Shown: in pieces, positions 1 through 64,000 of the stretch
Position numbering within the stretch: position 1 is the first letter of the stretch
Layout: every line of letters starts with the position of its first letter
Origin: a virus
Lineage: Duplodnaviria > Caudoviricetes
Length of the DNA stretch: 64,000 nt
Virus record (IMG/VR): IMGVR_UViG_3300021426_000004
Coordinates: 32,001-96,000 of that record
Direction: 5' to 3' (one strand)
The notes under the pieces: model-generated
The model's database searches: none
Seen by the model: the letters and a program-made list of their open reading frames with translations, nothing else
What the model was told of the DNA's origin: nothing
Made by a program: the position numbers and the translations under genes

Positions 1-316
1 AGTATTTGTCCTGATTTCCTTTAGTAGGGGCAGGAACAGCACCAACAGTACCATTACTGCTTGAATTAGCTCCTCCGAAGACGGGGATGTTAACTGCTTT
101 GCTTGACACAGTAAGTGCCGTGCCATTCAGCTTTACACCCTCAAGAACATTAACTTGAGCGCCAGCAGCAATACCTTCAAGCTTCGTCTTCAGAGCATTT
201 GTAAAGTCTTCTGTACTAAGACCTTTTCCGGTCTGTGCTTTTTGAAACGTATCCCATATAATGCCAAGCAGGTAGGACAGTTCGTCCTTAGACATTGTAA
301 AACCCTGTACAGCCAT
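1..316 (-). CDS. Fibre-type virion protein, N-terminal part (runs off window)
   Basis: Not in ORF track. ATG at 316 with upstream GAGGTG; reads MAVQGFTMSKDELSYLLGIIWDTFQKAQTGKGLSTEDFTNALKTKLEGIAAGAQVNVLEGV. The KGLSTxDFT...KLxGIAxGAQVNV motif is typical of phage head/tail fibre proteins. Confidence 0.75.
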   Translation of the reverse strand, partial: MAVQGFTMSKDELSYLLGIIWDTFQKAQTGKGLSTEDFTNALKTKLEGIAAGAQVNVLEGVKLNGTALTVSSKAVNIPVFGGANSSSNGTVGAVPAPTKGNQDKY

Positions 317-333
317 TATTTTCACCTCATTGA

Positions 334-600
334 TTAAAGATTGTTGATGATCTCTCTGATTTCCGACCTTGTGATAAGCGGAAGCTCATCCTGTAAGCCT
401 AATTCAGATGATGTCTTGTTGCCGATCAGCGTTGTGCTGTTGATTTGTGGATGATGAATAAGCTTTTCATAATCATTTTCGTAGGTTATAGCTTTCTTTT
501 CCAACCCGATTTGTATATCGTTTTTACCTGTTCCAAGACCGATTTGAATATTGGGGGTTTTTCTTTCAACAGCAATTGTAATGTCCAATGCTTTAGACAT
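334..600 (-). CDS. Small virion adaptor protein (DYxxLxxxPxING motif)
   Basis: 88 aa; DYEKLIHHPQINSTTLIGNKTSSELGL matches the motif in 10451..11179. Confidence 0.55.
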   Translation of the reverse strand: MSKALDITIAVERKTPNIQIGLGTGKNDIQIGLEKKAITYENDYEKLIHHPQINSTTLIGNKTSSELGLQDELPLITRSEIREIINNL

Positions 601-937
601 TTCCGATCACCTCAGCGATTGTAAAAACAGCAGGAGACATTGGCGTATATGGTTCATTTTCTCCATAATAATTTGGAAAACGAATATCCCAAAGATAATT
701 ACCAAATTCAAGATTTTTTGTATCAGAATTGTTTATCTGTACAACAATTTGAGAATTGATTACTTCCAATATTTTTTTTATTTCAGGACGATCTTGAAAT
801 TGAGTTTTCTTCACAGAAAATAAAACTTTTTCACCATTTTCAGGGACATCTTCTCCAGTTAGTGTAATGGTAAAAGGTTCACAGTCTCCTCTTGTAATTG
901 TTATATTTGTTCCTTCAATCTTAATCATATGAACCAC
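593..937 (-). CDS. BppU-N-like baseplate/fibre adaptor
   Basis: 114 aa; ITITRGD...FSVKK...DTKNLEFGNYLWDI; paralog of 11195..11536. Confidence 0.6.
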   Translation of the reverse strand: MVHMIKIEGTNITITRGDCEPFTITLTGEDVPENGEKVLFSVKKTQFQDRPEIKKILEVINSQIVVQINNSDTKNLEFGNYLWDIRFPNYYGENEPYTPMSPAVFTIAEVIGNV

Positions 938-953
938 CTCAATGTTTCATATA

Positions 954-1877
954 TTAAGAATTAACGCCATTGGAAATAGCAGCATCAATTTCAGCGTTGG
1001 AAAGAGCTTGCACTGCAGTATAAACATCAGAAGCATACTGCTTAACACCATGAACTGTCATTGTTGCAGCAGTATCTGTAGACGAACCGAGAATTGCGTT
1101 AGCAGCGCCAGCAGCGTCAAAAGCAGAGCTAGCCATAAAGGCGGCAGTTCCGAGGCCATGAACAGGCACTTCATTTCCATCAACATCAATTGTCCCGTTG
1201 GTTGAACCCTCGCTAATATTCTGAACAGCAGATTGACTAAGAGCTATCTGAGAGCGAAGATTCGGATCAAGTTTTGAAGATGTAATAGAATTGTCTGAAA
1301 TAGTCGCAGTAACACGATGCTGACTATCAATGTCAATCATAATTGCGTCACCGGCCTGAGAGCCCGATGTTACATACTCAATAAGATTTGACACATTAAT
1401 ATACAGATCGCTCTGATCTGCATTTGCAAGTACAAGATGGATATAAGTTCCTGCAGGACCCCATGCTCCAGATCCTGATTTCGTTTCAACTGAACCAGAC
1501 TGAACAACCATATCCTTTGGAATATTAATATCTACGCCTACTTTTGTTCCTTGTCCAGATCCATGAGTATATTTCATGAGCTGATAAACAGCTGCATAAT
1601 CACCGCTGTTTGTTGCTTTAACAACAGCGTAAGTATCTTGCACATCAGGCGCTTGAACATACAGACCTTTATTTCCGGTTGTTTTCAGTTGAAGTAAGTT
1701 TCCTTCTTCCGCTGAAATCTGAACGGATATACCGGCGTCGCTATCGACAGAAATAGAGTCGTCAGCGGCCTGAACATTGGCAATACGATTATCATAACGT
1801 TCTTTAATTTTATCCCAAAGATGACCTACACCTGTGGAATTAAGAAACTTTTTTGTTTCTATAGGTTCATATGCCAT
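954..1877 (-). CDS. Fibre-like virion protein
   Basis: 307 aa; N-terminal KFLNSTGVGHLWDKIK; DINIPKDMVVQSGSV; HGLGTAAF...FDAAGAA fibre motifs. Confidence 0.65.
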   Translation of the reverse strand: MAYEPIETKKFLNSTGVGHLWDKIKERYDNRIANVQAADDSISVDSDAGISVQISAEEGNLLQLKTTGNKGLYVQAPDVQDTYAVVKATNSGDYAAVYQLMKYTHGSGQGTKVGVDINIPKDMVVQSGSVETKSGSGAWGPAGTYIHLVLANADQSDLYINVSNLIEYVTSGSQAGDAIMIDIDSQHRVTATISDNSITSSKLDPNLRSQIALSQSAVQNISEGSTNGTIDVDGNEVPVHGLGTAAFMASSAFDAAGAANAILGSSTDTAATMTVHGVKQYASDVYTAVQALSNAEIDAAISNGVNS

Positions 1878-1904
1878 AGTTGAGCACTCCTTTCGGATTT
1901 ATAA

Positions 1905-1940
1905 GAACACGCAGGGCGGCCAAAACCGCCCTGCGTGTTC
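1905..1940 (-). terminator. Strong intergenic hairpin (terminator or mRNA stabiliser)
   Basis: 15-bp perfect stem GAACACGCAGGGCGG/CCGCCCTGCGTGTTC; weak U-tract. Confidence 0.55.
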
Positions 1941-1942
1941 AT

Positions 1943-2365
1943 TTAAGAATTAAGCTTTTCGTTTAAGAGTTCGATTTGTTTTTGCTGTTCTACAACTAAT
2001 TCCCTTAATTCAGCTAAGGAAAGTTTCTTTTCAGGTTGTTCCTGAACAGGAACTTCATGCACTTCTTCAGCAGGAATTACGATTTCATCAATTTCAACAG
2101 TTTCGCCTTCACCAAGAAGATCTCTTAAATCATTGTATTCTGATTCAGCAATGATAACGACTTTTGCGTTGTCATAACCTTTTGCTTCATCCGGATGTTG
2201 TTTCATCCATGAATCTCTGTATATGTGATCCTCTTTATAGGACTGTACGAACTGACCTTCATCTGTAGAACAAATATTGAATTTGTGCTTGTTGATGTTC
2301 CATTTAAGAAATACAGTGCCAACATCAACAACAATATCGTTTCTGATAACTTTAAAGTATGTCAT
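1943..2365 (-). CDS. Hypothetical protein, possible fibre assembly chaperone
   Basis: 140 aa with RBS; immediately after the 2355-aa gene; C-terminal coiled coil. Confidence 0.55.
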   Translation of the reverse strand: MTYFKVIRNDIVVDVGTVFLKWNINKHKFNICSTDEGQFVQSYKEDHIYRDSWMKQHPDEAKGYDNAKVVIIAESEYNDLRDLLGEGETVEIDEIVIPAEEVHEVPVQEQPEKKLSLAELRELVVEQQKQIELLNEKLNS

Positions 2366-2381
2366 GTTTTACACTCCTTCC

Positions 2382-5300
2382 TTAAATAGAGAACATCAGT
2401 ATGATGCCGCGACGACCGTATTCAGGATAAAGCACAAAAGTACTTGTGGGCTGACCAGTAGGCCAGATTGTCCACTGACTTGAAGTAGAGTTAGCCTGTG
2501 CGGTTGTGTTATTGGATCTCGTCCAGTAAGTAATCGAGCGTACCCATAATCCACCCTGTGTTCCGGTTGCGACAATATTGTTGGAAGTTTCCGTAATGTT
2601 ACGGCCGCCAAGATAACCATGCCTATCAGCAGTAGTCTGTGTTACATACACATAAGCTCTGTCGCCTCTGATCCATACGTCGCCTTCCTTAACGTTATAA
2701 GTGCCGGTATAAAGCGTAGGATCGCTGTCAACTGTGTAGTATTGAGCGTCTTCCGGAATAGTAATACCCATAAACCTTACACGGCTCTTGTTGTCAATAC
2801 ACCAGCTGATTTGAGTACTTTCTGCTCTGTTAAGGTTCTGAGCGCCAGAGTACAGGTCAGCAATAGAAGGAATATAAAGTTTATCCGTGGTGTATTCAAG
2901 AACATTATAGTTGTCGGCACCACCCTTGGTAGGAATACTGACAGGACTGATAATGGACTGCCAAGAATATGGAAGGGCATTAAAGCATCTGTCGTTAATG
3001 AAAGATCTCACAAGTGAGTTCTTCCAGCCACCGGTTGTATAGATCTGGTTAAGACTGTCCGGTTCATACATTTCGTAAAACTGAGGCAACGGAGCGTTCA
3101 TAATAAACGAAGCGCCATCCATTAAACCAGTACCATCATCCTTATTGTAGAGATGGTTTCCACGATAATGCATTCTCCAGACTTCATGAGGCCAGCTTGC
3201 CAGTTCGTTAGAGACACTTGTTCCAAGATCGTCATACCAGATCTTTGCCCAGTGAATCCATCCTTTAGCAGGGAAACGAGAACCCTGGCTACCGTAAGCC
3301 ATAGCTCCAAACGAAAGAACAGAATCAGTCTGAGTATCCTGTGCACGCACAAGTTCAGTGGTAAATCCACTTGCATTATATGCGTCGTACCTATTCTCAT
3401 TGTTAGAAGGATAATCGTCGCCGCCGTATGTTGACGTATGAAGTACATAACGGCCGCCATTATCGGAAGAAACAAGCAGGTTTCTTGATCCTTTACGGTG
3501 TCTTAAGACAAGGATGCCACGGTTTAATCCGTGTCCAACGATAGCTGTCTTATCACCCCAAAGAACCTGAACGCTCTGGTTTTCATTGGTGTTTCCTGCT
3601 AAGTAATAATATACCCTGAAACCTTCAGTGCTTCCGGTAGAGTCACAGCAGCTGATCATTGTTGCGTTGGTTGTTGCTTCAGTGAATTCATAATCGATAG
3701 CAATTGTAAAGCTTGGAGCATCAGCGTCAAACAGCCTGATATTTTCTTTCTTTACAATTTCGGTGCCGTCGAAATATTTATTTTCAAGAAGCACTTCCGA
3801 TTGTACATTCGAGAAGTCAAAGTCTTTACCAACCTTAATATCAACATAGTCCTCGTCATGGAAGTAGTTAGAAGAGTTATAGGTTTTTGCAATACCGTAA
3901 ATCTGGGCAATAGACAAATCTTTAAGATTGACAGAGCCAGACGGAATAGTAGCACGATCCCAAATTGCGTACACATCTACATCTTCAGTAATGAATCCAG
4001 TAGACTTATCCCAGTTGAGGAACACCCAGAAGTAAAGGTTCTCTTCTTCGTCCGTTTTGGTCGGAGGGAATACATGATCCTCATCCTGATAGATTACTTC
4101 AGAACCATACTCAGCATAGGTTGTTTTTAAGAGAACACCTGTCTGAGCAAACCAGCGCACACGATACGTTCTGACGGCACTTGAATAAGTTGCGATAACA
4201 TTTCTGTTATCCATTACAGCACCGGAGATGTTTTGCCATCCTGTATATGTGTAAGTATACTGTGCTGTTGGTTCCATTGTAGGAGTATCAATATCTCCGT
4301 TTTCCACAGGATCAACAATTGTTTGACCACGATCCACATACTGGATGTAGTCTTTGCCAAGCCTGTCTTTAACCGTTGTTCCATCCGGATTGGAGAACGT
4401 GATCTGGAATTCTTCAAGAATATTATGATACGTAACAACAAGGTCTGGCCATGCAACACTATATTCATTCAGATTTCTCTGCCTCATAGACGGAGCATAA
4501 GCTTCACCGGCAAGAACAGATTGATCAATAGTGTGGTTGCTTTCATTTAAGCCTTGCAGACGAAGCATTCTGTTCAGCATATTTGCATTCGGCATAATCC
4601 ATTCAATGCCAATCAAACGAACAATCTGAAGATTCTCTGCTGCGCTTGCAATCATATAAGAATCGATTCCGGGAGTGTTTTCATATCTAAATGAAATCAA
4701 TCCGGAATAGTCTGTAATAGCAAAGTTCTCGTCTTTAAGATATGCAAGATTCAGAAGGCTTAAAGAAGTAGGCCTGTTAAGAATAGCACTGGATAACAGA
4801 CCGCCATCTGCAAATGAATATGCTGTAAACCCAGATCCTGTTGCATCAAGAGTTGTTAAAGATAAACATCCTGTCAAATCTAATGGTGAATTAGCGTTTG
4901 GTAAATTCTGGACATACAATCTTTCAAGCATAGTATTATTATCAAGTGAAAGACTCTTTAAGAAAGTATTTTCATATCCAATGTCGTTTGAACCAAGAGA
5001 CAATTCTCTTAATCTTGTCGCATCTGAGAAAACACAAGTATCTGCATATAAGTGTTCCATGCCGCTTATAGCCTGGATCATTGATGCAGTATTAACAACA
5101 ATCATCGTGTTATTTATCAATGATCCTTTTGAGAAAGGAATTGTAATAGGAACGTTTTTAGCAGCCTTAATTGGAGCCCATGCCGTAGTACCAACATTAA
5201 TAGAAATATACATTTTATTGTACATTGTAACTGTCAGTGTTCCACTAGGTTCAACGCCTCCAAGTTCAGCCCTAAGAACATAACCTGTTCTGTTATTATA

Positions 5301-8300
5301 AGTAACAACACGCCAATCATCTGCAATTCTGGACACGGTTACTAATGTGTTCACAGGAATTGTCTGGATTAATGTTCCGGATGCATTCGGCGAAGATCGC
5401 ATAGATGCGCCCGTTGCCTTTGTCACATAGTTGTTCCATGTGTTGGGCGTATAAGCACGGAAGTTAATATTCTGAGACGTTGAGGCTGAACCACGATACT
5501 TAGAAGAATCATACAATTCTTCAAAGTCTTCAAAGTGTTTTCTCTGATGGGACTTCTGTCCACCATCAAGGAAAGGCATCCAATCATCTTTACCAACAAT
5601 TCCGTCTTCATAAGTACGAAGATAATCGTACCAATAGCACTGCACCCAGCACCTTTCAGGAACTTTCTGTTGTTCCTTCAGTAAGAAATTATGATATGCA
5701 GTGGCAGACCATGCACCAGCAGATTCACGATTTGTAAACATTGCTCGGCATGCTTCATAAAGGTTTGCAACAAATACAAACCATACAGCGTCAGCGCCAT
5801 TGAAAACCTTCATACCGCCAATGTCATCGTTGTACTCATTGCCATAATCGAAGACCATCTGGCCCTGGTTGTTGTTTCCATCAGAGGTGTCCATATCATA
5901 TGCCTTAGACAGATCCCAGTGAATTAAGTCAGTAGATGACCAGAAGTTATTCTTGGAAACGTTATCCACCATTGTATGACGTTCAAGATATAAATAGTGA
6001 TATACGAACGAATCCATAACCATATAGTCTTCACACTCAGAGAGCATTTTAGCAATTCTACGCTCGAATGTGTCATGAGTATATGTTCCTGCATACTGTG
6101 TGACAGTAACACCGCGCAGAACTTGATTTCCTGGACGGTCATGTCCACGGAAAGTATAGTTATCATATGTTTCTGGTTCTGGCAGTAATTCATCAGTATG
6201 AGCATTGGGATTATTGGTAGCCATCCATGTTACAAGACGTTGCCATGCATCACGAATCTCTTGAGAAGGATTCTTTGTATCAGGATAACGCATACCAAAG
6301 AACTTTTCACCAGACCAATCTTCTTCGCTTAAGTCATCGTTGACCATTCTCATCTGATCTTTATCGTTGTCGTTGACTTCGATACAGACTTCTTTAGGGT
6401 TAGATAAGTCATGGAAAACGTGAACGTTCTTCTTGGAGTTTCCCATATTTGCAATAGAATACATATGGTACTTATTGTCTCCCCAAAGAACAAAATGTTT
6501 ATCATCTGGAATTTCGCCACTGTCTTTAATGAATTGAACACCCATATTAAATTCCATACAATCCCGTACAGTTAAACTGGGATACGGATTATACATCTGA
6601 TACCATTTAGCATTGCACATGTTGTTAACCTGTTCACAAGAAGCAAAGTTAACTTTTGTGTTGGCATAACTAATCGGGCATGAGTCATCATTCAGCTTCA
6701 TACCAACGGCTTTAACATACTTGGTTACATTCCTGTTGGAGTCTCTTTCAATAGGAACACAATCCACTGTGAGTTCAGTGTTTTCGTCCACAACAAAAAC
6801 CTTAGCATGGCCTGGGTTTTCGCTGTCTTCAATGAACCAGTTTCCGCCATAAGTATCATCTTTTACAGCACCTGCCAAAAGATCGACATCATTACCATCA
6901 GAAAGAGATGTAAAGTTAATATCTGTATTAGCTGCACCTTTGATATAATATACAGACGAGGTACCTTGAATAGACATTTTACCTACACCGGACATCTGGT
7001 AATATTGACTGCCGTTCTTCCAGAACTGGTTGAACTTACAGCCGCCAACCTTATCGCTTTTTTTGTTGGTTAAATAAGGAATATCATATAACCATACACG
7101 GCAGTCAGGATTCTTATCGACGAGCTTCTTGTAATCAATATCTCCGCCTTCGTTCAGAATGTCGTTACGGGAATAACGCTTTGCCATTTCTGAAGCATTC
7201 GGAGCATCCATAATGAAGTTGTCAATATGACCATCGCGATCAATAAGCATCGGATAGGTTTTAACCATATAAATGTAAACATCACAGTCATCAGAGCCTA
7301 AGACGATGTTTTCCCTTGTTTCATTGTTCTGCACAAAGTTGTCATTCGCATCGTAAACACGGCAGGAGGTAATAACACCATCAATCCATGCCATCATGTA
7401 ATGATAATTATTTGAAGGATAAACATCGAATTCCAGCTCGATGTATTCATCTTCGCCGTACGGAACGTTGATTGTCGTACCGGAAGAATTAAATGTTGCA
7501 TTGTGTGCGTTCATCCTGATGCCGACATCTGAATAACAATGACCAATTAAAGCATCATAGTTCCTGCAGTTCCTTACTTTGTAAATAATCTTAAAGGTCA
7601 TTCCTGACTCTTTAGGATCAACCGCAAACAGCTTATGTTTAATCGTCATTCTTGTCCCGGCTTTAATACAGAAATACTGCTGAAGGTTTCCTTTATCGTC
7701 TCTTTCTGTTTTTAGTCCGCCGTTAACCCAGTCAAAGTTATCGGAGAAGGATGCAGTAATTCCATTGGATTTCCATTCTCTTACTGCTTTATTAGAGGCA
7801 AATTCAGAACTCTTAAACCGGAATGTATATCCACTTACTTCTTCAATATCAAGTGCTACTTCGTTAACGTTTACCACGAGTGTCTTGACAGTTTCACCAC
7901 AGGTAATAGCAAGAGTGTGAGGCCCACTTGTGGTAGGAGTATATGCCCATAAATGGGTAGACCTGTCAATGTTTTCCCATTCACCTGCATATTCACCATC
8001 AACAGTTAATGTTGCATCTGCAAGGATATGCATTGGATCATAGATAACAACAGGAATCTCAATTGTATCGTATTGATCCATTTCAATATCGCTGTTCTTG
8101 AGAGTAGTATCCTTCATAGACACAGCGATAATAGGAGCAGGATTTCCACTTTCCACAAAGATTACTTCGTGATATTCGTGAGGAGTAGACTGAGGCTGGC
8201 CTCCGATAGAAGCAGTCACCCATCTTTCAAGACCGTAAGCGCCATGCGGCTGCATTGGAATACTGATAGACTGAGTTGCGTTCGTCTTGGTTGTCACCGT

Positions 8301-9449
8301 AACAGTCAGTTCTGTATCACCAAGTTTGGAATGCGAAGTCTTTTCGATTTCGCCGTATACCGTCCACGAATCAGTAAAGCTGGACTCATGGATAGACGTG
8401 TCGTTATAATTCCATACGAACCGCATGTTGACTGCGTTGACCCTCCACGTTTTAGAGGCAGTGACGTAAGCGGTTCCTCCTGTATCTGCAGTAACCGTAA
8501 TCTTGATTGTGTTATCACCGGCGTTTAGATACGGGCCGATATCAAAGGTATTGTTTCCGTTGACAACTGGGATGTTCCTGGCGACGGTAACACCACCAAC
8601 AGTCCATGTAGAATCTTTAAGTGTTGCAGCGTCGCCACTGGAATCCAGTGCAGTAACCTTAAACTGAATAGGGAAGGATGAACCATAAACACAGCTTGAA
8701 GATTCAGCCGTGATACGGGCAACGGTAACAGAGCCTACGCTTCCACCGCCGCCTCCGCCTCCTTCGATGTAAACATTGTCAAACAAATCGTTGTTGTTTG
8801 CGTCGTAGAAGTGGAGATAATGGTTGTCATCATACACAACAGACTTAATAGGGAAGTCTGTTTCAAGTTCCATTTCTTTACTTGTTCCGTCGGCGTAAAG
8901 AACCCTGATTCCATTTTCGATCTTTGTGATATCCGCTACGTTTTCACTGTATGTCTGGATTAAAGCTTCAATATTGGAGACCGTTGTACTTAAAGAACTC
9001 ACACTTGAGGTGGAAGCAGCATCAATATTAGCTCTTGACTGAATCTTCTGTTCATCTGTAAGATTCATTGAAGAGTATCTGAGGATATCTTCCGGAAGAT
9101 CGTTGGCGTCCAAAGCACCGATATTGGTTCTTGCCTGTGCTTTCTGTTCATTCGTTAAACTCTGTGATGTGAATTTCACACTGTCTTGATCGGAGATGCT
9201 CACATAACCATTTCCGTCCCAGTGATATAATGCTTTTGCAGTTGTATCAAGATACAACTTTTCAGCCTCACCTGTTACAGGAAAATCCTGAAAAGAAGCG
9301 TATTCAAGTACATTAAAGGCTGAAGAGGGAATCTCTGATTCAAGAACTTTACCATTTGAATCCAGCAAAGCTGGCTTTCCAGGTTGACCATAAGTGTTCT
9401 CAAGATCAGTTTTAAACCGACCCAACCGTTCAGGAGTAATCAATTTCAA
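2382..9449 (-). CDS. Giant multidomain virion/receptor-binding protein (Ig-like and lectin-like regions, CotH-kinase-like domain, SH3b, LRR-like repeats)
   Basis: 2355 aa; N-terminal fibre motifs (ALLDSNGKV..FPVTGEAEKLY, LTNEQKAQARTNIGA); QGTSS, DNVSKN and YDMDTSDG CotH-like motifs; SH3b-like segment at ~5263-5430; LxxLxLxxN repeats at ~4560-5030. Confidence 0.7.
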   Translation of the reverse strand: MKLITPERLGRFKTDLENTYGQPGKPALLDSNGKVLESEIPSSAFNVLEYASFQDFPVTGEAEKLYLDTTAKALYHWDGNGYVSISDQDSVKFTSQSLTNEQKAQARTNIGALDANDLPEDILRYSSMNLTDEQKIQSRANIDAASTSSVSSLSTTVSNIEALIQTYSENVADITKIENGIRVLYADGTSKEMELETDFPIKSVVYDDNHYLHFYDANNNDLFDNVYIEGGGGGGGSVGSVTVARITAESSSCVYGSSFPIQFKVTALDSSGDAATLKDSTWTVGGVTVARNIPVVNGNNTFDIGPYLNAGDNTIKITVTADTGGTAYVTASKTWRVNAVNMRFVWNYNDTSIHESSFTDSWTVYGEIEKTSHSKLGDTELTVTVTTKTNATQSISIPMQPHGAYGLERWVTASIGGQPQSTPHEYHEVIFVESGNPAPIIAVSMKDTTLKNSDIEMDQYDTIEIPVVIYDPMHILADATLTVDGEYAGEWENIDRSTHLWAYTPTTSGPHTLAITCGETVKTLVVNVNEVALDIEEVSGYTFRFKSSEFASNKAVREWKSNGITASFSDNFDWVNGGLKTERDDKGNLQQYFCIKAGTRMTIKHKLFAVDPKESGMTFKIIYKVRNCRNYDALIGHCYSDVGIRMNAHNATFNSSGTTINVPYGEDEYIELEFDVYPSNNYHYMMAWIDGVITSCRVYDANDNFVQNNETRENIVLGSDDCDVYIYMVKTYPMLIDRDGHIDNFIMDAPNASEMAKRYSRNDILNEGGDIDYKKLVDKNPDCRVWLYDIPYLTNKKSDKVGGCKFNQFWKNGSQYYQMSGVGKMSIQGTSSVYYIKGAANTDINFTSLSDGNDVDLLAGAVKDDTYGGNWFIEDSENPGHAKVFVVDENTELTVDCVPIERDSNRNVTKYVKAVGMKLNDDSCPISYANTKVNFASCEQVNNMCNAKWYQMYNPYPSLTVRDCMEFNMGVQFIKDSGEIPDDKHFVLWGDNKYHMYSIANMGNSKKNVHVFHDLSNPKEVCIEVNDNDKDQMRMVNDDLSEEDWSGEKFFGMRYPDTKNPSQEIRDAWQRLVTWMATNNPNAHTDELLPEPETYDNYTFRGHDRPGNQVLRGVTVTQYAGTYTHDTFERRIAKMLSECEDYMVMDSFVYHYLYLERHTMVDNVSKNNFWSSTDLIHWDLSKAYDMDTSDGNNNQGQMVFDYGNEYNDDIGGMKVFNGADAVWFVFVANLYEACRAMFTNRESAGAWSATAYHNFLLKEQQKVPERCWVQCYWYDYLRTYEDGIVGKDDWMPFLDGGQKSHQRKHFEDFEELYDSSKYRGSASTSQNINFRAYTPNTWNNYVTKATGASMRSSPNASGTLIQTIPVNTLVTVSRIADDWRVVTYNNRTGYVLRAELGGVEPSGTLTVTMYNKMYISINVGTTAWAPIKAAKNVPITIPFSKGSLINNTMIVVNTASMIQAISGMEHLYADTCVFSDATRLRELSLGSNDIGYENTFLKSLSLDNNTMLERLYVQNLPNANSPLDLTGCLSLTTLDATGSGFTAYSFADGGLLSSAILNRPTSLSLLNLAYLKDENFAITDYSGLISFRYENTPGIDSYMIASAAENLQIVRLIGIEWIMPNANMLNRMLRLQGLNESNHTIDQSVLAGEAYAPSMRQRNLNEYSVAWPDLVVTYHNILEEFQITFSNPDGTTVKDRLGKDYIQYVDRGQTIVDPVENGDIDTPTMEPTAQYTYTYTGWQNISGAVMDNRNVIATYSSAVRTYRVRWFAQTGVLLKTTYAEYGSEVIYQDEDHVFPPTKTDEEENLYFWVFLNWDKSTGFITEDVDVYAIWDRATIPSGSVNLKDLSIAQIYGIAKTYNSSNYFHDEDYVDIKVGKDFDFSNVQSEVLLENKYFDGTEIVKKENIRLFDADAPSFTIAIDYEFTEATTNATMISCCDSTGSTEGFRVYYYLAGNTNENQSVQVLWGDKTAIVGHGLNRGILVLRHRKGSRNLLVSSDNGGRYVLHTSTYGGDDYPSNNENRYDAYNASGFTTELVRAQDTQTDSVLSFGAMAYGSQGSRFPAKGWIHWAKIWYDDLGTSVSNELASWPHEVWRMHYRGNHLYNKDDGTGLMDGASFIMNAPLPQFYEMYEPDSLNQIYTTGGWKNSLVRSFINDRCFNALPYSWQSIISPVSIPTKGGADNYNVLEYTTDKLYIPSIADLYSGAQNLNRAESTQISWCIDNKSRVRFMGITIPEDAQYYTVDSDPTLYTGTYNVKEGDVWIRGDRAYVYVTQTTADRHGYLGGRNITETSNNIVATGTQGGLWVRSITYWTRSNNTTAQANSTSSQWTIWPTGQPTSTFVLYPEYGRRGIILMFSI

Positions 9450-9467
9450 TGTTACTCATCTCCTTTC

Positions 9468-10073
9468 TTAAGAAATCCCGAATAAAGCATCGATATCTTC
9501 ATCTGTTGCAATTTCGGGTTCAAATGTTATGCTGTCTATATAGGATTTAATTGTTTCGTTTGACTCGCTGGATATTTTAATGTTCTCGCCGTGAAGAACT
9601 ACTTCACCAGTAAGTCCGTTAACGCTTACAAGAGAACTATCCTGTCCTATGTAGGACACGTTATATATGTTACTTTGGGTCTGATCTGCCCATGTGAGAG
9701 TGCTTCTCGCCCAAAGGTATTTTCCTTGTTGAGGGGAAGGAGTCGGTGTCCAGTTATCACTGTCAAGTGGCGGAGTAGAAGGATTGTCTGAATTCTGATA
9801 AGTCGTAACAACTGTTGCACCTTTATTAGAAGCAGCCAAATGAATAATAGCATCCATCCATTCAGTTTCGGTGCCGGTATATCCACCTTCAACAGCTAAA
9901 GGATATAAAGTAATAAAGCCAAGTTCTGCAACCTGTCCGTTCGCATACTCGGCGTAGAGCATTCCTTTCTCACCAGTGTTTTCGCCGTCACCGATCCAGA
10001 CTCTTGTAACGTCTCTGTATAAAGGCAAGAACTCTTTAAATTGCGGATAAAACGTAAAAATACCTTCACTCAT
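9468..10073 (-). CDS. Virion/tail-associated protein
   Basis: 201 aa; GGYTGTETEW, WTPTPSPQQGKYLWAR and SVNGLTGEVVL phage tail motifs; ends ATDEDIDALF. Confidence 0.6.
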   Translation of the reverse strand: MSEGIFTFYPQFKEFLPLYRDVTRVWIGDGENTGEKGMLYAEYANGQVAELGFITLYPLAVEGGYTGTETEWMDAIIHLAASNKGATVVTTYQNSDNPSTPPLDSDNWTPTPSPQQGKYLWARSTLTWADQTQSNIYNVSYIGQDSSLVSVNGLTGEVVLHGENIKISSESNETIKSYIDSITFEPEIATDEDIDALFGIS

Positions 10074-10074
10074 T

Positions 10075-10401
10075 TTAATTCACCACCTCTCTGATATGCT
10101 GCGGGCCTGTTTCATCTACAAGCTCCATACTTGTACATCTGGCTCCTCCGATAAAATAAACATTTAATTGCATTTTGAATTTATTATTGTTTTCGAATAA
10201 CAAAGATTCTTCCTGAGAAAGAGTGATAACAACTTTGCTGTTCGAACCTTCTCCTTCAATCTGCCCCGGATAAACGATTTTCTGTAGAATAACACGATCT
10301 CTTTGCTTAAAAGAAACAACAAGTTTCTCAACGTCATTGCGGACAAAAGGAATATAATATTGGAAAGATATAGTTTCGCCGGGAATAAACATAGTTTTCA
10401 C
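10075..10401 (-). CDS. BppU-like adaptor protein
   Basis: 108 aa; ITLSQEESLLF motif, size and context. Confidence 0.5.
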   Translation of the reverse strand: MKTMFIPGETISFQYYIPFVRNDVEKLVVSFKQRDRVILQKIVYPGQIEGEGSNSKVVITLSQEESLLFENNNKFKMQLNVYFIGGARCTSMELVDETGPQHIREVVN

Positions 10402-10450
10402 TTCCTTTCTCAGAATTTGAAAAATGGAATTTTATAAATGTCCGTATCTA

Positions 10451-11179
10451 TTAAAGTTCCGGATTGAAATTTCCTCCGTTAATGATAGACTGCCCGTTGT
10501 CAACAATATCGATGCACTTATCTTGAGCAGTAATCGATCCATTGTTTACAATGATTTTTGAATCAGCAAGAATGGTAAAAGCGATATTTCCAGATTCATA
10601 TGTTCCACTTTGAATAACGATTTCTCCGCCATTAATAGCTTGAGCAATTCCACTGTTTGAGTAAATACTTCCTGTTTTAATAGTAAGTTTTGCTCCGTTA
10701 ACAATTAAGAAATTTCCGTTGCCTGTATAAGTAATTGTTTTTCGATTTAAATGTAAAACCGTGTCATTGCGTATTGCAATTGGCGAAGAAATTGTGATAT
10801 CTTCCTGAAGTTCAACTGTTCCGCCTTTTCTTAAGAGTCCAACTAGAATTGTTTCATTTGAAGCAAATCCCATAATTGCATCAATATCATCATTTGAAAG
10901 AGGAGTCATTGGGATATCGCCTAAACCAAGATCATCAAAAGATAACCGACCAATAAGTTCAACTCCATTAATTGAAGGCTTATTAAGAAGATCCGCATAA
11001 TTGCCAGTTCCATCGCCAATTGCAACAGGAGTAGAAAGGGTAAGCGTATGTTGATTATCCCTCAAAACAATATGAAAATCTGGTTCGTATTGTATATTGC
11101 TATATGATTGACTACCAGTTGCTCCTGATCGAGTAATTGCATGATCGTTTCCAGAAGATTGGATATTTAAATCAGACAT
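10451..11179 (-). CDS. Virion protein with NKPSING motif and beta-helix-like C-terminus
   Basis: 242 aa; NYADLLNKPSINGVELIG; C-terminal I/N/G-rich repeats. Confidence 0.55.
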   Translation of the reverse strand: MSDLNIQSSGNDHAITRSGATGSQSYSNIQYEPDFHIVLRDNQHTLTLSTPVAIGDGTGNYADLLNKPSINGVELIGRLSFDDLGLGDIPMTPLSNDDIDAIMGFASNETILVGLLRKGGTVELQEDITISSPIAIRNDTVLHLNRKTITYTGNGNFLIVNGAKLTIKTGSIYSNSGIAQAINGGEIVIQSGTYESGNIAFTILADSKIIVNNGSITAQDKCIDIVDNGQSIINGGNFNPEL

Positions 11180-11194
11180 ACACTTACCCTCCCT

Positions 11195-11536
11195 TTATTC
11201 GTTTTCTCTGAATGTAATTTCGTCTGTAATTACAAGATCTCCGACAAATGTTTCTTTAAGCTGATTGCCGTATACTAACTGTATATCGAACTTGTAATTT
11301 CCATAACTTAAACCAGATGTATCATCTGATTCGATTTTAATTTCATAATCACCGGTTCCAAGTTTTACAATTTCACCAGTGCTTAACCTTTTTTGAAACA
11401 AGAAGTTTATATCCCTTGAAGTCTTTTTTACGGTGAAATAAATCTCAGTAAAGTCTATATCGGTTACTGTACCATCACGATTATTCACCACGAAACGTTC
11501 CAAACGAATATCACCTCTTGGCATACGAATTGTCAT
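11195..11536 (-). CDS. BppU-N-like baseplate/fibre adaptor
   Basis: 113 aa; IRMPRGD...FTVKK...DTSGLSYGNYKFDIQ; paralog of 593..937. Confidence 0.6.
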   Translation of the reverse strand: MTIRMPRGDIRLERFVVNNRDGTVTDIDFTEIYFTVKKTSRDINFLFQKRLSTGEIVKLGTGDYEIKIESDDTSGLSYGNYKFDIQLVYGNQLKETFVGDLVITDEITFRENE

Positions 11537-11556
11537 TTTGGTACAGCCCCTTTCGT

Positions 11557-11886
11557 TTACCAGCGGCGTTCTTCAGGATACACAGGATAATTCATCGGAT
11601 AATGTCCAGACATATCCGGAGCCATATCGCGACTGCGCATGCCGCGCATAGCCGTTGAATTATTCATGTATGAATTGCCGTTATTATATGAATTAAAAGA
11701 TTCACCTTGCCATTCATCAGAGCCCTTCTTCTCCATATAACAAACAAGAGATTTAAGAGAATGGGCAAGAAGATCAATTCGTCTGAGATCTCCTTCGCTC
11801 ATCTCTGCTCCAGTACGATATTTCTCTTGAAGCAAGTCGAGTTCTTTACAGAGTTTGCTTTCGATAACCATATATCTGTGTTCCAT
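11557..11886 (-). CDS. Conserved hypothetical protein (member of the CCC-protein cluster)
   Basis: 109 aa, RBS, Y/M/N-rich tail. Confidence 0.6.
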   Translation of the reverse strand: MEHRYMVIESKLCKELDLLQEKYRTGAEMSEGDLRRIDLLAHSLKSLVCYMEKKGSDEWQGESFNSYNNGNSYMNNSTAMRGMRSRDMAPDMSGHYPMNYPVYPEERRW

Positions 11887-11900
11887 AATTCAACACTCCT

Positions 11901-12350
11901 TTACGCAAGTCTTGTTACTTCTACGTTCAAGTTACGAAGATTGAGCGCAGGAGGAAGTGCTGCAGTATTAGATACAGAGGCGTTTTCAATAGCTATCGTG
12001 TAGCAGCATCCGGCCGGAACGTCAATGACCTCAAAACCACTAACGTTCCAATAAGCGTCAACCACGGTAGGCGTTGCGGTGCCAATACTTGTTGGAACCA
12101 CTTCTCCTCCAATAGCAATAGCCAACTGAATTTCACCAACCGTTCCATCTGTAGGAACAGATATATTTCCATCATAGGCAACACGATAACGTGCAAATCC
12201 ACACTTAGGATTCTTAACAATTCCACGTAATGTTAAAATCCCAGAACCTGGCCTATGAAGCACAGAACTACGACTGCAACCAATTTTGTCGTTCAGCAGA
12301 GCTGGAGCTCCAGGTTGAACAAGCTGAACTTCGTTATAATTAAACTGAGC
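11901..12350 (-). CDS. Beta-sandwich (BclA-C/C1q-like) hypothetical protein
   Basis: Likely start MAQFNY (ATG at about 12350, RBS AGGAG) rather than 12374; HRPGSGILTLRG, IDVPAGCC. Confidence 0.55.
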   Translation of the reverse strand, partial: AQFNYNEVQLVQPGAPALLNDKIGCSRSSVLHRPGSGILTLRGIVKNPKCGFARYRVAYDGNISVPTDGTVGEIQLAIAIGGEVVPTSIGTATPTVVDAYWNVSGFEVIDVPAGCCYTIAIENASVSNTAALPPALNLRNLNVEVTRLA

Positions 12351-12392
12351 CATAATACATTTCTCCTTTGTCAAAATTAGATAAACTAAAGA

Positions 12393-12418
12393 CAGGAGTC
12401 CGGTTTCCCGGACTCCTG
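12393..12418 (-). terminator. Intergenic hairpin / probable terminator
   Basis: CAGGAGTCCGG...CCGGACTCCTG inverted repeat. Confidence 0.55.
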
Positions 12419-12434
12419 AGATGACAGCCTTGTA

Positions 12435-13049
12435 TTACACGCCACAAGTGCAAGTATTATTATTGTTTAATTCGTTTAGGATTTGTGCTGTCTGCGCTCC
12501 CTGCGATGCAAGGAACCGTAAATTCTGATTGTCTGTACGAGCCTGATCTAAGGCACTCTGCATTCCTGCGATTCTATTCTCGTAGTTCTGCTTAATGCCA
12601 TCCATTTCCAGCTGGCAAAGTTTGTCCATAATCATCTGACGATCATTTGCGCTTGCAGCCCGCGTAGCTGCACCTTCCTGTGCAATGGCTGTTCCAAGCT
12701 GAGTGGTAGCAAGACGATTTTCACAACAGCAATTTTGGAAAGCGCTTTGCATCTGGAAGAATTGGTTCATGTTTGACATCTGACGATTGGCAGCGGATAT
12801 TTCAGCTTGGTTCTGCGTGTTCTGAATAGCGGCAATTCCATTCATTACAGAGTTTTGATCAAAGCCGCGCTGAACCTCTGAATAGCCATTGTTTCCGCCG
12901 AAGCCATTGTTGCCCCAGCCGAACATAGCCATCCAGATCAGCAAGAACCATAAGCCGTTCCCACCGAACATGTCGTTGTTGCCAGCGTAAGCAGGCATCA
13001 TTGGCATATAGCCTTGTACAGCATTAGAATCAACCATAATAAACCCCAT
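12435..13049 (-). CDS. Gly/Asn-rich, TM-containing coiled-coil protein with CCC motif
   Basis: 204 aa; GGNGLWFLLIWMAMFGWGNNGFGG, QNCCCENRL, C-terminal CTCGV. Confidence 0.7.
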   Translation of the reverse strand: MGFIMVDSNAVQGYMPMMPAYAGNNDMFGGNGLWFLLIWMAMFGWGNNGFGGNNGYSEVQRGFDQNSVMNGIAAIQNTQNQAEISAANRQMSNMNQFFQMQSAFQNCCCENRLATTQLGTAIAQEGAATRAASANDRQMIMDKLCQLEMDGIKQNYENRIAGMQSALDQARTDNQNLRFLASQGAQTAQILNELNNNNTCTCGV

Positions 13050-13198
13050 CCTTTAAAAAATATTTATCTAAATTAAAACTTCCCCTGATATATCAGTTGC
13101 GCGCACAAGAAGTCTTAATTAGATATTGAAGGAAATAAATTAATCTTCAAAATTAATCATTCTTTGTTAGGAATAGACTAATCAATATTTTTTAAATC

Positions 13199-13234
13199 AA
13201 AAAAACACTGCTAATCCTTCCTGAACGCAGTGCT
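13199..13234 (-). terminator. Rho-independent terminator
   Basis: Minus strand GCACTGC...GCAGTGT followed by a T-run. Confidence 0.55.
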
Positions 13235-13270
13235 GTTGTTCGCTCCTGTTTCTGCGAACTTCCCTTGATG

Positions 13271-13480
13271 TTAGATAGCCTGAAGTATCTTTTTAGCAGT
13301 CTCCTGCACATCAATCCAATATGATTCATTTTCGCCGGGAAGAGGCTGTTTAAGATAAATACGGGTGAATTCAACTTCTTTATCATTCGTATCTTTTCCA
13401 GTAGTCTCTTCTGCGAACAAGATATTATTTTCGTCTAATAAAGCTGGTTTACTATTTACAGATAAATGAACTAAAATCAT
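13271..13480 (-). CDS. Hypothetical protein
   Basis: 69 aa; ATGA overlap with the upstream CD1375-like gene. Confidence 0.55.
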   Translation of the reverse strand: MILVHLSVNSKPALLDENNILFAEETTGKDTNDKEVEFTRIYLKQPLPGENESYWIDVQETAKKILQAI

Positions 13481-13593
13481 GATTCAAGCCTCCGTTTAAC
13501 TTCGACTCGATATTCTTCTGGAACTTCCGAAAGAGTAATCTTTCCTCTGCGGATCATCTTTACATACATGTCGTAAATCTTGTCAGGATTCAT
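13477..13593 (-). CDS. CD1375-like small phage protein
   Basis: Not in ORF track; 38 aa MNPDKIYDMYVKMIRRGKITLSEVPEEYRVEVKRRLES with RBS AGGAGG; YxxxIxxGxxTxxxVPxxxRxEV pattern. Confidence 0.75.
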   Translation of the reverse strand: MNPDKIYDMYVKMIRRGKITLSEVPEEYRVEVKRRLES

Positions 13594-13607
13594 AAGTGTA
13601 TCCTCCT

Positions 13608-14129
13608 TTATCTGTTTTCAAGCGTTGCAACTCGATCAGCGAGTATGTTATACATGGATTCCCAGCGGCTGGTAGTTTCATTCAGATTATTTAAGACCTG
13701 CTGAATGGTAGAAAGCCGCTCGTTATGTTCTTGCTGTTCCTGTTCAATTCGAGTTGCAGTGTCGTTCATTTCTTTTTTAGCGTTTGCTACAATACCAGCA
13801 AGCTCCAGCACGGACATAGAAGCAACATCTAAGTCATCTGTTAAAGCTTCCTGTGCTTCCTTGCCGATTTGAGTGATATGATATTTTATTGTGACAACAT
13901 CGCTGCCATCTTCACCTGGAAGCTGGATTGATGCCATTCCTTCTACATACCATTCACCGATTTGTTCTTCGTTATCGTTAAACTGGCGAATTGTATCACC
14001 AGCATCAAGCGCAAAATCGCTGAAAACTTCAGCAAAGCTTGCTTCAGAATGCATACGAAGTTCTGCAATTCCGTTGTTAATCCTAAAGTCAGGATTGTCA
14101 TATCTTTTTCCTTTTATTTCAATGATCAT
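13608..14129 (-). CDS. Tail-fibre-associated coiled-coil protein
   Basis: 173 aa; precedes the CD1375-like gene as in typical fibre/chaperone cassettes. Confidence 0.55.
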   Translation of the reverse strand: MIIEIKGKRYDNPDFRINNGIAELRMHSEASFAEVFSDFALDAGDTIRQFNDNEEQIGEWYVEGMASIQLPGEDGSDVVTIKYHITQIGKEAQEALTDDLDVASMSVLELAGIVANAKKEMNDTATRIEQEQQEHNERLSTIQQVLNNLNETTSRWESMYNILADRVATLENR

Positions 14130-14151
14130 ATTTTTATGATCCCCTTTCTGT

Positions 14152-14220
14152 TTATGCTGTACGTTTCCAGACGTTAACAGTCAAAGTTTCTTCGATATTC
14201 AGCATCTTCAGTTTTGCAAC
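14152..14220 (-). pseudogene. Vestigial fourth HxH-tip paralog (N- and C-terminus fused, core missing)
   Basis: Reads VAKLKMLNIEETLTVNVWKRTA*; the end matches paralog C-termini TVYMWKRVA, VVYVWQRTA and AVYGWIRTA. Confidence 0.6.
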
Positions 14221-14224
14221 TACC

Positions 14225-14998
14225 TTACGCTGTCCTAATCCATCCATATACAGCTACATATGGAGGCATTGTACTGATAGTTGCAGCGGTGCCAGTAAAC
14301 CCATGATTATGTGCACCGCCGCCTCCCTGATTTCCAATGGTTCCTGTAAGTGTAGCCTTATGGGTGTGGTTAGCTGATATTGGACCTGAGGTCCTTGACG
14401 AAGATGAGTTTGGACCTCCGTGACTATGACTGTTTGAAGAGCAACTGTTCTGTGAATAATTACGTCCACCTAAGGTGTTTGAAACACGCCTGTCCGGTCC
14501 GGAAACATAAACTGTAATACGATTTAAACTTGCGGCATTCGCCCAAACGTTTCTCTGCGATGCATGGTAAGAGTGTCCATGCGAAGTTATCTGTGCAGTA
14601 CTAACAGTCGTACCGCCTGTTGTTGTTGCGTAATAGTCCGTAAAGTTATGCGTATGACCAGCCGATTGATTCACGGAACTTTTTGCCGTTCCTGTAAAAG
14701 TATGGTTATGAGATGGCAATTCAGCCGTTGTTAAGGTGTGATTATCTACGCTACCGTCAGGTGTATAGCTTTGAGATGAAGAGCCCCCTGTCGATCCGGC
14801 TGAATAAGTATTACCAGCAGCTAATAGGAAAGTAGATTGCATTCTGTTCCATGTTCCACCGAATAACTGAGCAGGCTCAACAAGACGAGTATTTAGATAA
14901 ATAGAACCAACAGGATAGATATTATCAAACGTAATATTGGCCCCTTCTTTTGGTTTGAACGGGGTACCGTTTATATCAAGAAGATTTATATACGGCAT
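14225..14998 (-). CDS. Tail fibre tip / gp10-C-like protein with HxH repeats, paralog 3
   Basis: Start moved to ATG 14998 (MPYINLLDING, RBS GGAGGTG); IYPVGSIY, multiple HxH, MPPYVAVYGWIRTA. Confidence 0.8.
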   Translation of the reverse strand: MPYINLLDINGTPFKPKEGANITFDNIYPVGSIYLNTRLVEPAQLFGGTWNRMQSTFLLAAGNTYSAGSTGGSSSQSYTPDGSVDNHTLTTAELPSHNHTFTGTAKSSVNQSAGHTHNFTDYYATTTGGTTVSTAQITSHGHSYHASQRNVWANAASLNRITVYVSGPDRRVSNTLGGRNYSQNSCSSNSHSHGGPNSSSSRTSGPISANHTHKATLTGTIGNQGGGGAHNHGFTGTAATISTMPPYVAVYGWIRTA

Positions 14999-15011
14999 GA
15001 TCACACCTCCT

Positions 15012-15770
15012 TTATGCTGTTCTTTGCCATACATATACAACCAGATATGGAGGCATAGTATTAAGTGTTTTAGCTGTTCCGGTGAAACTGTGATCGTGCC
15101 CTCCGCCGCCACCTTTATTTCCAATAGAACCAGCAGCGGTAATCGAGTGTGTATGATTAGCACTATTGTTCGTTGAGTTTCTGCTTGTGCTTGTATTTGA
15201 GCCGGTGTGTGTATGTCCATTGCCGGAACCGTTGCTATTTGTATTACCTCCGGCTCCACCAGCCCAGTCACCGTTCAAAGCCAGACAAGAACCACTGTTT
15301 CTTGCATGTGTATGGTCGACTTTCCATCCAGACGATCCATAACCATGATTATGAGAAGGTGATGTAGATGATGATAAAGCTGTGCTTGATGTAGTGGTAG
15401 CGTAATATTCTGTGTACGTATGTGTATGACCAGCAGATTGATTGCCAGATGTCACTTCAGATCCTGTAAAACTATGATTGTGGCTCGGTATTTCATCCGT
15501 TGTAAGTGTATGGCTTCCTACAGTTCCAGCAGGTGTATAGCTCACTGAAGCAGCGCCTCCTGTAGAACCTGATACAGTGTTGTTATCTGCCATGTACAGC
15601 ATTCTGTCTTTTAGACGTGTCCATGTTCCTCCAAATAATGGAGCCGGATCAACATTTGCAGTGTTAATATAAATAGAACCGACAGGATAAATCGTATCAA
15701 ATACAACGCCGTCTGTTCCGTTGAACGTATATAATGTACCGTTCACATCAACATGTTTAATTCTTGACAT
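15012..15770 (-). CDS. Tail fibre tip / gp10-C-like protein with HxH repeats, paralog 2
   Basis: 252 aa; IYPVGSIY, HxH motifs, MPPYLVVYVWQRTA. Confidence 0.8.
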   Translation of the reverse strand: MSRIKHVDVNGTLYTFNGTDGVVFDTIYPVGSIYINTANVDPAPLFGGTWTRLKDRMLYMADNNTVSGSTGGAASVSYTPAGTVGSHTLTTDEIPSHNHSFTGSEVTSGNQSAGHTHTYTEYYATTTSSTALSSSTSPSHNHGYGSSGWKVDHTHARNSGSCLALNGDWAGGAGGNTNSNGSGNGHTHTGSNTSTSRNSTNNSANHTHSITAAGSIGNKGGGGGHDHSFTGTAKTLNTMPPYLVVYVWQRTA

Positions 15771-15782
15771 ATCGATCCTCCT

Positions 15783-16532
15783 TTATGCGACCCGTTTCCA
15801 CATATAAACAGTCGTATATGGAGGCAATACATTAATTGTTGCAGCTGTGCCTGTAAAACCGTGGTTATGTGCATTTCCACTACCATTGTTTCCAACCGTA
15901 CCTGAAGCTGTGAAACTATGAGTATGGTTAGCGCTTATTCCGTTAGTAGTTCTTGTCGTGCTTGTATTAGCTCCGCTATGCGTATGCGAGTTTCCGGAAC
16001 CAGCACCGCTTGTCGAACCACCGACATCACCGGAAGTACTATGTGCGTGAACACCATAGTATCCGGAGGTATCATCATAAACTCCCCAATAGTCATAGAA
16101 ACTATGAGCGTGACTACCGATTTGAGCAACGGTTATTGTATGAGCTCCGGTTGTCGTAGCATAATAATCTGTTATTGTATGATAGTGGTTAGCGCTTTGT
16201 GTTCCGGATGTTACTGCTGTTCCTGTGAAGCTATGATTATGAGAAGGAATTTCATCGATAGTTAATGTATGGTCACCAACAGTTCCGGAAGGAGTATATG
16301 AAATAGATGCAGCTCCGCCTGTTGTTCCTGCAACATATGTGTCACCTGCTCCTAAAAGAAAAACATCCATTATTCTTTCCCAGGTTCCGCCGAACATAAT
16401 GTCAGGATCAACAAGTCTATTGTTCATATATACAGAACCAACAGGATATATTTCTAATAGTGTTGGGGTTTCTTCTCCTCCGAAATCCAACAGGTGACCA
16501 TTTTCATCCAGAAGAGGAATCTTCGTAAGCAT
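15783..16532 (-). CDS. Tail fibre tip / gp10-C-like protein with HxH repeats, paralog 1
   Basis: 249 aa; IYPVGSVY, HxH motifs, LPPYTTVYMWKRVA. Confidence 0.8.
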   Translation of the reverse strand: MLTKIPLLDENGHLLDFGGEETPTLLEIYPVGSVYMNNRLVDPDIMFGGTWERIMDVFLLGAGDTYVAGTTGGAASISYTPSGTVGDHTLTIDEIPSHNHSFTGTAVTSGTQSANHYHTITDYYATTTGAHTITVAQIGSHAHSFYDYWGVYDDTSGYYGVHAHSTSGDVGGSTSGAGSGNSHTHSGANTSTTRTTNGISANHTHSFTASGTVGNNGSGNAHNHGFTGTAATINVLPPYTTVYMWKRVA

Positions 16533-16538
16533 GATATA

Positions 16539-19148
16539 TCACTCCTCTGATTCTGCATCAGGATCGTATGGCGTAGCGTTTGGATCTGTCATGATATGAA
16601 GGATTCCATTGGTTTCATCTACCCATACCTCCGCCCTGTCTGCTTTGTGTCCCCACATATATTTTTCTCCTGTTGTAACAAGAGATACATTTGTGCCACC
16701 CTGCGCAGCGTTCAGACTGGAATAAGTCGTGTCAGACGCAGGAATACCGAGAGCTGTAATATCTGCTTTGACAACTGCTTTTGCAGCTGTTACATGTCCC
16801 TGAGCATTTGTTGTGATTTTATATAAACCACTACCAAAAGCAGAGCCTTTTGCTGTTGCATGATTATAAGCTATTTTTCCACGATCTCCCCGATATGCGG
16901 TTGTTTCTGTTTCTCCGAGTCCAATTGATTTGCTAATTTCAACATAAGCACTACCGCTCCATCTGTATGTAAGACGAGTATCCAATGCAACGTAGATTTT
17001 ATCGTTCTCACCAGTAATGGGGAATAAATCTAAGGTTTCATATTCAAGAACATCATCCACATAACTTGGAAGCTGTGAAGCAGGAACTCTGCCGCTAGCA
17101 TCCAGCTCAGCAACTCCACCAGCAATACCCATAGAAGATTCGTCTACCTTGTGGTTCCAAGTGTATTTCTCCCCGGAAGTAACAAGGGAGACTTCCGTGC
17201 CTTCGCTTGCTTCCATCCGGCTTTCATATGTTGTGTCAGTCCAAGGAATATTAACCGCAAGCTTACCGTTTCTGTCTAACCTTATAGGATAGATTCTGGT
17301 GGAAACTTCGGCTCCCTCACTAATAACACTATTAGTAAATTGTGTTTCATTTGCAAGGTTTGCTTTAATAGTTCCGGCTTCTGTAATTGTGCCGCCGATT
17401 AATCCTGCACCTGCAGTCACAGAAGTTACAGTTCCTAAATTGGATGTTTTGGAGTTCCAATAATACTTTTCTCCTGTGGTTACAAGAGAAACTTTATTTC
17501 CTCCTGCAGCAGCTTCTCTGCTGATATAGGTTGTGTTTGTATCTTCCCAAGGAACACAAACAGATAAGTACCCAGACTTATCGACCATAACAGCATATTG
17601 TCTTCCGACAACATTTGCGGAGATCATAGAGTCAATTGAACCGACTTGTTCGGATTTAAGTTTAACCTTAAGGCTTCCGCTTTCTGTTATGGGGTCTCCG
17701 GCTAAACCAATTCCAGCCGATACGGAAGTAACTGTACCTAAGTTAGATGTCTTCGAATTCCAGTTTGCTTTATCTCCGGTTGTAACCAGAGAAACATCTG
17801 TACCGTTAACAACGGGCGCAAGGTTTGCATACAATGTGTCTGTCCAAGGAACATTGACGCTGAGATACCCATCTTTGTCTAACCCTACAGCATACTGCTT
17901 GCCGCCTATAGGTGTAATATTCACAGAAGAAAAGGCACTTAACACTGAGTCTTTCAGATTAAGACCAATGGTTCCTTTTGTAATAATTTCGCCACCGGTA
18001 AGGCCGCTTCCAGCTGTGATGCTTGTTACAGTACCTAAATTAGATGTCTTTGAATTCCAAATAGCCTTTTCTCCTGTTGTTACAAGAGATACGTCTGTTC
18101 CACCTGAAGATGCATCTTTTACCTCATAAGTGGTGTCTGTGGCATTTACAGTAATAGCACTACCTGTTGTTTCAAGCGTAACATTACGACCGCCTTTTAA
18201 ATTCATAGCAGACGTTGTGCCTGAACCTAACACTTCAACATCGTCCACTTGAACAGCACGATAATTATTTGGATTGACAGGAACTTTAGCTGAGTCTACG
18301 CTCACAGCTGTGACGTGACCTTTCCCGTCAGTTTGTAAGGTTAAACCAGTTACAACGTCGAAATTCCAGCCTGCTGCACCGCCTTCAGCGACAGCAGTTT
18401 TGTCACTGGAAGGATCTCTGCTTGGCGTATAATGGTTTGCTGCACTTGTGACTTTAGTGTCCGTATTAGGATTGGAAGGGATCTTTCTGGAAGAAACAGA
18501 CAATCCGGTAATGTGTCCTTTTCCATCTGTGTTTACAGATATTCCACTTACAACATCAACGTTCCAGCTTTTAGTACCGCCGGAAGCATTTGCAATAATA
18601 GTTCCTGTTGCATCTGTTTCTGGTGTATAGTGATTTTCTGAACTAGTTACCTTTGTGTCCATATCCTGTCCTGGAATTCCAAGAGAAGTAATATCTGTTT
18701 TTACAACAGGATCAGCCAAGATTACATGACCTTGATCGTTTGTTGCAATCTTATATAGCCCGTTCTCAAATGCTGACCCTTTTGCATAGGCGTGGTTGTA
18801 AGCGACCTTACCGCGATCTCCACGATAAGCGGTGCTTTCAGTTTCTCCTAAAGTTAAGCTTGAACCAATTTTTACGTAATCGCTTCCGCTCCATCTGTAG
18901 GTTTCGTTTGAATTCAGATCGACGTAGATTTTGCCTGCTTCACCAGTAATAGGAAATGCATCAGCAGACGAAAACTCAAGAACGTCATCTACATAAGATG
19001 GCAATTGAGAAGATAAAACTCTGCCGTTAGAATCCAGCTCGGCAACTCCACCAGCTGAACCCTTTTCGGATGCATCTATCTTTGATGCAATTTTCTCATC
19101 CATTTTATTTTTGAATCTTTGCAACCCTGGATAATCAAGATAAGGCAT
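16539..19148 (-). CDS. Repetitive tail fibre shaft protein
   Basis: 869 aa; two copies of GGVAELDxxGRV..QLPSYVDDVLE..AYRGDRGK; five copies of GTxVSLVT(T/S)G(E/D)KxxW; two DTKVTSxxNHYTP repeats. Confidence 0.8.
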   Translation of the reverse strand: MPYLDYPGLQRFKNKMDEKIASKIDASEKGSAGGVAELDSNGRVLSSQLPSYVDDVLEFSSADAFPITGEAGKIYVDLNSNETYRWSGSDYVKIGSSLTLGETESTAYRGDRGKVAYNHAYAKGSAFENGLYKIATNDQGHVILADPVVKTDITSLGIPGQDMDTKVTSSENHYTPETDATGTIIANASGGTKSWNVDVVSGISVNTDGKGHITGLSVSSRKIPSNPNTDTKVTSAANHYTPSRDPSSDKTAVAEGGAAGWNFDVVTGLTLQTDGKGHVTAVSVDSAKVPVNPNNYRAVQVDDVEVLGSGTTSAMNLKGGRNVTLETTGSAITVNATDTTYEVKDASSGGTDVSLVTTGEKAIWNSKTSNLGTVTSITAGSGLTGGEIITKGTIGLNLKDSVLSAFSSVNITPIGGKQYAVGLDKDGYLSVNVPWTDTLYANLAPVVNGTDVSLVTTGDKANWNSKTSNLGTVTSVSAGIGLAGDPITESGSLKVKLKSEQVGSIDSMISANVVGRQYAVMVDKSGYLSVCVPWEDTNTTYISREAAAGGNKVSLVTTGEKYYWNSKTSNLGTVTSVTAGAGLIGGTITEAGTIKANLANETQFTNSVISEGAEVSTRIYPIRLDRNGKLAVNIPWTDTTYESRMEASEGTEVSLVTSGEKYTWNHKVDESSMGIAGGVAELDASGRVPASQLPSYVDDVLEYETLDLFPITGENDKIYVALDTRLTYRWSGSAYVEISKSIGLGETETTAYRGDRGKIAYNHATAKGSAFGSGLYKITTNAQGHVTAAKAVVKADITALGIPASDTTYSSLNAAQGGTNVSLVTTGEKYMWGHKADRAEVWVDETNGILHIMTDPNATPYDPDAESEE

Positions 19149-19166
19149 TGCTAACCGCTCCTTTCT

Positions 19167-19418
19167 TTAGAATTTTGGAATTTGATTATATATATTTTGT
19201 ATATCGTAATCTGATATGTTTCGAGTTTGTTTTAAATATTGGAGTATTTGATTTGCGTCATGTTGCATATATAAAGGAATATCAGGAAAAGCCTGATAAA
19301 TAACAGACGGCGGATTTCTCATCGCCTGCATAACCTGATTCAGCTTTTGCATTGGACTTAAATTTTCGACAGGTCTGTTAATTGGATTTTTCATATATGC
19401 ATTGTACAATTCATTCAT
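19167..19418 (-). CDS. Conserved hypothetical protein (Q/N/M-rich)
   Basis: 83 aa, coupled to the upstream gene. Confidence 0.6.
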   Translation of the reverse strand: MNELYNAYMKNPINRPVENLSPMQKLNQVMQAMRNPPSVIYQAFPDIPLYMQHDANQILQYLKQTRNISDYDIQNIYNQIPKF

Positions 19419-19801
19419 TTCTCTCCACCGCGATTCTCGCTAATTGTGCGGGAAAGTTTCTGTATCTCTTTCTTTATATGTTCGAGATCTTCTTTTGTTG
19501 CAAATTGATTCATATCGCCGGAGATATTTCCCGGAAGTAATGCGGGATTTGTGCGTTCCTTGATTTCGTAATTCAGTTCCTGCATTTGGTTTGGCATACC
19601 CATAGCATTCCAACTCTTCAGCCAAATGCGTTTTTCACTGTTGTCCCAAAGAGCAATCGGCGTTTCGGGCGGTAAACCCTGAGGCATCTGGAAAGCTTTT
19701 GCTCCAACTTCACCGTCAACCCATTCGATGCTTTTGTAGTTCGAACTATAAGATTGATTCTGGTTATAGTAGTAAGGGTACTGATAATAAGGATACGGCA
19801 T
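19415..19801 (-). CDS. Conserved hypothetical protein (Tyr/Gln-rich N-terminus, WVxGExGAKA motif)
   Basis: 128 aa; IEWVDGEVGAKAF...ALWDNSEKRIWLKS. Confidence 0.65.
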   Translation of the reverse strand: MPYPYYQYPYYYNQNQSYSSNYKSIEWVDGEVGAKAFQMPQGLPPETPIALWDNSEKRIWLKSWNAMGMPNQMQELNYEIKERTNPALLPGNISGDMNQFATKEDLEHIKKEIQKLSRTISENRGGEK

Positions 19802-19807
19802 AAAGAA

Positions 19808-20185
19808 TCATCTCCTAATTCTCCAATAAAATGTTGGTATTTCATTACCTGAATCCCATGAATCAAAGTAATTGCCGTCAATTATAGCTACGGCATGACT
19901 CCCCGTTCCAATGATGTAAGTTCCTCTTGGAAACTGTTTTGTGAATTCTGCGACAGTAACACATTTGGGACATGCATCCGGTAATAAGAATGGCTCAAAA
20001 CCTTTGAGATAAAGATAGTGCCCCCAGACCGAATCGGCTGAGGGCATATTGAAATCCATTCTTGCAACAGAATACAGTTCGTCAAATGTTTGAATCCACG
20101 GCTGATTTAAAGCTATAGATACCGCTCGAATCACACAGTCAGGAACTTCTTTTCGCATTGGATTGGGATTTGCTTTAATCCACAT
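19808..20185 (-). CDS. Putative papain-fold (Cys-His-Asp) enzyme
   Basis: 125 aa; NPNP..DCVIRA...GSHAVAIIDGNYFDSWDS. Confidence 0.55.
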   Translation of the reverse strand: MWIKANPNPMRKEVPDCVIRAVSIALNQPWIQTFDELYSVARMDFNMPSADSVWGHYLYLKGFEPFLLPDACPKCVTVAEFTKQFPRGTYIIGTGSHAVAIIDGNYFDSWDSGNEIPTFYWRIRR

Positions 20186-20547
20186 TATTCAGGAATGAAC
20201 TCGATAAAATCTTCCAGCAGTTCCATCTGCTGAATTGAGATTCCGGGGATATCAGATAATTTTAAGGATTCTTTTGTGTTCTGAACTTCAACTTCAAAGT
20301 TTTCTATTTCCTGTTCTTTGTTCAAAAACTCTTGTGCTATTTCAGGAGTTTTGAACTTCAGGTTTCCGTTTTCATGTTCAGGTTTGTATTCATCCAATAA
20401 CTTCCGAACTTCACCTTGGTAGAACTCAATATGAGGGAGCAGTGTTTTTCTGATTTTATAAATAATCCATTTCCCCTGAATTGTAAGTTCCTGCTTTGTG
20501 AGTTCTTCGGTTTCATTATAAATCTTATTAATAATAAACTGTTTCAT
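20185..20547 (-). CDS. Tail-associated small protein (DUF1617-like)
   Basis: 120 aa immediately after Tal; acidic C-terminus ELLEDFIE. Confidence 0.5.
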   Translation of the reverse strand: MKQFIINKIYNETEELTKQELTIQGKWIIYKIRKTLLPHIEFYQGEVRKLLDEYKPEHENGNLKFKTPEIAQEFLNKEQEIENFEVEVQNTKESLKLSDIPGISIQQMELLEDFIEFIPE

Positions 20548-20571
20548 AAAATAATCTCCTTTAATAATCTA

Positions 20572-23500
20572 TTATGATTTTGCAGGCGGTAACGTATAAG
20601 CTGTTACAGATGTTACCTCACCAATACAATTGTTTACAGCTTTTGCAGTTATCGCTCTGGCAACATAAAGTACGTCATACCATGTTCCTGTATAATAAGT
20701 GTGTGAAGTACATGCAGCTAAACAATCATTCCATCCTTTATTATAAGTGCCAGCATCTTCTTTTGCTTTTTCAACTTCAGCTTCCCACTTTGTAATTGCT
20801 GCGGATACATCTACATCTACAGTTCCGCTTTTACCACTGGAAAGCTGGACACGAACTTTCCAAGGAGAACTATTGTAAATAGCTTGACTTATAGTTCCGC
20901 TTACTGTAGTTACATTTTGTTCACCATCGGTCCATGTTGCTGTTATATCATATGATTCTACGTCTTTCCCTTTAAAACCGCCTTTTCTTGGAACATAAAT
21001 TGTTTTTGCGCCTGGTGTATAAGAAACAGATCCGCGAGCTTGATCCCATGCTTCATCATATAAATTTGTTGCATCAAACATAACGCGTTCTACAGCGTCT
21101 GAACGTTTTTCTCCGCTAACATACAAATCAAGGCCAACAGTTCCAAGTGCATATCCATCATTTCCGCCTTCAGCCCACGGCATAAGACTGGAAATATATG
21201 TTACATCAACTGACGATGACATCCCTACTGTTCTTGATATCTTTCCTTTGAAGAAATTAAATGTGGCATTAAAAGTTGTGCCGTCCCATGCGCCACTTCC
21301 ATATGCGACGGCTTTATCAAAATCCGACACATTTACCGGTATACCATCAACAATTAATTGCTTCATTGTTACTTCGCCCAACGAGTTAACAGTAAAGTTT
21401 CCATCACCGATGTTAATGCTCGAACCGGTAATAGAACCGCCAGATATAGTTGAACTGCTGATTTCACAAGCTGAAATAGTAGGACCGCTAATTGTTCCAG
21501 CCAATGCTGTGATACCGCTTCTGTCCCAATACCCTATATCTTCGTTGTGAGAATCTTTGATAACAATACGACCGAACTTACCGTTTTCTCCGCCTAATGT
21601 TAATGTTCCGCCATAGATACGATCAGCGCTCATTGCTCCTGATGTAATTCTATCAGCGCTGATGTTACAGGAAACTACTGCTCCTGCGTCTATTGTTCCG
21701 GAGAAGTGTGCGTCTCCTGAAATAACAGCGCCCACAGCGTAAAGTATTCCGCCCTTGGTTACTCTGAAATAAGGAGTACTGCTAAAAGCTCCACCAGCCC
21801 AGAATACAACACTGCTGTCGTCTGCTGTAATTGGATAGAATGCCATACCTACAGTACTGACTTCTTTGCTTGAGTTATTGCCTATATAGGAATCTCCTAT
21901 ATACCAGCCGCCGATATTTCCAAGAGTTGAAATCAATGTTCCGTTAGCTTGTACTATGAACTTTGGTGCATCAGGATTGTTGTTATAGTTTCCTCCGGCC
22001 CAGAATACGATATTCGAACCAGTAGCATTGGCAATACCAATGGTGCTGTCATTCTTTGTTTCTGCATTTCCAAGATAATCAGACCTGATATACCAGCCTG
22101 CAATATTACCTTTAACAGCTCTCAGAGATCCATCGTTTGTCACTTGGAAAGGACAATACCCTGTTTGATCGTGCGGACCAATATATATAGCTCCAAGGCT
22201 GTCAATATAAAATCCGTTCGATTCTGCAGCGGCAGAACTCTTATTTCCACTGTATATACCAGATAGTCCTATGTGAATTTCACCGATAAGGCCTGAATTA
22301 GCATTAACTTCACCTGTGAATTTCGCATTTCCATCTGCTCCAAGTTTCACCATATTCGCAATATTTATACCGTCTGTTCCAACATAAATACCGGGTACGA
22401 GTGAACCAAATGGAATAGGCTCATCACTGGCGTTAGTTGGATTAAGAGAAGAAATTCTGTTATAGATATATGCATTTACAGTGTCTGAGTCAATTGTAAA
22501 TGTTTGACCTATGTTACCTATAACAACTCCGCCGCCATTGGAAACAAGCGTTAATGTGTTTCCGGCAGCAATATTAATAAGATTGTTAGCAAGGATATTA
22601 ATAATGCCATTGTCTGAATCAAGACTGAATTCTGCAACTTTTCTTGCAGAGTCTCCAACCGCAAAATAAGCAGCCGTGATATTAACTGTCGAAGTGTCAC
22701 CACTAAAAGCAACTTTAAACTTTCCACCGCCGAGATTCATTCCATCCGTGCCGATATAAATACCGTCTTTTGGAGAATTAATATCATCAGCGCCTTTTGC
22801 ACGTAAATAAAAAGCCCCTGTGGATTGTAAATTTAAAATTCCACCAGCTGAAATATTAACATTTCCACCTTCGAGATTGAGTTCTCCTCCGGAGGCAACG
22901 TTAATTTTAGCCTTGACTGTAGTGCCGCCTTCTTCATATCCAGCATTGATTTCTATTTTAGCGTCGGTTGTAAGTAATGATCCTGCCGGTCTGGAACCGT
23001 TTGTGGTTGCAAACAATTGCAATGCTTTGTTGCTTCCGATTTCAAGTTCCTGTCCGACATTGCTCATTAACTTATCGGCTGTAATAGAACCGACTTCAAT
23101 AAGATCAGCAGACAATTTTCCGGTATTGATTTCATCTGCTGTCAGACCATAACCGGTTGCAGCGGTTCTCCATTCCCACGATCCGTCTGCGTTACGTGAG
23201 TTGGCTACGCCCATTCCACGGCCGCCTAAGACCATAGCGGAGAGTCCATCGGCAGCCTCAAAGATTATATTGCCTTTCTCGTCGGTGTGCCAGTTGGATG
23301 AACCACCGTTCAACATATTCTGATTGATGTCGATAATGCCCTGTAATCTTGAGCTGTCGACAGGTCGCGTGAACGATTGTTCGTAAATAGATTGTTTGGC
23401 TCTGATATCTTTTGCTACTTCAGCAATCCGCCCAAGAACATCTGAGAAGTTATGCTTGGATGCTATAGTAAGTTTAGTATCGATATCAAGAGTTGTTTTC

Positions 23501-26500
23501 CATTCCTGGTCGTAACACTTATGAAGTTTTTCAATGTATGCCCAACAGTTAGTCTTGGATTCCTGATCAACAAGATGACATATATCTACAATATCTACGT
23601 CAGGCCATTCAGCGTCATGGGTTTCGTAGTACTCTTCCTGATGAGTTCCAAACAGATCAAGGAATGTAAAAGAGTAGCTGACCTCCGGCTCTGAAATTTG
23701 CTTGAACATAGTCATAGCATCTTTATAGAGACGCTGTTCGTCACCGTAAATATAGTTAGCATCCTGCCATCTACCATCTTTAAGCATGTCGCCTAAAGAA
23801 TCGGATAACAGGTTTTCCTGTTCTTTGATATGAGTCTGCGCATTTCTCAGTGCCGTTAAGTCTTCTTCATAAGTCTTATCTGCAAGATCTGCAAACTTCT
23901 TCATCAAAGGATCAATACCGATTAACTCCTGATCTTCAGGTACATTGGCAAGATCTGTATAAACAGGAGCTAAAATAGAATATTGTTCTTCGTTCATGTA
24001 GAAAACATTATTGTAGTTTTCAACATGGACATATCCGCCAGGTTGCTGAACATTTGTAGTGAATCTGATATACCTTGTTTGCGGTAATGTTACGAAAGAT
24101 CCTTCGCCACTTAATCCGTTAACTCCAAGGTATCTCAGGTTCACATCGTAGTAATGAACAAAGGTTCCGTCCGGAAGATCGTAGTTATACCTTGTGTCTT
24201 CCCATACCCGAATTGTTCCTGTCCTGAATCTGTTTGGAACATCCTGCTCGACACCGTTGGAAGGATCAATAGACCCATTATAGAAAGTCTTGCCTTCCAG
24301 TTCGTTTTCAAGAGGATAGAATACTGTATCTGATTCAACAGTCGAAAAAGATACAACTTCATCTGAATCGTCTTGGAAGACATATCCAAGAACAGTGTTA
24401 AGTAATAATTTAATATTCGTATCTTTCTTGGTCTTGAATGTCCAGAAAGATCCGTATCCGTCTGAGAAAGCATAATTCCCCACAGGTACATAACCGTTAT
24501 ACTGATAGTATTTATAAAGACCTTTGTATAACATATCTCTTCTTTTGCAGAGATAGATTACCTTGGAGAACATATCAGCAACGCTTTGATCCGGCACGGA
24601 TTCATATTTAGTCCAATCTCCGTTTGTAAACCTCCAAAGCCATTTGCGCTTCTGGTCATAGTAATAATCACCTTCCACGCCAAGAGGGAAGGTGTCTTCA
24701 TAGTATACTCTATACCAGATGCTTTCGCCTTTTGCGGCCCAACAGAACCAGAGTTCTCCATCCCTCATGTCATGGTGGTATTTATACAACCACTCATATT
24801 CGTTGTTGGAAGGAGAGGGGAGAACAAGCGTTGGATCATCCAGATCAAAGAATGTTGTCGGATGTTTCCTTGTTGTTGCATAGAGGTTTTCAATTAGTGC
24901 TTCGATTCCATTTAAACGACCGCCGAGTAAACCTGTCATACTGTTAGTGCATAACAAGTAAACCCTGTCGCTTGTCTGGAACTTAACATTGTTACCCCAT
25001 ACAGTCACAGCGGTAGGGAAGTCTCCGGTTGTATAAGTAAAGTCACCTGGATTACCTTCGCTGTTAACTACCAATTCTCCATTACTGTCATAGATACGTT
25101 TTAAATAAACCATATCCCAAGTAATAGGATCTGTGTTATGGATAAATAACAATACGCTTGGTGTTCCTGTTACCGGATCTCCATTAGCTTTCAGTTGGCT
25201 TGTTACATGCCACTGGAAAAACCTTCGTTCTGCTTTATCGTAGTCTGTGCGGTAAAGTACACCGTGGTCGCCTTCATCAATGTCAATTGTAAACTTCTGC
25301 GGCCATGCTTCTGAAGGAATTCCGCTTTCCGTTTCAACGTCGACTGAACTGATTTTCAATTTCAGCAGGCCCGTATTGTGTTCAGCAATGGCACTTAAAT
25401 CGGATTCGCCTTTAATATAAGATTCAGATTTCTCTTTAACGATCTTATAATATTCCGGCATTTCCTTTTGGAATCTTGCAACTTGCTGGAATGTTTCATC
25501 GGACATAAGACCGACATCACGGTAATATTTCAGCCCAAGCAAATAGGCAAAATTATTTTCTGTCTGATAAACATCCTGTTGAACAAGTTGAACATATCGT
25601 CCTTTAGGCTTGTCATATAATTCATATGCTTCACCTTTGGTTTGATTCCAGATATATGTCATGGATGTAATATCCATGTTGCTCCAGATAAGAACGTCTC
25701 CAACATCCACGTTTCCTTGAAAGAAATTATCTGTTCCTTCAAGGTTCATGCTGTATTCGTCTCCGGTTTCCGGTGCTGTGAACTGCCATTCAAAATGTTT
25801 GGCATTTTGTAATGTACATGCACCGTTCATGTCTCCGGATGAACCATACGCATACAATCTTGTTGCCATGCTGTTTGCATTGATTGTTTTGCTTAAACTG
25901 TGAATGTTTCTGTCATAGTGAAGTTCAAGAACATTAAATTCATCCCGAACCTTGGCAGGAATCTGTCTTGGATCAATATCTCTTAAAGGATTCATGCTGA
26001 TAAGATCTACGGTTTTCGTATCGCCGTGATAAATCGGCTTTGCTTCAAATACATCGCAGATCTTTTCAATAAATCCAAGAGCTCCTGTTCCGGACGGGCC
26101 TGTAATAGAGCGGACTTTAACTTCTCCGTTATCATCGAGGAAGTTCTCAACATATCCGACATTCCAGCTGGAACCTTCAAGAACTGTCGTTAACAAGGCT
26201 TCAGCCGTGCCGACATTATTTCCTTCGTCATCTGAAAATTCGAGATCAAGATTCTTGTGTTTCAGAAGTTGTGAAACATGACCGGCTTTAACGGAAACAT
26301 TCTTGGAAAAATTATTCCTTGTTATGTTTGGTTCTGAAATAACATACCAGTCGGTCTCTTTGTCATCCACAGCTTTTATCTGATACTCAGCAATTAAATA
26401 ATTAAGTCTATAGTTTTCTTCTAAACCATCTTCGCCTATGCACGTAGAAGGAATGGTAAAAGATAATTCTTTCCAGCCGTTGCGTTCTTTGTCAATGTAA

Positions 26501-26616
26501 ACATCCGTAGCCTGACCGGAAACGTCTGATTTGTTATCATATAAATCACATACTACATTGTTGTTATAATCATATATAGTTAAACATAACTTCCTTTTGC
26601 GTTGCATCCCTTTCAC
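20572..26616 (-). CDS. Tal / tail spike-hub protein (prophage endopeptidase-tail-like N-terminus, central fibre)
   Basis: 2014 aa directly after Dit; TRLYAYG; WEWRTAATGYGLTADEINTGKLSAD; repeated GNIxGWYI..VFWAGG..FxV. Confidence 0.8.
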   Translation of the reverse strand: MKGMQRKRKLCLTIYDYNNNVVCDLYDNKSDVSGQATDVYIDKERNGWKELSFTIPSTCIGEDGLEENYRLNYLIAEYQIKAVDDKETDWYVISEPNITRNNFSKNVSVKAGHVSQLLKHKNLDLEFSDDEGNNVGTAEALLTTVLEGSSWNVGYVENFLDDNGEVKVRSITGPSGTGALGFIEKICDVFEAKPIYHGDTKTVDLISMNPLRDIDPRQIPAKVRDEFNVLELHYDRNIHSLSKTINANSMATRLYAYGSSGDMNGACTLQNAKHFEWQFTAPETGDEYSMNLEGTDNFFQGNVDVGDVLIWSNMDITSMTYIWNQTKGEAYELYDKPKGRYVQLVQQDVYQTENNFAYLLGLKYYRDVGLMSDETFQQVARFQKEMPEYYKIVKEKSESYIKGESDLSAIAEHNTGLLKLKISSVDVETESGIPSEAWPQKFTIDIDEGDHGVLYRTDYDKAERRFFQWHVTSQLKANGDPVTGTPSVLLFIHNTDPITWDMVYLKRIYDSNGELVVNSEGNPGDFTYTTGDFPTAVTVWGNNVKFQTSDRVYLLCTNSMTGLLGGRLNGIEALIENLYATTRKHPTTFFDLDDPTLVLPSPSNNEYEWLYKYHHDMRDGELWFCWAAKGESIWYRVYYEDTFPLGVEGDYYYDQKRKWLWRFTNGDWTKYESVPDQSVADMFSKVIYLCKRRDMLYKGLYKYYQYNGYVPVGNYAFSDGYGSFWTFKTKKDTNIKLLLNTVLGYVFQDDSDEVVSFSTVESDTVFYPLENELEGKTFYNGSIDPSNGVEQDVPNRFRTGTIRVWEDTRYNYDLPDGTFVHYYDVNLRYLGVNGLSGEGSFVTLPQTRYIRFTTNVQQPGGYVHVENYNNVFYMNEEQYSILAPVYTDLANVPEDQELIGIDPLMKKFADLADKTYEEDLTALRNAQTHIKEQENLLSDSLGDMLKDGRWQDANYIYGDEQRLYKDAMTMFKQISEPEVSYSFTFLDLFGTHQEEYYETHDAEWPDVDIVDICHLVDQESKTNCWAYIEKLHKCYDQEWKTTLDIDTKLTIASKHNFSDVLGRIAEVAKDIRAKQSIYEQSFTRPVDSSRLQGIIDINQNMLNGGSSNWHTDEKGNIIFEAADGLSAMVLGGRGMGVANSRNADGSWEWRTAATGYGLTADEINTGKLSADLIEVGSITADKLMSNVGQELEIGSNKALQLFATTNGSRPAGSLLTTDAKIEINAGYEEGGTTVKAKINVASGGELNLEGGNVNISAGGILNLQSTGAFYLRAKGADDINSPKDGIYIGTDGMNLGGGKFKVAFSGDTSTVNITAAYFAVGDSARKVAEFSLDSDNGIINILANNLINIAAGNTLTLVSNGGGVVIGNIGQTFTIDSDTVNAYIYNRISSLNPTNASDEPIPFGSLVPGIYVGTDGINIANMVKLGADGNAKFTGEVNANSGLIGEIHIGLSGIYSGNKSSAAAESNGFYIDSLGAIYIGPHDQTGYCPFQVTNDGSLRAVKGNIAGWYIRSDYLGNAETKNDSTIGIANATGSNIVFWAGGNYNNNPDAPKFIVQANGTLISTLGNIGGWYIGDSYIGNNSSKEVSTVGMAFYPITADDSSVVFWAGGAFSSTPYFRVTKGGILYAVGAVISGDAHFSGTIDAGAVVSCNISADRITSGAMSADRIYGGTLTLGGENGKFGRIVIKDSHNEDIGYWDRSGITALAGTISGPTISACEISSSTISGGSITGSSINIGDGNFTVNSLGEVTMKQLIVDGIPVNVSDFDKAVAYGSGAWDGTTFNATFNFFKGKISRTVGMSSSVDVTYISSLMPWAEGGNDGYALGTVGLDLYVSGEKRSDAVERVMFDATNLYDEAWDQARGSVSYTPGAKTIYVPRKGGFKGKDVESYDITATWTDGEQNVTTVSGTISQAIYNSSPWKVRVQLSSGKSGTVDVDVSAAITKWEAEVEKAKEDAGTYNKGWNDCLAACTSHTYYTGTWYDVLYVARAITAKAVNNCIGEVTSVTAYTLPPAKS

Positions 26617-26621
26617 TTCCT

Positions 26622-27728
26622 TTACGCAAACGTAGGTTTATAGGAAAAACTCAGATGAGTTAAATCCATTGAATTATCAGGAATGATTTCAATCTCATTC
26701 ATCTTTGTAATTACTGTGCTGTAATTACTTGTTTTGGAAGCATGCTGATCCAATACGATAGTATTTTCAGTCGGCTGATCAACTATTTTTCTCCAAGAGC
26801 CGCCAATGTAAATATAACTTCCAATCACATCTGTATAGATGCGGTTATAAAGTTGAACAGTCGTATTGGAAATTGCTTCAATATAAAGCTCGCGAAGCAT
26901 AGGATACGCAGGGGCAAGTTGGATAAACCCTGACTCATGATAGAAATATGCAGGGGAAACATTCCCTTCTTCATCGATCAACGAAGTCTTGCCACTCACA
27001 CCATCGATGCGTACAGTTTTGTTGTAGTTGGATGTATGAGCTTTATCCATAGCTACAATTCTGCATTCCTGTTTCGTTGTCTTGTTTCGAATTGTAATTC
27101 CGGCTCCTACATCTCCAGCGGCAACAATAGACACGTCTGCTCTTTCAGTGCCGGGATTGTGTAGTAATAAAGAAGTGCTTGCTGTCAAATTCGAATAGGA
27201 CAGGGGAGTCATAAATTCCTGTCTGTCGAACAGCGCTGTACTTCTCATTAACAGATCGTGCATTGTATTGTCGCCGCCGTCATTAGGATCAGCCGGACTA
27301 TATAAAAGATCACTTCTTGCAAACGGATAGTAAGATTTCATAGTGATGGTAATCGTGCCGTTTAAATAGTTTGCAAGTTCAGGGGCGGGGGAGCTTGTTA
27401 CTGTGGCATAATAGTAACACCACGGCCTGCGTGAGAATATAAGCTTCCCAGACTTACCCATTCTGAATAAGTTATAAATACGTTCCATAAGTCCACGGTC
27501 GATAGCTTCTTCTTCGAAATAGCAACGTAGAATAAATTCTTTAATTTGTTTAGAAGCTCCATAAAAATATCCGCCATCATGACCGTCAAATGTTTCTTCA
27601 TGAATAGTCGTTTCAGCCGGACGGTAAACATAGGTATTCTCTTTTTCCGGTGCGTAGTTTAACCCAAGATCTGCAATATCCACGCCGCAAAAAGAAAATC
27701 CGCCGCGTATAAGTTTTTCACACTGCAT
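26622..27728 (-). CDS. Distal tail protein (Dit)
   Basis: 368 aa right after TMP; GFSFCG...GHDGGYFYG...GKLIFS..PWCYY..YYPFARS. Confidence 0.8.
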   Translation of the reverse strand: MQCEKLIRGGFSFCGVDIADLGLNYAPEKENTYVYRPAETTIHEETFDGHDGGYFYGASKQIKEFILRCYFEEEAIDRGLMERIYNLFRMGKSGKLIFSRRPWCYYYATVTSSPAPELANYLNGTITITMKSYYPFARSDLLYSPADPNDGGDNTMHDLLMRSTALFDRQEFMTPLSYSNLTASTSLLLHNPGTERADVSIVAAGDVGAGITIRNKTTKQECRIVAMDKAHTSNYNKTVRIDGVSGKTSLIDEEGNVSPAYFYHESGFIQLAPAYPMLRELYIEAISNTTVQLYNRIYTDVIGSYIYIGGSWRKIVDQPTENTIVLDQHASKTSNYSTVITKMNEIEIIPDNSMDLTHLSFSYKPTFA

Positions 27729-27753
27729 TCAAACTCCTCCTTTCTTTGTATAG

Positions 27754-27794
27754 GTAAAAGGAGAGAGGAGCAGTAAAGCTCCTCTCTCCTTTAC
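27754..27794 (-). terminator. Hairpin downstream of TMP (terminator or 5' stabiliser of the dit transcript)
   Basis: 14-bp stem AAGGAGAGAGGAGC/GCTCCTCTCTCCTT. Confidence 0.6.
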
Positions 27795-27809
27795 GGTCAT
27801 TTTCGAAAG
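27785..27809 (-). promoter_or_regulatory. 25-bp repeated motif copy 1 (candidate late promoter) upstream of dit
   Basis: Minus strand CTTTCGAAAATGACCGTAAAGGAGA; near-identical copies at 47052 and 58304. Confidence 0.6.
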
Positions 27810-27854
27810 TACCCATTCTTAAAGAAAAGCAAAGAAATCATAACGATTCGTAAA

Positions 27855-30800
27855 TCACCACGCGTAAGACGCAGTGTTGAAGCCACTCTTTGACAATTCC
27901 TTAGTAAATTCTTTGCCGATTTTCTGTGCGAGAGCAGAAATATCCTGATCGTTATCAATCTTAGCTTCGTTAATCGTAATGTTAACATCGCCGTAATTGT
28001 TTGTTGTGGTTCCATACATGGAAGGATCAATATGAGTCATAGTAGGTGCTTTCACGTAAGTGAATGCATCGAGCATTGCTCTCATATTAGCCCTGTCTTC
28101 AGCGTTCAGGAATGCTTCCGGTTTTTGCGGAGATCCGTGTACCATAGCAAGTCCTGTATAATCTACTTCTCCACCTTCAGAGAATCCAAAGGTTTTTCTA
28201 AGATTATCAACAAAAGAAGCAGCAGCTTTTACCGTTGCGTTTGCAACAGAAGCCACGCTGGATGAAGAAGAAGTTGAAGCTTTTTTTGATGCACTTGGAA
28301 AGTCCATATGTGTAGCAGCACTATAATACTTTCCGTACTTTTTCAGTGCAATTTTATTCGCCTCTTCTACTGTATAAGCTTCGACAGTCCAATTAGTTTT
28401 ATTTCCTTTTTCATCATATATATCCCAAATCTTTTTTGATCCTCCGCCAGAAGGCTTTCCACTTCCACTGCTTGATCCTCCACCGCCAGAAGATGGAGCA
28501 GGAGTAGGCGCAGGAGGCGGAGCAACATACCCAACACCCTTATAATCTGAGTCATACTCATAAGGTATAACACTTCTGTCTCTATTGTAGACATAATCGC
28601 TTATAGTACCACCAAAGTCATAGTTTCCAAGACCGGCAATATTTACATTAAATGTCCAGTCCTTCAGATCGTTTATTGTATCAATAATCTCATGATTATC
28701 ACTAAATGTAGCATCATCTATCATCGAAGCTGTAAAGGAATCATATAATTCTCCGGCTCGATACAAATAGCTTTCCCGTCCTGTATCTGAAAGCTTAAGA
28801 TATTCATCCTGAGTTTTCAGCAGTTCAAGGAACCCATCTCTGGATTGCATGGATTCATCTACTTGATCCCAATAGGTTCTCAGTTGACCAAGCATGGTAT
28901 ACCATGTGTCTTCCCAGCCGTTGATTAATTGCTGACGCTGTTCATCCGAAGACTTCTTAAAGTCTTCGTTATATTCAGCGTTCCAGTTTACAAAGTCTTC
29001 AAACGATCCGCTTAATAACCCATCGATAATATCTTTGAAGTTATTGATATTGGAAAGCAGTTCAGTCAGATTTTCCTGATATGTTGCCGCATAATCGTCA
29101 ATAGCCTTGGACTGATCGTTCAAGGATTGGATTTCTGCATTGGCAACATCCTGGGCATTCTGCATTGCCTGTTCCTTTTCCATCTCCTGGATCTTACGAC
29201 GGAGTTCGTTTGCTTCTTTTGTTCTGGTTGTATCTTGGCTGATTAAAGCTAATTGCCTTCTGTATTCAGCCAGCTCTTCATCCTTAGCTTCCTGATCCAT
29301 CATCTTCTTACGGAAGTTGACTCTTTCGTTAATCAGGTTTTTCTCTTCATTCAGTGTTTGCTTTTTCTTATCAAGAGTCTTCTGTTCCAGCGCCCATTGC
29401 TGTTGATAGTTCTTGGAAATAACAGCAAAGATATTATTCTGCATTGTTACTGTTGCAGAAAGCATATTCCTTTGCTTTTGAATCCAGGCACGAATAGCTT
29501 TATCGGCTTCGTTTTCAACGGCAATACGAGCTTTACGGATAGCATCTTGATTCTTCTCGATAAGCTCAGTATTCTTTTCAATTCTGTTATTAGTATCTGC
29601 AAGCTTTTCTTCCCAGGTTGTAATCTCTTTCGTAATCTCTTTGTACAGTTCTGGGAATTCTTTGGATTCGTTCAGCTGCTCTTCTAAATCTTTGATATGA
29701 TTCTGAATACTGTCTCTTTGATCTTCAAGGATTTTTCCTTCCCATTCAAGAGCAGTACCGTAATTAGTAAGCTGACCATTGTTTTGATATCTTGTCTGAT
29801 CATACTGCACAAGCTTTTGCTGGTGCTGAGAGAGATCGTAAGTTTCAGCAAAGGTTTCTTTCAGATTAGTAAATTTAGCCTTCTCAATAGCTTGTAATGC
29901 TTCCTGCCATTCATTCTTAAGAGAAGCAACATTCTCTTTTGTGGAACGAATAGTATCTTCGAGTTCTCGCCATTGTTGGCCTCCCTCTGTAATCTTACCG
30001 CTATTCTGCAAAGCAAGGTAATCTTCAAGAGCATTCTGCTGGTCTTTCAGCCGATCTGAAGCATTGCGGGCTTTCTCTTCAAGAATATTCTCGTAATTGA
30101 CGAAGTCATCATTACGAATAAATTCCTTTTCAGCTTCGCTTAACAGTTTCAGTTCATGCTCAAGAATAGAACCGCTGTCCTGATGGGCCTGAGTAAGTTC
30201 AGAAATCAAAGACTCTTCGATAGCCTGCTGATTGGAAAGAATAGAAGCTTCGTATTGAGCACTTGCTTCTTCCAACTCGTACAGAGTCTGAATAGCGCTC
30301 TGCCGTGCCGGGTCGCTTTCCTTCATTCCATCGATCTGCTTTTTAACTTGAGCAATAGCTGCATCGGTCATCTCTTTCATTTGACGATTGGTATCAATCG
30401 TACCTTCAAGAGTTCCACGATACTTTGTAAAATCGTTTACAGATTCATACATCTGCCCATAAGTATCAAGCATATTTGCTCTATGCTCAAGAGGCGCTTT
30501 CTGATTCTGAAGATCTTCAGCGATCTGTGAGATCCGAGCTTCCTGTAAATCAATAAGATCAGAAGCCATCTGGTTCTGAAGTTCAGCGTTCTCTTCTCTC
30601 ATTGCCCAGATCTTATCCCGTGTTTGAATCCAGCTGTCAGAGTTCTCTGTAAATGTTTTGAGCAGGTTTTCCCATTCCGTAATTTGTTTATCGTTTAAGT
30701 GAATTTGTTTACGGGTTTCTTCGATGGTCTGCTCCATAATACCTTCGTAGCTTTCAAATTGACCGCTCTTCTGATATCTTGCAGCCATCTTGGAAAGCAT

Positions 30801-33800
30801 ATTAAGATTATGACTACCACGCTTATCCTCGTTCTCTTGTTTCTGCTCAACAATAGTAATACGTTTAGCACCAAGATCGTTAATCGTATTTTTAATGTTT
30901 TCAAGATTTTCTTCGTATTGCATCAACTGTTCATTGGCTTTGTTCCAGTCATCAGAACCTCTCTCCAGTGTGGCGAGCTGGTTCTTAAGCTCCTGGATGC
31001 TTTGAGCGTATGCGCTTCTTAATCTTTCTTGGTTGGCAATCTGTTGATCGATATTGCTGCCATAATTATCATAATCGTTAGTAAAATCAAGATACTTTTC
31101 CTGGATCTCAAGCATTTTGGATTGATGCTCAATTTCGGAGATGCGTTGCTTCTGTTTTTCAAGAAGCTTATCGGTTGCGGATTTACCGCCACCTCCGCCG
31201 CCTCCGCCACCTTTATTATTATACGATCCGCCACGTCCGCCGCCTTTAACTCTTGCAGTTTTAAAGGTGCTAGAATCTGCAACGACTTTAACATCACCGT
31301 TTCCTTCTTTATCACTTTGTGCTATAACGCGAACATGTGCTTCTGCCAATATTCCGTTGAAAATTTCTAAAGCGGCTGCTAACGATTCATTATATTGTGC
31401 CACAACAGCCGCCAACTGACTGAAATCCAAATCTCCTGTTTGTGGATCGGTAATCATATTAATCTTGGGACGAACTTCAAATGGTTGAGCATTAATTTCG
31501 TCCAGTGCTTGTTGCACTAAAGGTTGGAGCATTTCTGTTCCAAAGTTTTCTTGAATAGAATCTTCAAGCAACTTTGAATATTCAGTTGCTTCTTCTTTTG
31601 TCCATTGTTCTATGTCTGACTTATCAAAACCGATTTTACCAAATTGTTTTACGGCAACTTGATCTTTTGCTATCTGTTTACCGGTTTTGCCAGTGCTTTT
31701 CTGAGCTGCTGTAATAGCATCTTGATAATCTTTTGCTTGTTTTGTTAACTGTGCAATTTCTTTCTTTTGGGCGAGGCCGCCTTTTGCCAGCTCACCCATT
31801 GATTTCGCAGCTTTTGAATTTGCTTCGCCATATCCTTTTGCTTCAACAGCAGCTGTCTTTAAAGCAGCTTTTGTATCTGTTAATCTATCTTTGATTATTG
31901 CTTCTTTTTCAGCATAATCAACAGCATTTTTATCAAGAGAAAGATAAGCATCAATTAATTCATCAAGCCCTGTCGCAGCACTTGTGAAGTCTTTTTTCAT
32001 ATCTTCGCTGGCTTTACCGTATTTATCTTGATATGTTCCATCTTCTATAGATTGAATCATATCATAAGCGCCTTGAATTTTATCTATCTGAGTTATTCCA
32101 TCATATCCTTGAGCATACCTTTGCATGCGAAGTGTTGCATAGCTTTCTTCGGGCGCCGTTAATGTATAGTTTTGATCTTTTGTTCTTTCTGCAATATCAG
32201 AACCAACAACAGCAGCATAATCGTTGTAGAATTGTGGATTAGTTATTGGATTATATAAGGACGCTGCATTATAAATCTCGTCTCTTGTTTTATATCCAAA
32301 GTCTGCATATGCAGCAGTTTGCATAGCATTATATCTGTTTATCTTTTCTTGATCTCCTGGTAAATAATCTGTACTGCCACCGTAATGGTTCATGATAGAG
32401 TTATATTCATCTTGTATTGCAAGATAATCCTTTTGATTTTGAGTTAATCCATTAAACGCTTGTTGGTAAAGCTCGTTATTGCCTTTTCTTAACTCATCAA
32501 TCCTGTTAGTATCACCGCTGAGAATTACTCTTTGAGCTTGTTCAATTTCATATGGAGTTTTCGAACGCTGTAAACCATAGGCAAGGTTTTCTCTGTCAAT
32601 ATCTTGTGTAGTGCCAATTGGTTCAAATTCTCCAAACGCCATTCTGTCAAACCAGTTTTGAAACTCAGGTGTTGCTGCATAACGTTGTCCAGTATCTTTA
32701 CTCGTCCAATATAATGCTCCTGTTGTTTCATCGTATTGATACGGTTGATAAATGGCATATTTGTTTATTTCTTCTAACGCATCTTTAACTAAAATAGGAT
32801 TTGTTTTTGTTTTATATCCCATTTTTGCAGCTTCTTGTTGTGCGTAATCAACACCCATCGTTTTTGCAAGTTGGGTGAGCCGTCCAGCCGTTTGTTCTCT
32901 TTGATCTTGAATTGCTCTATCTGCATTAGCTCTAGCTTCTGTCATATTTGCTTCTATACGAGCTTTACTCCATCCTGGATTCAGGCTCATTAAAGCATTC
33001 ATTTGTTCTTCCGAAGTTCCATTTTGAAGCATAGCTACTTGCTGTTCAAAATTATAATTATCAGACTCCATTTGAAGCTTAGCTTTAATCTCAAATTGTC
33101 CGCCCTTTTTAAGGTTCTCAATTAACTGAGTTGTTCCTTGAAGAACTTTATTAGCACTTTCAAGATCGTCGATTCCAGCAACAGCAATCTTAACATCAAA
33201 GTCTCTCTTAAGATTGAGTCCTTCGATATCAGTCCGCTGTGCTTCTGTCATATTTTTATATCTATCAATTTCAGCGCCATAAATACTATTAACAGCATCA
33301 TACTGACTTTTAGTCCAATTATTTGCTTGAGCATATTCAGCCAAAGACTTATAATCACTTGACATTGCTTTATCGGCAAGATCTGCGATTTCTTTCTTTG
33401 TGTATTGCGTCAATCCAGTATCTGGTTTTAATGAATTTTTGCTGATTGACTGATTGATGTATTTCTCAATCTCTTCAGAAACTTCGCCATTTTCATATGC
33501 TTTTAATATCTCATCGGTCATATCACCGAATATATTTTGCATATTTTTATATACTACTTCAAATACATCATCATTCTTAAATTCAGAGGCCCATGCATTA
33601 TCAGCTTCCATTGCGCTCATTGCTGTTTTTACAATATCTACAGGTTGTGAATATCCGATCTTTGCTTTGCTTGCAATATCTTGAAACTGTTCCCAAGTGA
33701 TTGAAGGATTTTCGCCTGTTGCCATCACATAAGCAGATAACAGTTCAGGAGAATTCGCAAGAACATTAGCAAACTCTTGAGCTCTGTCATTTTCTTCGTA

Positions 33801-36800
33801 GGATTTCTTAAGTTCTGACATATTTGTTGCTGTAGACACAGCAGCAATTAAATCTTCTCTTTGTTGATTGATTGGTCTTTTCTTTCTTAAATCAATTAAT
33901 GAAGCATCAACAGCGTTATCAACAGATGTTCTGTATTGAGCTATCTCTTCAGGAGTATATCCTTCAAGAAGATAATTTGAACCTTTTTTCTTCAGGTTGT
34001 CAATTTCAGCTGAAATTGCGGAAACATTCAATAAGTCACCAATGAAATACTTATCTTTTATATCTCCGTTTTCATCAGTTATCATCTTGAAAAATTTATC
34101 AGTAAAAATATTTTGTATAGTACTTTCACTAACAGTGTCTGTTGCCAAATCGCTTAAATTCCACTGTCCAATCAACTCTTTGATATAATCATTATTAAAG
34201 GTACGTCTCTGAGCATCATATGTTTCTTCATTGCTAAAATCTAATTTAAAACGATTTTTCCAAAAACTATCGTAAGCAGCTGCAATGATTCTTTGATCTG
34301 AAGCTTGTAAATCTTTAACTTTCTTAGGATCTGTACCAAGCAAAGATAACATTGTTTCATCGTTTTTGTAATATGATCCAATGATTTTTTTAGCAACGTC
34401 ACTCTTATTAAAAAGATTAACAAAACCAGTGGCTTTATCAAGCGTTGGATTATTACTTTCACTAAAAATATTTTGTGATGTACTAAAGTTATCAATTATT
34501 TCATGAGATTGTAAATCGCCATTTTCATCATAATATGTTGTGTCTGCACCAGCTTCGGATAAATATTTTATTGCTTCTCGATCTAAATGACCATAATCAA
34601 ATCCACCAATAACAGTTTCATCAAACTTTTTATTGTATTCTTGTTGTCCATAAACTTCTTGATGTTGTTTGGTCATTTCATCTGTTTCTTTGTGTATTCT
34701 TGCTGCTTCGGCATCGGCAGCGTCAGATGCCTTAGTCAAAGCGCTAGAAAACTCAGAAAGATTCGTTGTTGCATTTTTAACTTCTGGTGCAATGGTAGGG
34801 AAGGCATTCCCTAAATCATTCATAGCAGAAATTAACTTTGCTCTTGCATCTTTTTCTGATATTGTATTTCCAGATTCGGTTGCTTTTAAATATTCATCAT
34901 ATTTCTTTTGAGCTTCACTTATAATATCTCTTCTATTATTTAAAGAAGACATACTCTTCGAATAATAATTATTTACATTAGCAAGATCAGCAGCGCTTTC
35001 ACGGGCGAATCTTTCTTCATCTGTTTCGACGGAGCCGCCGCCGAAAATTGTTTTTAATACGCCTGTAGTACCAATACCTGCAACTAATCCTACAATAGCA
35101 GATAATCCAGCAAGGATTGGCATTTTCAACTTTAATGCAAGAATTGCTCCACCTATTGCTGTTAACGTGCCGACAATAACGCCACCTGCTTGTTCAAAGG
35201 CATCCGATCCGGCCGCAAATTGAAGGAATCCTGAAACAATATCAAGAGCTCCTGTAACAACACCGCTATTGACAAAACTTTCAACAACCGCATCCCACGA
35301 ACTTTTAAGCGTATCTAAAGAAGCGGCGAGACTTTGCATAGCAATTTCATATTTTGATTGTGTTATTCCACCGCTATTTGAAGCAAGGTCAAGATATTCT
35401 TTTATCCTTTTGCCGCCGTCTTCGGACATACCTTCCATTAATGTTGAGAAGATATTTGTCTGTCTAGTTCCAGCTAAAGCGTTTGTAACAACGGATTTCT
35501 GAACATCACTCAACTTTTCCCATACACCAGCAAGATCACTTAAAACTTCGTATGCCGTGCGCATCTTTTGTCCGTTCTTATCTGAAAACAGATCTATACC
35601 AACAGACTTTAATGCTGCTTCAGCATCTGAAGCAGTTGTTTTTTCACCGTTTTGATCTGCCGTCCAGCCCGAAAGACTAATTCTTCTCATACGAGTAAAG
35701 ACAGTCTGCAAAGCCGTACCAACCTGAGTGCCGCTCAACTGAGTATCGGAAGTACCAACAGTGAGCAATGCAGTTAATTCTGCATAAGATACACCTGCAA
35801 CTTTAGCAGATGCAGCAGCCTTTTGCATACCTTTACCAATTTCGGCGGCGGTAGTTGCAGCGCTATCACCAAGCGCGACAAGTGCGTCCATTGCCTGTTC
35901 TGCAGAAGGCACCAGGTCATTCTGAAGAGCAGTTGTAATAATCTTTGTAGCTTCAGTAACGTTTAGTTTTGTAACTGTAGCAAATTTAATGATAGATTCT
36001 GTTCGATTTGAAACTTCTTGATCGCTTAATCCTTGACGATATAAAGCAGCTTCAGTGTTAGCAACATTGGAAACAGAAGTACGAAGTCCAATAGCTTTAT
36101 TAATTGTATTAGAACGAACAGAAGCCATATCACTATCTGACTTAAGCGTAATGGCCTGTATTTCGTTCATAGAAGCATCAAATTCTTTTATAAAACGCTT
36201 GGTTTCTTGGAGAGCTTTTTGAAAAAGTTGACGACCAAGACGAGCTGCAACTCTTTCAATTGTTTGACCAAACACAGCTGCAGTTGCACTGGCTTTGCCA
36301 AACGGACTTTGAAGCTGAGAAAGATCCTGACTTGCTCTTTGCGCTTCTTCTCTAAGTTTCGCGAGGTTAGTCTGAGCTTCAGCGTAACCATTGTCGCCTT
36401 CTTTTAATCCAGCAGTTTCTTTTTCGTAAGCTCGAAGCTTAGATTGCGCTTCAACGTTCCTATTTTCAGCTTGAGTAAGAGCGTTATTATAGATGCTGTA
36501 AGCACGAGTAGCAATATTTCTAGAAGTGCCAAAGCGATTCATACGCATCATATTGCCACGTCGAGTAATCTGATTTACTGCATAGCCTTGTTGTAATTGA
36601 CGAAGATCGTTTTGTGATTCAAAATCTTTTTTATACTGTTCTGTTACTTTTTCTACTTCACTGTTATACTCATCTTCAACTTGTTTTTTGTAATCTGATA
36701 AACGAGCATGAGGATTTGTCAGACGATCTTCTTTAAATTGTTGCGCGGCTTTTCTTGCATTTAACTCTTTTTGCGCATTTAATACATTAATACGCTCTTG

Positions 36801-39800
36801 TAAACCCTTGTTATATATTTCATCTTTCGATGCTTGAGTTATTCCGAGTTTTAATTTTGCAGCATCGATTTGATTTTGATCAAACTGATTTAAGGATTCG
36901 TTGCTTAACAAATGTTCTGCCTGAGAAAGCCGAGATGTCAATTCTGTTCCGCTTATAAGTCCTCGTTCAAACAAATCTTTAGCGTCGACTTTAGCATTGT
37001 TAATCTGTTCAATAAAAGAAAGCCTATTTTTTGCTAAGTCCATTGGCTTTGCGGCTTCTTTATCAACCATCGCTGTTAAAGAATTGAATGTATTTCCGAG
37101 AAGTTCTGTTGCAGATCCTTGTAATTGTTTAATATACTGTTGAACAAATGGTTCGTTTAGTTTCTCTTGTTGAGTAGCTGCATCCAAATTTTTTGTCATT
37201 GCTTCAACTTCTGAAACTTTTAAATCCATTTCCTCTTCTTGTTTTTTTCTAAGATCTTGCGTAGCTTGCAATCTGGATGTTGTTTTTTCTCTTGCAGTTT
37301 CAAGTCTTTCAGCAGCAAGTTTATCGTTTCCTTCTTTTATAGCACTGCTAATAGTAAAGAATTCATCGCTAGAAGCTAATTCTGGATGTCTGTTGAGAAG
37401 TTTTGTTCTTTCTCTTTTAGCAATTCCTTTTTCTTTTGTAGTCAAACCCGAGGAATTAATAGCATCAGTATATCCTTGAATACGATCTAATATATCTTTT
37501 TCTTCTTTGAGTTCTCGTTCTTGACTTTTTAAACTGTTTATGCGACCAGATGCATCTTCTATGTCTTGGTTTCGTTCGTCTATTCTTTCTGATAAATAAT
37601 CTTTATCTCTTCGAATATTATTAAATCTTTCCTGTACTTTATCATAAGATTCAACTAAAGCTCGACCGGCTTTTGTTCCGCTGTTTCCTGCAATGGACCT
37701 AAATATATCTTCTCCAAAGTTTTCAGTGTCCAGCACAACTGCTTGTGAAAGGCCAAGATCCAAATTGCTCATTGCTGCATCATATCGAGCTTGTAAGTCC
37801 TTTGCCTGAGCTGTATTACCAGCAATTTCCTCTTGTTTGGATTGCTCAAGAAGTAAGTTTGCTTGATTATACTTTGATCTCCATATTACATCGTCTGGAG
37901 TCCTTTTATCTCTTTCTCTTGTTCTTTTGTTAACAAAACTTTGAATTTCTTCATCTGCTTCAATTGCTTCATTATATCTGTCGTGCAACCATAAAGCATC
38001 TGTTATACTTCCTGTATTAAATTTTCCGCTTTTAGAACTTCCTTTTCTGTTAACAATTTGATCTGCAACACTTTCCCTAATATCTCCAAACATGTTTTCA
38101 CGGAGAAATTTAGCTGCATCAAGCACGTCTCCGATAGATGTATTTTCTTTTGCAAGTTGTTGAATTCTATTAATCGACCTAGATACATTATCATCACTTA
38201 AACTTAAATCAGCATCAGAAAAAATCATTTTTCGAATTCGATTCTGGTATGGTTCTATAATGCCAACTTCACCAATGTTTACTCCATTTTTTTGAAGTTG
38301 ACTATCATAAATAGCCTGCTGTACTCTCCATTTTTTCCAATCGTCGTCTGATGGTTTCCAATAATTCTTAATATCTGCCATCACTTCGCGTTGGTCATCT
38401 TTTCTGCTTCTGAATCTTAAGTCGTATGAACCAGTCATACCTACGTCTTCATCTGTTGTTAATTTTTTCCCTTTACCTGTTATTATCATATTTCCAGCAG
38501 CAGTTTTTGGACCTTTTCCTACGTCGCTTGATTCTATGCCAACGACTTGCCAATCGCTTTCTGGATAAATGCTTAATAATCCTTCTCCACCTAAAAATTG
38601 ACGAAGAGCGTAATATCTGTCGTTTAAGTTTGTTCCACTTGTTTTTAACGTTTGGCGTTCAGCATCTGTTAATCCTCTGCTTCCTGCAGGAAGTTTAAAT
38701 CCTTTTCCTTGCTTTTTTAAACCAAGATACTCGTCAAAAACATCAAGAGCTTCTTTTTGTGCTGCTTTCAGCTGATCTTCTGACAATGGTGCTGAAGCAT
38801 TCATTCGCAGTTGCATAAAGTGCTCAATTGCTGTATGTGCAGCTTGCCCAATTTCTGTACTAGCAAGCGTTGAATTATTTTCACGTCCAGTAATTAAGTC
38901 TTCCATAAAGTTTGCTGGATTATATGCAAATTTCGACAATGAGCTAAAAGAAAGTCTTGGCATATTGTCAATCATTCTTTTTTTCTCATCTACAGTCAAC
39001 AAATTAAATGACTCCAAAAGTCTAGCAAGTTTAGTATTCTGAGTGGGTTCACTCATTTCTTCAAACGCTTTAGGAGTTGTTTTTGCAGATAATAACTTTG
39101 TAAAGTCTAAACCTCCGACAACGTTTGGCAACTTCATTGCTTCTAATGTTGTGAAAATCGAATCATTTACGCCTTCATCGTGCATATGCGATGCAGACAT
39201 TGCCATACCAGACAATGCGTTTTGAATAACCTTGCCGCCTAATCTATTAACTACTCTTTCGGCTATTGCTCTGTTTGATCCTTTTTCGTTAAATGCTTTA
39301 CCTTGTCTGTCTCTTTCGTTTTTCACTAACGCTGCTTGTTCATCGATTGCAGCAGAGCGCAATTCTCCTAATTTAGCAATTGTTTCTTCGTCTATGGCAA
39401 GATAATCTGCATTTAAATATCCCATCCAAGTATCACGTAACGCAGATTGCATACGACCTAAAGCAGTTGATTCATCCTTTTTCCCTAACACAGAATCAAA
39501 AATATAATTCCAGTCATAATTTTTATTAATATCTACGCCTCTTTGTTTAGCAAAATACCGAGAAAGCATCATAGAACGTACATTGCTAGACATTGTATTA
39601 AACGGAAGATTGGTTGACCAGAATTTAGCGCCAAGCAAACCATCGCTGCCTTTAGCGCTTTCGATTAAATTTGGAATGGATACGTTTCCATATTTATCTC
39701 TGTTTTTATCGACAATATGGAAAAACTCCGTAAATGCTCTGTATTTTGATAACACTTCTAATTGTTCCGGAGTTGTATCCATTTCTATACCAGTCTTATT

Positions 39801-42800
39801 TCTAATAGAATTAACACTGTATTGTGATTCTGCAGCAGACATAGCTTTTAAAACAGTTGAATCCCAAGGAACTTGCATTGCGTTACGAATAGTTGCGTCA
39901 GGACCACCCATAAAATACCCATTCTGCATTGCTGGAACGAGTACTTTCATAACATCTATACCTTTATTTAAATCAATATCATCTGCACCAAAGACGTTAT
40001 GTTTAAATTCTTCTTTTATTTTATCTGCTTCAGCTTGAGAAAGGCCTCTTTCGTCTATTTTCTTTATACCTAAATCATAAGCTTTTTTCAAAATCTCTGC
40101 CGCTGCAACTTTTTCGCCTTTTTTATTTTTACCTGTATATGCAAGACCAATCAAATCCATGACGTCTCCATCGAAATCAGCGTCTTGCAGAAGCTGCATA
40201 ACTGGAGATGAAGGTGAAATATAAAAAGCATCCGGATCAAAACCAGAATCTGAAAGATACTTTTGAATTGCTTTTTCACGTTGAGAGTTTCCGACAGATA
40301 TATTTTTAACTTCTCTTGCAGAACGTGTCGTTGCAGGATACCGACTAATTCCTACAACTGAAGCCATGAGCTTCTGAAAAGCAATTTCGTCATCATCCAT
40401 AGTCAGCAAACCAAGTGTTTTTCTTTGGTCTTCAGACATTTGAGAGTACAGTGTATCGTAATATGATTTTGTTTCTCCGTCTTTAATTATGCCTGTGCCG
40501 CTTTCGTTTATGTTTTTTAATCCAGATATAATTGCATTAAAGAAATATGGTTGAGCCATTGCCCTGGAAGTTTCTAAGGATCTAGGTAAAATTGTATCTC
40601 CTTGCGAAATTCTCGTAAGCATTCCAAGACGGAATCCTTGTATTTCGTCCTGAATGCGCTTATCTCCCATGACAGCACCGTTTGTTGCTAATATTAAATC
40701 TCTCATTTCTGAGTTACCAGCAAAGACGGTATCAAGAGCTCCCTGCATTGTTCCAACACGGGCATACTCGTCTAAAAATGCTCGTGTTGTCATTTCGACA
40801 AATTCCGGAGAATTACCAAGAATCTGCGATGCTTGTCTGGACATCCAGTGGATTCCGCCTTGAGCATCTTTCATTGTTTTGTTTGCAAAAATTTTTCCAC
40901 CTGAACGTTCAATTTCTTCTGCAATATTCTTTTTAATTTCTTCTGTAGGAAGTAGTTTTCCATTATCATCTTTATATTTGATTCCGGCGTTTTTTACATC
41001 GGACATACTAAGTAAAAGATCCAAATCGTCTGTTATTTCTTCTACTCTTCCGTCAGGACCGATTGTTTTTACGGAGCCACCAAAGGGAGCCAGAAAACTT
41101 GATAAATTCAATGGGCTTAAGGCTGTTTTAACACCTGGCATGCGTGCTTGAAATCCTCTTGGAACATACTTGCTGTTTATGTAGCTTGTTCCGTTCATAC
41201 CAGACCCGCCAATTTCTGAAGGTGTTTGTCCAAATTTTGCGGCATCTTCAAGATCAAACAGTCCAATTTTTAAGTTCTTTGGCAGTTTGGTGCCAAATAA
41301 ATCTTGAATGCTTTCGCCAGATGTTGCAGGTTTACTCGCGTATTCTAGCGTTTTTGCTGCTTTATTAAATGCTTCGTCTCCGACGAAGTGCAAATTTTTT
41401 AGTCCGCCCCAAAAAACACTTTTATCTCTTTCTCCTGTTTCTTGATTTATAACAGGCGCAATGGCATTATATAAAGGATCAGCAACAAACTCCAAACCTA
41501 ATCCTTTATGTGCTCGCGAAAACGTATAATGTGTTTGTTTTCCGTGAGGAGACTTTGTAAGTCCTTCGTCAATGTATTTCGCATATTGTTGCATTAAATC
41601 GTTTCTTGTTTTTTCATCAAGACCTGGATCTGCAAGTCGCGGATCAACTTGAAGATAAACAATATCATCAATTGCATCGTTATTATTCGGCATCTTACCA
41701 GTTTTACGATGTCTAAATATGTTTTCCAGATGCAAACTATGGTCAATAGACATATAACGATCATCTCTGTCTGATTGACCGTAAAACTTTGTTCTATCTC
41801 TATTTAAATCAACACCGGCTTGTAAATCAGATAAAGTATAATTTGCAACTTCGTATCGTTTAATGTTTGGAGAAAACGGTATTTTTGCCTCTGTGTCACT
41901 AAATTGATTTAATGGAATATTTGATACTTTTGCTCCACGATTAGGCGTGAGCCAACTGAAATTATCGGATAGAATGCGTGCTGCATTCATATTACCTAAA
42001 AAAGGTTTATTGTTTTTTCTAGCGATTCTATCCCAAAATTGTTTATCATTAACATCTGTAATGCCATACATCGGCATACCTTTTGCAGAAGAAATGATCG
42101 CATCATATAACTCGCTGGAAAGGTTGTTGATTAACCCCCGGGTTAGTCCATTCCTCATTCCAATCGTTCCGTTTAATCGAACAGCTACTCCCGATTTTTC
42201 AGCAGCTGACAAAAAGTAAGGATTGGTTTTAAGTAAATTTTCAACTATAGCCTTTTCTTTGTTTGTTAAAGCTTCGTTGCTGTTTGGCTCGGATATAGCG
42301 CCTTTTGCCGCGTGAAAATTTTGAAATTGAGATGGAAGCATATTTGCAAAGCTATCAAAAAGATGTGCTTGTTTTTCAGATCCTCTTGATATTTGCGACA
42401 TAAAACCTTTACGTTGTGTTTGGTCTGTTCCTTGGAACATTAATATTTCTGACAAAGCATCTGCTGCTTTTGAAGTTCTTGACATTCCAAGTTGTTCAAA
42501 AATACCATTATCAAAAAGTTTATTTTTTATTCCTGCTTTAAAAGAAGCTGTATCCATCAGTGTTGTAGCAGATCTTTGAAAATCAGCAACTTGTGTTACC
42601 AATGCACGCATATTTGGCATTAAATTGGTTGCAGTTTTCAATAAACTCTGGCCTGCTTTTTTCCCGCCAACAGAAGACATTAAAGTAGATGAAGCAGTAA
42701 CAAATGAACGCATTTCATTTATTGTTGCTTCAATTCCTCTGCGAAGCATTTCTCTTTCAGCGTACAAGTCACTTAATTGCTTTTCTGAAAAAATAGGTGA

Positions 42801-43028
42801 ACTATCTATCTCTTGGTTTATCTTATTAATTCTGGAAAAAGAATTAACAATTGAGTCCTTCCCTTGAGAAAAAAACTCATCAGAACCGGAAATCATTTCT
42901 CCAGCCGAATTTTGTATTTGTTTAATATTATCAAGTACGCCCTTTGAAGCATCTTTTATACTTGAAAACTCTTTAATTGCGCTTGAACCATCAACATCAA
43001 GAGCAATACGAATAGTTGTATCAACCAT
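27855..43028 (-). CDS. Tape measure polyprotein with N-terminal two-barrel RNA polymerase and PD-(D/E)XK nuclease domains
   Basis: 5057 aa between tail chaperones and Dit; RNAP motifs FQARMPGVK (aa 626-634), SMSDVK (K679), SRQ, RYP (aa 896), DADFDGD (aa 949-955); nuclease motifs GSYD (D1536), DIK (1552-1554), QQAIY; TP901-type TMP domain at ~35300-36200; coiled coils; C-terminal FSEGGEVDYTGLAMVHG..PEAFLN. Confidence 0.9.
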   Translation of the reverse strand: MVDTTIRIALDVDGSSAIKEFSSIKDASKGVLDNIKQIQNSAGEMISGSDEFFSQGKDSIVNSFSRINKINQEIDSSPIFSEKQLSDLYAEREMLRRGIEATINEMRSFVTASSTLMSSVGGKKAGQSLLKTATNLMPNMRALVTQVADFQRSATTLMDTASFKAGIKNKLFDNGIFEQLGMSRTSKAADALSEILMFQGTDQTQRKGFMSQISRGSEKQAHLFDSFANMLPSQFQNFHAAKGAISEPNSNEALTNKEKAIVENLLKTNPYFLSAAEKSGVAVRLNGTIGMRNGLTRGLINNLSSELYDAIISSAKGMPMYGITDVNDKQFWDRIARKNNKPFLGNMNAARILSDNFSWLTPNRGAKVSNIPLNQFSDTEAKIPFSPNIKRYEVANYTLSDLQAGVDLNRDRTKFYGQSDRDDRYMSIDHSLHLENIFRHRKTGKMPNNNDAIDDIVYLQVDPRLADPGLDEKTRNDLMQQYAKYIDEGLTKSPHGKQTHYTFSRAHKGLGLEFVADPLYNAIAPVINQETGERDKSVFWGGLKNLHFVGDEAFNKAAKTLEYASKPATSGESIQDLFGTKLPKNLKIGLFDLEDAAKFGQTPSEIGGSGMNGTSYINSKYVPRGFQARMPGVKTALSPLNLSSFLAPFGGSVKTIGPDGRVEEITDDLDLLLSMSDVKNAGIKYKDDNGKLLPTEEIKKNIAEEIERSGGKIFANKTMKDAQGGIHWMSRQASQILGNSPEFVEMTTRAFLDEYARVGTMQGALDTVFAGNSEMRDLILATNGAVMGDKRIQDEIQGFRLGMLTRISQGDTILPRSLETSRAMAQPYFFNAIISGLKNINESGTGIIKDGETKSYYDTLYSQMSEDQRKTLGLLTMDDDEIAFQKLMASVVGISRYPATTRSAREVKNISVGNSQREKAIQKYLSDSGFDPDAFYISPSSPVMQLLQDADFDGDVMDLIGLAYTGKNKKGEKVAAAEILKKAYDLGIKKIDERGLSQAEADKIKEEFKHNVFGADDIDLNKGIDVMKVLVPAMQNGYFMGGPDATIRNAMQVPWDSTVLKAMSAAESQYSVNSIRNKTGIEMDTTPEQLEVLSKYRAFTEFFHIVDKNRDKYGNVSIPNLIESAKGSDGLLGAKFWSTNLPFNTMSSNVRSMMLSRYFAKQRGVDINKNYDWNYIFDSVLGKKDESTALGRMQSALRDTWMGYLNADYLAIDEETIAKLGELRSAAIDEQAALVKNERDRQGKAFNEKGSNRAIAERVVNRLGGKVIQNALSGMAMSASHMHDEGVNDSIFTTLEAMKLPNVVGGLDFTKLLSAKTTPKAFEEMSEPTQNTKLARLLESFNLLTVDEKKRMIDNMPRLSFSSLSKFAYNPANFMEDLITGRENNSTLASTEIGQAAHTAIEHFMQLRMNASAPLSEDQLKAAQKEALDVFDEYLGLKKQGKGFKLPAGSRGLTDAERQTLKTSGTNLNDRYYALRQFLGGEGLLSIYPESDWQVVGIESSDVGKGPKTAAGNMIITGKGKKLTTDEDVGMTGSYDLRFRSRKDDQREVMADIKNYWKPSDDDWKKWRVQQAIYDSQLQKNGVNIGEVGIIEPYQNRIRKMIFSDADLSLSDDNVSRSINRIQQLAKENTSIGDVLDAAKFLRENMFGDIRESVADQIVNRKGSSKSGKFNTGSITDALWLHDRYNEAIEADEEIQSFVNKRTRERDKRTPDDVIWRSKYNQANLLLEQSKQEEIAGNTAQAKDLQARYDAAMSNLDLGLSQAVVLDTENFGEDIFRSIAGNSGTKAGRALVESYDKVQERFNNIRRDKDYLSERIDERNQDIEDASGRINSLKSQERELKEEKDILDRIQGYTDAINSSGLTTKEKGIAKRERTKLLNRHPELASSDEFFTISSAIKEGNDKLAAERLETAREKTTSRLQATQDLRKKQEEEMDLKVSEVEAMTKNLDAATQQEKLNEPFVQQYIKQLQGSATELLGNTFNSLTAMVDKEAAKPMDLAKNRLSFIEQINNAKVDAKDLFERGLISGTELTSRLSQAEHLLSNESLNQFDQNQIDAAKLKLGITQASKDEIYNKGLQERINVLNAQKELNARKAAQQFKEDRLTNPHARLSDYKKQVEDEYNSEVEKVTEQYKKDFESQNDLRQLQQGYAVNQITRRGNMMRMNRFGTSRNIATRAYSIYNNALTQAENRNVEAQSKLRAYEKETAGLKEGDNGYAEAQTNLAKLREEAQRASQDLSQLQSPFGKASATAAVFGQTIERVAARLGRQLFQKALQETKRFIKEFDASMNEIQAITLKSDSDMASVRSNTINKAIGLRTSVSNVANTEAALYRQGLSDQEVSNRTESIIKFATVTKLNVTEATKIITTALQNDLVPSAEQAMDALVALGDSAATTAAEIGKGMQKAAASAKVAGVSYAELTALLTVGTSDTQLSGTQVGTALQTVFTRMRRISLSGWTADQNGEKTTASDAEAALKSVGIDLFSDKNGQKMRTAYEVLSDLAGVWEKLSDVQKSVVTNALAGTRQTNIFSTLMEGMSEDGGKRIKEYLDLASNSGGITQSKYEIAMQSLAASLDTLKSSWDAVVESFVNSGVVTGALDIVSGFLQFAAGSDAFEQAGGVIVGTLTAIGGAILALKLKMPILAGLSAIVGLVAGIGTTGVLKTIFGGGSVETDEERFARESAADLANVNNYYSKSMSSLNNRRDIISEAQKKYDEYLKATESGNTISEKDARAKLISAMNDLGNAFPTIAPEVKNATTNLSEFSSALTKASDAADAEAARIHKETDEMTKQHQEVYGQQEYNKKFDETVIGGFDYGHLDREAIKYLSEAGADTTYYDENGDLQSHEIIDNFSTSQNIFSESNNPTLDKATGFVNLFNKSDVAKKIIGSYYKNDETMLSLLGTDPKKVKDLQASDQRIIAAAYDSFWKNRFKLDFSNEETYDAQRRTFNNDYIKELIGQWNLSDLATDTVSESTIQNIFTDKFFKMITDENGDIKDKYFIGDLLNVSAISAEIDNLKKKGSNYLLEGYTPEEIAQYRTSVDNAVDASLIDLRKKRPINQQREDLIAAVSTATNMSELKKSYEENDRAQEFANVLANSPELLSAYVMATGENPSITWEQFQDIASKAKIGYSQPVDIVKTAMSAMEADNAWASEFKNDDVFEVVYKNMQNIFGDMTDEILKAYENGEVSEEIEKYINQSISKNSLKPDTGLTQYTKKEIADLADKAMSSDYKSLAEYAQANNWTKSQYDAVNSIYGAEIDRYKNMTEAQRTDIEGLNLKRDFDVKIAVAGIDDLESANKVLQGTTQLIENLKKGGQFEIKAKLQMESDNYNFEQQVAMLQNGTSEEQMNALMSLNPGWSKARIEANMTEARANADRAIQDQREQTAGRLTQLAKTMGVDYAQQEAAKMGYKTKTNPILVKDALEEINKYAIYQPYQYDETTGALYWTSKDTGQRYAATPEFQNWFDRMAFGEFEPIGTTQDIDRENLAYGLQRSKTPYEIEQAQRVILSGDTNRIDELRKGNNELYQQAFNGLTQNQKDYLAIQDEYNSIMNHYGGSTDYLPGDQEKINRYNAMQTAAYADFGYKTRDEIYNAASLYNPITNPQFYNDYAAVVGSDIAERTKDQNYTLTAPEESYATLRMQRYAQGYDGITQIDKIQGAYDMIQSIEDGTYQDKYGKASEDMKKDFTSAATGLDELIDAYLSLDKNAVDYAEKEAIIKDRLTDTKAALKTAAVEAKGYGEANSKAAKSMGELAKGGLAQKKEIAQLTKQAKDYQDAITAAQKSTGKTGKQIAKDQVAVKQFGKIGFDKSDIEQWTKEEATEYSKLLEDSIQENFGTEMLQPLVQQALDEINAQPFEVRPKINMITDPQTGDLDFSQLAAVVAQYNESLAAALEIFNGILAEAHVRVIAQSDKEGNGDVKVVADSSTFKTARVKGGGRGGSYNNKGGGGGGGGGKSATDKLLEKQKQRISEIEHQSKMLEIQEKYLDFTNDYDNYGSNIDQQIANQERLRSAYAQSIQELKNQLATLERGSDDWNKANEQLMQYEENLENIKNTINDLGAKRITIVEQKQENEDKRGSHNLNMLSKMAARYQKSGQFESYEGIMEQTIEETRKQIHLNDKQITEWENLLKTFTENSDSWIQTRDKIWAMREENAELQNQMASDLIDLQEARISQIAEDLQNQKAPLEHRANMLDTYGQMYESVNDFTKYRGTLEGTIDTNRQMKEMTDAAIAQVKKQIDGMKESDPARQSAIQTLYELEEASAQYEASILSNQQAIEESLISELTQAHQDSGSILEHELKLLSEAEKEFIRNDDFVNYENILEEKARNASDRLKDQQNALEDYLALQNSGKITEGGQQWRELEDTIRSTKENVASLKNEWQEALQAIEKAKFTNLKETFAETYDLSQHQQKLVQYDQTRYQNNGQLTNYGTALEWEGKILEDQRDSIQNHIKDLEEQLNESKEFPELYKEITKEITTWEEKLADTNNRIEKNTELIEKNQDAIRKARIAVENEADKAIRAWIQKQRNMLSATVTMQNNIFAVISKNYQQQWALEQKTLDKKKQTLNEEKNLINERVNFRKKMMDQEAKDEELAEYRRQLALISQDTTRTKEANELRRKIQEMEKEQAMQNAQDVANAEIQSLNDQSKAIDDYAATYQENLTELLSNINNFKDIIDGLLSGSFEDFVNWNAEYNEDFKKSSDEQRQQLINGWEDTWYTMLGQLRTYWDQVDESMQSRDGFLELLKTQDEYLKLSDTGRESYLYRAGELYDSFTASMIDDATFSDNHEIIDTINDLKDWTFNVNIAGLGNYDFGGTISDYVYNRDRSVIPYEYDSDYKGVGYVAPPPAPTPAPSSGGGGSSSGSGKPSGGGSKKIWDIYDEKGNKTNWTVEAYTVEEANKIALKKYGKYYSAATHMDFPSASKKASTSSSSSVASVANATVKAAASFVDNLRKTFGFSEGGEVDYTGLAMVHGSPQKPEAFLNAEDRANMRAMLDAFTYVKAPTMTHIDPSMYGTTTNNYGDVNITINEAKIDNDQDISALAQKIGKEFTKELSKSGFNTASYAW

Positions 43029-43312
43029 AATAACACCTCTTCACAAAATAAAATGTATATGTTAACTTTCTTAGAAAGGAGATTTTACACATAAATAACA
43101 AAGGTATGACTGTTGCTCAAAGAAAACAATTGCATATAATTGATGGTATAGAAGATATACCTTATAAAAAAATGTTTAAGAAAAGATAATTATTGTTATA
43201 GAAAGTATTCAAAGTGTAATCCTGTTGTTCTGTTATCAACAAGATTGTTATAGCAATAATAAAAGTTTGATTCTGGATATATTTAAAGATATTATTATAT
43301 GTATATATTAAA

Positions 43313-43351
43313 TAAAAAAATAGGGGAGTACCAAAATAAGGTACTCCCCTT
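43313..43351 (-). terminator. Rho-independent terminator upstream of the TMP gene
   Basis: AGGGGAGTACC/GGTACTCCCCT stem followed by a T-run on the minus strand. Confidence 0.75.
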
Positions 43352-43355
43352 AATC

Positions 43356-43706
43356 TTATTCCTTCAATGTAACGCCTTCATGATTTGCTTTCATGTATTC
43401 CATTACTTGTTTAATATAATCAGTTTCTTCCTGAAGCATCGCTGGTTCAACTTGAGCTGTAATTAAATCATAAAGCCAATGTAATACATATGGCTTTTCT
43501 GAATTTATGATATTCTTTTTTTCAACTTCAAGTTTTAAAACTTCCAATACTTCAGCGGGGTTAACCTTAAAATCACTGATATCTTCACAATTTAAATTAG
43601 CATCATGCAATATAGTTCTCCATAATGGTTCCAGATAATTTAACCCATTATCAGCTTGTGTTATAGTTAAGTCTATTGCCTTATTAATAAACTCACCATA
43701 TAACAT
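43356..43706 (-). CDS. Hypothetical protein
   Basis: 116 aa ORF in operon orientation. Confidence 0.6.
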   Translation of the reverse strand: MLYGEFINKAIDLTITQADNGLNYLEPLWRTILHDANLNCEDISDFKVNPAEVLEVLKLEVEKKNIINSEKPYVLHWLYDLITAQVEPAMLQEETDYIKQVMEYMKANHEGVTLKE

Positions 43707-43708
43707 TG

Positions 43709-43885
43709 TTAATCATCTGCCTTTCCTTCCAGTGTAACGGTTTTAATCTTTCTACCGAATAACAATTCTTCTTCTGAATAATGCAATTCATCTATGTCAA
43801 TTCGGCCGTATTTATTATGACGATACATAACTACAGCATCCTTCGGCTGCTTTTTGAGGAGATCGATAAGTTCTTTTACTGTCAT
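43709..43885 (-). CDS. Small MTVxELIxxL-family protein, paralog B
   Basis: Not in ORF track; 58 aa MTVKELIDLLKKQPKDAVVMYRH...; RBS GGAGTG. Confidence 0.7.
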   Translation of the reverse strand: MTVKELIDLLKKQPKDAVVMYRHNKYGRIDIDELHYSEEELLFGRKIKTVTLEGKADD

Positions 43886-43891
43886 ATATTA

Positions 43892-44059
43892 TCACTCCAA
43901 TACTACAGCCGTAGTGTACACATACCCAGTAGGATATGTCTCGTCCATATAATAGTGACTTTCATTAATATCGACTTGCGTTACTTCTTTATAATCAACG
44001 CATACTGGTAAATCCATAGGATATTCTTCCAGTTCTTCGATTAATTCTCTCACTGTCAT
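43892..44059 (-). CDS. Small MTVxELIxxL-family protein, paralog A
   Basis: Start moved to ATG 44059: MTVRELIEELEEYPMDLPVCV, 55 aa. Confidence 0.7.
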   Translation of the reverse strand: MTVRELIEELEEYPMDLPVCVDYKEVTQVDINESHYYMDETYPTGYVYTTAVVLE

Positions 44060-44063
44060 AAGA

Positions 44064-44501
44064 TCACCGATTCTTACGTTTGTTGAAAAGCTTTGGCTTT
44101 TCTTCTGGAATAACACCGAGAATATGTTTAGGTTCTTCTTTCTTAATTTCTTCCTTTGGTTCTTCTTTGATAATTTCAGCAGGTTTTACTTCTTCTTTCG
44201 TATTGTCTGCTGGCTCTGGAATTTCCTTGGATTCTTCTTTCTGATAAGGATTTGGAAGTCCCATTTCAGCAAGCTGACGTACACATTCAATCATACGAAT
44301 CTTTGAAATACGTGAGCTGATTGCGTTACTCCGCCAAATTGCACAATACCTTTTAGCAGTCCAGAACAGATCGTTTGCTACAACATTATTAAATTCAACA
44401 TTGTCAGCGCCTTCAATCCAGTTTCTTGCGGCTGCATTAAACGTACCTTCATCACCGTTTAATGCTTCTAAAACTTTTTCATATAATTCGTAATTACTCA
44501 T
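44064..44501 (-). CDS. Hypothetical protein with E/K/P-rich tail
   Basis: 145 aa, RBS AGGAG. Confidence 0.65.
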   Translation of the reverse strand: MSNYELYEKVLEALNGDEGTFNAAARNWIEGADNVEFNNVVANDLFWTAKRYCAIWRSNAISSRISKIRMIECVRQLAEMGLPNPYQKEESKEIPEPADNTKEEVKPAEIIKEEPKEEIKKEEPKHILGVIPEEKPKLFNKRKNR

Positions 44502-44514
44502 TTTGAATTCTCCT

Positions 44515-44904
44515 TTACTTTAAATACTCTTCAAACCAACTGGTATCACCAAGTGCTTGTTTTGCAACGTCCTTTTGTCCGGATTCAATAATAGTCATAC
44601 CTCCGGGCATGCTAAGGAACGTCGCTGCACTATTGGAAGTGCTTGGTTTGATAAGCGGATTTGCTTGCTGTATCATTCTGGTTATTGCTTCTCCGCCCTT
44701 TTTGTCGAACACGGTTTTGCCATACATATTCGATATGGACTCAAAGTTAATTCTCTTACCAAGAGCAGCAAGAACATCTTGGAAGAAAACATAAGACATA
44801 TTATTGATTTTGTCCTCGTCTACTTCGCCCAGGTGTGCAGCGACAGCAGCAACTGCTTCGTCTAAGTTTAATGTTTCGCTTGCTCCTGGGCTTCCCTGTT
44901 TTTT
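44515..44904 (-). CDS. Tail assembly chaperone, -1 frameshift extension (gpT-like)
   Basis: -1 frame is open from slippery site AAAAAAC (44898-44904) through LDEAVAAVAAHLGEVDEDKINN into ORF 44515..44799. Confidence 0.75.
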   Translation of the reverse strand, partial: KKQGSPGASETLNLDEAVAAVAAHLGEVDEDKINNMSYVFFQDVLAALGKRINFESISNMYGKTVFDKKGGEAITRMIQQANPLIKPSTSNSAATFLSMPGGMTIIESGQKDVAKQALGDTSWFEEYLK

Positions 44905-45413
44905 CTTGCAGCCTCTTCTTTTTCGTCTATATGATTAATTCGGCCGAAAATCTTAGTAACTCTGTCTAATATTTCAGCATCCATTTCATTATAATTATCT
45001 CTGACAAAAGTAGAGTCATTGAAAGCGGCAACAAGAAAGTCATATACAAGCTGATCTGCGTCTCGTTCCGGATCGAGAATTCCTTTTTCATATTTAAATA
45101 ACTCATGCACAGGTACAGCTTTGATAATCCCATAACCTGAAGCGCTTTTATTCCGGAAATACTTCAGCTTAGTGGGCTTGATTTCAATTTTAACGCCATC
45201 AACTTCTACACAATTCTCTTCTTTAATATCTGATGGCATTTCTTTTTTTTCAGGAGTTGTCTCTGGAACTTCTCCTTTTTCTTTTGTTTCTTCCGGAATA
45301 TCTGGATTTTCGGGTTCGGTATATTTAATCGTAAAACCTTCAGGCATACTTGTTTTATGTTCTTCCGGTGGCGGAAGTTCTTTAGTCGGTTTTGGAATCG
45401 GCTTTGGCATCAT
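44868..45413 (-). CDS. Tail assembly chaperone (gpG-like)
   Basis: 181 aa after the major tail gene; slippery heptamer near the 3' end (..ARKN). Confidence 0.75.
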   Translation of the reverse strand: MMPKPIPKPTKELPPPEEHKTSMPEGFTIKYTEPENPDIPEETKEKGEVPETTPEKKEMPSDIKEENCVEVDGVKIEIKPTKLKYFRNKSASGYGIIKAVPVHELFKYEKGILDPERDADQLVYDFLVAAFNDSTFVRDNYNEMDAEILDRVTKIFGRINHIDEKEEAARKNREAQEQAKH

Positions 45414-45440
45414 TTTTCCTTCTTTCCTTCAATCCTTATA

Positions 45441-45476
45441 AAAAAAGGGGATACTGCAAGGTTGCAGTATCCCCTT
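45441..45476 (-). terminator. Rho-independent terminator after the major tail gene
   Basis: AAGGGGATACTGCAA/TTGCAGTATCCCCTT stem plus T-run. Confidence 0.8.
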
Positions 45477-45547
45477 AAGAGATTAACTAACTGAAACCTT
45501 TATTGTAAAATACCTTGCGGTAAAACCTTATTGTTAGTAATCTTTGC

Positions 45548-46171
45548 TTACTTCTTGAAGTAAGCGGTGCTGTACGCACCCTCGTCGTTACGCTTGGCGT
45601 CCAGAGCCGTTAATTCGAACTGGAACGTTGCAGCACTCTTATACGATGTGTCCATACCAGGAATCGTAGTAATACGAGCACGGAACACTTTGACCACATA
45701 GTAGCCAACAATAGCGCTTTCGGTGCAGTCATCGCCAGAGCCGTAGACCGGCCAAATAGCAGAACACTCACCGATAGCGGATTCCTTATTGGTGACGACG
45801 GCTTCATACGCTTCCTGCGTATAAGCATACACCACATCCACAAAATCAATATCTTCATCAGCAGAGAAAGTAATTTCCTTGCCGTTGATCAGATAATGAC
45901 CAGTGGTAACAGTACCGCTCTGAGTCGTAATAGGCTCCATGCCATCAATAAAGATACTACCTTCGATAGGAACCTGCAGCAGTTCAATCTTATGATTTGC
46001 ATCGGGCGTATGACGCTCAGTTGTGTCGATCTGATAGTTGCTGTTCTTTTTATACTGCGTCTTATTCGCCATAGCAAACAGATCAGCGTCGAACTGTCCA
46101 CATGTAAAATTCATCGTGAACGTAGAGTTGCCAGGAATAACAGCAACAGGGAACAGGGACCAACCAGCATT
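45548..46171 (-). CDS. Major tail (tube) protein, exon 2
   Basis: Begins AAT GCT GGT TGG right after the intron's terminal G; spliced product is 254 aa (..ETIDI|NAGWSLFP..); C-terminal SYKSAATFQFELTALD. Confidence 0.8.
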   Translation of the reverse strand, partial: NAGWSLFPVAVIPGNSTFTMNFTCGQFDADLFAMANKTQYKKNSNYQIDTTERHTPDANHKIELLQVPIEGSIFIDGMEPITTQSGTVTTGHYLINGKEITFSADEDIDFVDVVYAYTQEAYEAVVTNKESAIGECSAIWPVYGSGDDCTESAIVGYYVVKVFRARITTIPGMDTSYKSAATFQFELTALDAKRNDEGAYSTAYFKK

Positions 46172-46332
46172 CATTTGGTCTTTGCTTTTTGTTCAGTGTA
46201 GTTCGCTAAGCTACACCCGCTTTATTCAAGCTGCTTTATGTTTCCATAAAGATCAGATCATATCTTACGCATATTCTGCGTCTCTCCATTTCAGCCTGCT
46301 TAGGCTTACGTCTTTCGACTGATCGTTAGAGT

Positions 46333-47007
46333 TTACACACGTTTAAAATGATATTTTTTTGCTCGAATATTGTTTTTTATTGATTGATACACAGATCCTC
46401 TGGGAAGATTCATTTCTTTTTCTGCGGCTAGCTGAGAATCATAAATACATCCAGTTTCTATACATTGAACTTTGGTTGATTTATGATTGTTTGCGCCCAT
46501 CATACTTGGACGTTTATTGTGCCGACATGCATCTAAAGCAGCTAAGGAGTTCGGATTTTTTCCAGCTCGTATATTTCCTTGACGTATTTTTTCTTTTGTT
46601 TTATCTGACAAATGTTTTCCTTTACGAGAAGCAACGCTTGCCTCGATAGCTTTTTCAGGACGTTTATTCCAAAAAGGATTGAGATTTCCTTTTAAGCCCC
46701 TATTGTTATATCCGCCTTCGGCAAAATTATACCCATAGTCTCTGTTTGTTGTTTGAAGCTTTTTAATTAACATTTTTTCTGTATTAGAAGCTTCGTCTTT
46801 AGTTAAATTCGATGCAAAAATTTCATGATCAAAATTATCCCAACCATATTTTTCAATCGCACTATTGAAATGCCAATTATAATTATATCCTTTTCCATTT
46901 TTCCATCTATTGTTAGGATTTGTTTTTTTAGACATTCCAACATATATTTTTCCATTAATCTTGTTTATATGTATATAAACATAATATGGTCCATTTTCTA
47001 TAATCAT
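46333..47007 (-). CDS. GIY-YIG family homing endonuclease with NUMOD-type DNA-binding tail
   Basis: 224 aa; YYVYIHINKINGKIYVG, GYNFAEGG, KGKHLSDKTKEKI, VQCIETGCIYDS. Confidence 0.88.
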   Translation of the reverse strand: MIIENGPYYVYIHINKINGKIYVGMSKKTNPNNRWKNGKGYNYNWHFNSAIEKYGWDNFDHEIFASNLTKDEASNTEKMLIKKLQTTNRDYGYNFAEGGYNNRGLKGNLNPFWNKRPEKAIEASVASRKGKHLSDKTKEKIRQGNIRAGKNPNSLAALDACRHNKRPSMMGANNHKSTKVQCIETGCIYDSQLAAEKEMNLPRGSVYQSIKNNIRAKKYHFKRV

Positions 47008-47051
47008 TTATTACATCCTTTCGTGTGTTTTACTACGGTAGGTTGTCTTTC

Positions 47052-47076
47052 TCTCCTTTACGGTTATTTCCGAATG
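47052..47076 (-). promoter_or_regulatory. 25-bp repeated motif copy 2 (candidate late promoter) inside the intron, upstream of the endonuclease
   Basis: Minus strand CATTCGGAAATAACCGTAAAGGAGA. Confidence 0.6.
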
Positions 47077-47167
47077 TCTTCAAATGTTTGATTAAATAAT
47101 ATTTTAAAAAAGGAGAGGGAAGAGTTTCCCCGTTTAGAAGAGTTTAACGACACCAACGCTGGAATTT

Positions 47168-47308
47168 AATGTCGATTGTTTCAATGTTTGCGCTAACAGT
47201 AGCGGCCGTCAGCTCAGTAAAGGCATAAGCATGCCCATCGCACCGACGGAACACTACCTTCGGCACGTCAGCCACATAGCCCTTAAGCGCAGCATTATAG
47301 GTTGCCAT
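47168..47308 (-). CDS. Major tail (tube) protein, exon 1
   Basis: ATG 47308 with RBS GAGAGG; 47 codons MATYNAALKGYVADVPKV...ETIDI. Confidence 0.8.
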
Positions 47309-47490
47309 AGTGCATGACCTCTCTTGCAATATATTTATAACCACCATATACCTGCTCTCCCACAAGCTAATATATTTGGGTTATATCGTATTCAGAGGCC
47401 TTCAAATTACCTTTGAGACTGTATTTATTTAGCCGCCCAATGTCTCAGGCGGCATATTTTTTACTATGTTGGTTTAGAAATGCTAAACAA

Positions 47491-47955
47491 TTAGTATACC
47501 TTCATGTATCTGAAAGCTATGCTATATCGCGTATATCCAGTTACGCGAGTACCCATGTCCCAAGCACCAGCTATCCAGAAACGATATCCTGTATCTGCAA
47601 GATATCTTTCCCGTGTTAATAACTTGAATAAACGTTCAGCAATTAAATGAGTACGCATTTTTAAACGATCATCTCCGATATTGTGTAATTCACTTGTTTT
47701 TACATATATATCGAAGAGCAGCATATTCTTCGTTACATTTGGAACATCTGTTTCAGTTCCTTGTACATCAGAATATACTATTCTGCAAACTTCGTCTGTA
47801 AGAAGTTTATTTGTATATCCAGCACTAATAAAATATCTGTCTATAAATTGGATGATGTTTGTTTTTGGCGGTATCTTCATCAATGCTTTCAAATCGTAAT
47901 CAGGCCAGATTACTTTACGTATGATAGTATTCCATGCGTCTATCCAACCCATCAT
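47491..47955 (-). CDS. Putative tail terminator / completion protein
   Basis: 154 aa just before the major tail gene; LLFDIYV. Confidence 0.6.
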   Translation of the reverse strand: MMGWIDAWNTIIRKVIWPDYDLKALMKIPPKTNIIQFIDRYFISAGYTNKLLTDEVCRIVYSDVQGTETDVPNVTKNMLLFDIYVKTSELHNIGDDRLKMRTHLIAERLFKLLTRERYLADTGYRFWIAGAWDMGTRVTGYTRYSIAFRYMKVY

Positions 47956-48476
47956 GAAGTACCACCTCCTAAAATATTTGTTATTAAAGGAATAACAGCT
48001 TCTTCAGCTGCTTTGATAATTTCTTCTCTTGTAGGAATTCCACTGATTGTTAGTTTCACTTCAAGAGAATCAATTACTTGTTGTGTTGCAAGAGCTTCAT
48101 CCGGATTATCAGAGAATTCACCGGCAATAATTTGATATTGGCTTTTAACAATATTTGTAAGAAAAAATTCCAAGTCTTTTAAGTCATATGATCCATCTAT
48201 CATTCTGTCTATGACGCTTTCAATTTCACCGGGCAAAATACTGTCGATTATTTTTCTGGAATTTTCTTCTGCGTACGTTGCTTCTTCAGATCCGGCTTCG
48301 AATCTTCCGCCAGTTACAGCGGCTTTGGATTGTCTTTGTCCTTGCTGTGGAAGATTAATCATTCCACCAGTAACTTCAGGCGGTTCCATACCTTCGTCAA
48401 TTCGGTTTCTCCAAGATTCATTACCAGATGAAATTGTATAATCGGCAGTAGCAGTAAAAGACTTAATCGTAGCCAT
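47952..48476 (-). CDS. Putative neck/tail completion protein
   Basis: Likely start MATIKSF (48476); position in the head-tail joining block. Confidence 0.5.
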   Translation of the reverse strand: MATIKSFTATADYTISSGNESWRNRIDEGMEPPEVTGGMINLPQQGQRQSKAAVTGGRFEAGSEEATYAEENSRKIIDSILPGEIESVIDRMIDGSYDLKDLEFFLTNIVKSQYQIIAGEFSDNPDEALATQQVIDSLEVKLTISGIPTREEIIKAAEEAVIPLITNILGGGTS

Positions 48477-49239
48477 GTAAACCACCAGCTGCACGTTTCG
48501 CTTGAAATTTCAGTATTCCGTGTGTTTGATTAATGTCGACGCCAACTCCGTCAATATCGACGATTTCATGAGTGTTTCCGCCCCATTCAAACTTGTCTCC
48601 GATTCTTACATTTTTAGTCTGTTCATTATATTGAACAATCAAAATAGTTAAAGCTCCGGCTATGGTACCTGGCGTACCAGATACAGCTACATATTCTGGT
48701 CTTCCATCATATCGGTATGCGTTTGCTGGAATTGAATGACAAATAATTTCATGATTGCTTTCTATTCCTTTGTTATAGTTATAGCCGCTCACAACATAGC
48801 CTTCATCATTAATTGCATAACCTTCATCATCCACATACATTTTGCCATCTCTGTACACTTCAAGGTAAAGATTGCAATATACAGCACGAGATGGAATGTT
48901 GTTGCTTTCTTTGTGCCCATTCCAATCCAACAGATAAATAGTGTTGTCAGGTTCAATAACCATATCGCCTTTACGTATACCGCTTGTAAGAGAACAACGT
49001 ATATTCATGTTGTTGTCTGTATTTTCATAGCGGCTTTTAGTGGCGTCTGGATATATTTCTCCACGAATATACTTTGGTGTATATTCTTCATTTTCTTTTT
49101 CATACCAATCATGAACAAGTTCAAAGTCCATTACAGTATTCGGAATATCATGATTAAGAAAATTGTCAAAGTCAGCGGCTAATGTTTTAGGAACGAGAAA
49201 CCGCGTTCTGGATTCTTGCGGAACATACGGTATCGACAT
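48463..49239 (-). CDS. Putative head closure protein
   Basis: 258 aa; duplicated IRKGD / VRIGD beta-barrel pattern; synteny. Confidence 0.55.
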   Translation of the reverse strand: MSIPYVPQESRTRFLVPKTLAADFDNFLNHDIPNTVMDFELVHDWYEKENEEYTPKYIRGEIYPDATKSRYENTDNNMNIRCSLTSGIRKGDMVIEPDNTIYLLDWNGHKESNNIPSRAVYCNLYLEVYRDGKMYVDDEGYAINDEGYVVSGYNYNKGIESNHEIICHSIPANAYRYDGRPEYVAVSGTPGTIAGALTILIVQYNEQTKNVRIGDKFEWGGNTHEIVDIDGVGVDINQTHGILKFQAKRAAGGLHGYD

Positions 49240-49255
49240 ATTGCCGCCTCCTTTA

Positions 49256-49594
49256 TTATTTTAAAGATCTTGAGATAAACTCACTAATGGACATAGTGTT
49301 AGCAGGGATTGTTTTATAAGATAAAGTATTTGGTAAACGTTTAATTGCGTTTGCCTGGTCAAGAAGTTTATGCCGAATGTTGTCGAATCGTTCTAACAAT
49401 TCTTTATCCCATTCGTTTTTTGGCTTATAGTCAGACATATAGAAAAAAACGTCTTCTACGTTTTTAAGAATACGGTTAAGTTCTCGACTGAGCATTTCTG
49501 TATAATCAATAAAATCGTATTCTTTTTCTACGACTGTTTCTAACTCTTTATTCTTATATTCAATCTTAACTTTAAAATCACTCATTGTTTTCAT
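49256..49594 (-). CDS. Hypothetical protein
   Basis: 112 aa in operon. Confidence 0.6.
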   Translation of the reverse strand: MKTMSDFKVKIEYKNKELETVVEKEYDFIDYTEMLSRELNRILKNVEDVFFYMSDYKPKNEWDKELLERFDNIRHKLLDQANAIKRLPNTLSYKTIPANTMSISEFISRSLK

Positions 49595-50016
49595 CCTTCT
49601 CTGGCCATTAATTTATGAAAAACGATGAGACGTTCTCTTTCGAGGTCTTCAATTTCCTGTTGAATGGATTTGTATGCTTCTTTAGCTCCTGTTACTGATA
49701 ATGCATTAGTTGTATAACTAACGGCATGATCACCAGTTACCTCAGACAAAGACATACGTTTAAACCTAATTTTCGCAAGAATAAAAATATACTCTTCTTC
49801 AAGTATATCAAAATCCTTACCATAATAGAGAACTTCTTCTTCATCTGTAGTAAACAAAGTTCTGTCATAATCATCAGGATGGTTGATATCAACATAAAAT
49901 TTCTTGATAGCTTGAACAATACATTTTCTATATTCGCTATCATATACAAGCACCTGAGAACTCAACGGACTATACCATTCTGCTAGCTCCGTGGCTGCCT
50001 CTGTGATGTTATACAA
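49591..50016 (-). CDS. Putative head-tail adaptor
   Basis: 141 aa, helical, second gene after MCP. Confidence 0.55.
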   Translation of the reverse strand: MYNITEAATELAEWYSPLSSQVLVYDSEYRKCIVQAIKKFYVDINHPDDYDRTLFTTDEEEVLYYGKDFDILEEEYIFILAKIRFKRMSLSEVTGDHAVSYTTNALSVTGAKEAYKSIQQEIEDLERERLIVFHKLMAREG

Positions 50017-50036
50017 GTCAACCGCTCCTTTCTGAT

Positions 50037-50489
50037 TTATTCTTCTGTGTCAAGAAGATTTTGATTTGGGATTTTCGCCTGTATTACCTTCAGTTTGCTC
50101 CCCTGCAAATCCATTTGTCCAGCCATTGCCGCAATAGCATCTAACTGAACAGGGTCATTTATGTCAGCAATCCAACTAGCAATGTGTTTTGCAGATTTAT
50201 TCAGATTTGCCATAATTTCATCCGGGGAAAACATTTTTTCAACATAAGGATCGGTTGCACCGCCGAGATCCTCAAGAGAATATTCTTTATTATTGGAGTC
50301 CTTGATCGAAAAAATCTTAGAAGAGAAAGGCTTACAACGAGAGTTGTCTTCAATAAAAAGAATGTCTTCAATTGCGACATAGGGTAAAAAAGAACCAGCA
50401 CGAATAACTCGCTGTTGCGTAGAAGATAAAGTTACACCAATGTCATAGTTCGTATTATTGTAAATACGTAAAGTAGTAGTATTATCCAT
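50037..50489 (-). CDS. Hypothetical protein following the major capsid gene
   Basis: 150 aa with RBS. Confidence 0.6.
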   Translation of the reverse strand: MDNTTTLRIYNNTNYDIGVTLSSTQQRVIRAGSFLPYVAIEDILFIEDNSRCKPFSSKIFSIKDSNNKEYSLEDLGGATDPYVEKMFSPDEIMANLNKSAKHIASWIADINDPVQLDAIAAMAGQMDLQGSKLKVIQAKIPNQNLLDTEE

Positions 50490-50515
50490 TTATCCTTCAA
50501 TCCTTTCAGTTAATC

Positions 50516-50552
50516 AAAAGCAAAGGGACGGCCGTAAAAGCCGTCCCTTTGC
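50516..50552 (-). terminator. Rho-independent terminator after MCP
   Basis: GCAAAGGGACGGC/GCCGTCCCTTTGC stem plus TTTT. Confidence 0.8.
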
Positions 50553-50569
50553 GATTAAAAAATCAATAA

Positions 50570-51571
50570 TTAGGGCTGCAGTTCGTGTGCGCCACTGGTA
50601 GGATTCTTACCAGTAACAAACGCAGCGCCAAACCAAGTGTCAAGCAGCACTTCATACGTACGGTCATCGATGTTCTGAGAACTCATAGAGTTCACGCCAC
50701 CCTCGTTGACCAGCTTGAGGTTACGAGCATCCGCAGTCTGTCCACCCGGCAGAATGTACAGCCAGTTAGGATTCAGAATCGGGGTCACGCCGTCATCTTC
50801 GTAAGCATTGGTCATACCAACAACAGCACAGCCATTGTAGTTGCCAATAAAGCCGTTCTTATTCCGCTCATCCAGCATATTTCCGCTGTACTGCATAGAA
50901 GTAGGATTCACAGCCATACCAGTCCAGGCAGCCAGCTGAGACACCAGAGCCATATCGCCAAGGATAGTCACAGGACCAAACCGACGGAAATGCATCAGCT
51001 GAGCATCCAGCAGAGCCTGATTCAGATTGGTCACACTCGCGCTATAGAAGGGAGTGCTGAACTTGGAGATGCCAGCATGCAGAACCTGCTGCGCCATCTT
51101 CAGCTTCTTGTCAGTAATCGCTTCGTTTGCTTCGCGGATCAGATCACCGATCTGAACACGGCCAGTCCGCAGATCAATAATGTTGATAGCAGGACGAGCA
51201 GCGATTTCCTTAGTCTCAACCAGAACCTGACTGTCGCTTACGTAGCTGCGAGGAGCAGTAGCGCCCTTCGCCTGAATGACAGCCTTGATTCCGCCATGGC
51301 GAAGCTTAAAGGCAGCCTTCTCGCCATAGCTAATATTCTTGATATCCGCAACAGTGCCCAGGAAATCCAGAGCATTCTTCTGCAGGTCTTCAACGGTGTA
51401 CGCAACGGTCTGCGCAATCAGATGGCAGTTGCCAGGAGTCAGATCACGAGTTAATTCACTTACGATCTGCTGGGCTTCTGCGATCTTATCGGAGTCGACA
51501 CGTTCACCACGGTTTTCAGCGGCCAGCACCTTAATCAGCTTCATGCCGCGTTCAATCTTTTCGATAGCCAT
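50570..51571 (-). CDS. Major capsid protein
   Basis: 333 aa after protease and decoration genes; visibly distinct codon bias; followed by a strong terminator; GFIGNYNGCAVV. Confidence 0.8.
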   Translation of the reverse strand: MAIEKIERGMKLIKVLAAENRGERVDSDKIAEAQQIVSELTRDLTPGNCHLIAQTVAYTVEDLQKNALDFLGTVADIKNISYGEKAAFKLRHGGIKAVIQAKGATAPRSYVSDSQVLVETKEIAARPAINIIDLRTGRVQIGDLIREANEAITDKKLKMAQQVLHAGISKFSTPFYSASVTNLNQALLDAQLMHFRRFGPVTILGDMALVSQLAAWTGMAVNPTSMQYSGNMLDERNKNGFIGNYNGCAVVGMTNAYEDDGVTPILNPNWLYILPGGQTADARNLKLVNEGGVNSMSSQNIDDRTYEVLLDTWFGAAFVTGKNPTSGAHELQP

Positions 51572-51587
51572 GTCTATTCACCTCCGA

Positions 51588-52007
51588 TTAACCGATAGTA
51601 CCGTCAGCCTGCACACCATAAGAGGTGCCAGCAACAGGCGTCCCGGTAACCATAGTAGTAACAAATTCATCGCCAACCAGCAGAGGATGAGCACGCAGCT
51701 CAAGATCTGCAGGCACAGCATGTTCCCTGTTGTCGTACTCGGCCTGATCATTGAAATACTCAGAGCCGTTCTCGACAAAATAGTAACGCTTATTCAGCTT
51801 ATCAACAATAAAACGGTAAGCGACCATACCATCATAAATAGTAGTAACTTCTTTGCAGATGAACTTGGTCGTGGACTCAGCAGAGGGAAGAACAAGACTG
51901 TTGCCGTCCTGAACCATAATGATGCCGTTCTTAACAGGAGCATTAGTTCCGTTGACAAGCTCGCCCTCATACACGTAGCCCTGAAGCTTGGTCATATATC
52001 CAGCCAC
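51588..52007 (-). CDS. Capsid decoration/cement protein
   Basis: 139 aa directly before MCP; VKNG..LLVGDEF. Confidence 0.65.
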   Translation of the reverse strand: MAGYMTKLQGYVYEGELVNGTNAPVKNGIIMVQDGNSLVLPSAESTTKFICKEVTTIYDGMVAYRFIVDKLNKRYYFVENGSEYFNDQAEYDNREHAVPADLELRAHPLLVGDEFVTTMVTGTPVAGTSYGVQADGTIG

Positions 52008-52039
52008 GCTAGGTCATTCCTTTCAAATAAATTTATTCT

Positions 52040-53356
52040 TTACATAGACAGTAAAGAATAGGTGGGTACTTTTTCATCCTTCTCAAGCAGAGAATATTTA
52101 TTCTCGGTCTTAAGCGTATCCATAAAAGGATTAATTTCAGCTGTAACTGTTTTCTTTTCTTTCAGTTCAGCAATTTCAGACTTCAGATCATTGATTACTT
52201 CAACAAGCTCTGCAATCATTTGTTCTGCAGTCTTTTTCTGGTCTTCGACATGAACGACGTCTGGTGTTTCAGCGGGTTCATCCGCAGGACCGGGTTCTTC
52301 AGAAGGGGTATCCGATGGTGTATCATCGTTAGTATCACCATCGTTTTGAGTTGGAGCGCCGTCGTCTTCAGCCTTTACTGTTTCGACAACTTGCTCCTCA
52401 GCAGCTTCATTTTCCGCAACATGCACGCCATCATCAGTAACCACAAGTTCACCATCAACAGGTTCGGTAGTGGTTGTCTGAATTTCGACTTCCTGATGCA
52501 CTGCACGATCTGTTTCAGAATCATAAGCATGAGTTTCATGCGTTACTGTTTCTGTGGTCGTAACGTATACAGTTGCGATCTCTTCTTCTGCATTTTCCTT
52601 CTTCTTGTTATTGCAGGCAGCATCTTCCTGGGAAGCATTTTCTTCTTCGGAAGCAGTTTCTTCCTGTTTGGCGGTTTCCTCTTCGGAAACTGCCTTTTTT
52701 TCTTCAGCCAGTTCAGACTGAGTGGCTTCGGTTTCAACAACTTCAGCCTTGTTTTCTACTTCTGCCATTTCCTCATCATCCTTTCTGGTTTCATCTGCTT
52801 TTTGCTGTGCAACTAATTCAAGCGCAACAGCATCTTCACAGGCTGGATAGGTCACAATGGCAGTGCCCTCCAAGTAATTGTTTTCAGACACATCAATCAG
52901 GATAGTGTTATCATCAAGTTCCTCGTATTCGCCAACGGTAACTTCAAAAGAAAACTTTAAAGCATTTTCTGAGAATAACTCAAGAATAGCCTTGCTAAGC
53001 TTCTTGTTACGTTTTGGAATCCGCGCATATCCAATTAAGGCGCAACCGTCTTTATTAGATTGCTTTTCAAACTTGTAAAACGATCCGATTTGTGTCGAAT
53101 GAAATTCGCCTGTTTTAATGTCATACAGATGACCAAGGCGATTGTAATTTCCGCTGATCAAAGCCTTTTTATCGGCGTACAGCGGCAAGCCCACATACCT
53201 TGCTTCGTTATTGACAATTTCATCAATAAAAGCTTCGGTTACTCTCGCTCCATTAAGATTAGCCTCAGGAGCTTCGCAGATGCGAGCTTTCACAGTCATA
53301 AACACATCTGACTGTTCAATTGCGGAGATGGTAGAAGCAAATACTAATTTGCTCAT
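52040..53356 (-). CDS. Prohead protease / scaffold protein
   Basis: 438 aa; N-terminal ANLNG..LGH..FSFEV..PAC protease-like domain; acidic low-complexity scaffold region. Confidence 0.75.
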   Translation of the reverse strand: MSKLVFASTISAIEQSDVFMTVKARICEAPEANLNGARVTEAFIDEIVNNEARYVGLPLYADKKALISGNYNRLGHLYDIKTGEFHSTQIGSFYKFEKQSNKDGCALIGYARIPKRNKKLSKAILELFSENALKFSFEVTVGEYEELDDNTILIDVSENNYLEGTAIVTYPACEDAVALELVAQQKADETRKDDEEMAEVENKAEVVETEATQSELAEEKKAVSEEETAKQEETASEEENASQEDAACNNKKKENAEEEIATVYVTTTETVTHETHAYDSETDRAVHQEVEIQTTTTEPVDGELVVTDDGVHVAENEAAEEQVVETVKAEDDGAPTQNDGDTNDDTPSDTPSEEPGPADEPAETPDVVHVEDQKKTAEQMIAELVEVINDLKSEIAELKEKKTVTAEINPFMDTLKTENKYSLLEKDEKVPTYSLLSM

Positions 53357-53446
53357 TTTGACTCTCCTTTTGCTTTGCGTTCAGTGGTGGGAGACAAAGA
53401 GCGCAAGGCTAATCTATGATTAACACCTTTCGGTGAGAACCATCCG

Positions 53447-53518
<72 letters not shown>

Positions 53519-53523
53519 AAACT

Positions 53524-53700
53524 CTGGGACTTACACCTTACGGATGCCCAGACACTGTCAAGGTGCGCATTATAATTCGTCATAACAAATAACAAACGAG
53601 ATATAAGAGGCGCTGACAGCACTACTAATATTCTCGGCTTTTCGGTGCCGTTACCACTCCAACGTTGCATTAAGGCGCAACAACCTTTTCACAGTCCCAG
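53524..53700 (-). ncRNA. Candidate multibranch structured RNA between portal and tRNA
   Basis: Closed by the 8-bp stem CTGGGACT/AGTCCCAG with four internal hairpins; no credible ORF. Confidence 0.5.
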
Positions 53701-53720
53701 TTTATTTACCGTCGCCTGGA

Positions 53721-55286
53721 CTACGACTCGTCATCCATTGATCCTTCTGGATTACTTGGCTTTGGTTCACGACCTCTTACAGCACTTTCAGGATCGGATG
53801 TGCGCTCGTCATTGTCCAATTCAGGACGTCCGACGTTTTCATTGTTATTTTGTGTATTGTAAAGCTCCCTTGGAAGCATTGTTTCATCAGTGCCATCTGT
53901 CTTTTCCTTTTGTCTCTTATCTCTTTCAACTTCAAGAGAATATCCTTGAGACTTAGACATGGTATCTGTAGAAATAACGCCTTTCTGCCATAACTCAAGA
54001 GCCTTTTCACGTAAAGCTTTCTTGCCTTCCATGGACAACGGCTGGAAATGAAATTCAGGAATATCTTTAAGGTTATATGTCCCTGGAATTTCTTCAGCAA
54101 GTCTTTTGTTGATTTTAGTCATCATGTCACAGAATTCATCACGTACAGCATTAATACGGGCTTCAGCGGTTTGTGTTGAAACCTGAGCAGAAGCAAAAGT
54201 AGAACCGTCATCAGATACACCTGTAACTAAAACAGCGCTTATTCCGCCAGCTGCAAGAATATCGTTGTTAACACCTTTATATTTATCCCATTGGAAAAGA
54301 TCGTTTAAGTCAAACTGAACAGGATTAGCAGTAGCAAGGTGATTTGTTACAGCAAGCGGTGTTCCGCTCATAGCTGAAATGAAGATTCTTCTGATTTTAC
54401 TCAACTGTTGTTCGTCAGGTAGTATGTCATTTGTTTTAGAACTTTCTCCATATTTCACATGAACAAAGCTTCGTTTGCCAATATTCAGCATCGCGTCTTC
54501 ATAACTGGAAATTAGTTCTTTCTTTGATAATGCTCTTAAGCAAGCAACAAGAAAAGGAATGGAATATCTTTGCCAACTTTCCTTTGTGCATTGCAAAACA
54601 AAAGTATTCTCAGGATTCAACTGAGCATACTGTCTGTTTTCTTTTACTGCTTTTTGAATTTCTTCTGGATAACCTTTAAGAATATAATCAATATTACTAT
54701 CCTTTACATATTTGTCCTCAACACTATATGTCTTGGCACGTATTTCGTTAATAATACTTTGACAGTCGTAATCAACAATTGGTGTACCATTGAAAGTAGT
54801 ATTACCAATTCTCCATTTGTGAATCGGAAGTGTGATCAAATCGCCATTATACAAATAGCAACAGACATTATAGTATTTCCATACTTCAAGCATGATAGCA
54901 TCTATTTTTTCTCTGAGCCGCATTCGCTTATATTGTTCTTCAAAAAGCGCATACGTCTTTTTCTTTGATCCTGTAAGATACCAGTCGGAACAAGTGGAAA
55001 ATGGAACATATACATGTTTTATAATTCCATGAACAATAGGATCTGCGTCAGTATAATAGTCAACCAGCTGATAAATACTCTGGATGTTATCCTGTTTATT
55101 ACGAAGGATGCCGACATAATCAAAATCAGCAAGCTCACCAGTAAATGTAAAGTTTGAGTTATTGAAACTTTGAATAGTAGTTTGATCTTTTTCCCGGTCT
55201 ACTCCAACAATAACTTCACGTTTCTTTTGAGGCTGTGTCTCTGCAACAGTCTCAGTACGGCCCAGAAGCCGATTAAATAAGCCCAT
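53721..55286 (-). CDS. Portal protein
   Basis: 521 aa directly after TerL; MGLFNRLLG start; C-terminal VGRP motif. Confidence 0.8.
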   Translation of the reverse strand: MGLFNRLLGRTETVAETQPQKKREVIVGVDREKDQTTIQSFNNSNFTFTGELADFDYVGILRNKQDNIQSIYQLVDYYTDADPIVHGIIKHVYVPFSTCSDWYLTGSKKKTYALFEEQYKRMRLREKIDAIMLEVWKYYNVCCYLYNGDLITLPIHKWRIGNTTFNGTPIVDYDCQSIINEIRAKTYSVEDKYVKDSNIDYILKGYPEEIQKAVKENRQYAQLNPENTFVLQCTKESWQRYSIPFLVACLRALSKKELISSYEDAMLNIGKRSFVHVKYGESSKTNDILPDEQQLSKIRRIFISAMSGTPLAVTNHLATANPVQFDLNDLFQWDKYKGVNNDILAAGGISAVLVTGVSDDGSTFASAQVSTQTAEARINAVRDEFCDMMTKINKRLAEEIPGTYNLKDIPEFHFQPLSMEGKKALREKALELWQKGVISTDTMSKSQGYSLEVERDKRQKEKTDGTDETMLPRELYNTQNNNENVGRPELDNDERTSDPESAVRGREPKPSNPEGSMDDES

Positions 55287-55304
55287 TGGACTCAGCCCCT
55301 TTCT

Positions 55305-56996
55305 TTAAAATCTACCAAACGTTTTAGCAATACGTTTAGAATAAGCATCACCAAAGCCACCAGTTATGCCAACGCACACTGGTCCCCTTTGATGTTGCTT
55401 GACATTCATTTTTTCGAGTTCTGATATGTAGTCATTGCCCATAGCCAATGCTGAATATCTATCCTTATGTTGTGTTGCTTTAGGAACATCATATGTTTTA
55501 TTACCTGAAGAGCTTGTCTTTTCTACGATATTGCCCATTTCCATTTGCATAGCGTCTGCTTCAAGGAATATAGCCATTTCTTCTTTTGACATTCTTTTGG
55601 ATTCTTCAGGAATATCCAATTGTTTAGCACGCATAGTTCTTTCCTGAATGGGTAATTCAATTGTTCCTTTTTCAAAGCACACACGAAGATTTGTGTAAAT
55701 TCTCTGGTTCAGATTATTTACAGCCCGGAACGGATGCAACGTTTGTTCAGCAACAGGATTGGACAAAGGTTGATCATCCACAACAAGTGGAGGATATTCA
55801 CGACCGGACGACACATCAACCCATTCTTTATCGAAGAATCTGTCAAAGCTGTCTCCGACACCGCGAGCATCGTAAATAATTTTTTCGGTGTTTGGAAATC
55901 TGATATGATAATATTCCCTTATTATTTCTGCCAGATAATCCAAAGGCTCACCATTGAAAGTTCGTATATTCACAACTTTACGAGCAAAAGATCCATCTGA
56001 CTTTTCTGTAAATTTAATTACAACAAGGCATGTGTTATCAGAACCTTTAGCTCTTGAAGTTGCTATATCGATACAAATGATATATCTTGATTTTGAATTT
56101 TTCGGCTGTTCCATTTCTATATTTTCGAGTGTTCTGCATTTTGATGTAAGATCAAAAGGCAAAGCAGAATTGGAATTGGAACCTACGAACTTAGAACCAT
56201 ACTCTACTTGAAAGGTAAGGTCTGGCATCTTCTCTTTTTCTTTTAAGAAGAAGTCCATGTCCGTAATGCCATTCGCAGCTGCAGCACGATAATCCAAAGC
56301 ACAGGCAAAAGAACCAGGTTCACCCTTTGCCATATCTTTTAGCACTCTTATGAAGTCATCATAAAAAGTGTTTGCTTTAGGGCATGCAGATGTTGTGCAT
56401 ATAGTCTTGGAAGCATAGTCTTTAAAATTATAGTTAAAAGATATATCCCGTTTATAGTTTTTAACAGGGCCGATGACAGAATCCTGTTCTTCCTGAGGAA
56501 TTAAAGCTGTTTCATCCAATACAAGAATCTTCGCTCTGTTACCACGCATACTGTCAATGGAAAATGATTCGATATACGAACCATTCTTAAATGAACACTT
56601 GCCCTTATCTTTCGAGATCTGAACAAGGCTTCTGGCGTTCGAAGCTGAAATTTCATTTGCAAGATTAGGATTCTGATCAGAAATCAACTTTAATTTCTGA
56701 AGAACAATAGTAGCCTGTGCTGCTGTGCCTGATACAACAGCACATACCGTGCCTGGATAAAGAACGCAAGTTGCAGCACAACACAAAGCAACAAGCCATG
56801 TTTTACCGGAGCCTCTGGATTGAACGATTTTAACATCGCTCCCTCTTCCAAAGGCTCTTGCGATCACATGCTGATCTCTTGTTAGCTTGATAGGTGCAAA
56901 CATTTGTTCGATTGCAATATCAAGATGGTCTCTCCAGAAAAGTATCTGCTTTTCGGCCGCGCTGAAATTAGTGATAACTCCCGCTCTGGCTATCAT
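55305..56996 (-). CDS. terL: Terminase large subunit
   Basis: Walker A SRGSGKT, Walker B ILVLDE, nuclease motifs ICIDIA..DNT and HKDRYSA; likely start MIARAG at 56996. Confidence 0.92.
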   Translation of the reverse strand: MIARAGVITNFSAAEKQILFWRDHLDIAIEQMFAPIKLTRDQHVIARAFGRGSDVKIVQSRGSGKTWLVALCCAATCVLYPGTVCAVVSGTAAQATIVLQKLKLISDQNPNLANEISASNARSLVQISKDKGKCSFKNGSYIESFSIDSMRGNRAKILVLDETALIPQEEQDSVIGPVKNYKRDISFNYNFKDYASKTICTTSACPKANTFYDDFIRVLKDMAKGEPGSFACALDYRAAAANGITDMDFFLKEKEKMPDLTFQVEYGSKFVGSNSNSALPFDLTSKCRTLENIEMEQPKNSKSRYIICIDIATSRAKGSDNTCLVVIKFTEKSDGSFARKVVNIRTFNGEPLDYLAEIIREYYHIRFPNTEKIIYDARGVGDSFDRFFDKEWVDVSSGREYPPLVVDDQPLSNPVAEQTLHPFRAVNNLNQRIYTNLRVCFEKGTIELPIQERTMRAKQLDIPEESKRMSKEEMAIFLEADAMQMEMGNIVEKTSSSGNKTYDVPKATQHKDRYSALAMGNDYISELEKMNVKQHQRGPVCVGITGGFGDAYSKRIAKTFGRF

Positions 56997-57009
56997 ATAA
57001 ATACACTCC

Positions 57010-57924
57010 TTACATAGAATCCAGGCCAAGAGCCTCTACTATGTAAGAGAATTCCTGGATAGTTTTGTCTACATCGTCCTTATCCCAATAGACAAGTTTG
57101 TCTGCTAAAAAACCATGAGTTTCAAGATGCAAAGTAAGTTCAGACCACGAACTCATTCCTTCCTTATCTCCGGGTTTACGTTTACATGCAGCAAAGTTAC
57201 CTGTTTTCATAAGAAGGTCCAATTGAGCAATTGCATCTTTAACATCCTGTAAAGAGCATCGTCCAAGCATATAATCGTTCTGAACTTTATCCGCAAGCAA
57301 AGAAGCCTTTGCAACTTTTTTAGCCGTATCCCTAAGAGCAGTGTCAGAAAGGTTGAAATCATTCTCCAGACCACTGTAGTAATTTTCCAGATATTCAAGT
57401 TCAGACTCTTTGAATTCGCCGTTGAAAAATTCATTGTAGACTTTCAGATTTTTATCAACCTTTGTTTTCTTAGGATCAAACTCAACGATCTTACCGTTTT
57501 CTTTGGCTTCGTCATAGTCATTTGTGTTTGTGTCCGTAGAGTGATCCTCATACTTATAGTTCTGAGTTTTCTGCATTAATGCAGGCATAATAGGACACGC
57601 AATTGACTCTAATAGTACCTGTCTTCTTTCGGCGTTGGATTTTTGATATACAGAAGATTTAGCTGCTTGTATTTCTGCTTGTTTAATGGCGTTGTTCCAA
57701 ACGTTCTCGCGCCATTCTCTGTTGTTCTCCCAAAAGTATCTCCGCATCTCATCTTTGGTTCTGATCTTTGCAAGACACTGTTTACACCATTTATCCTTTT
57801 TCCCATTCTCAATCCAATCTCTATTGGAGTAAAACTGAGATAGAGGTTTTGTCTGGTTACAGTGAAAACAAAGCCGTGTCTGAGCAGGAGTCTTGCCTTT
57901 GGGTTTCGACAGTATGTATGCCAT
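57010..57924 (-). CDS. Zinc-finger protein, putative terminase small subunit
   Basis: 304 aa; CFHC...FY...WCKQC; directly upstream of terL. Confidence 0.6.
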   Translation of the reverse strand: MAYILSKPKGKTPAQTRLCFHCNQTKPLSQFYSNRDWIENGKKDKWCKQCLAKIRTKDEMRRYFWENNREWRENVWNNAIKQAEIQAAKSSVYQKSNAERRQVLLESIACPIMPALMQKTQNYKYEDHSTDTNTNDYDEAKENGKIVEFDPKKTKVDKNLKVYNEFFNGEFKESELEYLENYYSGLENDFNLSDTALRDTAKKVAKASLLADKVQNDYMLGRCSLQDVKDAIAQLDLLMKTGNFAACKRKPGDKEGMSSWSELTLHLETHGFLADKLVYWDKDDVDKTIQEFSYIVEALGLDSM

Positions 57925-58265
57925 TACTCAGTGTCGTCCTGAATAACTGCAACTAAATCTTCTCCGGTAATAGTTTTCTTTTCAGCATCAGATAATTCAG
58001 ATTCCTTTACGGAAATATAACCCTGTTCAAGAGGCATCTTATCGATTTTCTTATGAATCTGTTCAGTGCGAACTTGATTGTAATATTCAGCCAATGCTAA
58101 AAAGAGTTCAGGCGTCTTAGTATATTTGTATGTGATAATCGGATATTTATAATGCTTCTTAGCATAAGTATAGTTAATCCCTTTATCTTCGAGGAATTTA
58201 ACTTCCCGTTTCCACTGAGTGGAATACTCTTTATCAAAAATATACTTTGGGATCTGATAGTCCAT
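57924..58265 (-). CDS. Hypothetical protein, first gene of the late unit
   Basis: 113 aa with RBS AGGAGTG. Confidence 0.65.
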   Translation of the reverse strand: MDYQIPKYIFDKEYSTQWKREVKFLEDKGINYTYAKKHYKYPIITYKYTKTPELFLALAEYYNQVRTEQIHKKIDKMPLEQGYISVKESELSDAEKKTITGEDLVAVIQDDTE

Positions 58266-58303
58266 AAAATAATCACTCCTAAAAAATCATAATAGGGAGT
58301 CTT

Positions 58304-58328
58304 TCTCCCTTACGGTCTTTTTCGAAAG
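58304..58328 (-). promoter_or_regulatory. 25-bp repeated motif copy 3 (candidate late promoter) at the head of the morphogenesis region
   Basis: Minus strand CTTTCGAAAAAGACCGTAAGGGAGA. Confidence 0.65.
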
Positions 58329-58516
58329 ACACGTTAAAAAGTGATAATAAATGCTGTTTATTTTTTTATAGTGTTTTGAAATGTTTACAAAATATTTTAT
58401 TAATGTCGAAGAAGATTTGATTTTAAGCATGCTTTTTTATTTCAGCGTAAAAAAAGGGGACAAGATTTATTTTTAATATACATGTCCCCTTTAAATGTTC
58501 TATTCAGAAAATTGAT

Positions 58517-58603
58517 TTAAGGAATGGGTTGGAAGAATCATTTGGAAGAATGATTTGGAAAAATAAGTTGGAAGATGATTTAAAGGACGACTTGGAAGAG
58601 AAC
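58517..58603. repeat. Seven degenerate 12-13-bp tandem repeats (TTGGAAGAATGAT-like)
   Basis: Units start at 58517, 58529, 58542, 58555, 58568, 58580 and 58592. Confidence 0.8.
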
Positions 58604-58728
58604 ATATCTACATCCTTTTTCTTTTATTGGAATTTTCCAGCGTAAATTCCCACCCTCCCACTTGGGATGGTGAACTGCCGGGCGCTTACGAGCAAACCCG
58701 AGCAAAAAGAAAAATGGAGGAAACAAAA

Positions 58729-58917
58729 ATGAAACATTCTGATTTCGTCATCATCATAATGAAGAACTCCCATTCTGCCTATGTGCAGATGGAAAGTCGG
58801 GAGTTTGAATGCTCCCGCAATGCCGCAGAGTCCTTAATGGTTTATGCTAGAACCAATTATGCCCTAACCGGTGTAATCAGAAATGAAATTGGAGATGTTA
58901 AATACATCTTCAACTAA
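58729..58917 (+). CDS. Small early-type hypothetical protein
   Basis: Start moved to ATG 58729 (RBS GGAGG); 62 aa MKHSDFVIIIMKNS. Confidence 0.65.
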   Translation: MKHSDFVIIIMKNSHSAYVQMESREFECSRNAAESLMVYARTNYALTGVIRNEIGDVKYIFN

Positions 58918-58924
58918 TTCCAAG

Positions 58925-58952
58925 AAAGAGGTCGTCGTAAGACGACCTCTTT
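58925..58952 (+). terminator. Rho-independent terminator
   Basis: AAAGAGGTCGTC-GTAA-GACGACCTCTTTT. Confidence 0.8.
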
Positions 58953-58990
58953 TCTCTATGAACAAAAAACATAAATAGGAGGATTGAACA

Positions 58991-59332
58991 ATGTATAACA
59001 GAGAAACTGAAAAAATGTTGGAAAAAGAAGGTGTAAACACATTTGCATACGTAAGTGCATTCAAGCCCTACGTTGAATCACTAAAAATGCGGAGAGAAGC
59101 ACTCCGCAGCGGTGATGAGAGTATGTTCCGCTACGTGTTTTCTATTCCCTTTGACAGGGAAAAGCACGAAGCGCATAACATGGCGGTAAAAACAGTAACC
59201 GAACTCAACGCCAAGTGCGTTGAGCTGGGATACCAGCCAATCTTTTCTGGTGATTTACACAACCGTCAGGAGATTGGCAAATTTGCATGTGAATTTAGCG
59301 GGGAAGGCGAACTCGCTAAATTCGCAGATTAA
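58991..59332 (+). CDS. DUF3232-like protein
   Basis: 113 aa; DR..HEAHNMAV...LN..C...GY..IF.GD..NR.EIG.FA pattern. Confidence 0.5.
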   Translation: MYNRETEKMLEKEGVNTFAYVSAFKPYVESLKMRREALRSGDESMFRYVFSIPFDREKHEAHNMAVKTVTELNAKCVELGYQPIFSGDLHNRQEIGKFACEFSGEGELAKFAD

Positions 59333-59333
59333 G

Positions 59334-59361
59334 AGAGGCTCGAAAGAGCCTCTTTTTTTTT
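59334..59361 (+). terminator. Rho-independent terminator
   Basis: AGAGGCTC-GAAA-GAGCCTCT plus T-run. Confidence 0.85.
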
Positions 59362-59453
59362 ATTTTTAATGGAGTCTAACAATAGATCCACCGGGCAACA
59401 GCGGTACTGAAGCTCCAGAAGTAGTCGAACTGGAGTAGATAGAGGAGGAAACC

Positions 59454-59942
59454 ATGAAGAAGGTTTACGTCCGTTGGATTGGTGCATTCGCAGGTCGCGA
59501 ATACAGTCTGAAAGAGTCCATCTCCTTTGAAATGACTCGTAAAGACGAAGCAGCCTGCGAGCCGCTGATCAGAGCCAATCATCGTTTCTACACTGGTGTT
59601 GGTCAAATCAACCAAGTTGGTTTGATCATTCGGAACGAAGCGATCTTCAGAGAGTTTCGTTCCGACATTTGGTCCTACTACGGACAAGATACTAAGAAAA
59701 AGTATTCTGCCAGCAAGGACCAAAACCCAAAAGCTCTGTATGTTGGACGTTCTCAGAACGAATCCAACCATGCAGAAGCATGGGTAAAAATGTCGGATGC
59801 CGTAACCGGAATCGTGGTTTACGGCTCCATTTGCGAACTACGCAAAGATAAGCGTAACACGCTTCTGAACGCAGCTCGTAAATATAATCTTCCCATTTAC
59901 GATTTGAATCGTAAAGGAGAACTCGTCGAAAGGAGGTTTTAA
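59454..59942 (+). CDS. Early-type hypothetical protein
   Basis: 162 aa, RBS GAGGAGG. Confidence 0.7.
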   Translation: MKKVYVRWIGAFAGREYSLKESISFEMTRKDEAACEPLIRANHRFYTGVGQINQVGLIIRNEAIFREFRSDIWSYYGQDTKKKYSASKDQNPKALYVGRSQNESNHAEAWVKMSDAVTGIVVYGSICELRKDKRNTLLNAARKYNLPIYDLNRKGELVERRF

Positions 59943-59943
59943 G

Positions 59944-60021
59944 ATGACGAGCAACAACAAAGATCCTCCGGCTTATCTTGGCGGGCTACACCAGAGGCGC
60001 TTAACAGTACAGGTCTGCTAG
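59944..60021 (+). CDS. Possible 25-aa peptide overlapping a structured RNA
   Basis: AAGGAGG RBS, then MTSNNKDPPAYLGGLHQRRLTVQVC*. Confidence 0.35.
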   Translation: MTSNNKDPPAYLGGLHQRRLTVQVC

Positions 60022-60248
60022 ATCAATAAACAGATCTGATGAAGCTGTTAAGTTGGGTGCAAGTGCCAAACGGGCTCAGAGGAGCTCAGGCGAAACCCTG
60101 TGGCATTCTTCGGAATGGGACGTCTTTACAGGGGGTGCAGAAGCGGCTGTTACCTGACTAAAGGCTGTTAACCGCTACCGGCAACTCCGCCTGGAGAAGC
60201 CAATGGGCCAACATGGAAATGTGCTTATGACGTACATGGGGGTGTTGG
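59970..60248 (+). ncRNA. Candidate large structured RNA
   Basis: Long-range stem 59970-59985/60186-60201 enclosing several hairpins, including UUCG- and GAAA-containing loops; non-coding and visibly GC-richer than its flanks. Confidence 0.5.
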
Positions 60249-60312
60249 TGTGCAAACCAGGACATTGAAAAAAGCACGGAAAGGAGACGTGATGTAAATT
60301 GCGTGTTTTTAT

Positions 60313-60343
60313 AGAGCAGATATAATGTCTGCTCTTTTTTTTT
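60313..60343 (+). terminator. Rho-independent terminator
   Basis: AGAGCAGA...TCTGCTCT plus T-run. Confidence 0.8.
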
Positions 60344-60418
60344 ATTTTACGGCAGTTCAAAGAGGCTGCACCGAGGTCCCAACTCGGTAACAGTTAACAC
60401 CACAAGCATCGGAAGGAG

Positions 60419-60877
60419 GTGTGTAGTGTGGTGTGGACAACGTTTACCTTTGCCATCGTGGCTGTTCTGTTTATAGCCGTGGTGGCATTGGTTGGATACT
60501 TGGCTTACCGCTATTGGGAAGTAGCGGCGAGCTTGGTATTCGTCATGGTTCTTCTTGCAGGATTTATCTTCCTGCCGGGAGCAATGGCAGATCCAATTGT
60601 TGAAGGCAACATCGATCTTAATGATCGTATTGTTGTCTTCAATGAAGATGGCTCCTTTTCAACGGAGATCAGCTTTTCTGTTGAGATCGACGGATTGGAG
60701 GTCCTCCTCCCGTTGATCATAAACGGCGAACTGGTTTCTGAAGAAGAAGCTGTCGAACACTTCCTCGAAACAGGAGAACACTTGGGGATGTTCTCCTCCA
60801 TAGAGGAAGCAGAACAGTACGCCGAAGAACTGCATCTTCAGCAAGAAGAAAGATACAAAGAAAAGGAGGAATTCTAA
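60419..60877 (+). CDS. Membrane protein with two TM helices and an acidic soluble domain
   Basis: About 150 aa; GTG start probably at 60428 after GGAGG. Confidence 0.7.
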   Translation: MCSVVWTTFTFAIVAVLFIAVVALVGYLAYRYWEVAASLVFVMVLLAGFIFLPGAMADPIVEGNIDLNDRIVVFNEDGSFSTEISFSVEIDGLEVLLPLIINGELVSEEEAVEHFLETGEHLGMFSSIEEAEQYAEELHLQQEERYKEKEEF

Positions 60878-61245
60878 TGAACATTATGACCATCATTATC
60901 CTGCTGTCCCTTCTGGAGGAGCTGCCGGAGCTCCCGGAGTACATTCGCGCCAACCGCAAAGCCGCTCGGGATAACGTAATTGCCCGCAATAAGGCGATTG
61001 CCAAATCTCACAAGTGGGGTTTGTGGTATGACGAGGAACAGAGAGAAAACGGTTATCTGCATCTTGGGTGCAGCTGGAAACCCCAGCAGGTACACCATAA
61101 AAATCAGGAGGGTCGGTACGCCGAGCCTCATTTCGGTGGACATCGTCGGTTCCAGAAACAGAGTAGGGATTATTATCCCAGTTGGACAGACGAAAAATGT
61201 CGTCGCCGTGCAGACGATGCATTGAAAGATTATTTCAATTCCTAA
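60877..61245 (+). CDS. Early-type hypothetical protein
   Basis: 122 aa, TAATG coupling, RBS AGGAGG. Confidence 0.65.
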   Translation: MNIMTIIILLSLLEELPELPEYIRANRKAARDNVIARNKAIAKSHKWGLWYDEEQRENGYLHLGCSWKPQQVHHKNQEGRYAEPHFGGHRRFQKQSRDYYPSWTDEKCRRRADDALKDYFNS

Positions 61246-61250
61246 CAATT

Positions 61251-61280
61251 AGCCTGAGCCTAACAAGCTCAGGCTTTTTT
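61251..61280 (+). terminator. Rho-independent terminator
   Basis: AGCCTGAGC...GCTCAGGCT plus T-run. Confidence 0.85.
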
Positions 61281-61331
61281 ATTTTTAATGGCGGTTCAAA
61301 CCGTCAAATATAGCTCTAAAGAGCAGGAGGG

Positions 61332-61583
61332 ATGACCATGGCAAAAATCGTTCCGTTTAACCAGTTAAAACCTGATACAACTTATTGGGAGCAGAGTCGC
61401 TACTGGCATAAGCTTCTTGGGCCGTGCAAGGTGATTCAGTTCTATGAGGGAATTCCACTTCTCGTGAAAAACGAAACTGGCTCGCACTACATTGAACCAA
61501 ATTGGGACTGGTTCTGGGATAGCGAGCCTACTGAAGAAGAACAGGCCGAACACGTTCGGTCGTTCTTTGGATGGCCGTCCTAA
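61332..61583 (+). CDS. Early-type hypothetical protein (Trp-rich)
   Basis: 83 aa, RBS AGGAGG. Confidence 0.65.
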   Translation: MTMAKIVPFNQLKPDTTYWEQSRYWHKLLGPCKVIQFYEGIPLLVKNETGSHYIEPNWDWFWDSEPTEEEQAEHVRSFFGWPS

Positions 61584-61624
61584 ACAAAACGTTAAACTTC
61601 CCAAATGGCAAATTATACTTCTTC

Positions 61625-61661
61625 AAGAGAGAACGCAAGTAACATTGCGTTCTCTTTTTTT
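61625..61661 (+). terminator. Rho-independent terminator
   Basis: AGAGAACGCAA...TTGCGTTCTCT plus T-run. Confidence 0.85.
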
Positions 61662-61714
61662 ATCTTTTACGGCAACTCAGCCGCCAATAAAGTGTTGAGA
61701 GAAAGAGGTGTCCT

Positions 61715-63517
61715 ATGAATACTATCTTCTGGTTCAATCCTTACAAGCAGACTGTGCGTATTCCCGATGCGAAGATCACCGTCCCTGGTATCAAAACCTT
61801 GGAAGACGCAAAACGGTTTGTCGAAACCGAAGACTTCGACAATTTCCGGTTTATTGTGAAATCCAAAACCGGAAAACCCTATCCATTCAAAGATGTCGCA
61901 GAAGCAAAAGACTTTGCTCAGAAAAAGAGCACAAAGTCGGTTTGCTACACCGTGTGGAACGATGGAGATCCTATTACCTCTTTCGTGAATAAGAAAGAGT
62001 TGACAAAGTGGAATACTGTATTTATCAAACTCTATGATGATAAACCCGATAGGAATAAATGGTATTGCAGTACTTCAAAGGGTCAGTTTGCAAAAACAAC
62101 GTGGTCTTATGGAGCAAAGATTGATGTAGCACCTGGTAAAGTGCGTTTACAGCGCATTTATATCGAATGGATTAAATGTGTAAATGGTCATCTGGCTACA
62201 AAGTTCCACAATATTTCGATCACATTCCACAAAGATGGTTCTGTCTATCTTTATAACGGAAGAATCCAACATGTCAGCGCAAATGAATTAGTAACATCGT
62301 ATGACGATGACGTCTTAAGCGCTTTGAAGGATGAGTTAACGAAACTTAGGCCTGAATTAAAGAAAATGATCAGTGAAGCAGGTACTTATAGTCTGTGTGG
62401 TGTTTTCAGCAGACCAACAGCTTATTATAAGTTCGATACGTTCCACCATACCGCAACAAAACGGTATTGTCCGTTTTACTTTGGTAATTACCCAAAAGAG
62501 ATTGTGGACGAATCAAAGTTGATCGACGTGATTGCAAAGAGAATGCACATACCAACAAGCAAAACGTTAAGAAAATTGTATAACGAAAATATCCACAACA
62601 TGGAAGTAGTGCATTTTCTGAAATTCATCGGTTTCAAGGATGTGAATTCATATCAGAAGCTGACTGGGTTTGGTGTACATTTCAGCCGTCGTAATCCTGC
62701 TGAATTCGCAGCTTTCTTTAAGAAGTTCATCAAACTTCGCGGAGAAAATAACGTTGTTAGAATGACAAGTGATACCGACTTTAATCTTATTGATGATGTC
62801 GCTATGTCATACAACGAGATCGTCGAAGAGGCGTCTGAATTCGTGCTTAATAAATGCCGCAACTTCGAGGAAATCCACGAGACCTTTAATAGATCTTGCG
62901 CGACTCGGGAAAACCTCGTAGATGAAAAGATTCCGTACTCGAAGACAGAGAAAAAGAAGTACGAATTCATCAGCGAAAACGGAATTCGGTTCGAACTTGC
63001 GGAAGGAAGAAAAGATCTTGCCATCATCGGTGCTAACATGGGTATCTGTGTTGGTGGTTATGGCGATAAAGCAGTTAACAAACATTGCGTTATCGTAAAA
63101 ATGATGGATGGTGATGATTACGCTGCCTGCATCGAAGTTCAAAAACAGGGCGTTGTTCAACTCAAAGCAAAATACAATAACCCCGTTCGTAGTAAATATC
63201 GTGCCGATATTGATGCATGGCTGGAAAACGGTGAGATTAAATGCGAGTGCTACGATTATAATTGCATTGGAGAAGACTGGAATAGCACTTGCCGTTATGA
63301 CCAAATTCGTCCTGATGATTTCGAGCCTACTGATCATGAACCGATTCTGCAGATTGTAAAAGCCAAACATGAGAAATACGTTCACAATAACAAGTGGTTC
63401 ACTAAAGACGAAGCGAATCGATTGGAACGTATCCAAGAACTTGCCACCTCAGCAGAACCGCACAGATTCGAAGATTTTGAATTCGAAGCTATTGAAACGG
63501 ATGAACTTCCGTTTTAA
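61715..63517 (+). CDS. PcfJ-like domain protein
   Basis: 600 aa; EIHETF..., DLAIIGANMGICVGGY...CIEV...VVQLKAKYNN matches the PcfJ LxxEGxxMxHCVxxY...Q..G..N pattern. Confidence 0.7.
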   Translation: MNTIFWFNPYKQTVRIPDAKITVPGIKTLEDAKRFVETEDFDNFRFIVKSKTGKPYPFKDVAEAKDFAQKKSTKSVCYTVWNDGDPITSFVNKKELTKWNTVFIKLYDDKPDRNKWYCSTSKGQFAKTTWSYGAKIDVAPGKVRLQRIYIEWIKCVNGHLATKFHNISITFHKDGSVYLYNGRIQHVSANELVTSYDDDVLSALKDELTKLRPELKKMISEAGTYSLCGVFSRPTAYYKFDTFHHTATKRYCPFYFGNYPKEIVDESKLIDVIAKRMHIPTSKTLRKLYNENIHNMEVVHFLKFIGFKDVNSYQKLTGFGVHFSRRNPAEFAAFFKKFIKLRGENNVVRMTSDTDFNLIDDVAMSYNEIVEEASEFVLNKCRNFEEIHETFNRSCATRENLVDEKIPYSKTEKKKYEFISENGIRFELAEGRKDLAIIGANMGICVGGYGDKAVNKHCVIVKMMDGDDYAACIEVQKQGVVQLKAKYNNPVRSKYRADIDAWLENGEIKCECYDYNCIGEDWNSTCRYDQIRPDDFEPTDHEPILQIVKAKHEKYVHNNKWFTKDEANRLERIQELATSAEPHRFEDFEFEAIETDELPF

Positions 63518-63544
63518 TGAATAAAATTATAGGAGGAAAACAAA

Positions 63545-63697
63545 ATGCGTAAATTCACTAAGAACATTGCCGCCGAGATGGGCCTGCAGCCCATTTCCAT
63601 CCTGACAGCCCTGAAGCTCATGCTTAAAGGGTATCGTCCCGGCTTCTGCTGGGGATTCAAGCATGGAAAAGGAATCCGTTCGTGGCGAACAAAGTAA
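63545..63697 (+). CDS. Small basic hypothetical protein
   Basis: Not in ORF track; 50 aa MRKFTKNIAAEMGLQP...; RBS AGGAGG; terminator follows. Confidence 0.7.
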   Translation: MRKFTKNIAAEMGLQPISILTALKLMLKGYRPGFCWGFKHGKGIRSWRTK

Positions 63698-63705
63698 CAA
63701 ATGAT

Positions 63706-63734
63706 TGGCTGGGTTAACAACCCAGCCTTTTTTT
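63706..63734 (+). terminator. Rho-independent terminator
   Basis: GGCTGGGTT...AACCCAGCC plus T-run. Confidence 0.85.
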
Positions 63735-63817
63735 ATTTTCATGCAAATGGATCGTCTGCCGCACGTCAAAGACGGAGCTTTGGCATTAAAACGATTCAAA
63801 AAGAAAGGAAGATCACA

Positions 63818-64000
63818 ATGACAAAGAAGTCCATAGTAGAAATCGACATTAACAACCGTAAATTGTTAAAAGCTGAAAGATACCATACTGGTTTTGAAGT
63901 TACCATTGGATATGGTCTTGGACTTTTTACAGTTGACATGCTCAGATGGGTCGAAGGAGAAGAATTGCCTGTATATTATTTTACCACTCCGTTCTGCAGT
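63818..64000 (+). CDS. Hypothetical protein, runs off window
   Basis: ATG 63818 after GAAAGGA; MTKKSIVEIDINNRK..., open to the window end. Confidence 0.6.
   Translation, partial: MTKKSIVEIDINNRKLLKAERYHTGFEVTIGYGLGLFTVDMLRWVEGEELPVYYFTTPFCS

Follow-up and report, generated by a model that had tools for sequence, protein, structure and literature searches.

Does the giant tape measure protein (TMP) of an uncultured gut phage contain an RNA polymerase, as an earlier note on its sequence had claimed, and what would such an enzyme do in a tail ruler? The locus that raises this question lies in a 64,000-nucleotide stretch of DNA (the window, to which all coordinates refer) from the 148-kb genome of a phage from the cattle gut.

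The tape measure gene and its genomic setting

The TMP is encoded by one open reading frame (ORF), whose ATG start has an upstream ribosome-binding site, GAAGAGGTG. The elements that bear on its identity are:

27855..43028, minus strand: TMP ORF, 5,057 aa, without internal stop
42429..43028, minus strand: N-terminal leader, aa 1-200, helical, weakly conserved (conservation profile)
35469..36089, minus strand: canonical tape-measure core PF10145 (PhageMin_Tail), aa 2314-2520 (Pfam E 3.5e-30)
35043..35189, minus strand: hydrophobic segment, aa 2614-2662, probably membrane-inserting (hydropathy scan)
26622-27728: Dit, downstream of the TMP
20572-26616: Tal-like gene of the YomG type, downstream of the TMP and beyond Dit

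The core domain, the hydrophobic segment and the position upstream of Dit and Tal identify the 5,057-aa ORF as a genuine TMP. It matches ten PHROG TMP families, and tblastn searches with it return annotated TMP genes in other phages. The gene is flanked by head-tail and tube genes on one side and by Dit and the Tal-like gene on the other, and is housed in a module of the order TerL-portal-...-TMP-Dit-Tal.

The N-terminal domain of this TMP is matched by 47 representative clusters, of which about 28 represent giant proteins (3,700-6,900 aa) that all place the domain at aa ~400-1300. These giants share a single layout, with the predicted polymerase N-terminal to the tape-measure core in one polypeptide. 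In one relative (L021), the reading frame closes behind the polymerase module and the TMP homology resumes in an ORF of its own, so that the two portions can exist as distinct proteins. Short, seemingly stand-alone homologues were considered as free enzymes and rejected: one (P0029) ends in Illumina adapter sequence, while most of the others begin or end inside the domain, a pattern suggestive of truncation at contig ends.

As the genome is a metagenomic assembly, an artefact of assembly or gene calling might have fused two genes, one for a polymerase and one for a TMP. The likelihood of this is negligible, as the architecture recurs in about 28 proteins of differing sample and source, the locus is present at high word share in sequencing runs from at least three studies, and the record is a single contig whose ends overlap by 127 bp and which is rated 100% complete. 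With regard to RNA evidence, no RNA run is listed among the sequencing runs that carry the locus.

Two free polymerases are also predicted in this genome. A 939-aa ORF (32.5% identity over 91% of SPbeta yonO, E 4e-111; Pfam RdRP, 47.5 bits) is by these matches a true YonO orthologue, and a 906-aa ORF with DYDGD, which matches the YonO family (89%, E 2.3e-6), is the putative third, divergent polymerase. RdRP-like ORFs occur in three of four related records, and PF05183 finds nothing in one complete relative (115 kb); possession of several polymerases may thus not be a universal trait. The genome furthermore encodes a primase-helicase and PolIII alpha, and its relatives carry YonB, YomU, YomX and YomG-type structural genes. 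A relative with 49% identity sits on a contig binned in an Acutalibacteraceae metagenome-assembled genome; since phage genes for replication lie at either end of this contig, whose ends do not overlap, it is considered a binned phage contig and weak host evidence. A ‘Clostridia-type’ host, as the earlier note had it, is only weakly suggested, by what YonO and the terminase match best and by this one binned relative.

Motifs, fold and relatives of the N-terminal module

The predicted polymerase module and its motifs are located as follows:

39279..42428, minus strand: conserved putative RNA polymerase module, aa ~201-1250 (conservation and AlphaFold2 (AF2) model)
39516..42083, minus strand: polymerase core as aligned to QDE-1, aa 316-1171 (structural alignment)
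40989..41195, minus strand: motifs of the predicted beta-like barrel (DPBB-B), aa 612-680: (N/D)G..., FQxRxxGxK (K634), ...DxK (K679)
40137..40574, minus strand: predicted beta-prime-like barrel (DPBB-A), aa ~819-964, with RxP (R896) and Mg-binding loop
40164..40184, minus strand: DADFDGD, aa 949-955
40164..40178, minus strand: DFDGD metal-binding triad D951/D953/D955, invariant in all homologues
aa 612-618 of the TMP: NGTSYIN
aa 626-637 of the TMP: FQARMPGVKTAL, including K634
aa 672-680 of the TMP: LLSMSDVKN, including K679
aa 728-737 of the TMP: WMSRQASQIL
aa 893-900 of the TMP: GISRYPAT, including R896
aa 947-958 of the TMP: LQDADFDGDVMD

All six motifs reported in the earlier note were found where it had placed them, inside the one ORF, in an order that it had read as that of a polymerase series (DGxGxIS, FQxRxxGxKG, SxxKF, NRQ, RxP, DxDGD). 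Profile alignment with the YonO-type family bears out such an order, which runs from (D/N)G... through FxxR...K, ...K and ..Q to RxP and DxDGD. Across 28 aligned giant-TMP sequences with 22-66% identity to the window domain, Q627, R629, K634, K679, Q732, R896, P898 and D951/D953/G954/D955 are invariant, and each homologue of at least 1,000 aa that reaches that far has exactly one copy of D.DGD, at aa 890-1040. The motif series is thus not due to chance, and the conservation of DFDGD in homologous TMPs, on which the earlier note had staked its proposal, holds throughout.

The active site looks complete, with two invariant lysines and an arginine assigned to the beta-like barrel and RxP and DFDGD to the beta-prime-like barrel. 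K634, K679 and R629 lie in predicted strands of the AF2 model, and the region of the two lysines is in register with the YonO-type DG...FxxR...KG and ...FK blocks. The domain accordingly displays the two features by which the two-barrel superfamily is recognized, i.e., a beta-prime-like barrel with a DxDxD/DxDGD loop (DFDGD, aa 951-955) and a second, beta-like barrel with two conserved basic residues, K634 and K679, which align with the corresponding YonO-type lysines. Part of a TMP may count only towards tail length, and the domain could in principle be an inactive relic with a structural role in the tail end nearest the head, e.g., as a plug or spacer; yet the invariance of all catalytic residues down to 22% identity would be unexpected for a decayed enzyme, and makes such a relic very improbable.

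The AlphaFold and Foldseek test for double-psi beta-barrels that the earlier note had proposed was run, and the barrels are indicated by the structural matches of the model (aa 201-1300; pLDDT 85, pTM 0.83), whose fold is that of a single-chain two-barrel RNA polymerase. When the model was scanned against 48,161 PDB representative chains, independently of Foldseek, the top six matches were exclusively solved polymerases of this type (Z 18.2 to 7.5), namely QDE-1 (18.2), RDR2 (15.4), P74-26 gp62 (12.7), P23-45 gp96 (9.2 and 9.1) and crAss phi14:2 gp66 (7.5; 569 aligned). VIA-align returned Z 18.2 for QDE-1 (7y7p_A; 528 aligned residues, rmsd 4.1 A), 19.4 for RDR2 (7roz; 514 aligned, rmsd 4.2 A), 12.7 for gp62/gp64 and 9.2 for gp96 (372 aligned), while Foldseek retrieved QDE-1 (E 3e-10), RDR2 and gp62/gp64 (E 4e-4 to 7e-4). 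A BFVD search matched phage proteins annotated as ‘RNA dependent RNA polymerase’ (E 3.5e-14) as well as pieces of giant crAss-like phage proteins. Model residues 619-764, which make up the predicted beta-prime-like barrel, resemble the p97 N-domain double-psi barrel (Z 4.5) and also the large subunits of Pol I/IV/V and AR9 RNAP. The connector between the barrels, from K679 to R896, spans about 217 aa, is confidently folded and is longer than in gp96. The module had been placed at 39300-41750 (aa 427-1243), a span that is roughly right but too short N-terminally, conservation setting in near aa 200 and the structural alignment to QDE-1 at aa 316. Together, fold, motif register and conservation support the view that TMP aa ~200-1250 adopt the structure of a QDE-1/YonO-like RNA polymerase, with both barrels in a single chain.

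In family-against-family hhalign, the TMP polymerases align with a YonO-like family (96.8%, E 2.3e-10, 391 columns) that includes a protein 32.5% identical to SPbeta YonO, and all five motif blocks are in register. Significance is reached only in this comparison, a small profile of the TMP domain against single YonO-like sequences being insignificant. The TMP domain is too diverged to match the PF05183 (RdRP) profile, and searches of Pfam with the domain and with 12 rows of homologues (for the most part N-terminal pieces or fragments; no match even at E<=1), of the PDB by phmmer and by profile, and of 50,697 GenBank phage records by tblastn returned no match. Likewise, hhalign against P23-45 gp96 gave no signal (probability 0.4-1.9%). 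By profile comparison, the nearest sequence relative of the TMP domain is the phage's own YonO-type polymerase and not gp96, and as a sequence relation to gp96 is not detectable, the domain would represent a separate lineage of fusion.

Behind the polymerase, the same polypeptide carries a second predicted enzymatic domain, which is also found in this position in the closer relatives:

38229..39023, minus strand: putative RecB/Cas4-type PD-(D/E)XK nuclease domain, aa ~1336-1600 (Pfam, PHROG, AF2, Foldseek)
D1536, D1552-x-K1554 and Q1570-xxx-Y1574: nuclease motif residues

This motif is invariant in 12 sequences. The matches of the region to Pfam PDDEXK_1 and to a PHROG exonuclease are weak; its AF2 model (pLDDT 79) has Foldseek matches to the Cas4-family ACE1 (1.2e-5), AddB (1e-4) and AdnA.

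Proposed packaging, injection and choice of template

Being part of the tail ruler polypeptide, the polymerase would be built into every virion, and the particle probably delivers it into the cell to initiate the transcription of viral genes. The best explanation of the locus, and one that we consider likely, is that a polymerase of the YonO/QDE-1 clade is contained in the TMP, packaged, injected and employed to transcribe the first-entering DNA. At infection, the enzyme would leave the tail together with the TMP and, at the cell envelope, transcribe the first phage DNA to enter, for which the host RNA polymerase would not be needed; later genes would be read by the two free polymerases, i.e., the divergent 906-aa enzyme and the YonO orthologue. 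For the TMP domain, we infer catalytic activity, a DNA template, virion presence, injection and the choice of the genes transcribed.

Proteolytic processing is known for some TMPs, and the module might instead be made within a TMP precursor and cut off before or during tail assembly, to serve as a late, non-virion intracellular enzyme that is not injected. This would agree with a canonical TMP core that begins only at aa ~1900-2300 and with the separate ORFs of L021. It is nevertheless unlikely, since about 28 independent homologues keep one uninterrupted frame, two free polymerases are already present for intracellular work, and the fused polymerase of P23-45 was detected in virions (PMC10770324).

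The fold does not settle the choice of template, because QDE-1 and RDR2, the closest solved relatives, are RNA-dependent. It could therefore be argued that the domain is active, yet copies RNA, makes replication primers or mainly pulls the genome in, without promoter-driven early transcription; the adjacent nuclease suggests DNA-end processing, and searches for promoter-like repeats (exact 10-14-mers and intergenic 9-mer enrichment) gave only AT-rich words and repeats containing ribosome-binding sites. We regard such a role as quite improbable, given that the nearest sequence relative, YonO, is DNA-directed, that gp96 and crAss gp66 are DNA-dependent transcriptases, and that a primase-helicase and PolIII alpha are already encoded by this phage. 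YonO is annotated as a DNA-directed RNA polymerase and was reportedly described as such by Forrest et al. in 2017.

The packaged and injected polymerase can be joined with the other features of the genome into a broader reading, which is tentative and on balance doubtful: an independent fusion through duplication of a YonO gene, a three-polymerase cascade and a nuclease co-injected at the entry pore. The fusion would then have originated by duplication of the resident YonO-type gene in an SPbeta-like gut lineage, in parallel to the Thermus gp96/gp64 pair. The cascade would run from the injected TMP enzyme through the 906-aa enzyme to YonO, independently of the host RNA polymerase, while host DNA or incoming DNA might be the substrate of the RecB/Cas4-type nuclease at the entry pore. 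A genome with three predicted polymerases would offer a concrete case in which to test host-independent transcription.

Comparison with known polymerase systems

The precedent for a TMP-fused virion polymerase, P23-45 gp96, had been correctly cited in the earlier note (PMC10770324). In this Thermus phage, gp96 (PDB 8H2M/8H2N) was detected in virions and transcribes pre-early genes, while gp64 is the non-virion polymerase (Chaban et al. 2024; PMC10770324); the system also occurs in P74-26, G20c and TSP4. Both TMPs are giants (5,002 aa in P23-45, 5,057 aa here) with a single-chain two-barrel polymerase, here a predicted one, and the same DFDGD loop in the N-terminal ~1,200 residues, and both phages encode free polymerase(s) in addition. 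The presumed logic, a polymerase injected with the DNA, is also alike. However, the TMP domain is not closer to gp96 than to other RNA polymerases, gp96 being its weakest structural match among the phage-type solved relatives (Z 9.2, versus 12.7 for gp62/gp64 and 18-19 for QDE-1/RDR2). Furthermore, DFDGD, which occupies aa 951 onwards in the present TMP, is found at aa 779 in gp96, the phages and their hosts differ (a Thermus Oshimavirus versus an SPbeta-like gut phage), a putative RecB/Cas4 nuclease domain is added here, and no counterpart of the metallopeptidase of gp96 was detected in this TMP.

In the literature searched, the Thermus case is the only tail-ruler-fused polymerase described. 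A fusion confined to Thermus phages could pass for a curiosity; the same architecture is now predicted in unrelated large SPbeta-like phages of the animal gut, where it uses a different polymerase family (YonO/QDE-1-like), has dozens of metagenomic relatives and is often accompanied by a nuclease. This argues that delivery of a transcription enzyme on the tape measure may be a recurrent solution for long-tailed phages and not a one-off. The TMP polymerases moreover form a sequence family that no domain database now recognises.

SPbeta shares its phage background with the present phage, and its YonO belongs to the family nearest to the TMP domain by profile comparison, with the catalytic blocks in register. 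Unlike the TMP-borne domain, YonO stands alone as a protein of about 840 aa, for which packaging is not known, and has a shorter inter-barrel connector, while the TMP of SPbeta itself is without polymerase. Neurospora QDE-1 and plant RDR2 are the best solved matches (Z 18-19 over 514-545 residues, both barrels), yet these are eukaryotic RNAi polymerases, mainly RNA-templated, which do not belong to virions and are only 10-13% identical to the domain.

The injected-polymerase strategy and very large proteins are shared with N4 vRNAP, which is T7-like and not two-barrel, and with crAss phi14:2 gp66 (PDB 6VR4), which is a two-barrel enzyme; both are internal or ejected proteins of podoviruses, whereas the present protein is a tail ruler.

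Passage of a folded core of ~860 residues through the tail tube is not obvious and counts against injection; gp96 has a flat, clamp-less shape proposed to permit tail passage, whereas the connector here is the longer and confidently folded one described above. Supplementary Data 4 of Chaban et al. also lists the records BK033905 and BK034237, with two ‘Cyano_RUMTOR_01356’ DFDGD polymerases (PMC10770324).

The tape measure gene and its polymerase motifs

The 5,057-aa ORF is a tape measure protein (TMP) within a siphovirus tail module, and its start codon is an ATG with GAAGAGGTG just upstream. A Pfam PhageMin_Tail match covers aa 2314-2520 (E 3.5e-30) and is followed by a hydrophobic segment at aa 2614-2662, while aa ~1900-2780 are matched by ten PHROG tape-measure families, and annotated tape measure genes, mostly from Bacillus phages, were recovered by tblastn with aa 1900-2800. 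The neighbours of the gene also include, besides those listed below, a head-tail adaptor and a Tal-like protein of 2,014 aa whose N-domain is of the YomG type. The polymerase motifs named in the earlier note were all recovered at the residues it had assigned to them.

The TMP, its domains and motifs, and neighbouring genes (window coordinates)
27855-43028, minus: TMP ORF, 5,057 aa, in a single frame without interruption
TMP aa 612-618: NGTSYIN
TMP aa 626-637: FQARMPGVKTAL, including K634
TMP aa 672-680: LLSMSDVKN, including K679
TMP aa 728-737: WMSRQASQIL
TMP aa 893-900: GISRYPAT, including R896
TMP aa 949-955, nt 40164-40184: DADFDGD
38229-39023, minus, TMP aa ~1336-1600: RecB/Cas4-type PD-(D/E)XK nuclease domain, predicted, between polymerase and ruler
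55305-57029: large terminase
53721-55286: portal
26622-27728: Dit

A homing-endonuclease ORF (window 46333-47007, minus; PHROG 314, E 3e-27) is located amid the head-tail and tail-tube genes. Two further very large ORFs of the tail region, of 2,355 aa (window 2382-9449, minus) and 869 aa (16539-19148, minus), share repeats and, at the N terminus, a peptidase-like PHROG (15439).

Fold and family of the TMP-borne polymerase

An AlphaFold2 model of TMP aa 201-1300, based on an alignment of 26 sequences, reached a pLDDT of 85 and a pTM of 0.83. Foldseek matched it in the PDB to QDE-1 (E 3e-10), to plant RDR2, and to P74-26 gp62 and P23-45 gp64 (E 4e-4 to 7e-4); re-scoring of these matches with VIA-align gave Z 19.4 for RDR2 (7roz; 514 aligned, rmsd 4.2 A), about 18 for QDE-1 (528-545 aligned) and 12.7 for gp62/gp64, with Z 9.2 (372 aligned) for gp96, the TMP-fused virion RNA polymerase of Thermus phage P23-45. 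The top six of 48,161 PDB representatives, scanned independently of Foldseek, were QDE-1, RDR2, gp62, gp96 (in two crystal forms) and crAss phi14:2 gp66, below which the scan returned nothing but helical hairpins matching the model's C-terminal coiled coil. VIA-align also matched model residues 619-764, which hold DFDGD, to the double-psi-barrel N-domain of p97 and to the large subunits of Pol I/IV/V and AR9 RNA polymerases. Among viral predicted structures (BFVD), the matches comprise phage proteins that carry the annotation 'RNA dependent RNA polymerase' (E 3.5e-14) and pieces of giant crAss-like phage proteins.

No direct sequence match to the TMP polymerase domain was found among Pfam families, PDB sequences or GenBank phages. 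Profile comparison by hhalign relates the TMP-polymerase family to a YonO-like family, i.e., a small set of YonO-type free polymerase ORFs drawn from the present genome and from three related records (96.8%, E 2.3e-10, 391 columns), with the blocks (D/N)G..., FxxR...K, ...K, ..Q.., RxP and DxDGD in register, and detected no relationship between the TMP-polymerase profile and gp96 (probability 0.4-1.9%). The earlier note had read the motifs as a two-barrel RNA polymerase, and this reading is supported for fold and family by the model searches and by the hhalign result: the double-psi barrel, whose absence would have spoken against it, is matched in the model, as are four of the proteins it had proposed for comparison, QDE-1, gp64, gp96 and crAss gp66. 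The tail ruler includes, as a covalent part, a YonO/QDE-1-type polymerase that looks complete both in structure and in its catalytic residues.

Besides this enzyme, the genome encodes two free predicted polymerases, both outside the window. A 939-aa ORF with DVDGD (L005:10307-13126, plus; genome 126307-129126) passes the Pfam RdRP threshold (47.5 bits) and shares 32.5% identity, across 91% of its length (E 4e-111), with yonO of SPbeta, a gene annotated as DNA-directed RNA polymerase in some records; it is a YonO orthologue. A 906-aa ORF with RYPH...GADYDGD begins 896 nt past the window end (L004:896-3616, plus; genome 96896-99616); it falls below the Pfam RdRP threshold (E 7.7e-4), matches the YonO-like family by hhalign (89%, E 2.3e-6), and probably represents a divergent third RNA polymerase. 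In the relative G004 (115,379 bp, rated 100% complete) the TMP carries a fused polymerase of 28% identity, but nothing matched PF05183 at E<=0.01; this relative may lack the extra free polymerases, or they may have diverged beyond detection.

Conservation of the fusion and the adjoining nuclease

An exhaustive HMMER search with TMP aa 401-1300 returned 47 representative clusters, some 28 of which are giant proteins of 3,700-6,900 aa that are always matched at their residues ~400-1300; the short matches seem mostly to be truncated at contig ends. D.DGD occurs exactly once, at aa 890-1040, in every homologue long enough. In alignments of 28-29 sequences with 22-66% identity to the window domain, Q627, R629, K634, K679, Q732, R896, P898, D951, D953, G954 and D955 are invariant, and thus the DFDGD triad, on whose conservation in homologous TMPs the earlier note had staked its reading, is retained throughout. 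The span originally proposed, 39300-41750, starts too far downstream: in the N-terminal part, conservation sets in near aa 200 and extends to about aa 1250, and the module therefore begins upstream of that span.

Two relatives bear on whether the polymerase also occurs detached from the TMP. P0029 (1,224 aa) was rejected as a free polymerase and is regarded as an assembly truncation, because the sequence past its apparent stop, up to the contig end, is Illumina adapter (L022:6676-6726). In P0036 (L021:1130-6133) a real stop closes the polymerase module after 1,315 aa, and a separate ORF 175 nt downstream carries on the TMP homology, aligning to aa 1468-1938 of its homologue P0037; either the split is natural or the gene has been damaged. 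The polymerase-TMP fusion is kept across a wide protein family.

The predicted nuclease is recognized by D1536, D1552-x-K1554 and Q1570-xxx-Y1574, a D...DxK...QxxxY motif that is invariant in twelve closer homologues; the domain is absent from a distant clade of TMP homologues. Its AlphaFold2 model (pLDDT 79) resembles the Cas4-family protein ACE1, the nuclease domains of AddB and AdnA, RecE, Cas4 and Dna2.

Proposed role, comparison with P23-45 and host

By analogy with P23-45 gp96 (PMC10770324), we infer that the polymerase domain would be present in the virion as part of the TMP, exit together with it and transcribe the genes entering first, which may include that of the 906-aa polymerase. 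The latter gene is situated ~6 kb into a plus-strand block that starts at a divergent region (window ~58,270-58,630). Searches for exact 10-14-mers and for intergenic 9-mer enrichment found no promoter motifs. Early in the same block, window 61715-63517 (plus) encodes a protein of 600 aa in which Pfam recognizes a PcfJ-like domain (E 1.2e-9).

The TMP-polymerase architecture and the DFDGD loop are common to this phage and P23-45, whereas the polymerase family, the phage lineage and the habitat differ, and the present phage additionally carries the nuclease and two further polymerases, one of them probable. TMP-RNA polymerase fusion is already known from P23-45, and no TMP-polymerase fusions beyond P23-45 and its close relatives were found in the literature searched, including papers citing that work. 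The polymerase family may already have a name, perhaps Cyano_RUMTOR_01356, since uncultured siphoviruses of the gut appear in Supplementary Data 4 of Chaban (PMC10770324) with two DFDGD polymerases assigned to that family; TMP fusion is not mentioned there.

The window covers bases 32001-96000 of one 148,117-bp virus record, rated 100% complete, whose ends share an identical 127-bp overlap (genome 1-127 and 147991-148117), consistent with a circular assembly or terminal repeats. The locus is present in metagenome runs of animal and bovine gut that stem from several studies, and none of the runs listed as containing it is of RNA. The structural genes of relatives contain SPbeta-named Pfam families (YonB, YomU_Tube, YomX_C and YOMG_N), and the best matches of the YonO and terminase proteins are phages of Bacillus, Clostridium, Enterocloster and Thomasclavelia. 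A 49% identical relative lies on a 136-kb contig binned in an Acutalibacteraceae metagenome-assembled genome; as the contig seems to be an entire phage, this is weak host evidence. Taken from these sequence affinities, the host is likely a member of the Bacillota, probably of the Clostridia.

What the first reader, a model, noticed from the sequence alone, without database searches (positions are those of the whole stretch)
38200..38960. Intact RecB/AddB-type PD-(D/E)XK nuclease fused between the RNAP and the tape-measure domain
Seen: RLSFSSLSKF...IGQAAHTAIE...VVGIE...GSYD (D1536)...ADIK (D1552/K1554)...QQAIY, which is the full RecB-family motif set. The usual Fe-S cysteines are absent (YNP where CP is typical). 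Inference: an injected nuclease travels with the polymerase. It could nick or resect the incoming genome to give the RNAP a single-stranded or open template, process genome ends, or attack host DNA. The RNAP + nuclease + TMP triple fusion is the most likely undescribed system here.
Basis: partly seen in the sequence, partly recalled or inferred. Interest (0 to 1): 0.88.

Follow-up and report, generated by a model that had tools for sequence, protein, structure and literature searches.

The report
Cysteine-free nuclease inside phage tape-measure
A 148-kb animal-gut phage carries, inside its 5,057-residue tail tape-measure protein and next to an RNA-polymerase-like module, a conserved RecB/Cas4-type DNA nuclease domain without the usual iron-sulfur cysteines, so it probably injects a DNA-end-cutting enzyme with its genome, an arrangement I could not find described.

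Summary
Window 38088-38993 (minus strand, aa ~1346-1647 of the 5057-aa ORF 27855-43028) encodes a real PD-(D/E)XK nuclease domain.

- It passes Pfam's PDDEXK_1 cut-off.
- It folds confidently (pLDDT 87).
- Its best structural matches are ACE1, AdnA, AddB, Dna2 and RecE nuclease domains (Z 10-12.7) and 61 phage RecB/Cas4-like exonucleases.
- E1499, D1536, D1552-x-K1554 and Q1570xxxY1574 are invariant in nine homologous giant tape-measure proteins.
- All 13 SNPs against bovine-gut strains are synonymous.

The Fe-S cysteines are absent. The whole 5057-aa protein has no cysteine, whereas the phage's separate replication-module Cas4-like nuclease keeps four.

The ORF is a genuine tape-measure protein (PF10145/TIGR01760, followed by Dit and Tal). 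The RNA-polymerase identity of the N-terminal part rests only on motifs and a language-model lead.

A tape-measure-fused virion RNAP is already known (Thermus phage P23-45). I detected no nuclease in that protein, and I found no paper describing a nuclease in a tape-measure protein.

The most likely role is a DNA-end/ssDNA nuclease ejected next to the leading genome end. This is inferred, not shown. The scan has not seen this on other DNA. I class it as a new variant of a known kind.

The parts
27855..43028 (-). Giant tape-measure protein gene, 5057 aa, with no cysteine
   Evidence: Single ORF. PF10145 and TIGR01760 hits. 12 PHROG TMP families. Nine homologs of 5041-6925 aa share the layout. 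0 Cys against 1.8% in the rest of the proteome.
38088..38993 (-). PD-(D/E)XK (RecB/Cas4/AddB-like) nuclease domain, aa ~1346-1647
   Evidence: Pfam PDDEXK_1 above the gathering score. AF2 pLDDT 86.9. Fold matches ACE1 Z 12.7, AdnA 12.3, AddB 11.4, Dna2 10.6, RecE 10.2. BFVD phage exonucleases. 13/13 SNPs synonymous.
38916..38957 (-). N-terminal helix motif RLSFSSLSKFAYNP (aa 1358-1371). N1370 sits where Cas4/AddB-type nucleases have the first Fe-S cysteine.
   Evidence: An hhalign register against the phage's own Cas4-like nuclease puts its Cys opposite N1370. That alignment is statistically weak.
38817..38852 (-). Helix motif IGQAAHTAIEHF (H1398, E1402, H1403 invariant)
38526..38546 (-). Strand motif VVGIESS (E1499 invariant)
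38418..38435 (-). Motif TGSYDL with the first catalytic aspartate, D1536
38361..38381 (-). Motif MADIKNY with catalytic D1552-x-K1554
38307..38324 (-). Motif VQQAIY (Q1570xxxY1574), typical of RecB-family nucleases
39129..41591 (-). RNA-polymerase-like module, aa ~480-1300, with DADFDGD at nt 40164-40184, RYP at aa 896 and FQARMPGVK at aa 626. Identity not established here.
   Evidence: Motifs. ESM-feature search: 27 of 30 hits are PF05183 RdRP clusters, score 0.90-0.91. Best-conserved part of the protein. No Pfam, HMM or fold confirmation.
35130..36185 (-). TP901-type tape-measure core, aa ~2282-2633
   Evidence: TIGR01760 E 1.8e-27. PF10145 E 2.6e-30.
26622..27728 (-). Distal tail protein (Dit) directly downstream. 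It fixes the giant ORF at the TMP position of a siphovirus-type tail module.
   Evidence: phrog_33 E 2.1e-17
20572..26616 (-). 2014-aa minor tail (Tal-position) protein
   Evidence: phrog_6211 E 4.8e-27

Best explanation
The stretch encodes a genuine and probably active metal-dependent PD-(D/E)XK nuclease of the RecB/Cas4/AddB/AdnA structural type. It has lost the 4Fe-4S 'iron staple'. It is built into the conserved N-terminal cargo part of a 5057-aa tape-measure protein, directly after an RdRP/YonO-like polymerase-like module and before the helical ruler.

Proposed mechanism:
1. In the virion, the TMP N-terminal part lies at the head-proximal end of the tail, next to the leading DNA end.
2. 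At infection the TMP leaves through the tail ahead of the DNA.
3. The cysteine-free cargo refolds without needing cofactor insertion and stays tethered at the entry site.
4. There the nuclease threads a free single-stranded DNA end through its active-site channel and cuts it. It thereby processes the first-entering end of the phage genome by strand resection or trimming, possibly to give the neighbouring polymerase a single-stranded template or to prepare the end for recombination.

Shown here (computationally): the fold, the catalytic motifs, purifying selection, the position in a real TMP, and the cysteine-free composition.

Inferred: delivery into the cell, catalytic activity, and the substrate.

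Rough odds:
- real PD-(D/E)XK domain: 0.93
- catalytically active: 0.85
- acts on the incoming phage DNA end: about 0.45
- specifically feeds the polymerase: about 0.2
For: Domain identity:
- Pfam PDDEXK_1 above the gathering score.
- AF2 pLDDT 86.9.
- PDB matches ACE1 Z 12.7, AdnA 12.3, 3l0a 11.4, AddB 11.4, Dna2 10.6, RecE 10.2, MGME1 10.1 and Cas4 9.5.
- 61 phage RecB/Cas4-like exonuclease models at E <= 1e-3.

Likely activity:
- H1398, E1402, E1499, D1536, D1552, K1554, Q1570 and Y1574 are invariant in 9 homologs at 42-60% identity.
- The domain is as conserved (0.57 mean identity, no gaps) as the polymerase-like part (0.62), and more conserved than the TMP core (0.40) or the ruler (0.18).
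- 13/13 SNPs are synonymous.

TMP context: PF10145/TIGR01760; Dit and Tal downstream, portal and TerL upstream.

Adaptation to ejection:
- 0 Cys in 5057 aa, against 46-92 expected from the structural module's 0.9% or the rest of the proteome's 1.8%.
- P23-45 gp96 also has 0 Cys in 5002 aa.
- The phage's replication-module PDDEXK_1 nuclease keeps a Cas4-type Cys set.

From the literature:
- TMP N-termini contact the tail completion protein at the DNA end, and the C-termini sit at the baseplate (10.1101/2024.12.10.627806).
- The N-terminal RNAP of P23-45 gp96 is in virions as part of the full-length TMP and is proposed, from ChIP-seq and promoter mapping, to transcribe the pre-early genes (PMC10770324).
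- ACE1, AdnA and AddB cut ssDNA threaded through a narrow channel, and ACE1 alone cuts neither dsDNA nor circular ssDNA (PMC12094033).
- The crAss-like virion RNAP gp66 transcribes ssDNA efficiently but dsDNA poorly (10.1101/2020.03.07.982082).
Against: - There is no experiment of any kind. The phage is uncultured and known only from animal-gut metagenomes.
- In the nearest structural relatives the Fe-S cluster is needed for structural integrity and DNA-end binding (PMC12094033). Its absence could mean altered or lost activity.
- Those relatives cannot attack duplex DNA without a helicase, and no helicase domain was found in the TMP.
- Resecting one's own genome is risky unless the ends are redundant, and the real genome termini are unknown. 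The 127-bp terminal repeat may only reflect a circular assembly.
- The polymerase identity of the neighbouring module is not established.
- Nothing shows that the N-terminal part of this TMP reaches the cytoplasm.
Confidence: 0.5

Rival explanations
1. Injected weapon against other DNA. The nuclease degrades host chromosome, resident plasmids or prophages, or superinfecting phage DNA, to shut off the host or remove competitors. This is what has been proposed for the DNase domains of injected 'polyvalent' proteins.
For: Injected multidomain proteins with DNase domains are a known theme. Degradation of host or rival DNA is one of the roles proposed for them (PMC5512222, read). The catalytic residues are conserved.
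Against: The domain is part of a TMP that probably stays anchored in the envelope, so its reach is limited. Its nearest structural relatives need a free ssDNA end and cannot cut duplex or circular DNA alone (PMC12094033). Only about three copies per virion are expected, from the TMP trimer seen in 80alpha (10.1101/2024.12.10.627806). No immunity or self-protection feature was seen.
Confidence: 0.15
2. DNA-end guard or anti-defence module. The domain binds the leading genome end, with or without limited trimming. This occupies the end against host AddAB/RecBCD-type nucleases or end-sensing defences, as dedicated end-protector proteins do in other phages.
For: The domain has the fold that AddB and AdnA use to recognise broken DNA ends (PMC12094033). 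The TMP N-terminus lies next to the DNA end (10.1101/2024.12.10.627806). The 80alpha paper also mentions ejected proteins that protect DNA after injection.
Against: Full conservation of the D...DxK...QxxxY catalytic set is not needed for mere binding. In AddB, end binding depends on the Fe-S cluster, which is absent here.
Confidence: 0.1
3. RNA-processing nuclease coupled to the polymerase. The domain cuts nascent pre-early transcripts (5'-end processing, 3'-end formation or termination), as PD-(D/E)XK RNases do in Rai1/DXO or in viral cap-snatching endonucleases.
For: The domain directly follows the polymerase-like module. Rai1/DXO and bunyaviral endonucleases appear among the weaker fold matches (Z 4-5.4). 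The P23-45 authors suggest an unusual termination mechanism for the gp96 vRNAP (PMC10770324).
Against: The DNA-end nucleases score far higher (Z 9-12.7) than the RNases (Z about 4-5). The QxxxY motif is typical of the RecB/Cas4/lambda-exo DNA nucleases (from my own knowledge of the family).
Confidence: 0.07
4. Assembly-time role or inactive relic. The domain acts during tail or virion assembly, for example by trimming the DNA end at head-tail joining, like the virion-associated REase-fold head-completion nuclease of T4-like phages. Alternatively it is a structural spacer that no longer cuts.
For: A virion-associated REase-fold nuclease needed for packaging is known (PMC7824862). Loss of the Fe-S staple could indicate loss of the ancestral function.
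Against: Invariant catalytic residues and purifying selection argue against a relic. A folded ~35-kDa domain is unlikely to be active inside the tail tube (inference).
Confidence: 0.08

Closest known systems
Thermus phage P23-45 gp96, a tape-measure protein with an N-terminal virion RNA polymerase (PMC10770324)
   Same: Giant TMP (5002 vs 5057 aa). A DFDGD motif in the N-terminal part (aa 779 vs 951). Enzymatic cargo N-terminal to the ruler. No cysteine at all in either protein. Both phages also encode further non-virion RNAP-like proteins and a stand-alone RecB-family exonuclease.
   Different: No detectable sequence or profile similarity between the two N-terminal parts. gp96 shows no PD-(D/E)XK domain by Pfam or by this family's HMM, and carries an M23 peptidase that was not found here. 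The host and habitat differ (hot-spring Thermus vs animal gut, probably Bacillota).
Fe-S 'iron-staple' nuclease domains: AddB, AdnA, Cas4, ACE1 (PDB 3u44, 6ppu/9np6, 8d3l, 9iab)
   Same: Best structural matches, Z 9.5-12.7 over 160-266 residues. Same D...DxK catalytic set, QxxxY motif, and N-terminal S-x-S...helix.
   Different: All four Fe-S cysteines are missing. The domain is not attached to a helicase, Cas1 or Argonaute, but to a tape-measure protein. Sequence identity is only 9-16%.
Stand-alone phage RecB-family/Cas4-like exonucleases, including this phage's own (P0014, genome 133614-134501)
   Same: Same fold and motif order. This is the most plausible evolutionary source of the domain.
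   Different: Those are 250-400-aa free proteins in replication/recombination modules, and P0014 keeps a Cas4-type Cys set. BLAST finds no similarity between P0014 and the TMP domain, so it is not a recent duplicate.
Injected 'polyvalent proteins' of phages and conjugative elements (PMC5512222)
   Same: One polypeptide with several enzymatic domains, delivered with the DNA to act at the start of infection. DNase domains are among them.
   Different: According to that survey, the DNases of polyvalent proteins are ParB-like and are not accompanied or replaced by other DNase folds. Tape-measure proteins are not mentioned. No MuF or processing-peptidase domain was found here.
Lambda exonuclease / RecE (cysteine-independent PD-(D/E)XK exonucleases)
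   Same: No Fe-S cluster. Same superfamily. RecE Z 10.2, lambda Exo Z 7.5.
   Different: Weaker matches than AdnA, AddB or ACE1. They work as toroidal oligomers, and oligomerisation of this domain could not be assessed.

Membership tests
PD-(D/E)XK nuclease superfamily, RecB-like branch (Pfam PF12705 PDDEXK_1) | Profile match above the curated cut-off | tested here: met
   24.7 bits against a gathering score of 22, E 2.7e-5, aa 1358-1581
PD-(D/E)XK nuclease superfamily, RecB-like branch (Pfam PF12705 PDDEXK_1) | Restriction-endonuclease-like alpha/beta core fold | tested here: met
   AF2 pLDDT 86.9. The leading PDB matches (ranks 1-23 in the VIA list) are all PD-(D/E)XK nucleases, Z up to 12.7. 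61 viral PD-(D/E)XK models at E <= 1e-3.
PD-(D/E)XK nuclease superfamily, RecB-like branch (Pfam PF12705 PDDEXK_1) | Catalytic D...(D/E)xK plus the QxxxY motif, conserved among relatives | tested here: met
   D1536, D1552, K1554, Q1570 and Y1574 (plus E1499, H1398, E1402) are invariant in 9 homologs
PD-(D/E)XK nuclease superfamily, RecB-like branch (Pfam PF12705 PDDEXK_1) | Metal-dependent nuclease activity | not testable with these tools
   Needs a biochemical assay
Cas4/AddB/AdnA 'iron-staple' nucleases | One N-terminal and three C-terminal cysteines binding a 4Fe-4S cluster | tested here: not met
   0 Cys in the domain in all 9 homologs and 0 Cys in the whole TMP. It is therefore not filed as a member, although these are the nearest folds.
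Phage tail tape-measure protein (PF10145 / TIGR01760) | TMP core profile match and gene position between the tail genes and Dit/Tal | tested here: met
   PF10145 E 2.6e-30 and TIGR01760 E 1.8e-27. 12 PHROG TMP families. Dit and a minor tail protein directly downstream.
TMP-fused two-barrel virion RNAP (P23-45 gp96 type) | DxDGD metal-binding motif in the N-terminal part of a TMP | tested here: met
   DADFDGD at aa 949-955, invariant in homologs
TMP-fused two-barrel virion RNAP (P23-45 gp96 type) | Homology to gp96, or a two double-psi beta-barrel fold | tested here: inconclusive
   No HMM or hhalign similarity to gp96. AF2 pLDDT 50, so the fold searches are meaningless. An ESM-feature lead points to PF05183 RdRP, 27/30 hits at about 0.91.
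Polyvalent injected proteins (Iyer et al. 2017) | MuF or other packaging/anchor domain plus a processing peptidase | tested here: inconclusive
   Pfam found no such domains in the four segments. About 3000 aa have no family assignment.

The most novel reading that the evidence does not exclude
The polymerase-like module and the nuclease form one machine, built like a helicase-nuclease (AddAB/AdnAB/RecBCD) but with a membrane-tethered RNA polymerase as the motor. While the TMP-anchored polymerase transcribes and reels in the leading genome end, the adjacent nuclease threads and cuts the displaced strand. This would create the single-stranded template that RdRP/QDE-1-like virion polymerases prefer, and would couple DNA entry, end resection and pre-early transcription.
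Probability: 0.12. Interest if true: 0.9.

Novelty: new variant of a known kind. Interest (0 to 1): 0.6.

Why it matters
Tape-measure proteins are known to carry cell-wall hydrolases and, in one studied case, an RNA polymerase. A DNA nuclease would add a third class of enzyme delivered at the tip of the incoming genome.

It offers a concrete, testable answer to an open question raised by crAss-like and related virion polymerases, which transcribe single-stranded DNA well and duplex DNA poorly in vitro: how do they obtain a template inside the cell?

The contrast within one phage is also informative. The replication-module nuclease keeps its Fe-S cysteines, whereas the tape-measure version has none. 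Together with the complete absence of cysteine in two unrelated 5000-residue polymerase-bearing tape-measure proteins, this suggests a general design rule for enzymes that must pass through a phage tail and refold. That rule would be useful for engineering phage-delivered protein cargo.

Tried and rejected
- Sequence searches of the nuclease domain against the PDB, by phmmer and by a 5-sequence profile, gave only chance-level hits. The fold search was needed.
- tblastn of the nuclease and polymerase-like parts against 50,697 phage records found no match.
- An exhaustive phmmer search of 1.84 billion representatives found only 7 hits, all giant TMPs or fragments. No stand-alone or differently fused close relative was seen.
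- IMG/VR scans with the protein and with the alignment found nothing. The metagenome scan gave one locus, L008, with the same layout.
- The polymerase-like part could not be confirmed. Its AF2 model had pLDDT 50. Foldseek and VIA searches with it were uninformative. HMM and hhalign against P23-45 gp96 and the phage's 906-aa and 939-aa RdRP-like proteins gave nothing. BLAST aligned only the LQxADxDGD motif.
- The idea that the TMP domain is a recent duplicate of the phage's own Cas4-like nuclease is rejected: BLAST shows no similarity. hhalign puts the motifs in register, but at Prob 1%.
- The trimer test of the nuclease domain (complex prediction, 3 copies) gave 'no answer'. It counts neither for nor against oligomerisation.
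- No RNA holder was listed among the sequencing runs, so there is no information on expression.
- The ESM Atlas search of aa 1-480 gave only unnamed clusters. The fold search 'atlas' library was unavailable.
- Repeats in the left 20 kb are mostly paralogous coding repeats and ribosome-binding-site-like junctions, not obvious promoters.
- The overlapping plus-strand ORF 38426-38698 is rejected as coding: all SNPs are synonymous in the minus frame.
Full report
**What is there**

The window is bases 32001-96000 of a 148,117-bp IMG/VR virus record. The finding lies inside one uninterrupted minus-strand ORF, 27855-43028, of 5057 aa.

| Motif | Residues |
|---|---|
| RLSFSSLSKFAYNP | 1358-1371 |
| IGQAAHTAIEHF | 1393-1404 |
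| VVGIESS | 1495-1501 |
| TGSYDL | D1536 |
| MADIKNY | D1552, K1554 |
| VQQAIY | Q1570, Y1574 |

**Is it more than chance?**

- Pfam's PDDEXK_1 model matches aa 1358-1581 at E 2.7e-5 and 24.7 bits, above the curated cut-off of 22. PHROGs gives a weak 'exonuclease' hit.
- AlphaFold2 on aa 1340-1650, with an alignment of nine relatives, gave a confident model: pLDDT 86.9, pTM 0.85, and an alpha/beta core flanked by helices.
- Foldseek and an independent all-against-all aligner both put the same group of nuclease domains on top. Restriction enzymes and RNases score far lower.

| PDB match | Z |
|---|---|
| ACE1, a Cas4-family enzyme | 12.7 |
| AdnA | 12.3 |
| Putative exonuclease 3l0a | 11.4 |
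| AddB | 11.4 |
| Dna2 | 10.6 |
| RecE | 10.2 |
| MGME1 | 10.1 |
| Cas4 | 9.5 |
| RecB | 8.7 |
| Lambda Exo | 7.5 |

- Against predicted viral structures, 61 matches at E <= 1e-3 are nearly all stand-alone phage PD-(D/E)XK, RecB-like or Cas4-family exonucleases. They include the RecB-family exonuclease of Thermus phage P23-45.
- Plain sequence searches against the PDB found nothing. The assignment therefore rests on the profile plus the fold.

**Conservation**

A word-indexed search of 5.8 billion proteins and an exhaustive phmmer search of 1.84 billion representatives found only nine full-length relatives and three fragments. The full-length relatives are 5041-6925 aa, all have PF10145, and all carry DFDGD and the nuclease at the same relative positions.

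At 42-60% identity the residues H1398, E1402, E1499, D1536, D1552, K1554, Q1570 and Y1574 are invariant.

Mean identity to the homologs varies along the protein:

| Region | Mean identity |
|---|---|
| Polymerase-like part | 0.62 |
| Nuclease | 0.57 |
| TMP core | 0.40 |
| Variable helical ruler | 0.18 |

Contigs from independent bovine-gut runs differ from the window at 13 positions in nt 37900-39200. All 13 are synonymous third-position changes in the minus frame. This shows strong purifying selection. It also rules out the overlapping plus-strand ORF 38426-38698 as coding.

**The host protein**

The ORF is a real tape-measure protein:

- PF10145 at E 2.6e-30 and TIGR01760 at E 1.8e-27, over aa ~2282-2633.
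- Twelve PHROG TMP families.
- Dit and a 2014-aa minor tail protein directly downstream, with portal and large terminase upstream.

The terminase is nearest to those of large phages of Bacillota: Clostridium phage c-st at 33%, and Bacillus and Geobacillus siphophages. The DNA occurs in animal, including bovine, gut metagenomes.

**The missing iron-sulfur cluster**

The domain has no cysteine in any of the nine relatives. The whole 5057-aa protein has none either. The rest of the phage proteome has 1.8% Cys, and the structural module has 0.9%. That gives 46-92 expected cysteines, and a chance of zero of about 3e-41 at the proteome rate. The homologs have 0-3 Cys in 5041-6925 aa.

P23-45 gp96 shows no detectable sequence similarity in its polymerase part, yet it also has 0 Cys in 5002 aa.

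The same phage encodes a second PDDEXK_1 nuclease in its replication module (295 aa, E 1.4e-21, genome 133614-134501). It lies between a primase-helicase and a Pol III alpha-type polymerase, and it keeps one N-terminal and three C-terminal cysteines of the Cas4/AddB type. The two nucleases are not recent duplicates. A weak hhalign alignment nevertheless puts all motifs in register, and places the Cas4 cysteine opposite N1370.

My reading, which is an inference: a protein that must travel through the tail tube and refold cannot rely on cluster insertion or tolerate cysteines. The tape-measure copy is therefore a cofactor-free version of the phage exonuclease fold.

**The neighbouring 'RNAP'**

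This could not be confirmed. The evidence for it is limited:

- The motifs FQARMPGVK (aa 626), RYP (aa 896) and DADFDGD (aa 949-955) are invariant.
- The RYP-to-DxDGD spacing is 55 aa. In the phage's own 906-aa protein, a weak Pfam RdRP hit, it is 52 aa.
- In a language-model feature search, 27 of 30 hits were PF05183 RdRP clusters, scoring 0.90-0.91.

The evidence that failed:

- Pfam found nothing.
- HMM and hhalign found nothing against gp96 or against the phage's two RdRP-like proteins.
- The AF2 model was poor (pLDDT 50), so the fold searches with it were meaningless.

I treat the polymerase identity as likely but unproven.

**How it probably works**

Four points from the literature bear on this:

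[quoted passage not shown] They are joined to the tail completion protein, which touches the DNA end. The C-termini sit at the baseplate, and the TMP is thought to leave with the DNA as a pilot (10.1101/2024.12.10.627806).
- The N-terminal RNAP of P23-45 gp96 is present in virions as part of the full-length TMP. The authors show it is an active RNAP, and ChIP-seq and promoter mapping assign it the pre-early genes (PMC10770324).
- ACE1, AdnA and AddB cut ssDNA threaded through a narrow channel. ACE1 alone cuts neither duplex nor circular ssDNA. In AddAB and AdnAB, a motor feeds the strand to the nuclease (PMC12094033).
- The crAss-like virion RNAP gp66 transcribes ssDNA and denatured DNA efficiently, but native duplex DNA poorly (10.1101/2020.03.07.982082).

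Putting these together, the most economical reading is a tethered nuclease that depends on a free ssDNA end and meets the first-entering end of the phage genome. There it would resect or trim a strand.

Two narrower versions are possible but unsupported by direct evidence. In one, the nuclease supplies a single-stranded template to the adjacent polymerase-like module. In the other, the polymerase acts as the motor, as the helicase does in a helicase-nuclease.

The rivals cannot be excluded. They are attack on host or competitor DNA, end protection against AddAB/RecBCD, RNA processing, and an assembly role or relic. Their weights are given above.

**Comparison with what is known**

- A TMP-fused virion RNAP is published, so the triple fusion is not categorically new.
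- I detected no PD-(D/E)XK domain in gp96, either by Pfam or by this family's HMM.
- The survey of injected polyvalent proteins reports only ParB-like DNases and does not mention tape-measure proteins.
- Four literature searches found no nuclease-bearing TMP.
- The domain fails the defining Fe-S feature of the Cas4/AddB/AdnA subgroup. It is filed only under the broader RecB-like PD-(D/E)XK branch.

**Verdict**

- This is a new variant of a known kind: enzymatic cargo in a tape-measure or injected protein.
- It is of moderate to high interest, mainly because it makes the template problem of virion polymerases testable and exposes the cysteine-free design of tail-delivered enzymes.
- The scan has not seen this element on other DNA.

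Noticed in passing
window 27855-43028 (-); L002:8288-23296: The whole 5057-aa tape-measure protein has no cysteine, where 46-92 would be expected. Thermus phage P23-45 gp96, which shows no detectable sequence similarity in the parts compared, also has 0 Cys in 5002 aa. The homologs have 0-3. This may be a general constraint on giant, enzyme-bearing tape-measure proteins.
   Followed up: partly
L006:17614-18501 (+), genome 133614-134501, outside the window: A stand-alone 295-aa PDDEXK_1 nuclease (E 1.4e-21) with Cas4-type Fe-S cysteines lies in the replication module, between a primase-helicase (L006:15138-16973) and a Pol III alpha-type polymerase (L007:2068-5238).
   Followed up: partly
L005:896-3616 (+) and L006:10307-13126 (+): Two further RdRP/YonO-like proteins are present: one of 906 aa (PF05183 E 7.7e-4, below the cut-off, with RYP...DYDGD) and one of 939 aa (PF05183 E 1.5e-12).
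   Followed up: partly
window 46333-47007 (-): A 224-aa homing-endonuclease-like gene (phrog_314, E 3e-27) is inserted among the head-tail and tail genes.
   Followed up: no
L003:3079-4233 (+): A tyrosine integrase (PF00589, E 4.4e-22) is encoded in this 148-kb phage, which suggests a temperate lifestyle.
   Followed up: no
   Followed up: no
window 61715-63517 (+): A 600-aa protein has a PcfJ-like domain (PF14284, E 1.2e-9). This family is known from conjugative plasmids.
   Followed up: no
genome ends (G000:C1:1-127 and 147991-148117): The 'direct terminal repeat' is exactly 127 bp. That equals a common maximum assembler k-mer (from my own knowledge), so it may only indicate a circular assembly rather than true physical ends.
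   Followed up: no
L003:6900-14400: Many small left-arm genes end or start at a repeated GGTGAAGTG(N)ATG junction, which looks like a Shine-Dalgarno site. They also share in-gene LKEQE-coding and CxxC-coding repeats, so they form paralogous small-protein families.
   Followed up: no
L007:7353-8393 and L007:8603-9154 (+): An RNA ligase with a PHA02142 OB-fold domain and a RuvC-like resolvase (just below the Pfam cut-off) are encoded near the right end.
   Followed up: no

Follow-up and report, generated by a model that had tools for sequence, protein, structure and literature searches.

The question raised by this locus is what recognises a 25-bp motif on the minus strand, at positions 58304–58328 of the sequence analysed, ahead of the structural genes of an uncultured rumen phage, and whether the motif acts in DNA or in RNA. 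The source phage is represented by an IMG/VR record of 148,117 bp with direct terminal repeats (G000), and the sequence analysed, referred to here as the window, corresponds to bases 32001–96000 of this record (64,000 nucleotides). The genes of this phage lie on the plus strand from 1 to 21 kb, on the minus strand from 21 to 90 kb (the structural genes) and on the plus strand again from 90 to 148 kb. A nucleotide search with the candidate late-promoter region yielded no match among annotated phages, and a search of Rfam with the entire genome, including the window, at the gathering threshold, identified only tRNAs.

The preliminary description reported three minus-strand copies of the motif, at 27785–27809, 47052–47076 and 58304–58328. 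These copies are exact, with no mismatches (0 in 100 shuffles), and they are the only consensus matches in the window. A scan of the whole genome with both a pattern and a weight matrix, as had been suggested, revealed seven strong copies and one weak copy (Table 1); the original observation was incomplete, as there are four further strong copies on the plus strand and a degenerate one, and the conservation extends beyond 25 bp. The strong copies scored 41–47 bits with the weight matrix, the copy at window position 60260 scored 22 bits, and nothing else in the genome exceeded 13 bits. All seven strong copies lie outside coding sequences (six are intergenic and one is located within an intron-like insert), and every copy is co-oriented with the neighbouring or downstream genes. 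The motif is not exclusively late, contrary to its initial description: the four copies in the right arm head units that include a polymerase gene. A link to two early cassettes, proposed on the basis of the plus-strand core TTACGG, was rejected as due to chance: the window contains 36 occurrences of this hexamer. The degenerate copy is followed, about 25 nt further on, by a strong terminator-like hairpin at 60313–60335, and the segment 60260–60335 could yield a transcript of about 70 nt.

Table 1. Coordinates of the motif copies and of the genes and structures discussed in the text (window positions unless otherwise indicated).
Feature	Position	Strand	Remarks
Site 1, late class	58304..58353	-	28-nt core, AnCG box and two phased T-tracts
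Small stem-loop with the motif G-run as its 5' arm	58294..58310	-	Would form the 5' terminus of the late mRNA
First gene of the packaging/morphogenesis operon, 113 aa	57924..58265	-	38 nt downstream of site 1
Site 2, core-only	47052..47086	-	Keeps the TTTGAAGACA part of the palindrome class, without the palindrome
Homing endonuclease ORF, 224 aa	46333..47007	-	PHROG 314, E 3e-27; 44 nt past site 2
Site 3, core-only	27785..27809	-	Between the tape-measure gene (5057 aa) and Dit
GC-rich 12-bp hairpin	27760..27789	-	Begins with the GGAG of site 3, followed by UUUU; -26.8 kcal/mol, z -4.4
Tape-measure protein, 5057 aa	27855..43028	-	DFDGD (part of DADFDGD) at residue 951, ~40164-40178
Degenerate eighth copy	60260..60289 (genome 92260)	+	22 bits with the weight matrix
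Strong copies	genome 59786, 79053, 90305	-	Pattern and weight matrix
Strong copies beyond the window	genome 104996, 112266, 125531, 142101	+	Pattern and weight matrix
YonO orthologue, 939 aa	genome 126307-129126		Outside the window; carries DVDGD
Two-barrel paralogue, 906 aa	genome 96896-99616		Outside the window; no Pfam family above threshold
Early-arm DxDGD polymerases of relatives	G001 36786-40001; G002 58662-61103; G003 45586-48837; G004 13163-16006; L013 4766-7525		

The three window sites do indeed precede the first morphogenesis gene, the intron endonuclease and dit, as initially claimed. Site 1, the G-run of which occupies positions 58309–58304 of the minus strand, is located between divergently oriented genes, at the start of the late operon, in which the gene for the 113-aa protein is followed by genes encoding a 304-aa protein, the large terminase (55305–57029) and the portal protein (53721–55286), all on the minus strand. 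Such a placement at the head of a structural unit was found in the source genome and in 19 related contigs. At site 2, the ORFs on either side of the endonuclease gene correspond to contiguous halves of a single tail-type gene that is uninterrupted, and devoid of endonuclease, in three related phages (G002, G003 and G004); the sequence containing site 2 is, thus, an intron-like insertion, about 970 bp long. In Rfam, no family matched this insertion, and no group I intron was recognised around the site even at E 1. The hairpin overlapping site 3 may be either the 5' hairpin of a new transcript or a terminator preventing read-through from the tape-measure gene. Beyond the window, the copy at 104996 precedes a stretch leading to a tRNA gene, that at 125531 lies ahead of a YonO-like gene and that at 142101 lies ahead of a block ending in an RNA ligase gene. 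At 112266, the unit fits into a gap of 55 bp and the GGAGG of the motif serves as the Shine-Dalgarno sequence of the next gene (153 aa), which places the action of the signal at or before the 5' end of the RNA.

The divergent region upstream of site 1 also contains, on the plus strand, between 58528 and 58650, five TTGGAAGA direct repeats followed by a block with the core TTTTYSAGCGTAAATT. This block is retained in all eight relatives, about 250–300 bp before the late motif, and position 58440 has a second, partial copy. The block does not vary in step with the main motif and is, therefore, probably read by something else; it might be a rightward promoter or an operator.

The relatives were collected in three ways: by a pattern scan of viral contigs, by protein homology with the first late gene and the polymerase as queries, and by one pattern scan of metagenomes. 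Comparison of the copies showed that two classes of site share a single core of about 28 bp, (G/T)NC(A/T)TTCGAAAA, followed by about three variable bases and then ACYRTAA; the contiguous conserved block ends in the G-run, as in promoters of the T7 type. The late class comprises 20 unique sites, each located before the orthologue of the first late gene; 8 of these sites were recovered by protein homology and are, thus, independent of the motif search. With positions counted from the first G after TAA, T-tracts occupy −42 to −40 and −32 to −30 in these sites and are followed by an AnCG box (−26 to −23); both the box and the tracts lie outside the search pattern, and the columns left free in this pattern are conserved out to about −44. 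The palindrome class includes 17 unique sites in eight contigs. In the source genome, it corresponds to the four plus-strand copies, which have an upstream palindrome with the consensus TTMGGTACCKAA and a TTTGRNGACA stretch, and the distance from GGTACC to TAA is 34 nt at 15 of the 17 sites and 35 nt at the other two. Sites 2 and 3 are core-only copies. No RNA pairing of the palindrome or of the T-tracts with the core was found, even though their spacing is exact to the base, and these two elements imply the involvement of further factors. An inverted repeat at site 1 was considered as a possible MerR-type site, and this reading was rejected because the repeat is not conserved in relatives.

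Conservation in related phages, on which the preliminary description had made its proposal depend, was found for both classes. They are retained at orthologous places in related rumen phages (G001–G004, L013, L016, L018 and 12 further metagenome contigs), with divergent flanks; no copy was found in G005. The core of the late class is almost identical in G000, G003, G004 and L013. Positions −5 to −1 are alike in the two classes within a given genome, reading CGTAA in G000 and G003 and TATAA in G001 and G002, as would be expected if the motif were read by a phage-specific protein. A palindrome-class copy is present ahead of the YonO gene in all four of the phages carrying this gene (G000, G001, G002 and G003). 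At one orthologous palindrome-class site, the leaders (L012:11119-11178, G003 near 3584 and G002 near 106102) contain a hairpin followed by GTTAAATGG, and this shared feature may be a small conserved RNA element.

The sequence immediately downstream of the motif provides further insight into the position of the RNA 5' end. In minimum-energy folds of the first 36 nt, a stem-loop with the G-run as its 5' arm was obtained for 18 of the 20 late-class sites, versus a mean of 9.3 sites and a maximum of 15 when the downstream sequence was shuffled (200 trials). There are three start hexamers, GGGAGA, GGGAAG and GGGGAG, each matched by its own 3' arm, and at 17 of the 20 sites, exchanging the native hexamer for another gave a poorer fold. 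Among all the sites first collected, 5' pairing was observed in 17 of 24. The proposal that the terminal ARGGAG opens a helix at all three window sites is borne out at 58304 and 27785, but not at 47052, where the minimum-energy fold does not include it. The compensation of hexamer variants by the 3' arms implies that the RNA includes the G-run and that selection acts on a hairpin starting there. This pattern is consistent with transcripts beginning at the junction between TAA and the G-run. Only at site 3 is there a GC-rich hairpin with an adjacent U-run; the other copies have short hairpins with no U-run, or no hairpin, and the combination of hairpin and U-run typical of a terminator or antiterminator is, thus, not a general feature of the copies. 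In Firmicutes, 5'-terminal stem-loops are known to stabilise mRNA, and the late transcripts of T7 begin with a hairpin of this kind.

The motif was initially described as unlike a sigmaA promoter, and this view was upheld, as there is no fixed −35/−10 pair, with hexamers 16–18 bp apart, at any site. In a relaxed scan of all seven sites, no pair of hexamers was found at a constant position, and a consensus scan of the intergenic region upstream of site 1 found no sigma-70-like promoter on the minus strand; the closest match (9/12, at 58781–58753) lies beyond this region, inside a plus-strand ORF. We know of no Bacillus alternative-sigma consensus that the motif fits. A reading of the SPO1 gp28 type (AGGAGA, 17 nt, T-run) was rejected, as it fitted site 1 only, as judged by eye. 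The interpretation of YRTAA as a −10 box is contradicted by the position at which transcription would then start, inside the conserved hairpin. Sigma-70 regions r2, r4 and r4_2 (PF04542, PF04545 and PF08281) were absent from the six-frame translation, in which the controls were matched. A six-frame search with PF00940 gave no match, but its control also gave none, so Pfam scans of the large ORFs were used instead, and they revealed no T7-like polymerase. The preliminary description had suggested that the motif might be recognised by a phage sigma factor or by a non-virion RNA polymerase encoded outside the window; no sigma domain was found, but the genome does encode polymerases there, a 939-aa orthologue of YonO and a 906-aa paralogue.

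In total, the source genome encodes three candidate two-barrel polymerases with a DxDGD signature. The 939-aa protein matches the Pfam RdRP family (E 1.5e-12) and is 32.5% identical to YonO of SPbeta over 91% of its length (E 4e-111), with orthologues displaying 76% identity in G003, 74% in G001 and 64% in G002. Its last 90 or so residues form a tail that is basic and rich in cysteine (zinc-ribbon-like). Its stop codon is overlapped by a gene encoding a 150-aa protein (L011:16123-16575, genome 129123–129575) belonging to no Pfam family and conserved at 59–68% in G001–G003; the product of this gene, or the tail of the YonO protein, could help in promoter recognition. Upstream (L011:11175-13306, genome 124175–126306), an RVT_1 reverse transcriptase gene, the palindrome-class motif, a non-coding structured RNA of about 750 nt and the YonO gene follow each other, in an order that is syntenic in G001–G003, and the leader opens with a long-range stem of 13 bp (z −4.2). 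For the 906-aa protein, an AlphaFold model (pLDDT 84) had a fold matching QDE-1 and RDR2 (E 4e-10) and the gp64 polymerase of a Thermus phage (E 3e-3); a PDB sequence search with the 939-aa and 906-aa polymerases returned nothing useful. The third candidate, inside the window, is a putative N-terminal two-barrel polymerase module in the tape-measure protein, which would be the least likely of the three to read the motif.

These enzymes differ markedly in their conservation. The tape-measure polymerase module is only 21–24% identical in G002 and G004, versus 42–74% for the ruler part of the same proteins. No counterpart of the 906-aa protein was detectable by BLAST in G001–G004, and the early-arm DxDGD proteins of the relatives are 21–25% identical to each other. 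Early-arm polymerases of this kind are found at the same map position in every relative while being almost unrecognisable from one to the next, and this position is, thus, a hypervariable polymerase slot. By contrast, the motif becomes progressively altered as YonO identity falls, from 76 through 74, 64 and 61 to 50%: diverged copies were found in a Ruminococcus bin (L051, YonO 61% identical), on the same strand as the YonO gene, and in an Acutalibacteraceae bin (L052, 50%), 100 nt before this gene, and the other 78 genome loci, in which the YonO matches are 33–37% identical, yielded none. The most likely reader of the motif is, therefore, YonO, the only one of the three enzymes conserved in step with it, in line with its late-gene role in SPbeta and on the basis of a comparison of four YonO-bearing phages and fragments, the other two enzymes being divergent between phages sharing the motif. 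Two other strand-specific intergenic signatures were detected in the source genome, T-tract cassettes at 91–94 kb and AAGC-N8-ATTCGC hairpins at 102–120 kb, the second of which is absent from relatives; these signatures could serve the other two polymerases. In the Ruminococcus bin, the YonO gene is interrupted after its SAGQ motif (from about 5690–6000 of L051 onward), and the YonO match extends over 4.0 kb for about 760 residues, suggesting an intron-like insertion in the polymerase gene.

Taken together, these results suggest that the motif is probably a promoter for the YonO-type polymerase of 939 aa, with transcription beginning in the purine run and the RNA protected by a 5' hairpin. In this model, the enzyme, alone or with a helper, would bind the contiguous block of about 28 bp and begin RNA synthesis at the purine run directly after TAA, at GGGAGA in the late class and AGGAGA in the other class. 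The initial bases would usually fold into a 5'-terminal stem-loop, protecting the mRNA against decay from its 5' end. The same core would be tuned by two upstream contexts: phased T-tracts with the AnCG box at the head of the packaging operon, and a GGTACC-centred palindrome of 12–14 bp, with its centre near −34.5 and probably bound by a dimeric regulator, marking the four right-arm units. Within the 69-kb late arm, the core-only copies would allow transcription to start again ahead of the intron-borne endonuclease and of Dit. The weak point of this model is the presence of a palindrome-class copy before the YonO gene itself, which implies that the first YonO molecules would be made by read-through, from the hairpin-type site at 120038 for example, with positive feedback thereafter; otherwise, the palindrome class would have to be read by something else. 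A wider interpretation, in which this would be the first sequence-defined family of YonO-type promoters, palindrome-gated or with T-tracts, within a cascade of three polymerases each with its own signals, and in which an intron has adopted one of these promoters, seems to us evenly balanced between right and wrong.

Three other explanations were considered. The promoter might be read by the 906-aa early-arm enzyme or by the enzyme fused to the tape-measure protein and carried in the virion, YonO being a product of this transcription rather than its agent. The palindrome-class copy before YonO in G000–G003 would fit an earlier polymerase switching YonO on, the fold matches of the 906-aa protein make it a credible two-barrel polymerase and the tape-measure protein carries DFDGD; nevertheless, this reading seems unlikely, given the hypervariability of both enzymes between phages with a nearly identical motif, the existence of two other signatures that could serve them and the unusual role that a virion enzyme driving structural genes would represent. 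The host RNA polymerase might also be responsible, together with an unrecognised phage sigma-like factor or an activator binding the palindrome and the core. Many phages of Firmicutes express their late genes with the host polymerase and a small activator, divergent late sigma factors, such as gp55 of T4, can escape the Pfam sigma-70 models, and the GGTACC palindrome resembles the site of a dimeric regulator. However, the sigma-70 regions were absent when the controls matched, the best-conserved block would be the "spacer" of a promoter with no −35/−10 pair at a fixed position, and the G-run must be present in the RNA, which rules out YRTAA as a −10 box followed by a start 6–8 nt further on; we consider this explanation rather improbable.

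The remaining explanation is that the motif acts in RNA, as an endoribonuclease or antitermination site creating or protecting a 5' end at the TAA/G-run junction. The hairpin compensation shows that the transcript is under selection starting at the G-run, in agreement with such a role, site 3 overlaps a terminator-like hairpin, and GGAG is the target of the T4 endoribonuclease RegB. Nevertheless, the operon downstream of site 1 has no other conserved promoter-like block close upstream, the palindrome and T-tracts are spaced to the exact base yet do not pair with the core, and there is neither an Rfam match nor a covarying structure in the 25 nt upstream of the junction, all of which makes an action in RNA improbable. 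Transcription by the YonO-type polymerase is the reading favoured here.

YonO is a single chain of 100 kDa performing the work of a multi-subunit RNA polymerase, and the way in which it finds its promoters was left open in 2017. The consensus described here renders promoter recognition testable, with natural variants at −5 to −1 (CGTAA, TATAA and CATAA) and three start hexamers. Starting points for such studies include matched polymerases with 50–100% identity, together with candidates for a helper gene and an operator, and a compact, orthogonal pair of polymerase and promoter for Firmicutes would be a useful tool.

The promoters of T7, T3 and SP6 (classes II and III) consist of a block of about 23–28 bp ending in TA(A)A/GGGAGA, with initiation at the G-run, a core shared between classes and a 5' stem-loop. 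The last 8–9 bases of the rumen phage motif resemble the T3/T7 initiation region, and here too there are two classes with one core; given that no gene for a T7-type polymerase is detectable, this resemblance is convergent or fortuitous. The T4 introns of td and sunY contain internal promoters for the expression of I-TevI and I-TevII by the host polymerase and phage factors. Site 2 is similar, in that a phage promoter would be carried in a mobile insertion just ahead of a homing-endonuclease ORF, but the T4 promoters are used by the host polymerase. The insertion here has no Rfam group I match.

The system closest in terms of its polymerase is that of SPbeta, the late operon of which is transcribed by YonO (PMC5467207). 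A single YonO start has been mapped in this phage, and the promoter sequence was stated as still to be determined (Forrest et al. 2017, PMC5467207); no later definition of a promoter for the YonO family was found in the searchable literature. The two phages have orthologous polymerases, a similar size and layout, a late operon occupying one arm, a YomG-like tail protein, and a start, mapped in SPbeta and proposed here, just ahead of the late genes, in a G-rich region; they differ in that one start has been mapped in SPbeta, whereas there are 7–8 sites in two classes here. The published start (chromosome position 2225998) was placed in our analysis only by bracketing with the published primer-extension primers, which delimit a stretch in the yonN-yonK gap. 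No clear similarity to the motif was found between these primers (L050), although both sequences have an A/T stretch followed by GGG. The bracketed stretch contains one of two tandem copies of a different 20-nt repeat ending in ATGA/GGG, the other copy lying just upstream of the forward primer. The repeat has the form TAAT-N2-TCATTTATGARGGT, and its two copies are 157 bp apart, one of them inside the primer-extension window. In addition, CATAAGGGAGA is found just past the yonO stop codon of SPbeta, and some of the late-class sites described here have an identical 3' end (the repeats and this element are located on the minus strand of L050, at about 4610–4585, 4470–4440 and 5240–5226).

The closest precedent in kind is provided by the promoters of the Thermus phage P23-45, in which each of the two two-barrel polymerases has a motif of its own, lying within −30 to +1 (Chaban et al. 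2024, PMC10770324). In both phages, the polymerases are single-chain two-barrel enzymes, one of which is fused to the tape-measure protein; the motifs of P23-45 lie directly upstream of its mapped starts, and their presence among relatives tracks that of the polymerase (PMC10770324). The two systems display no sequence likeness, and the enzymes of P23-45 serve pre-early and early genes, whereas the motif described here serves late and right-arm genes; the P23-45 starts were mapped, whereas those proposed here are predicted from sequence, and the proposed reader here is a YonO orthologue. A promoter specific to a phage polymerase is, thus, a signal of a known kind, and the best-supported interpretation is that the motif would be such a promoter for an enzyme family for which no published promoter was found.
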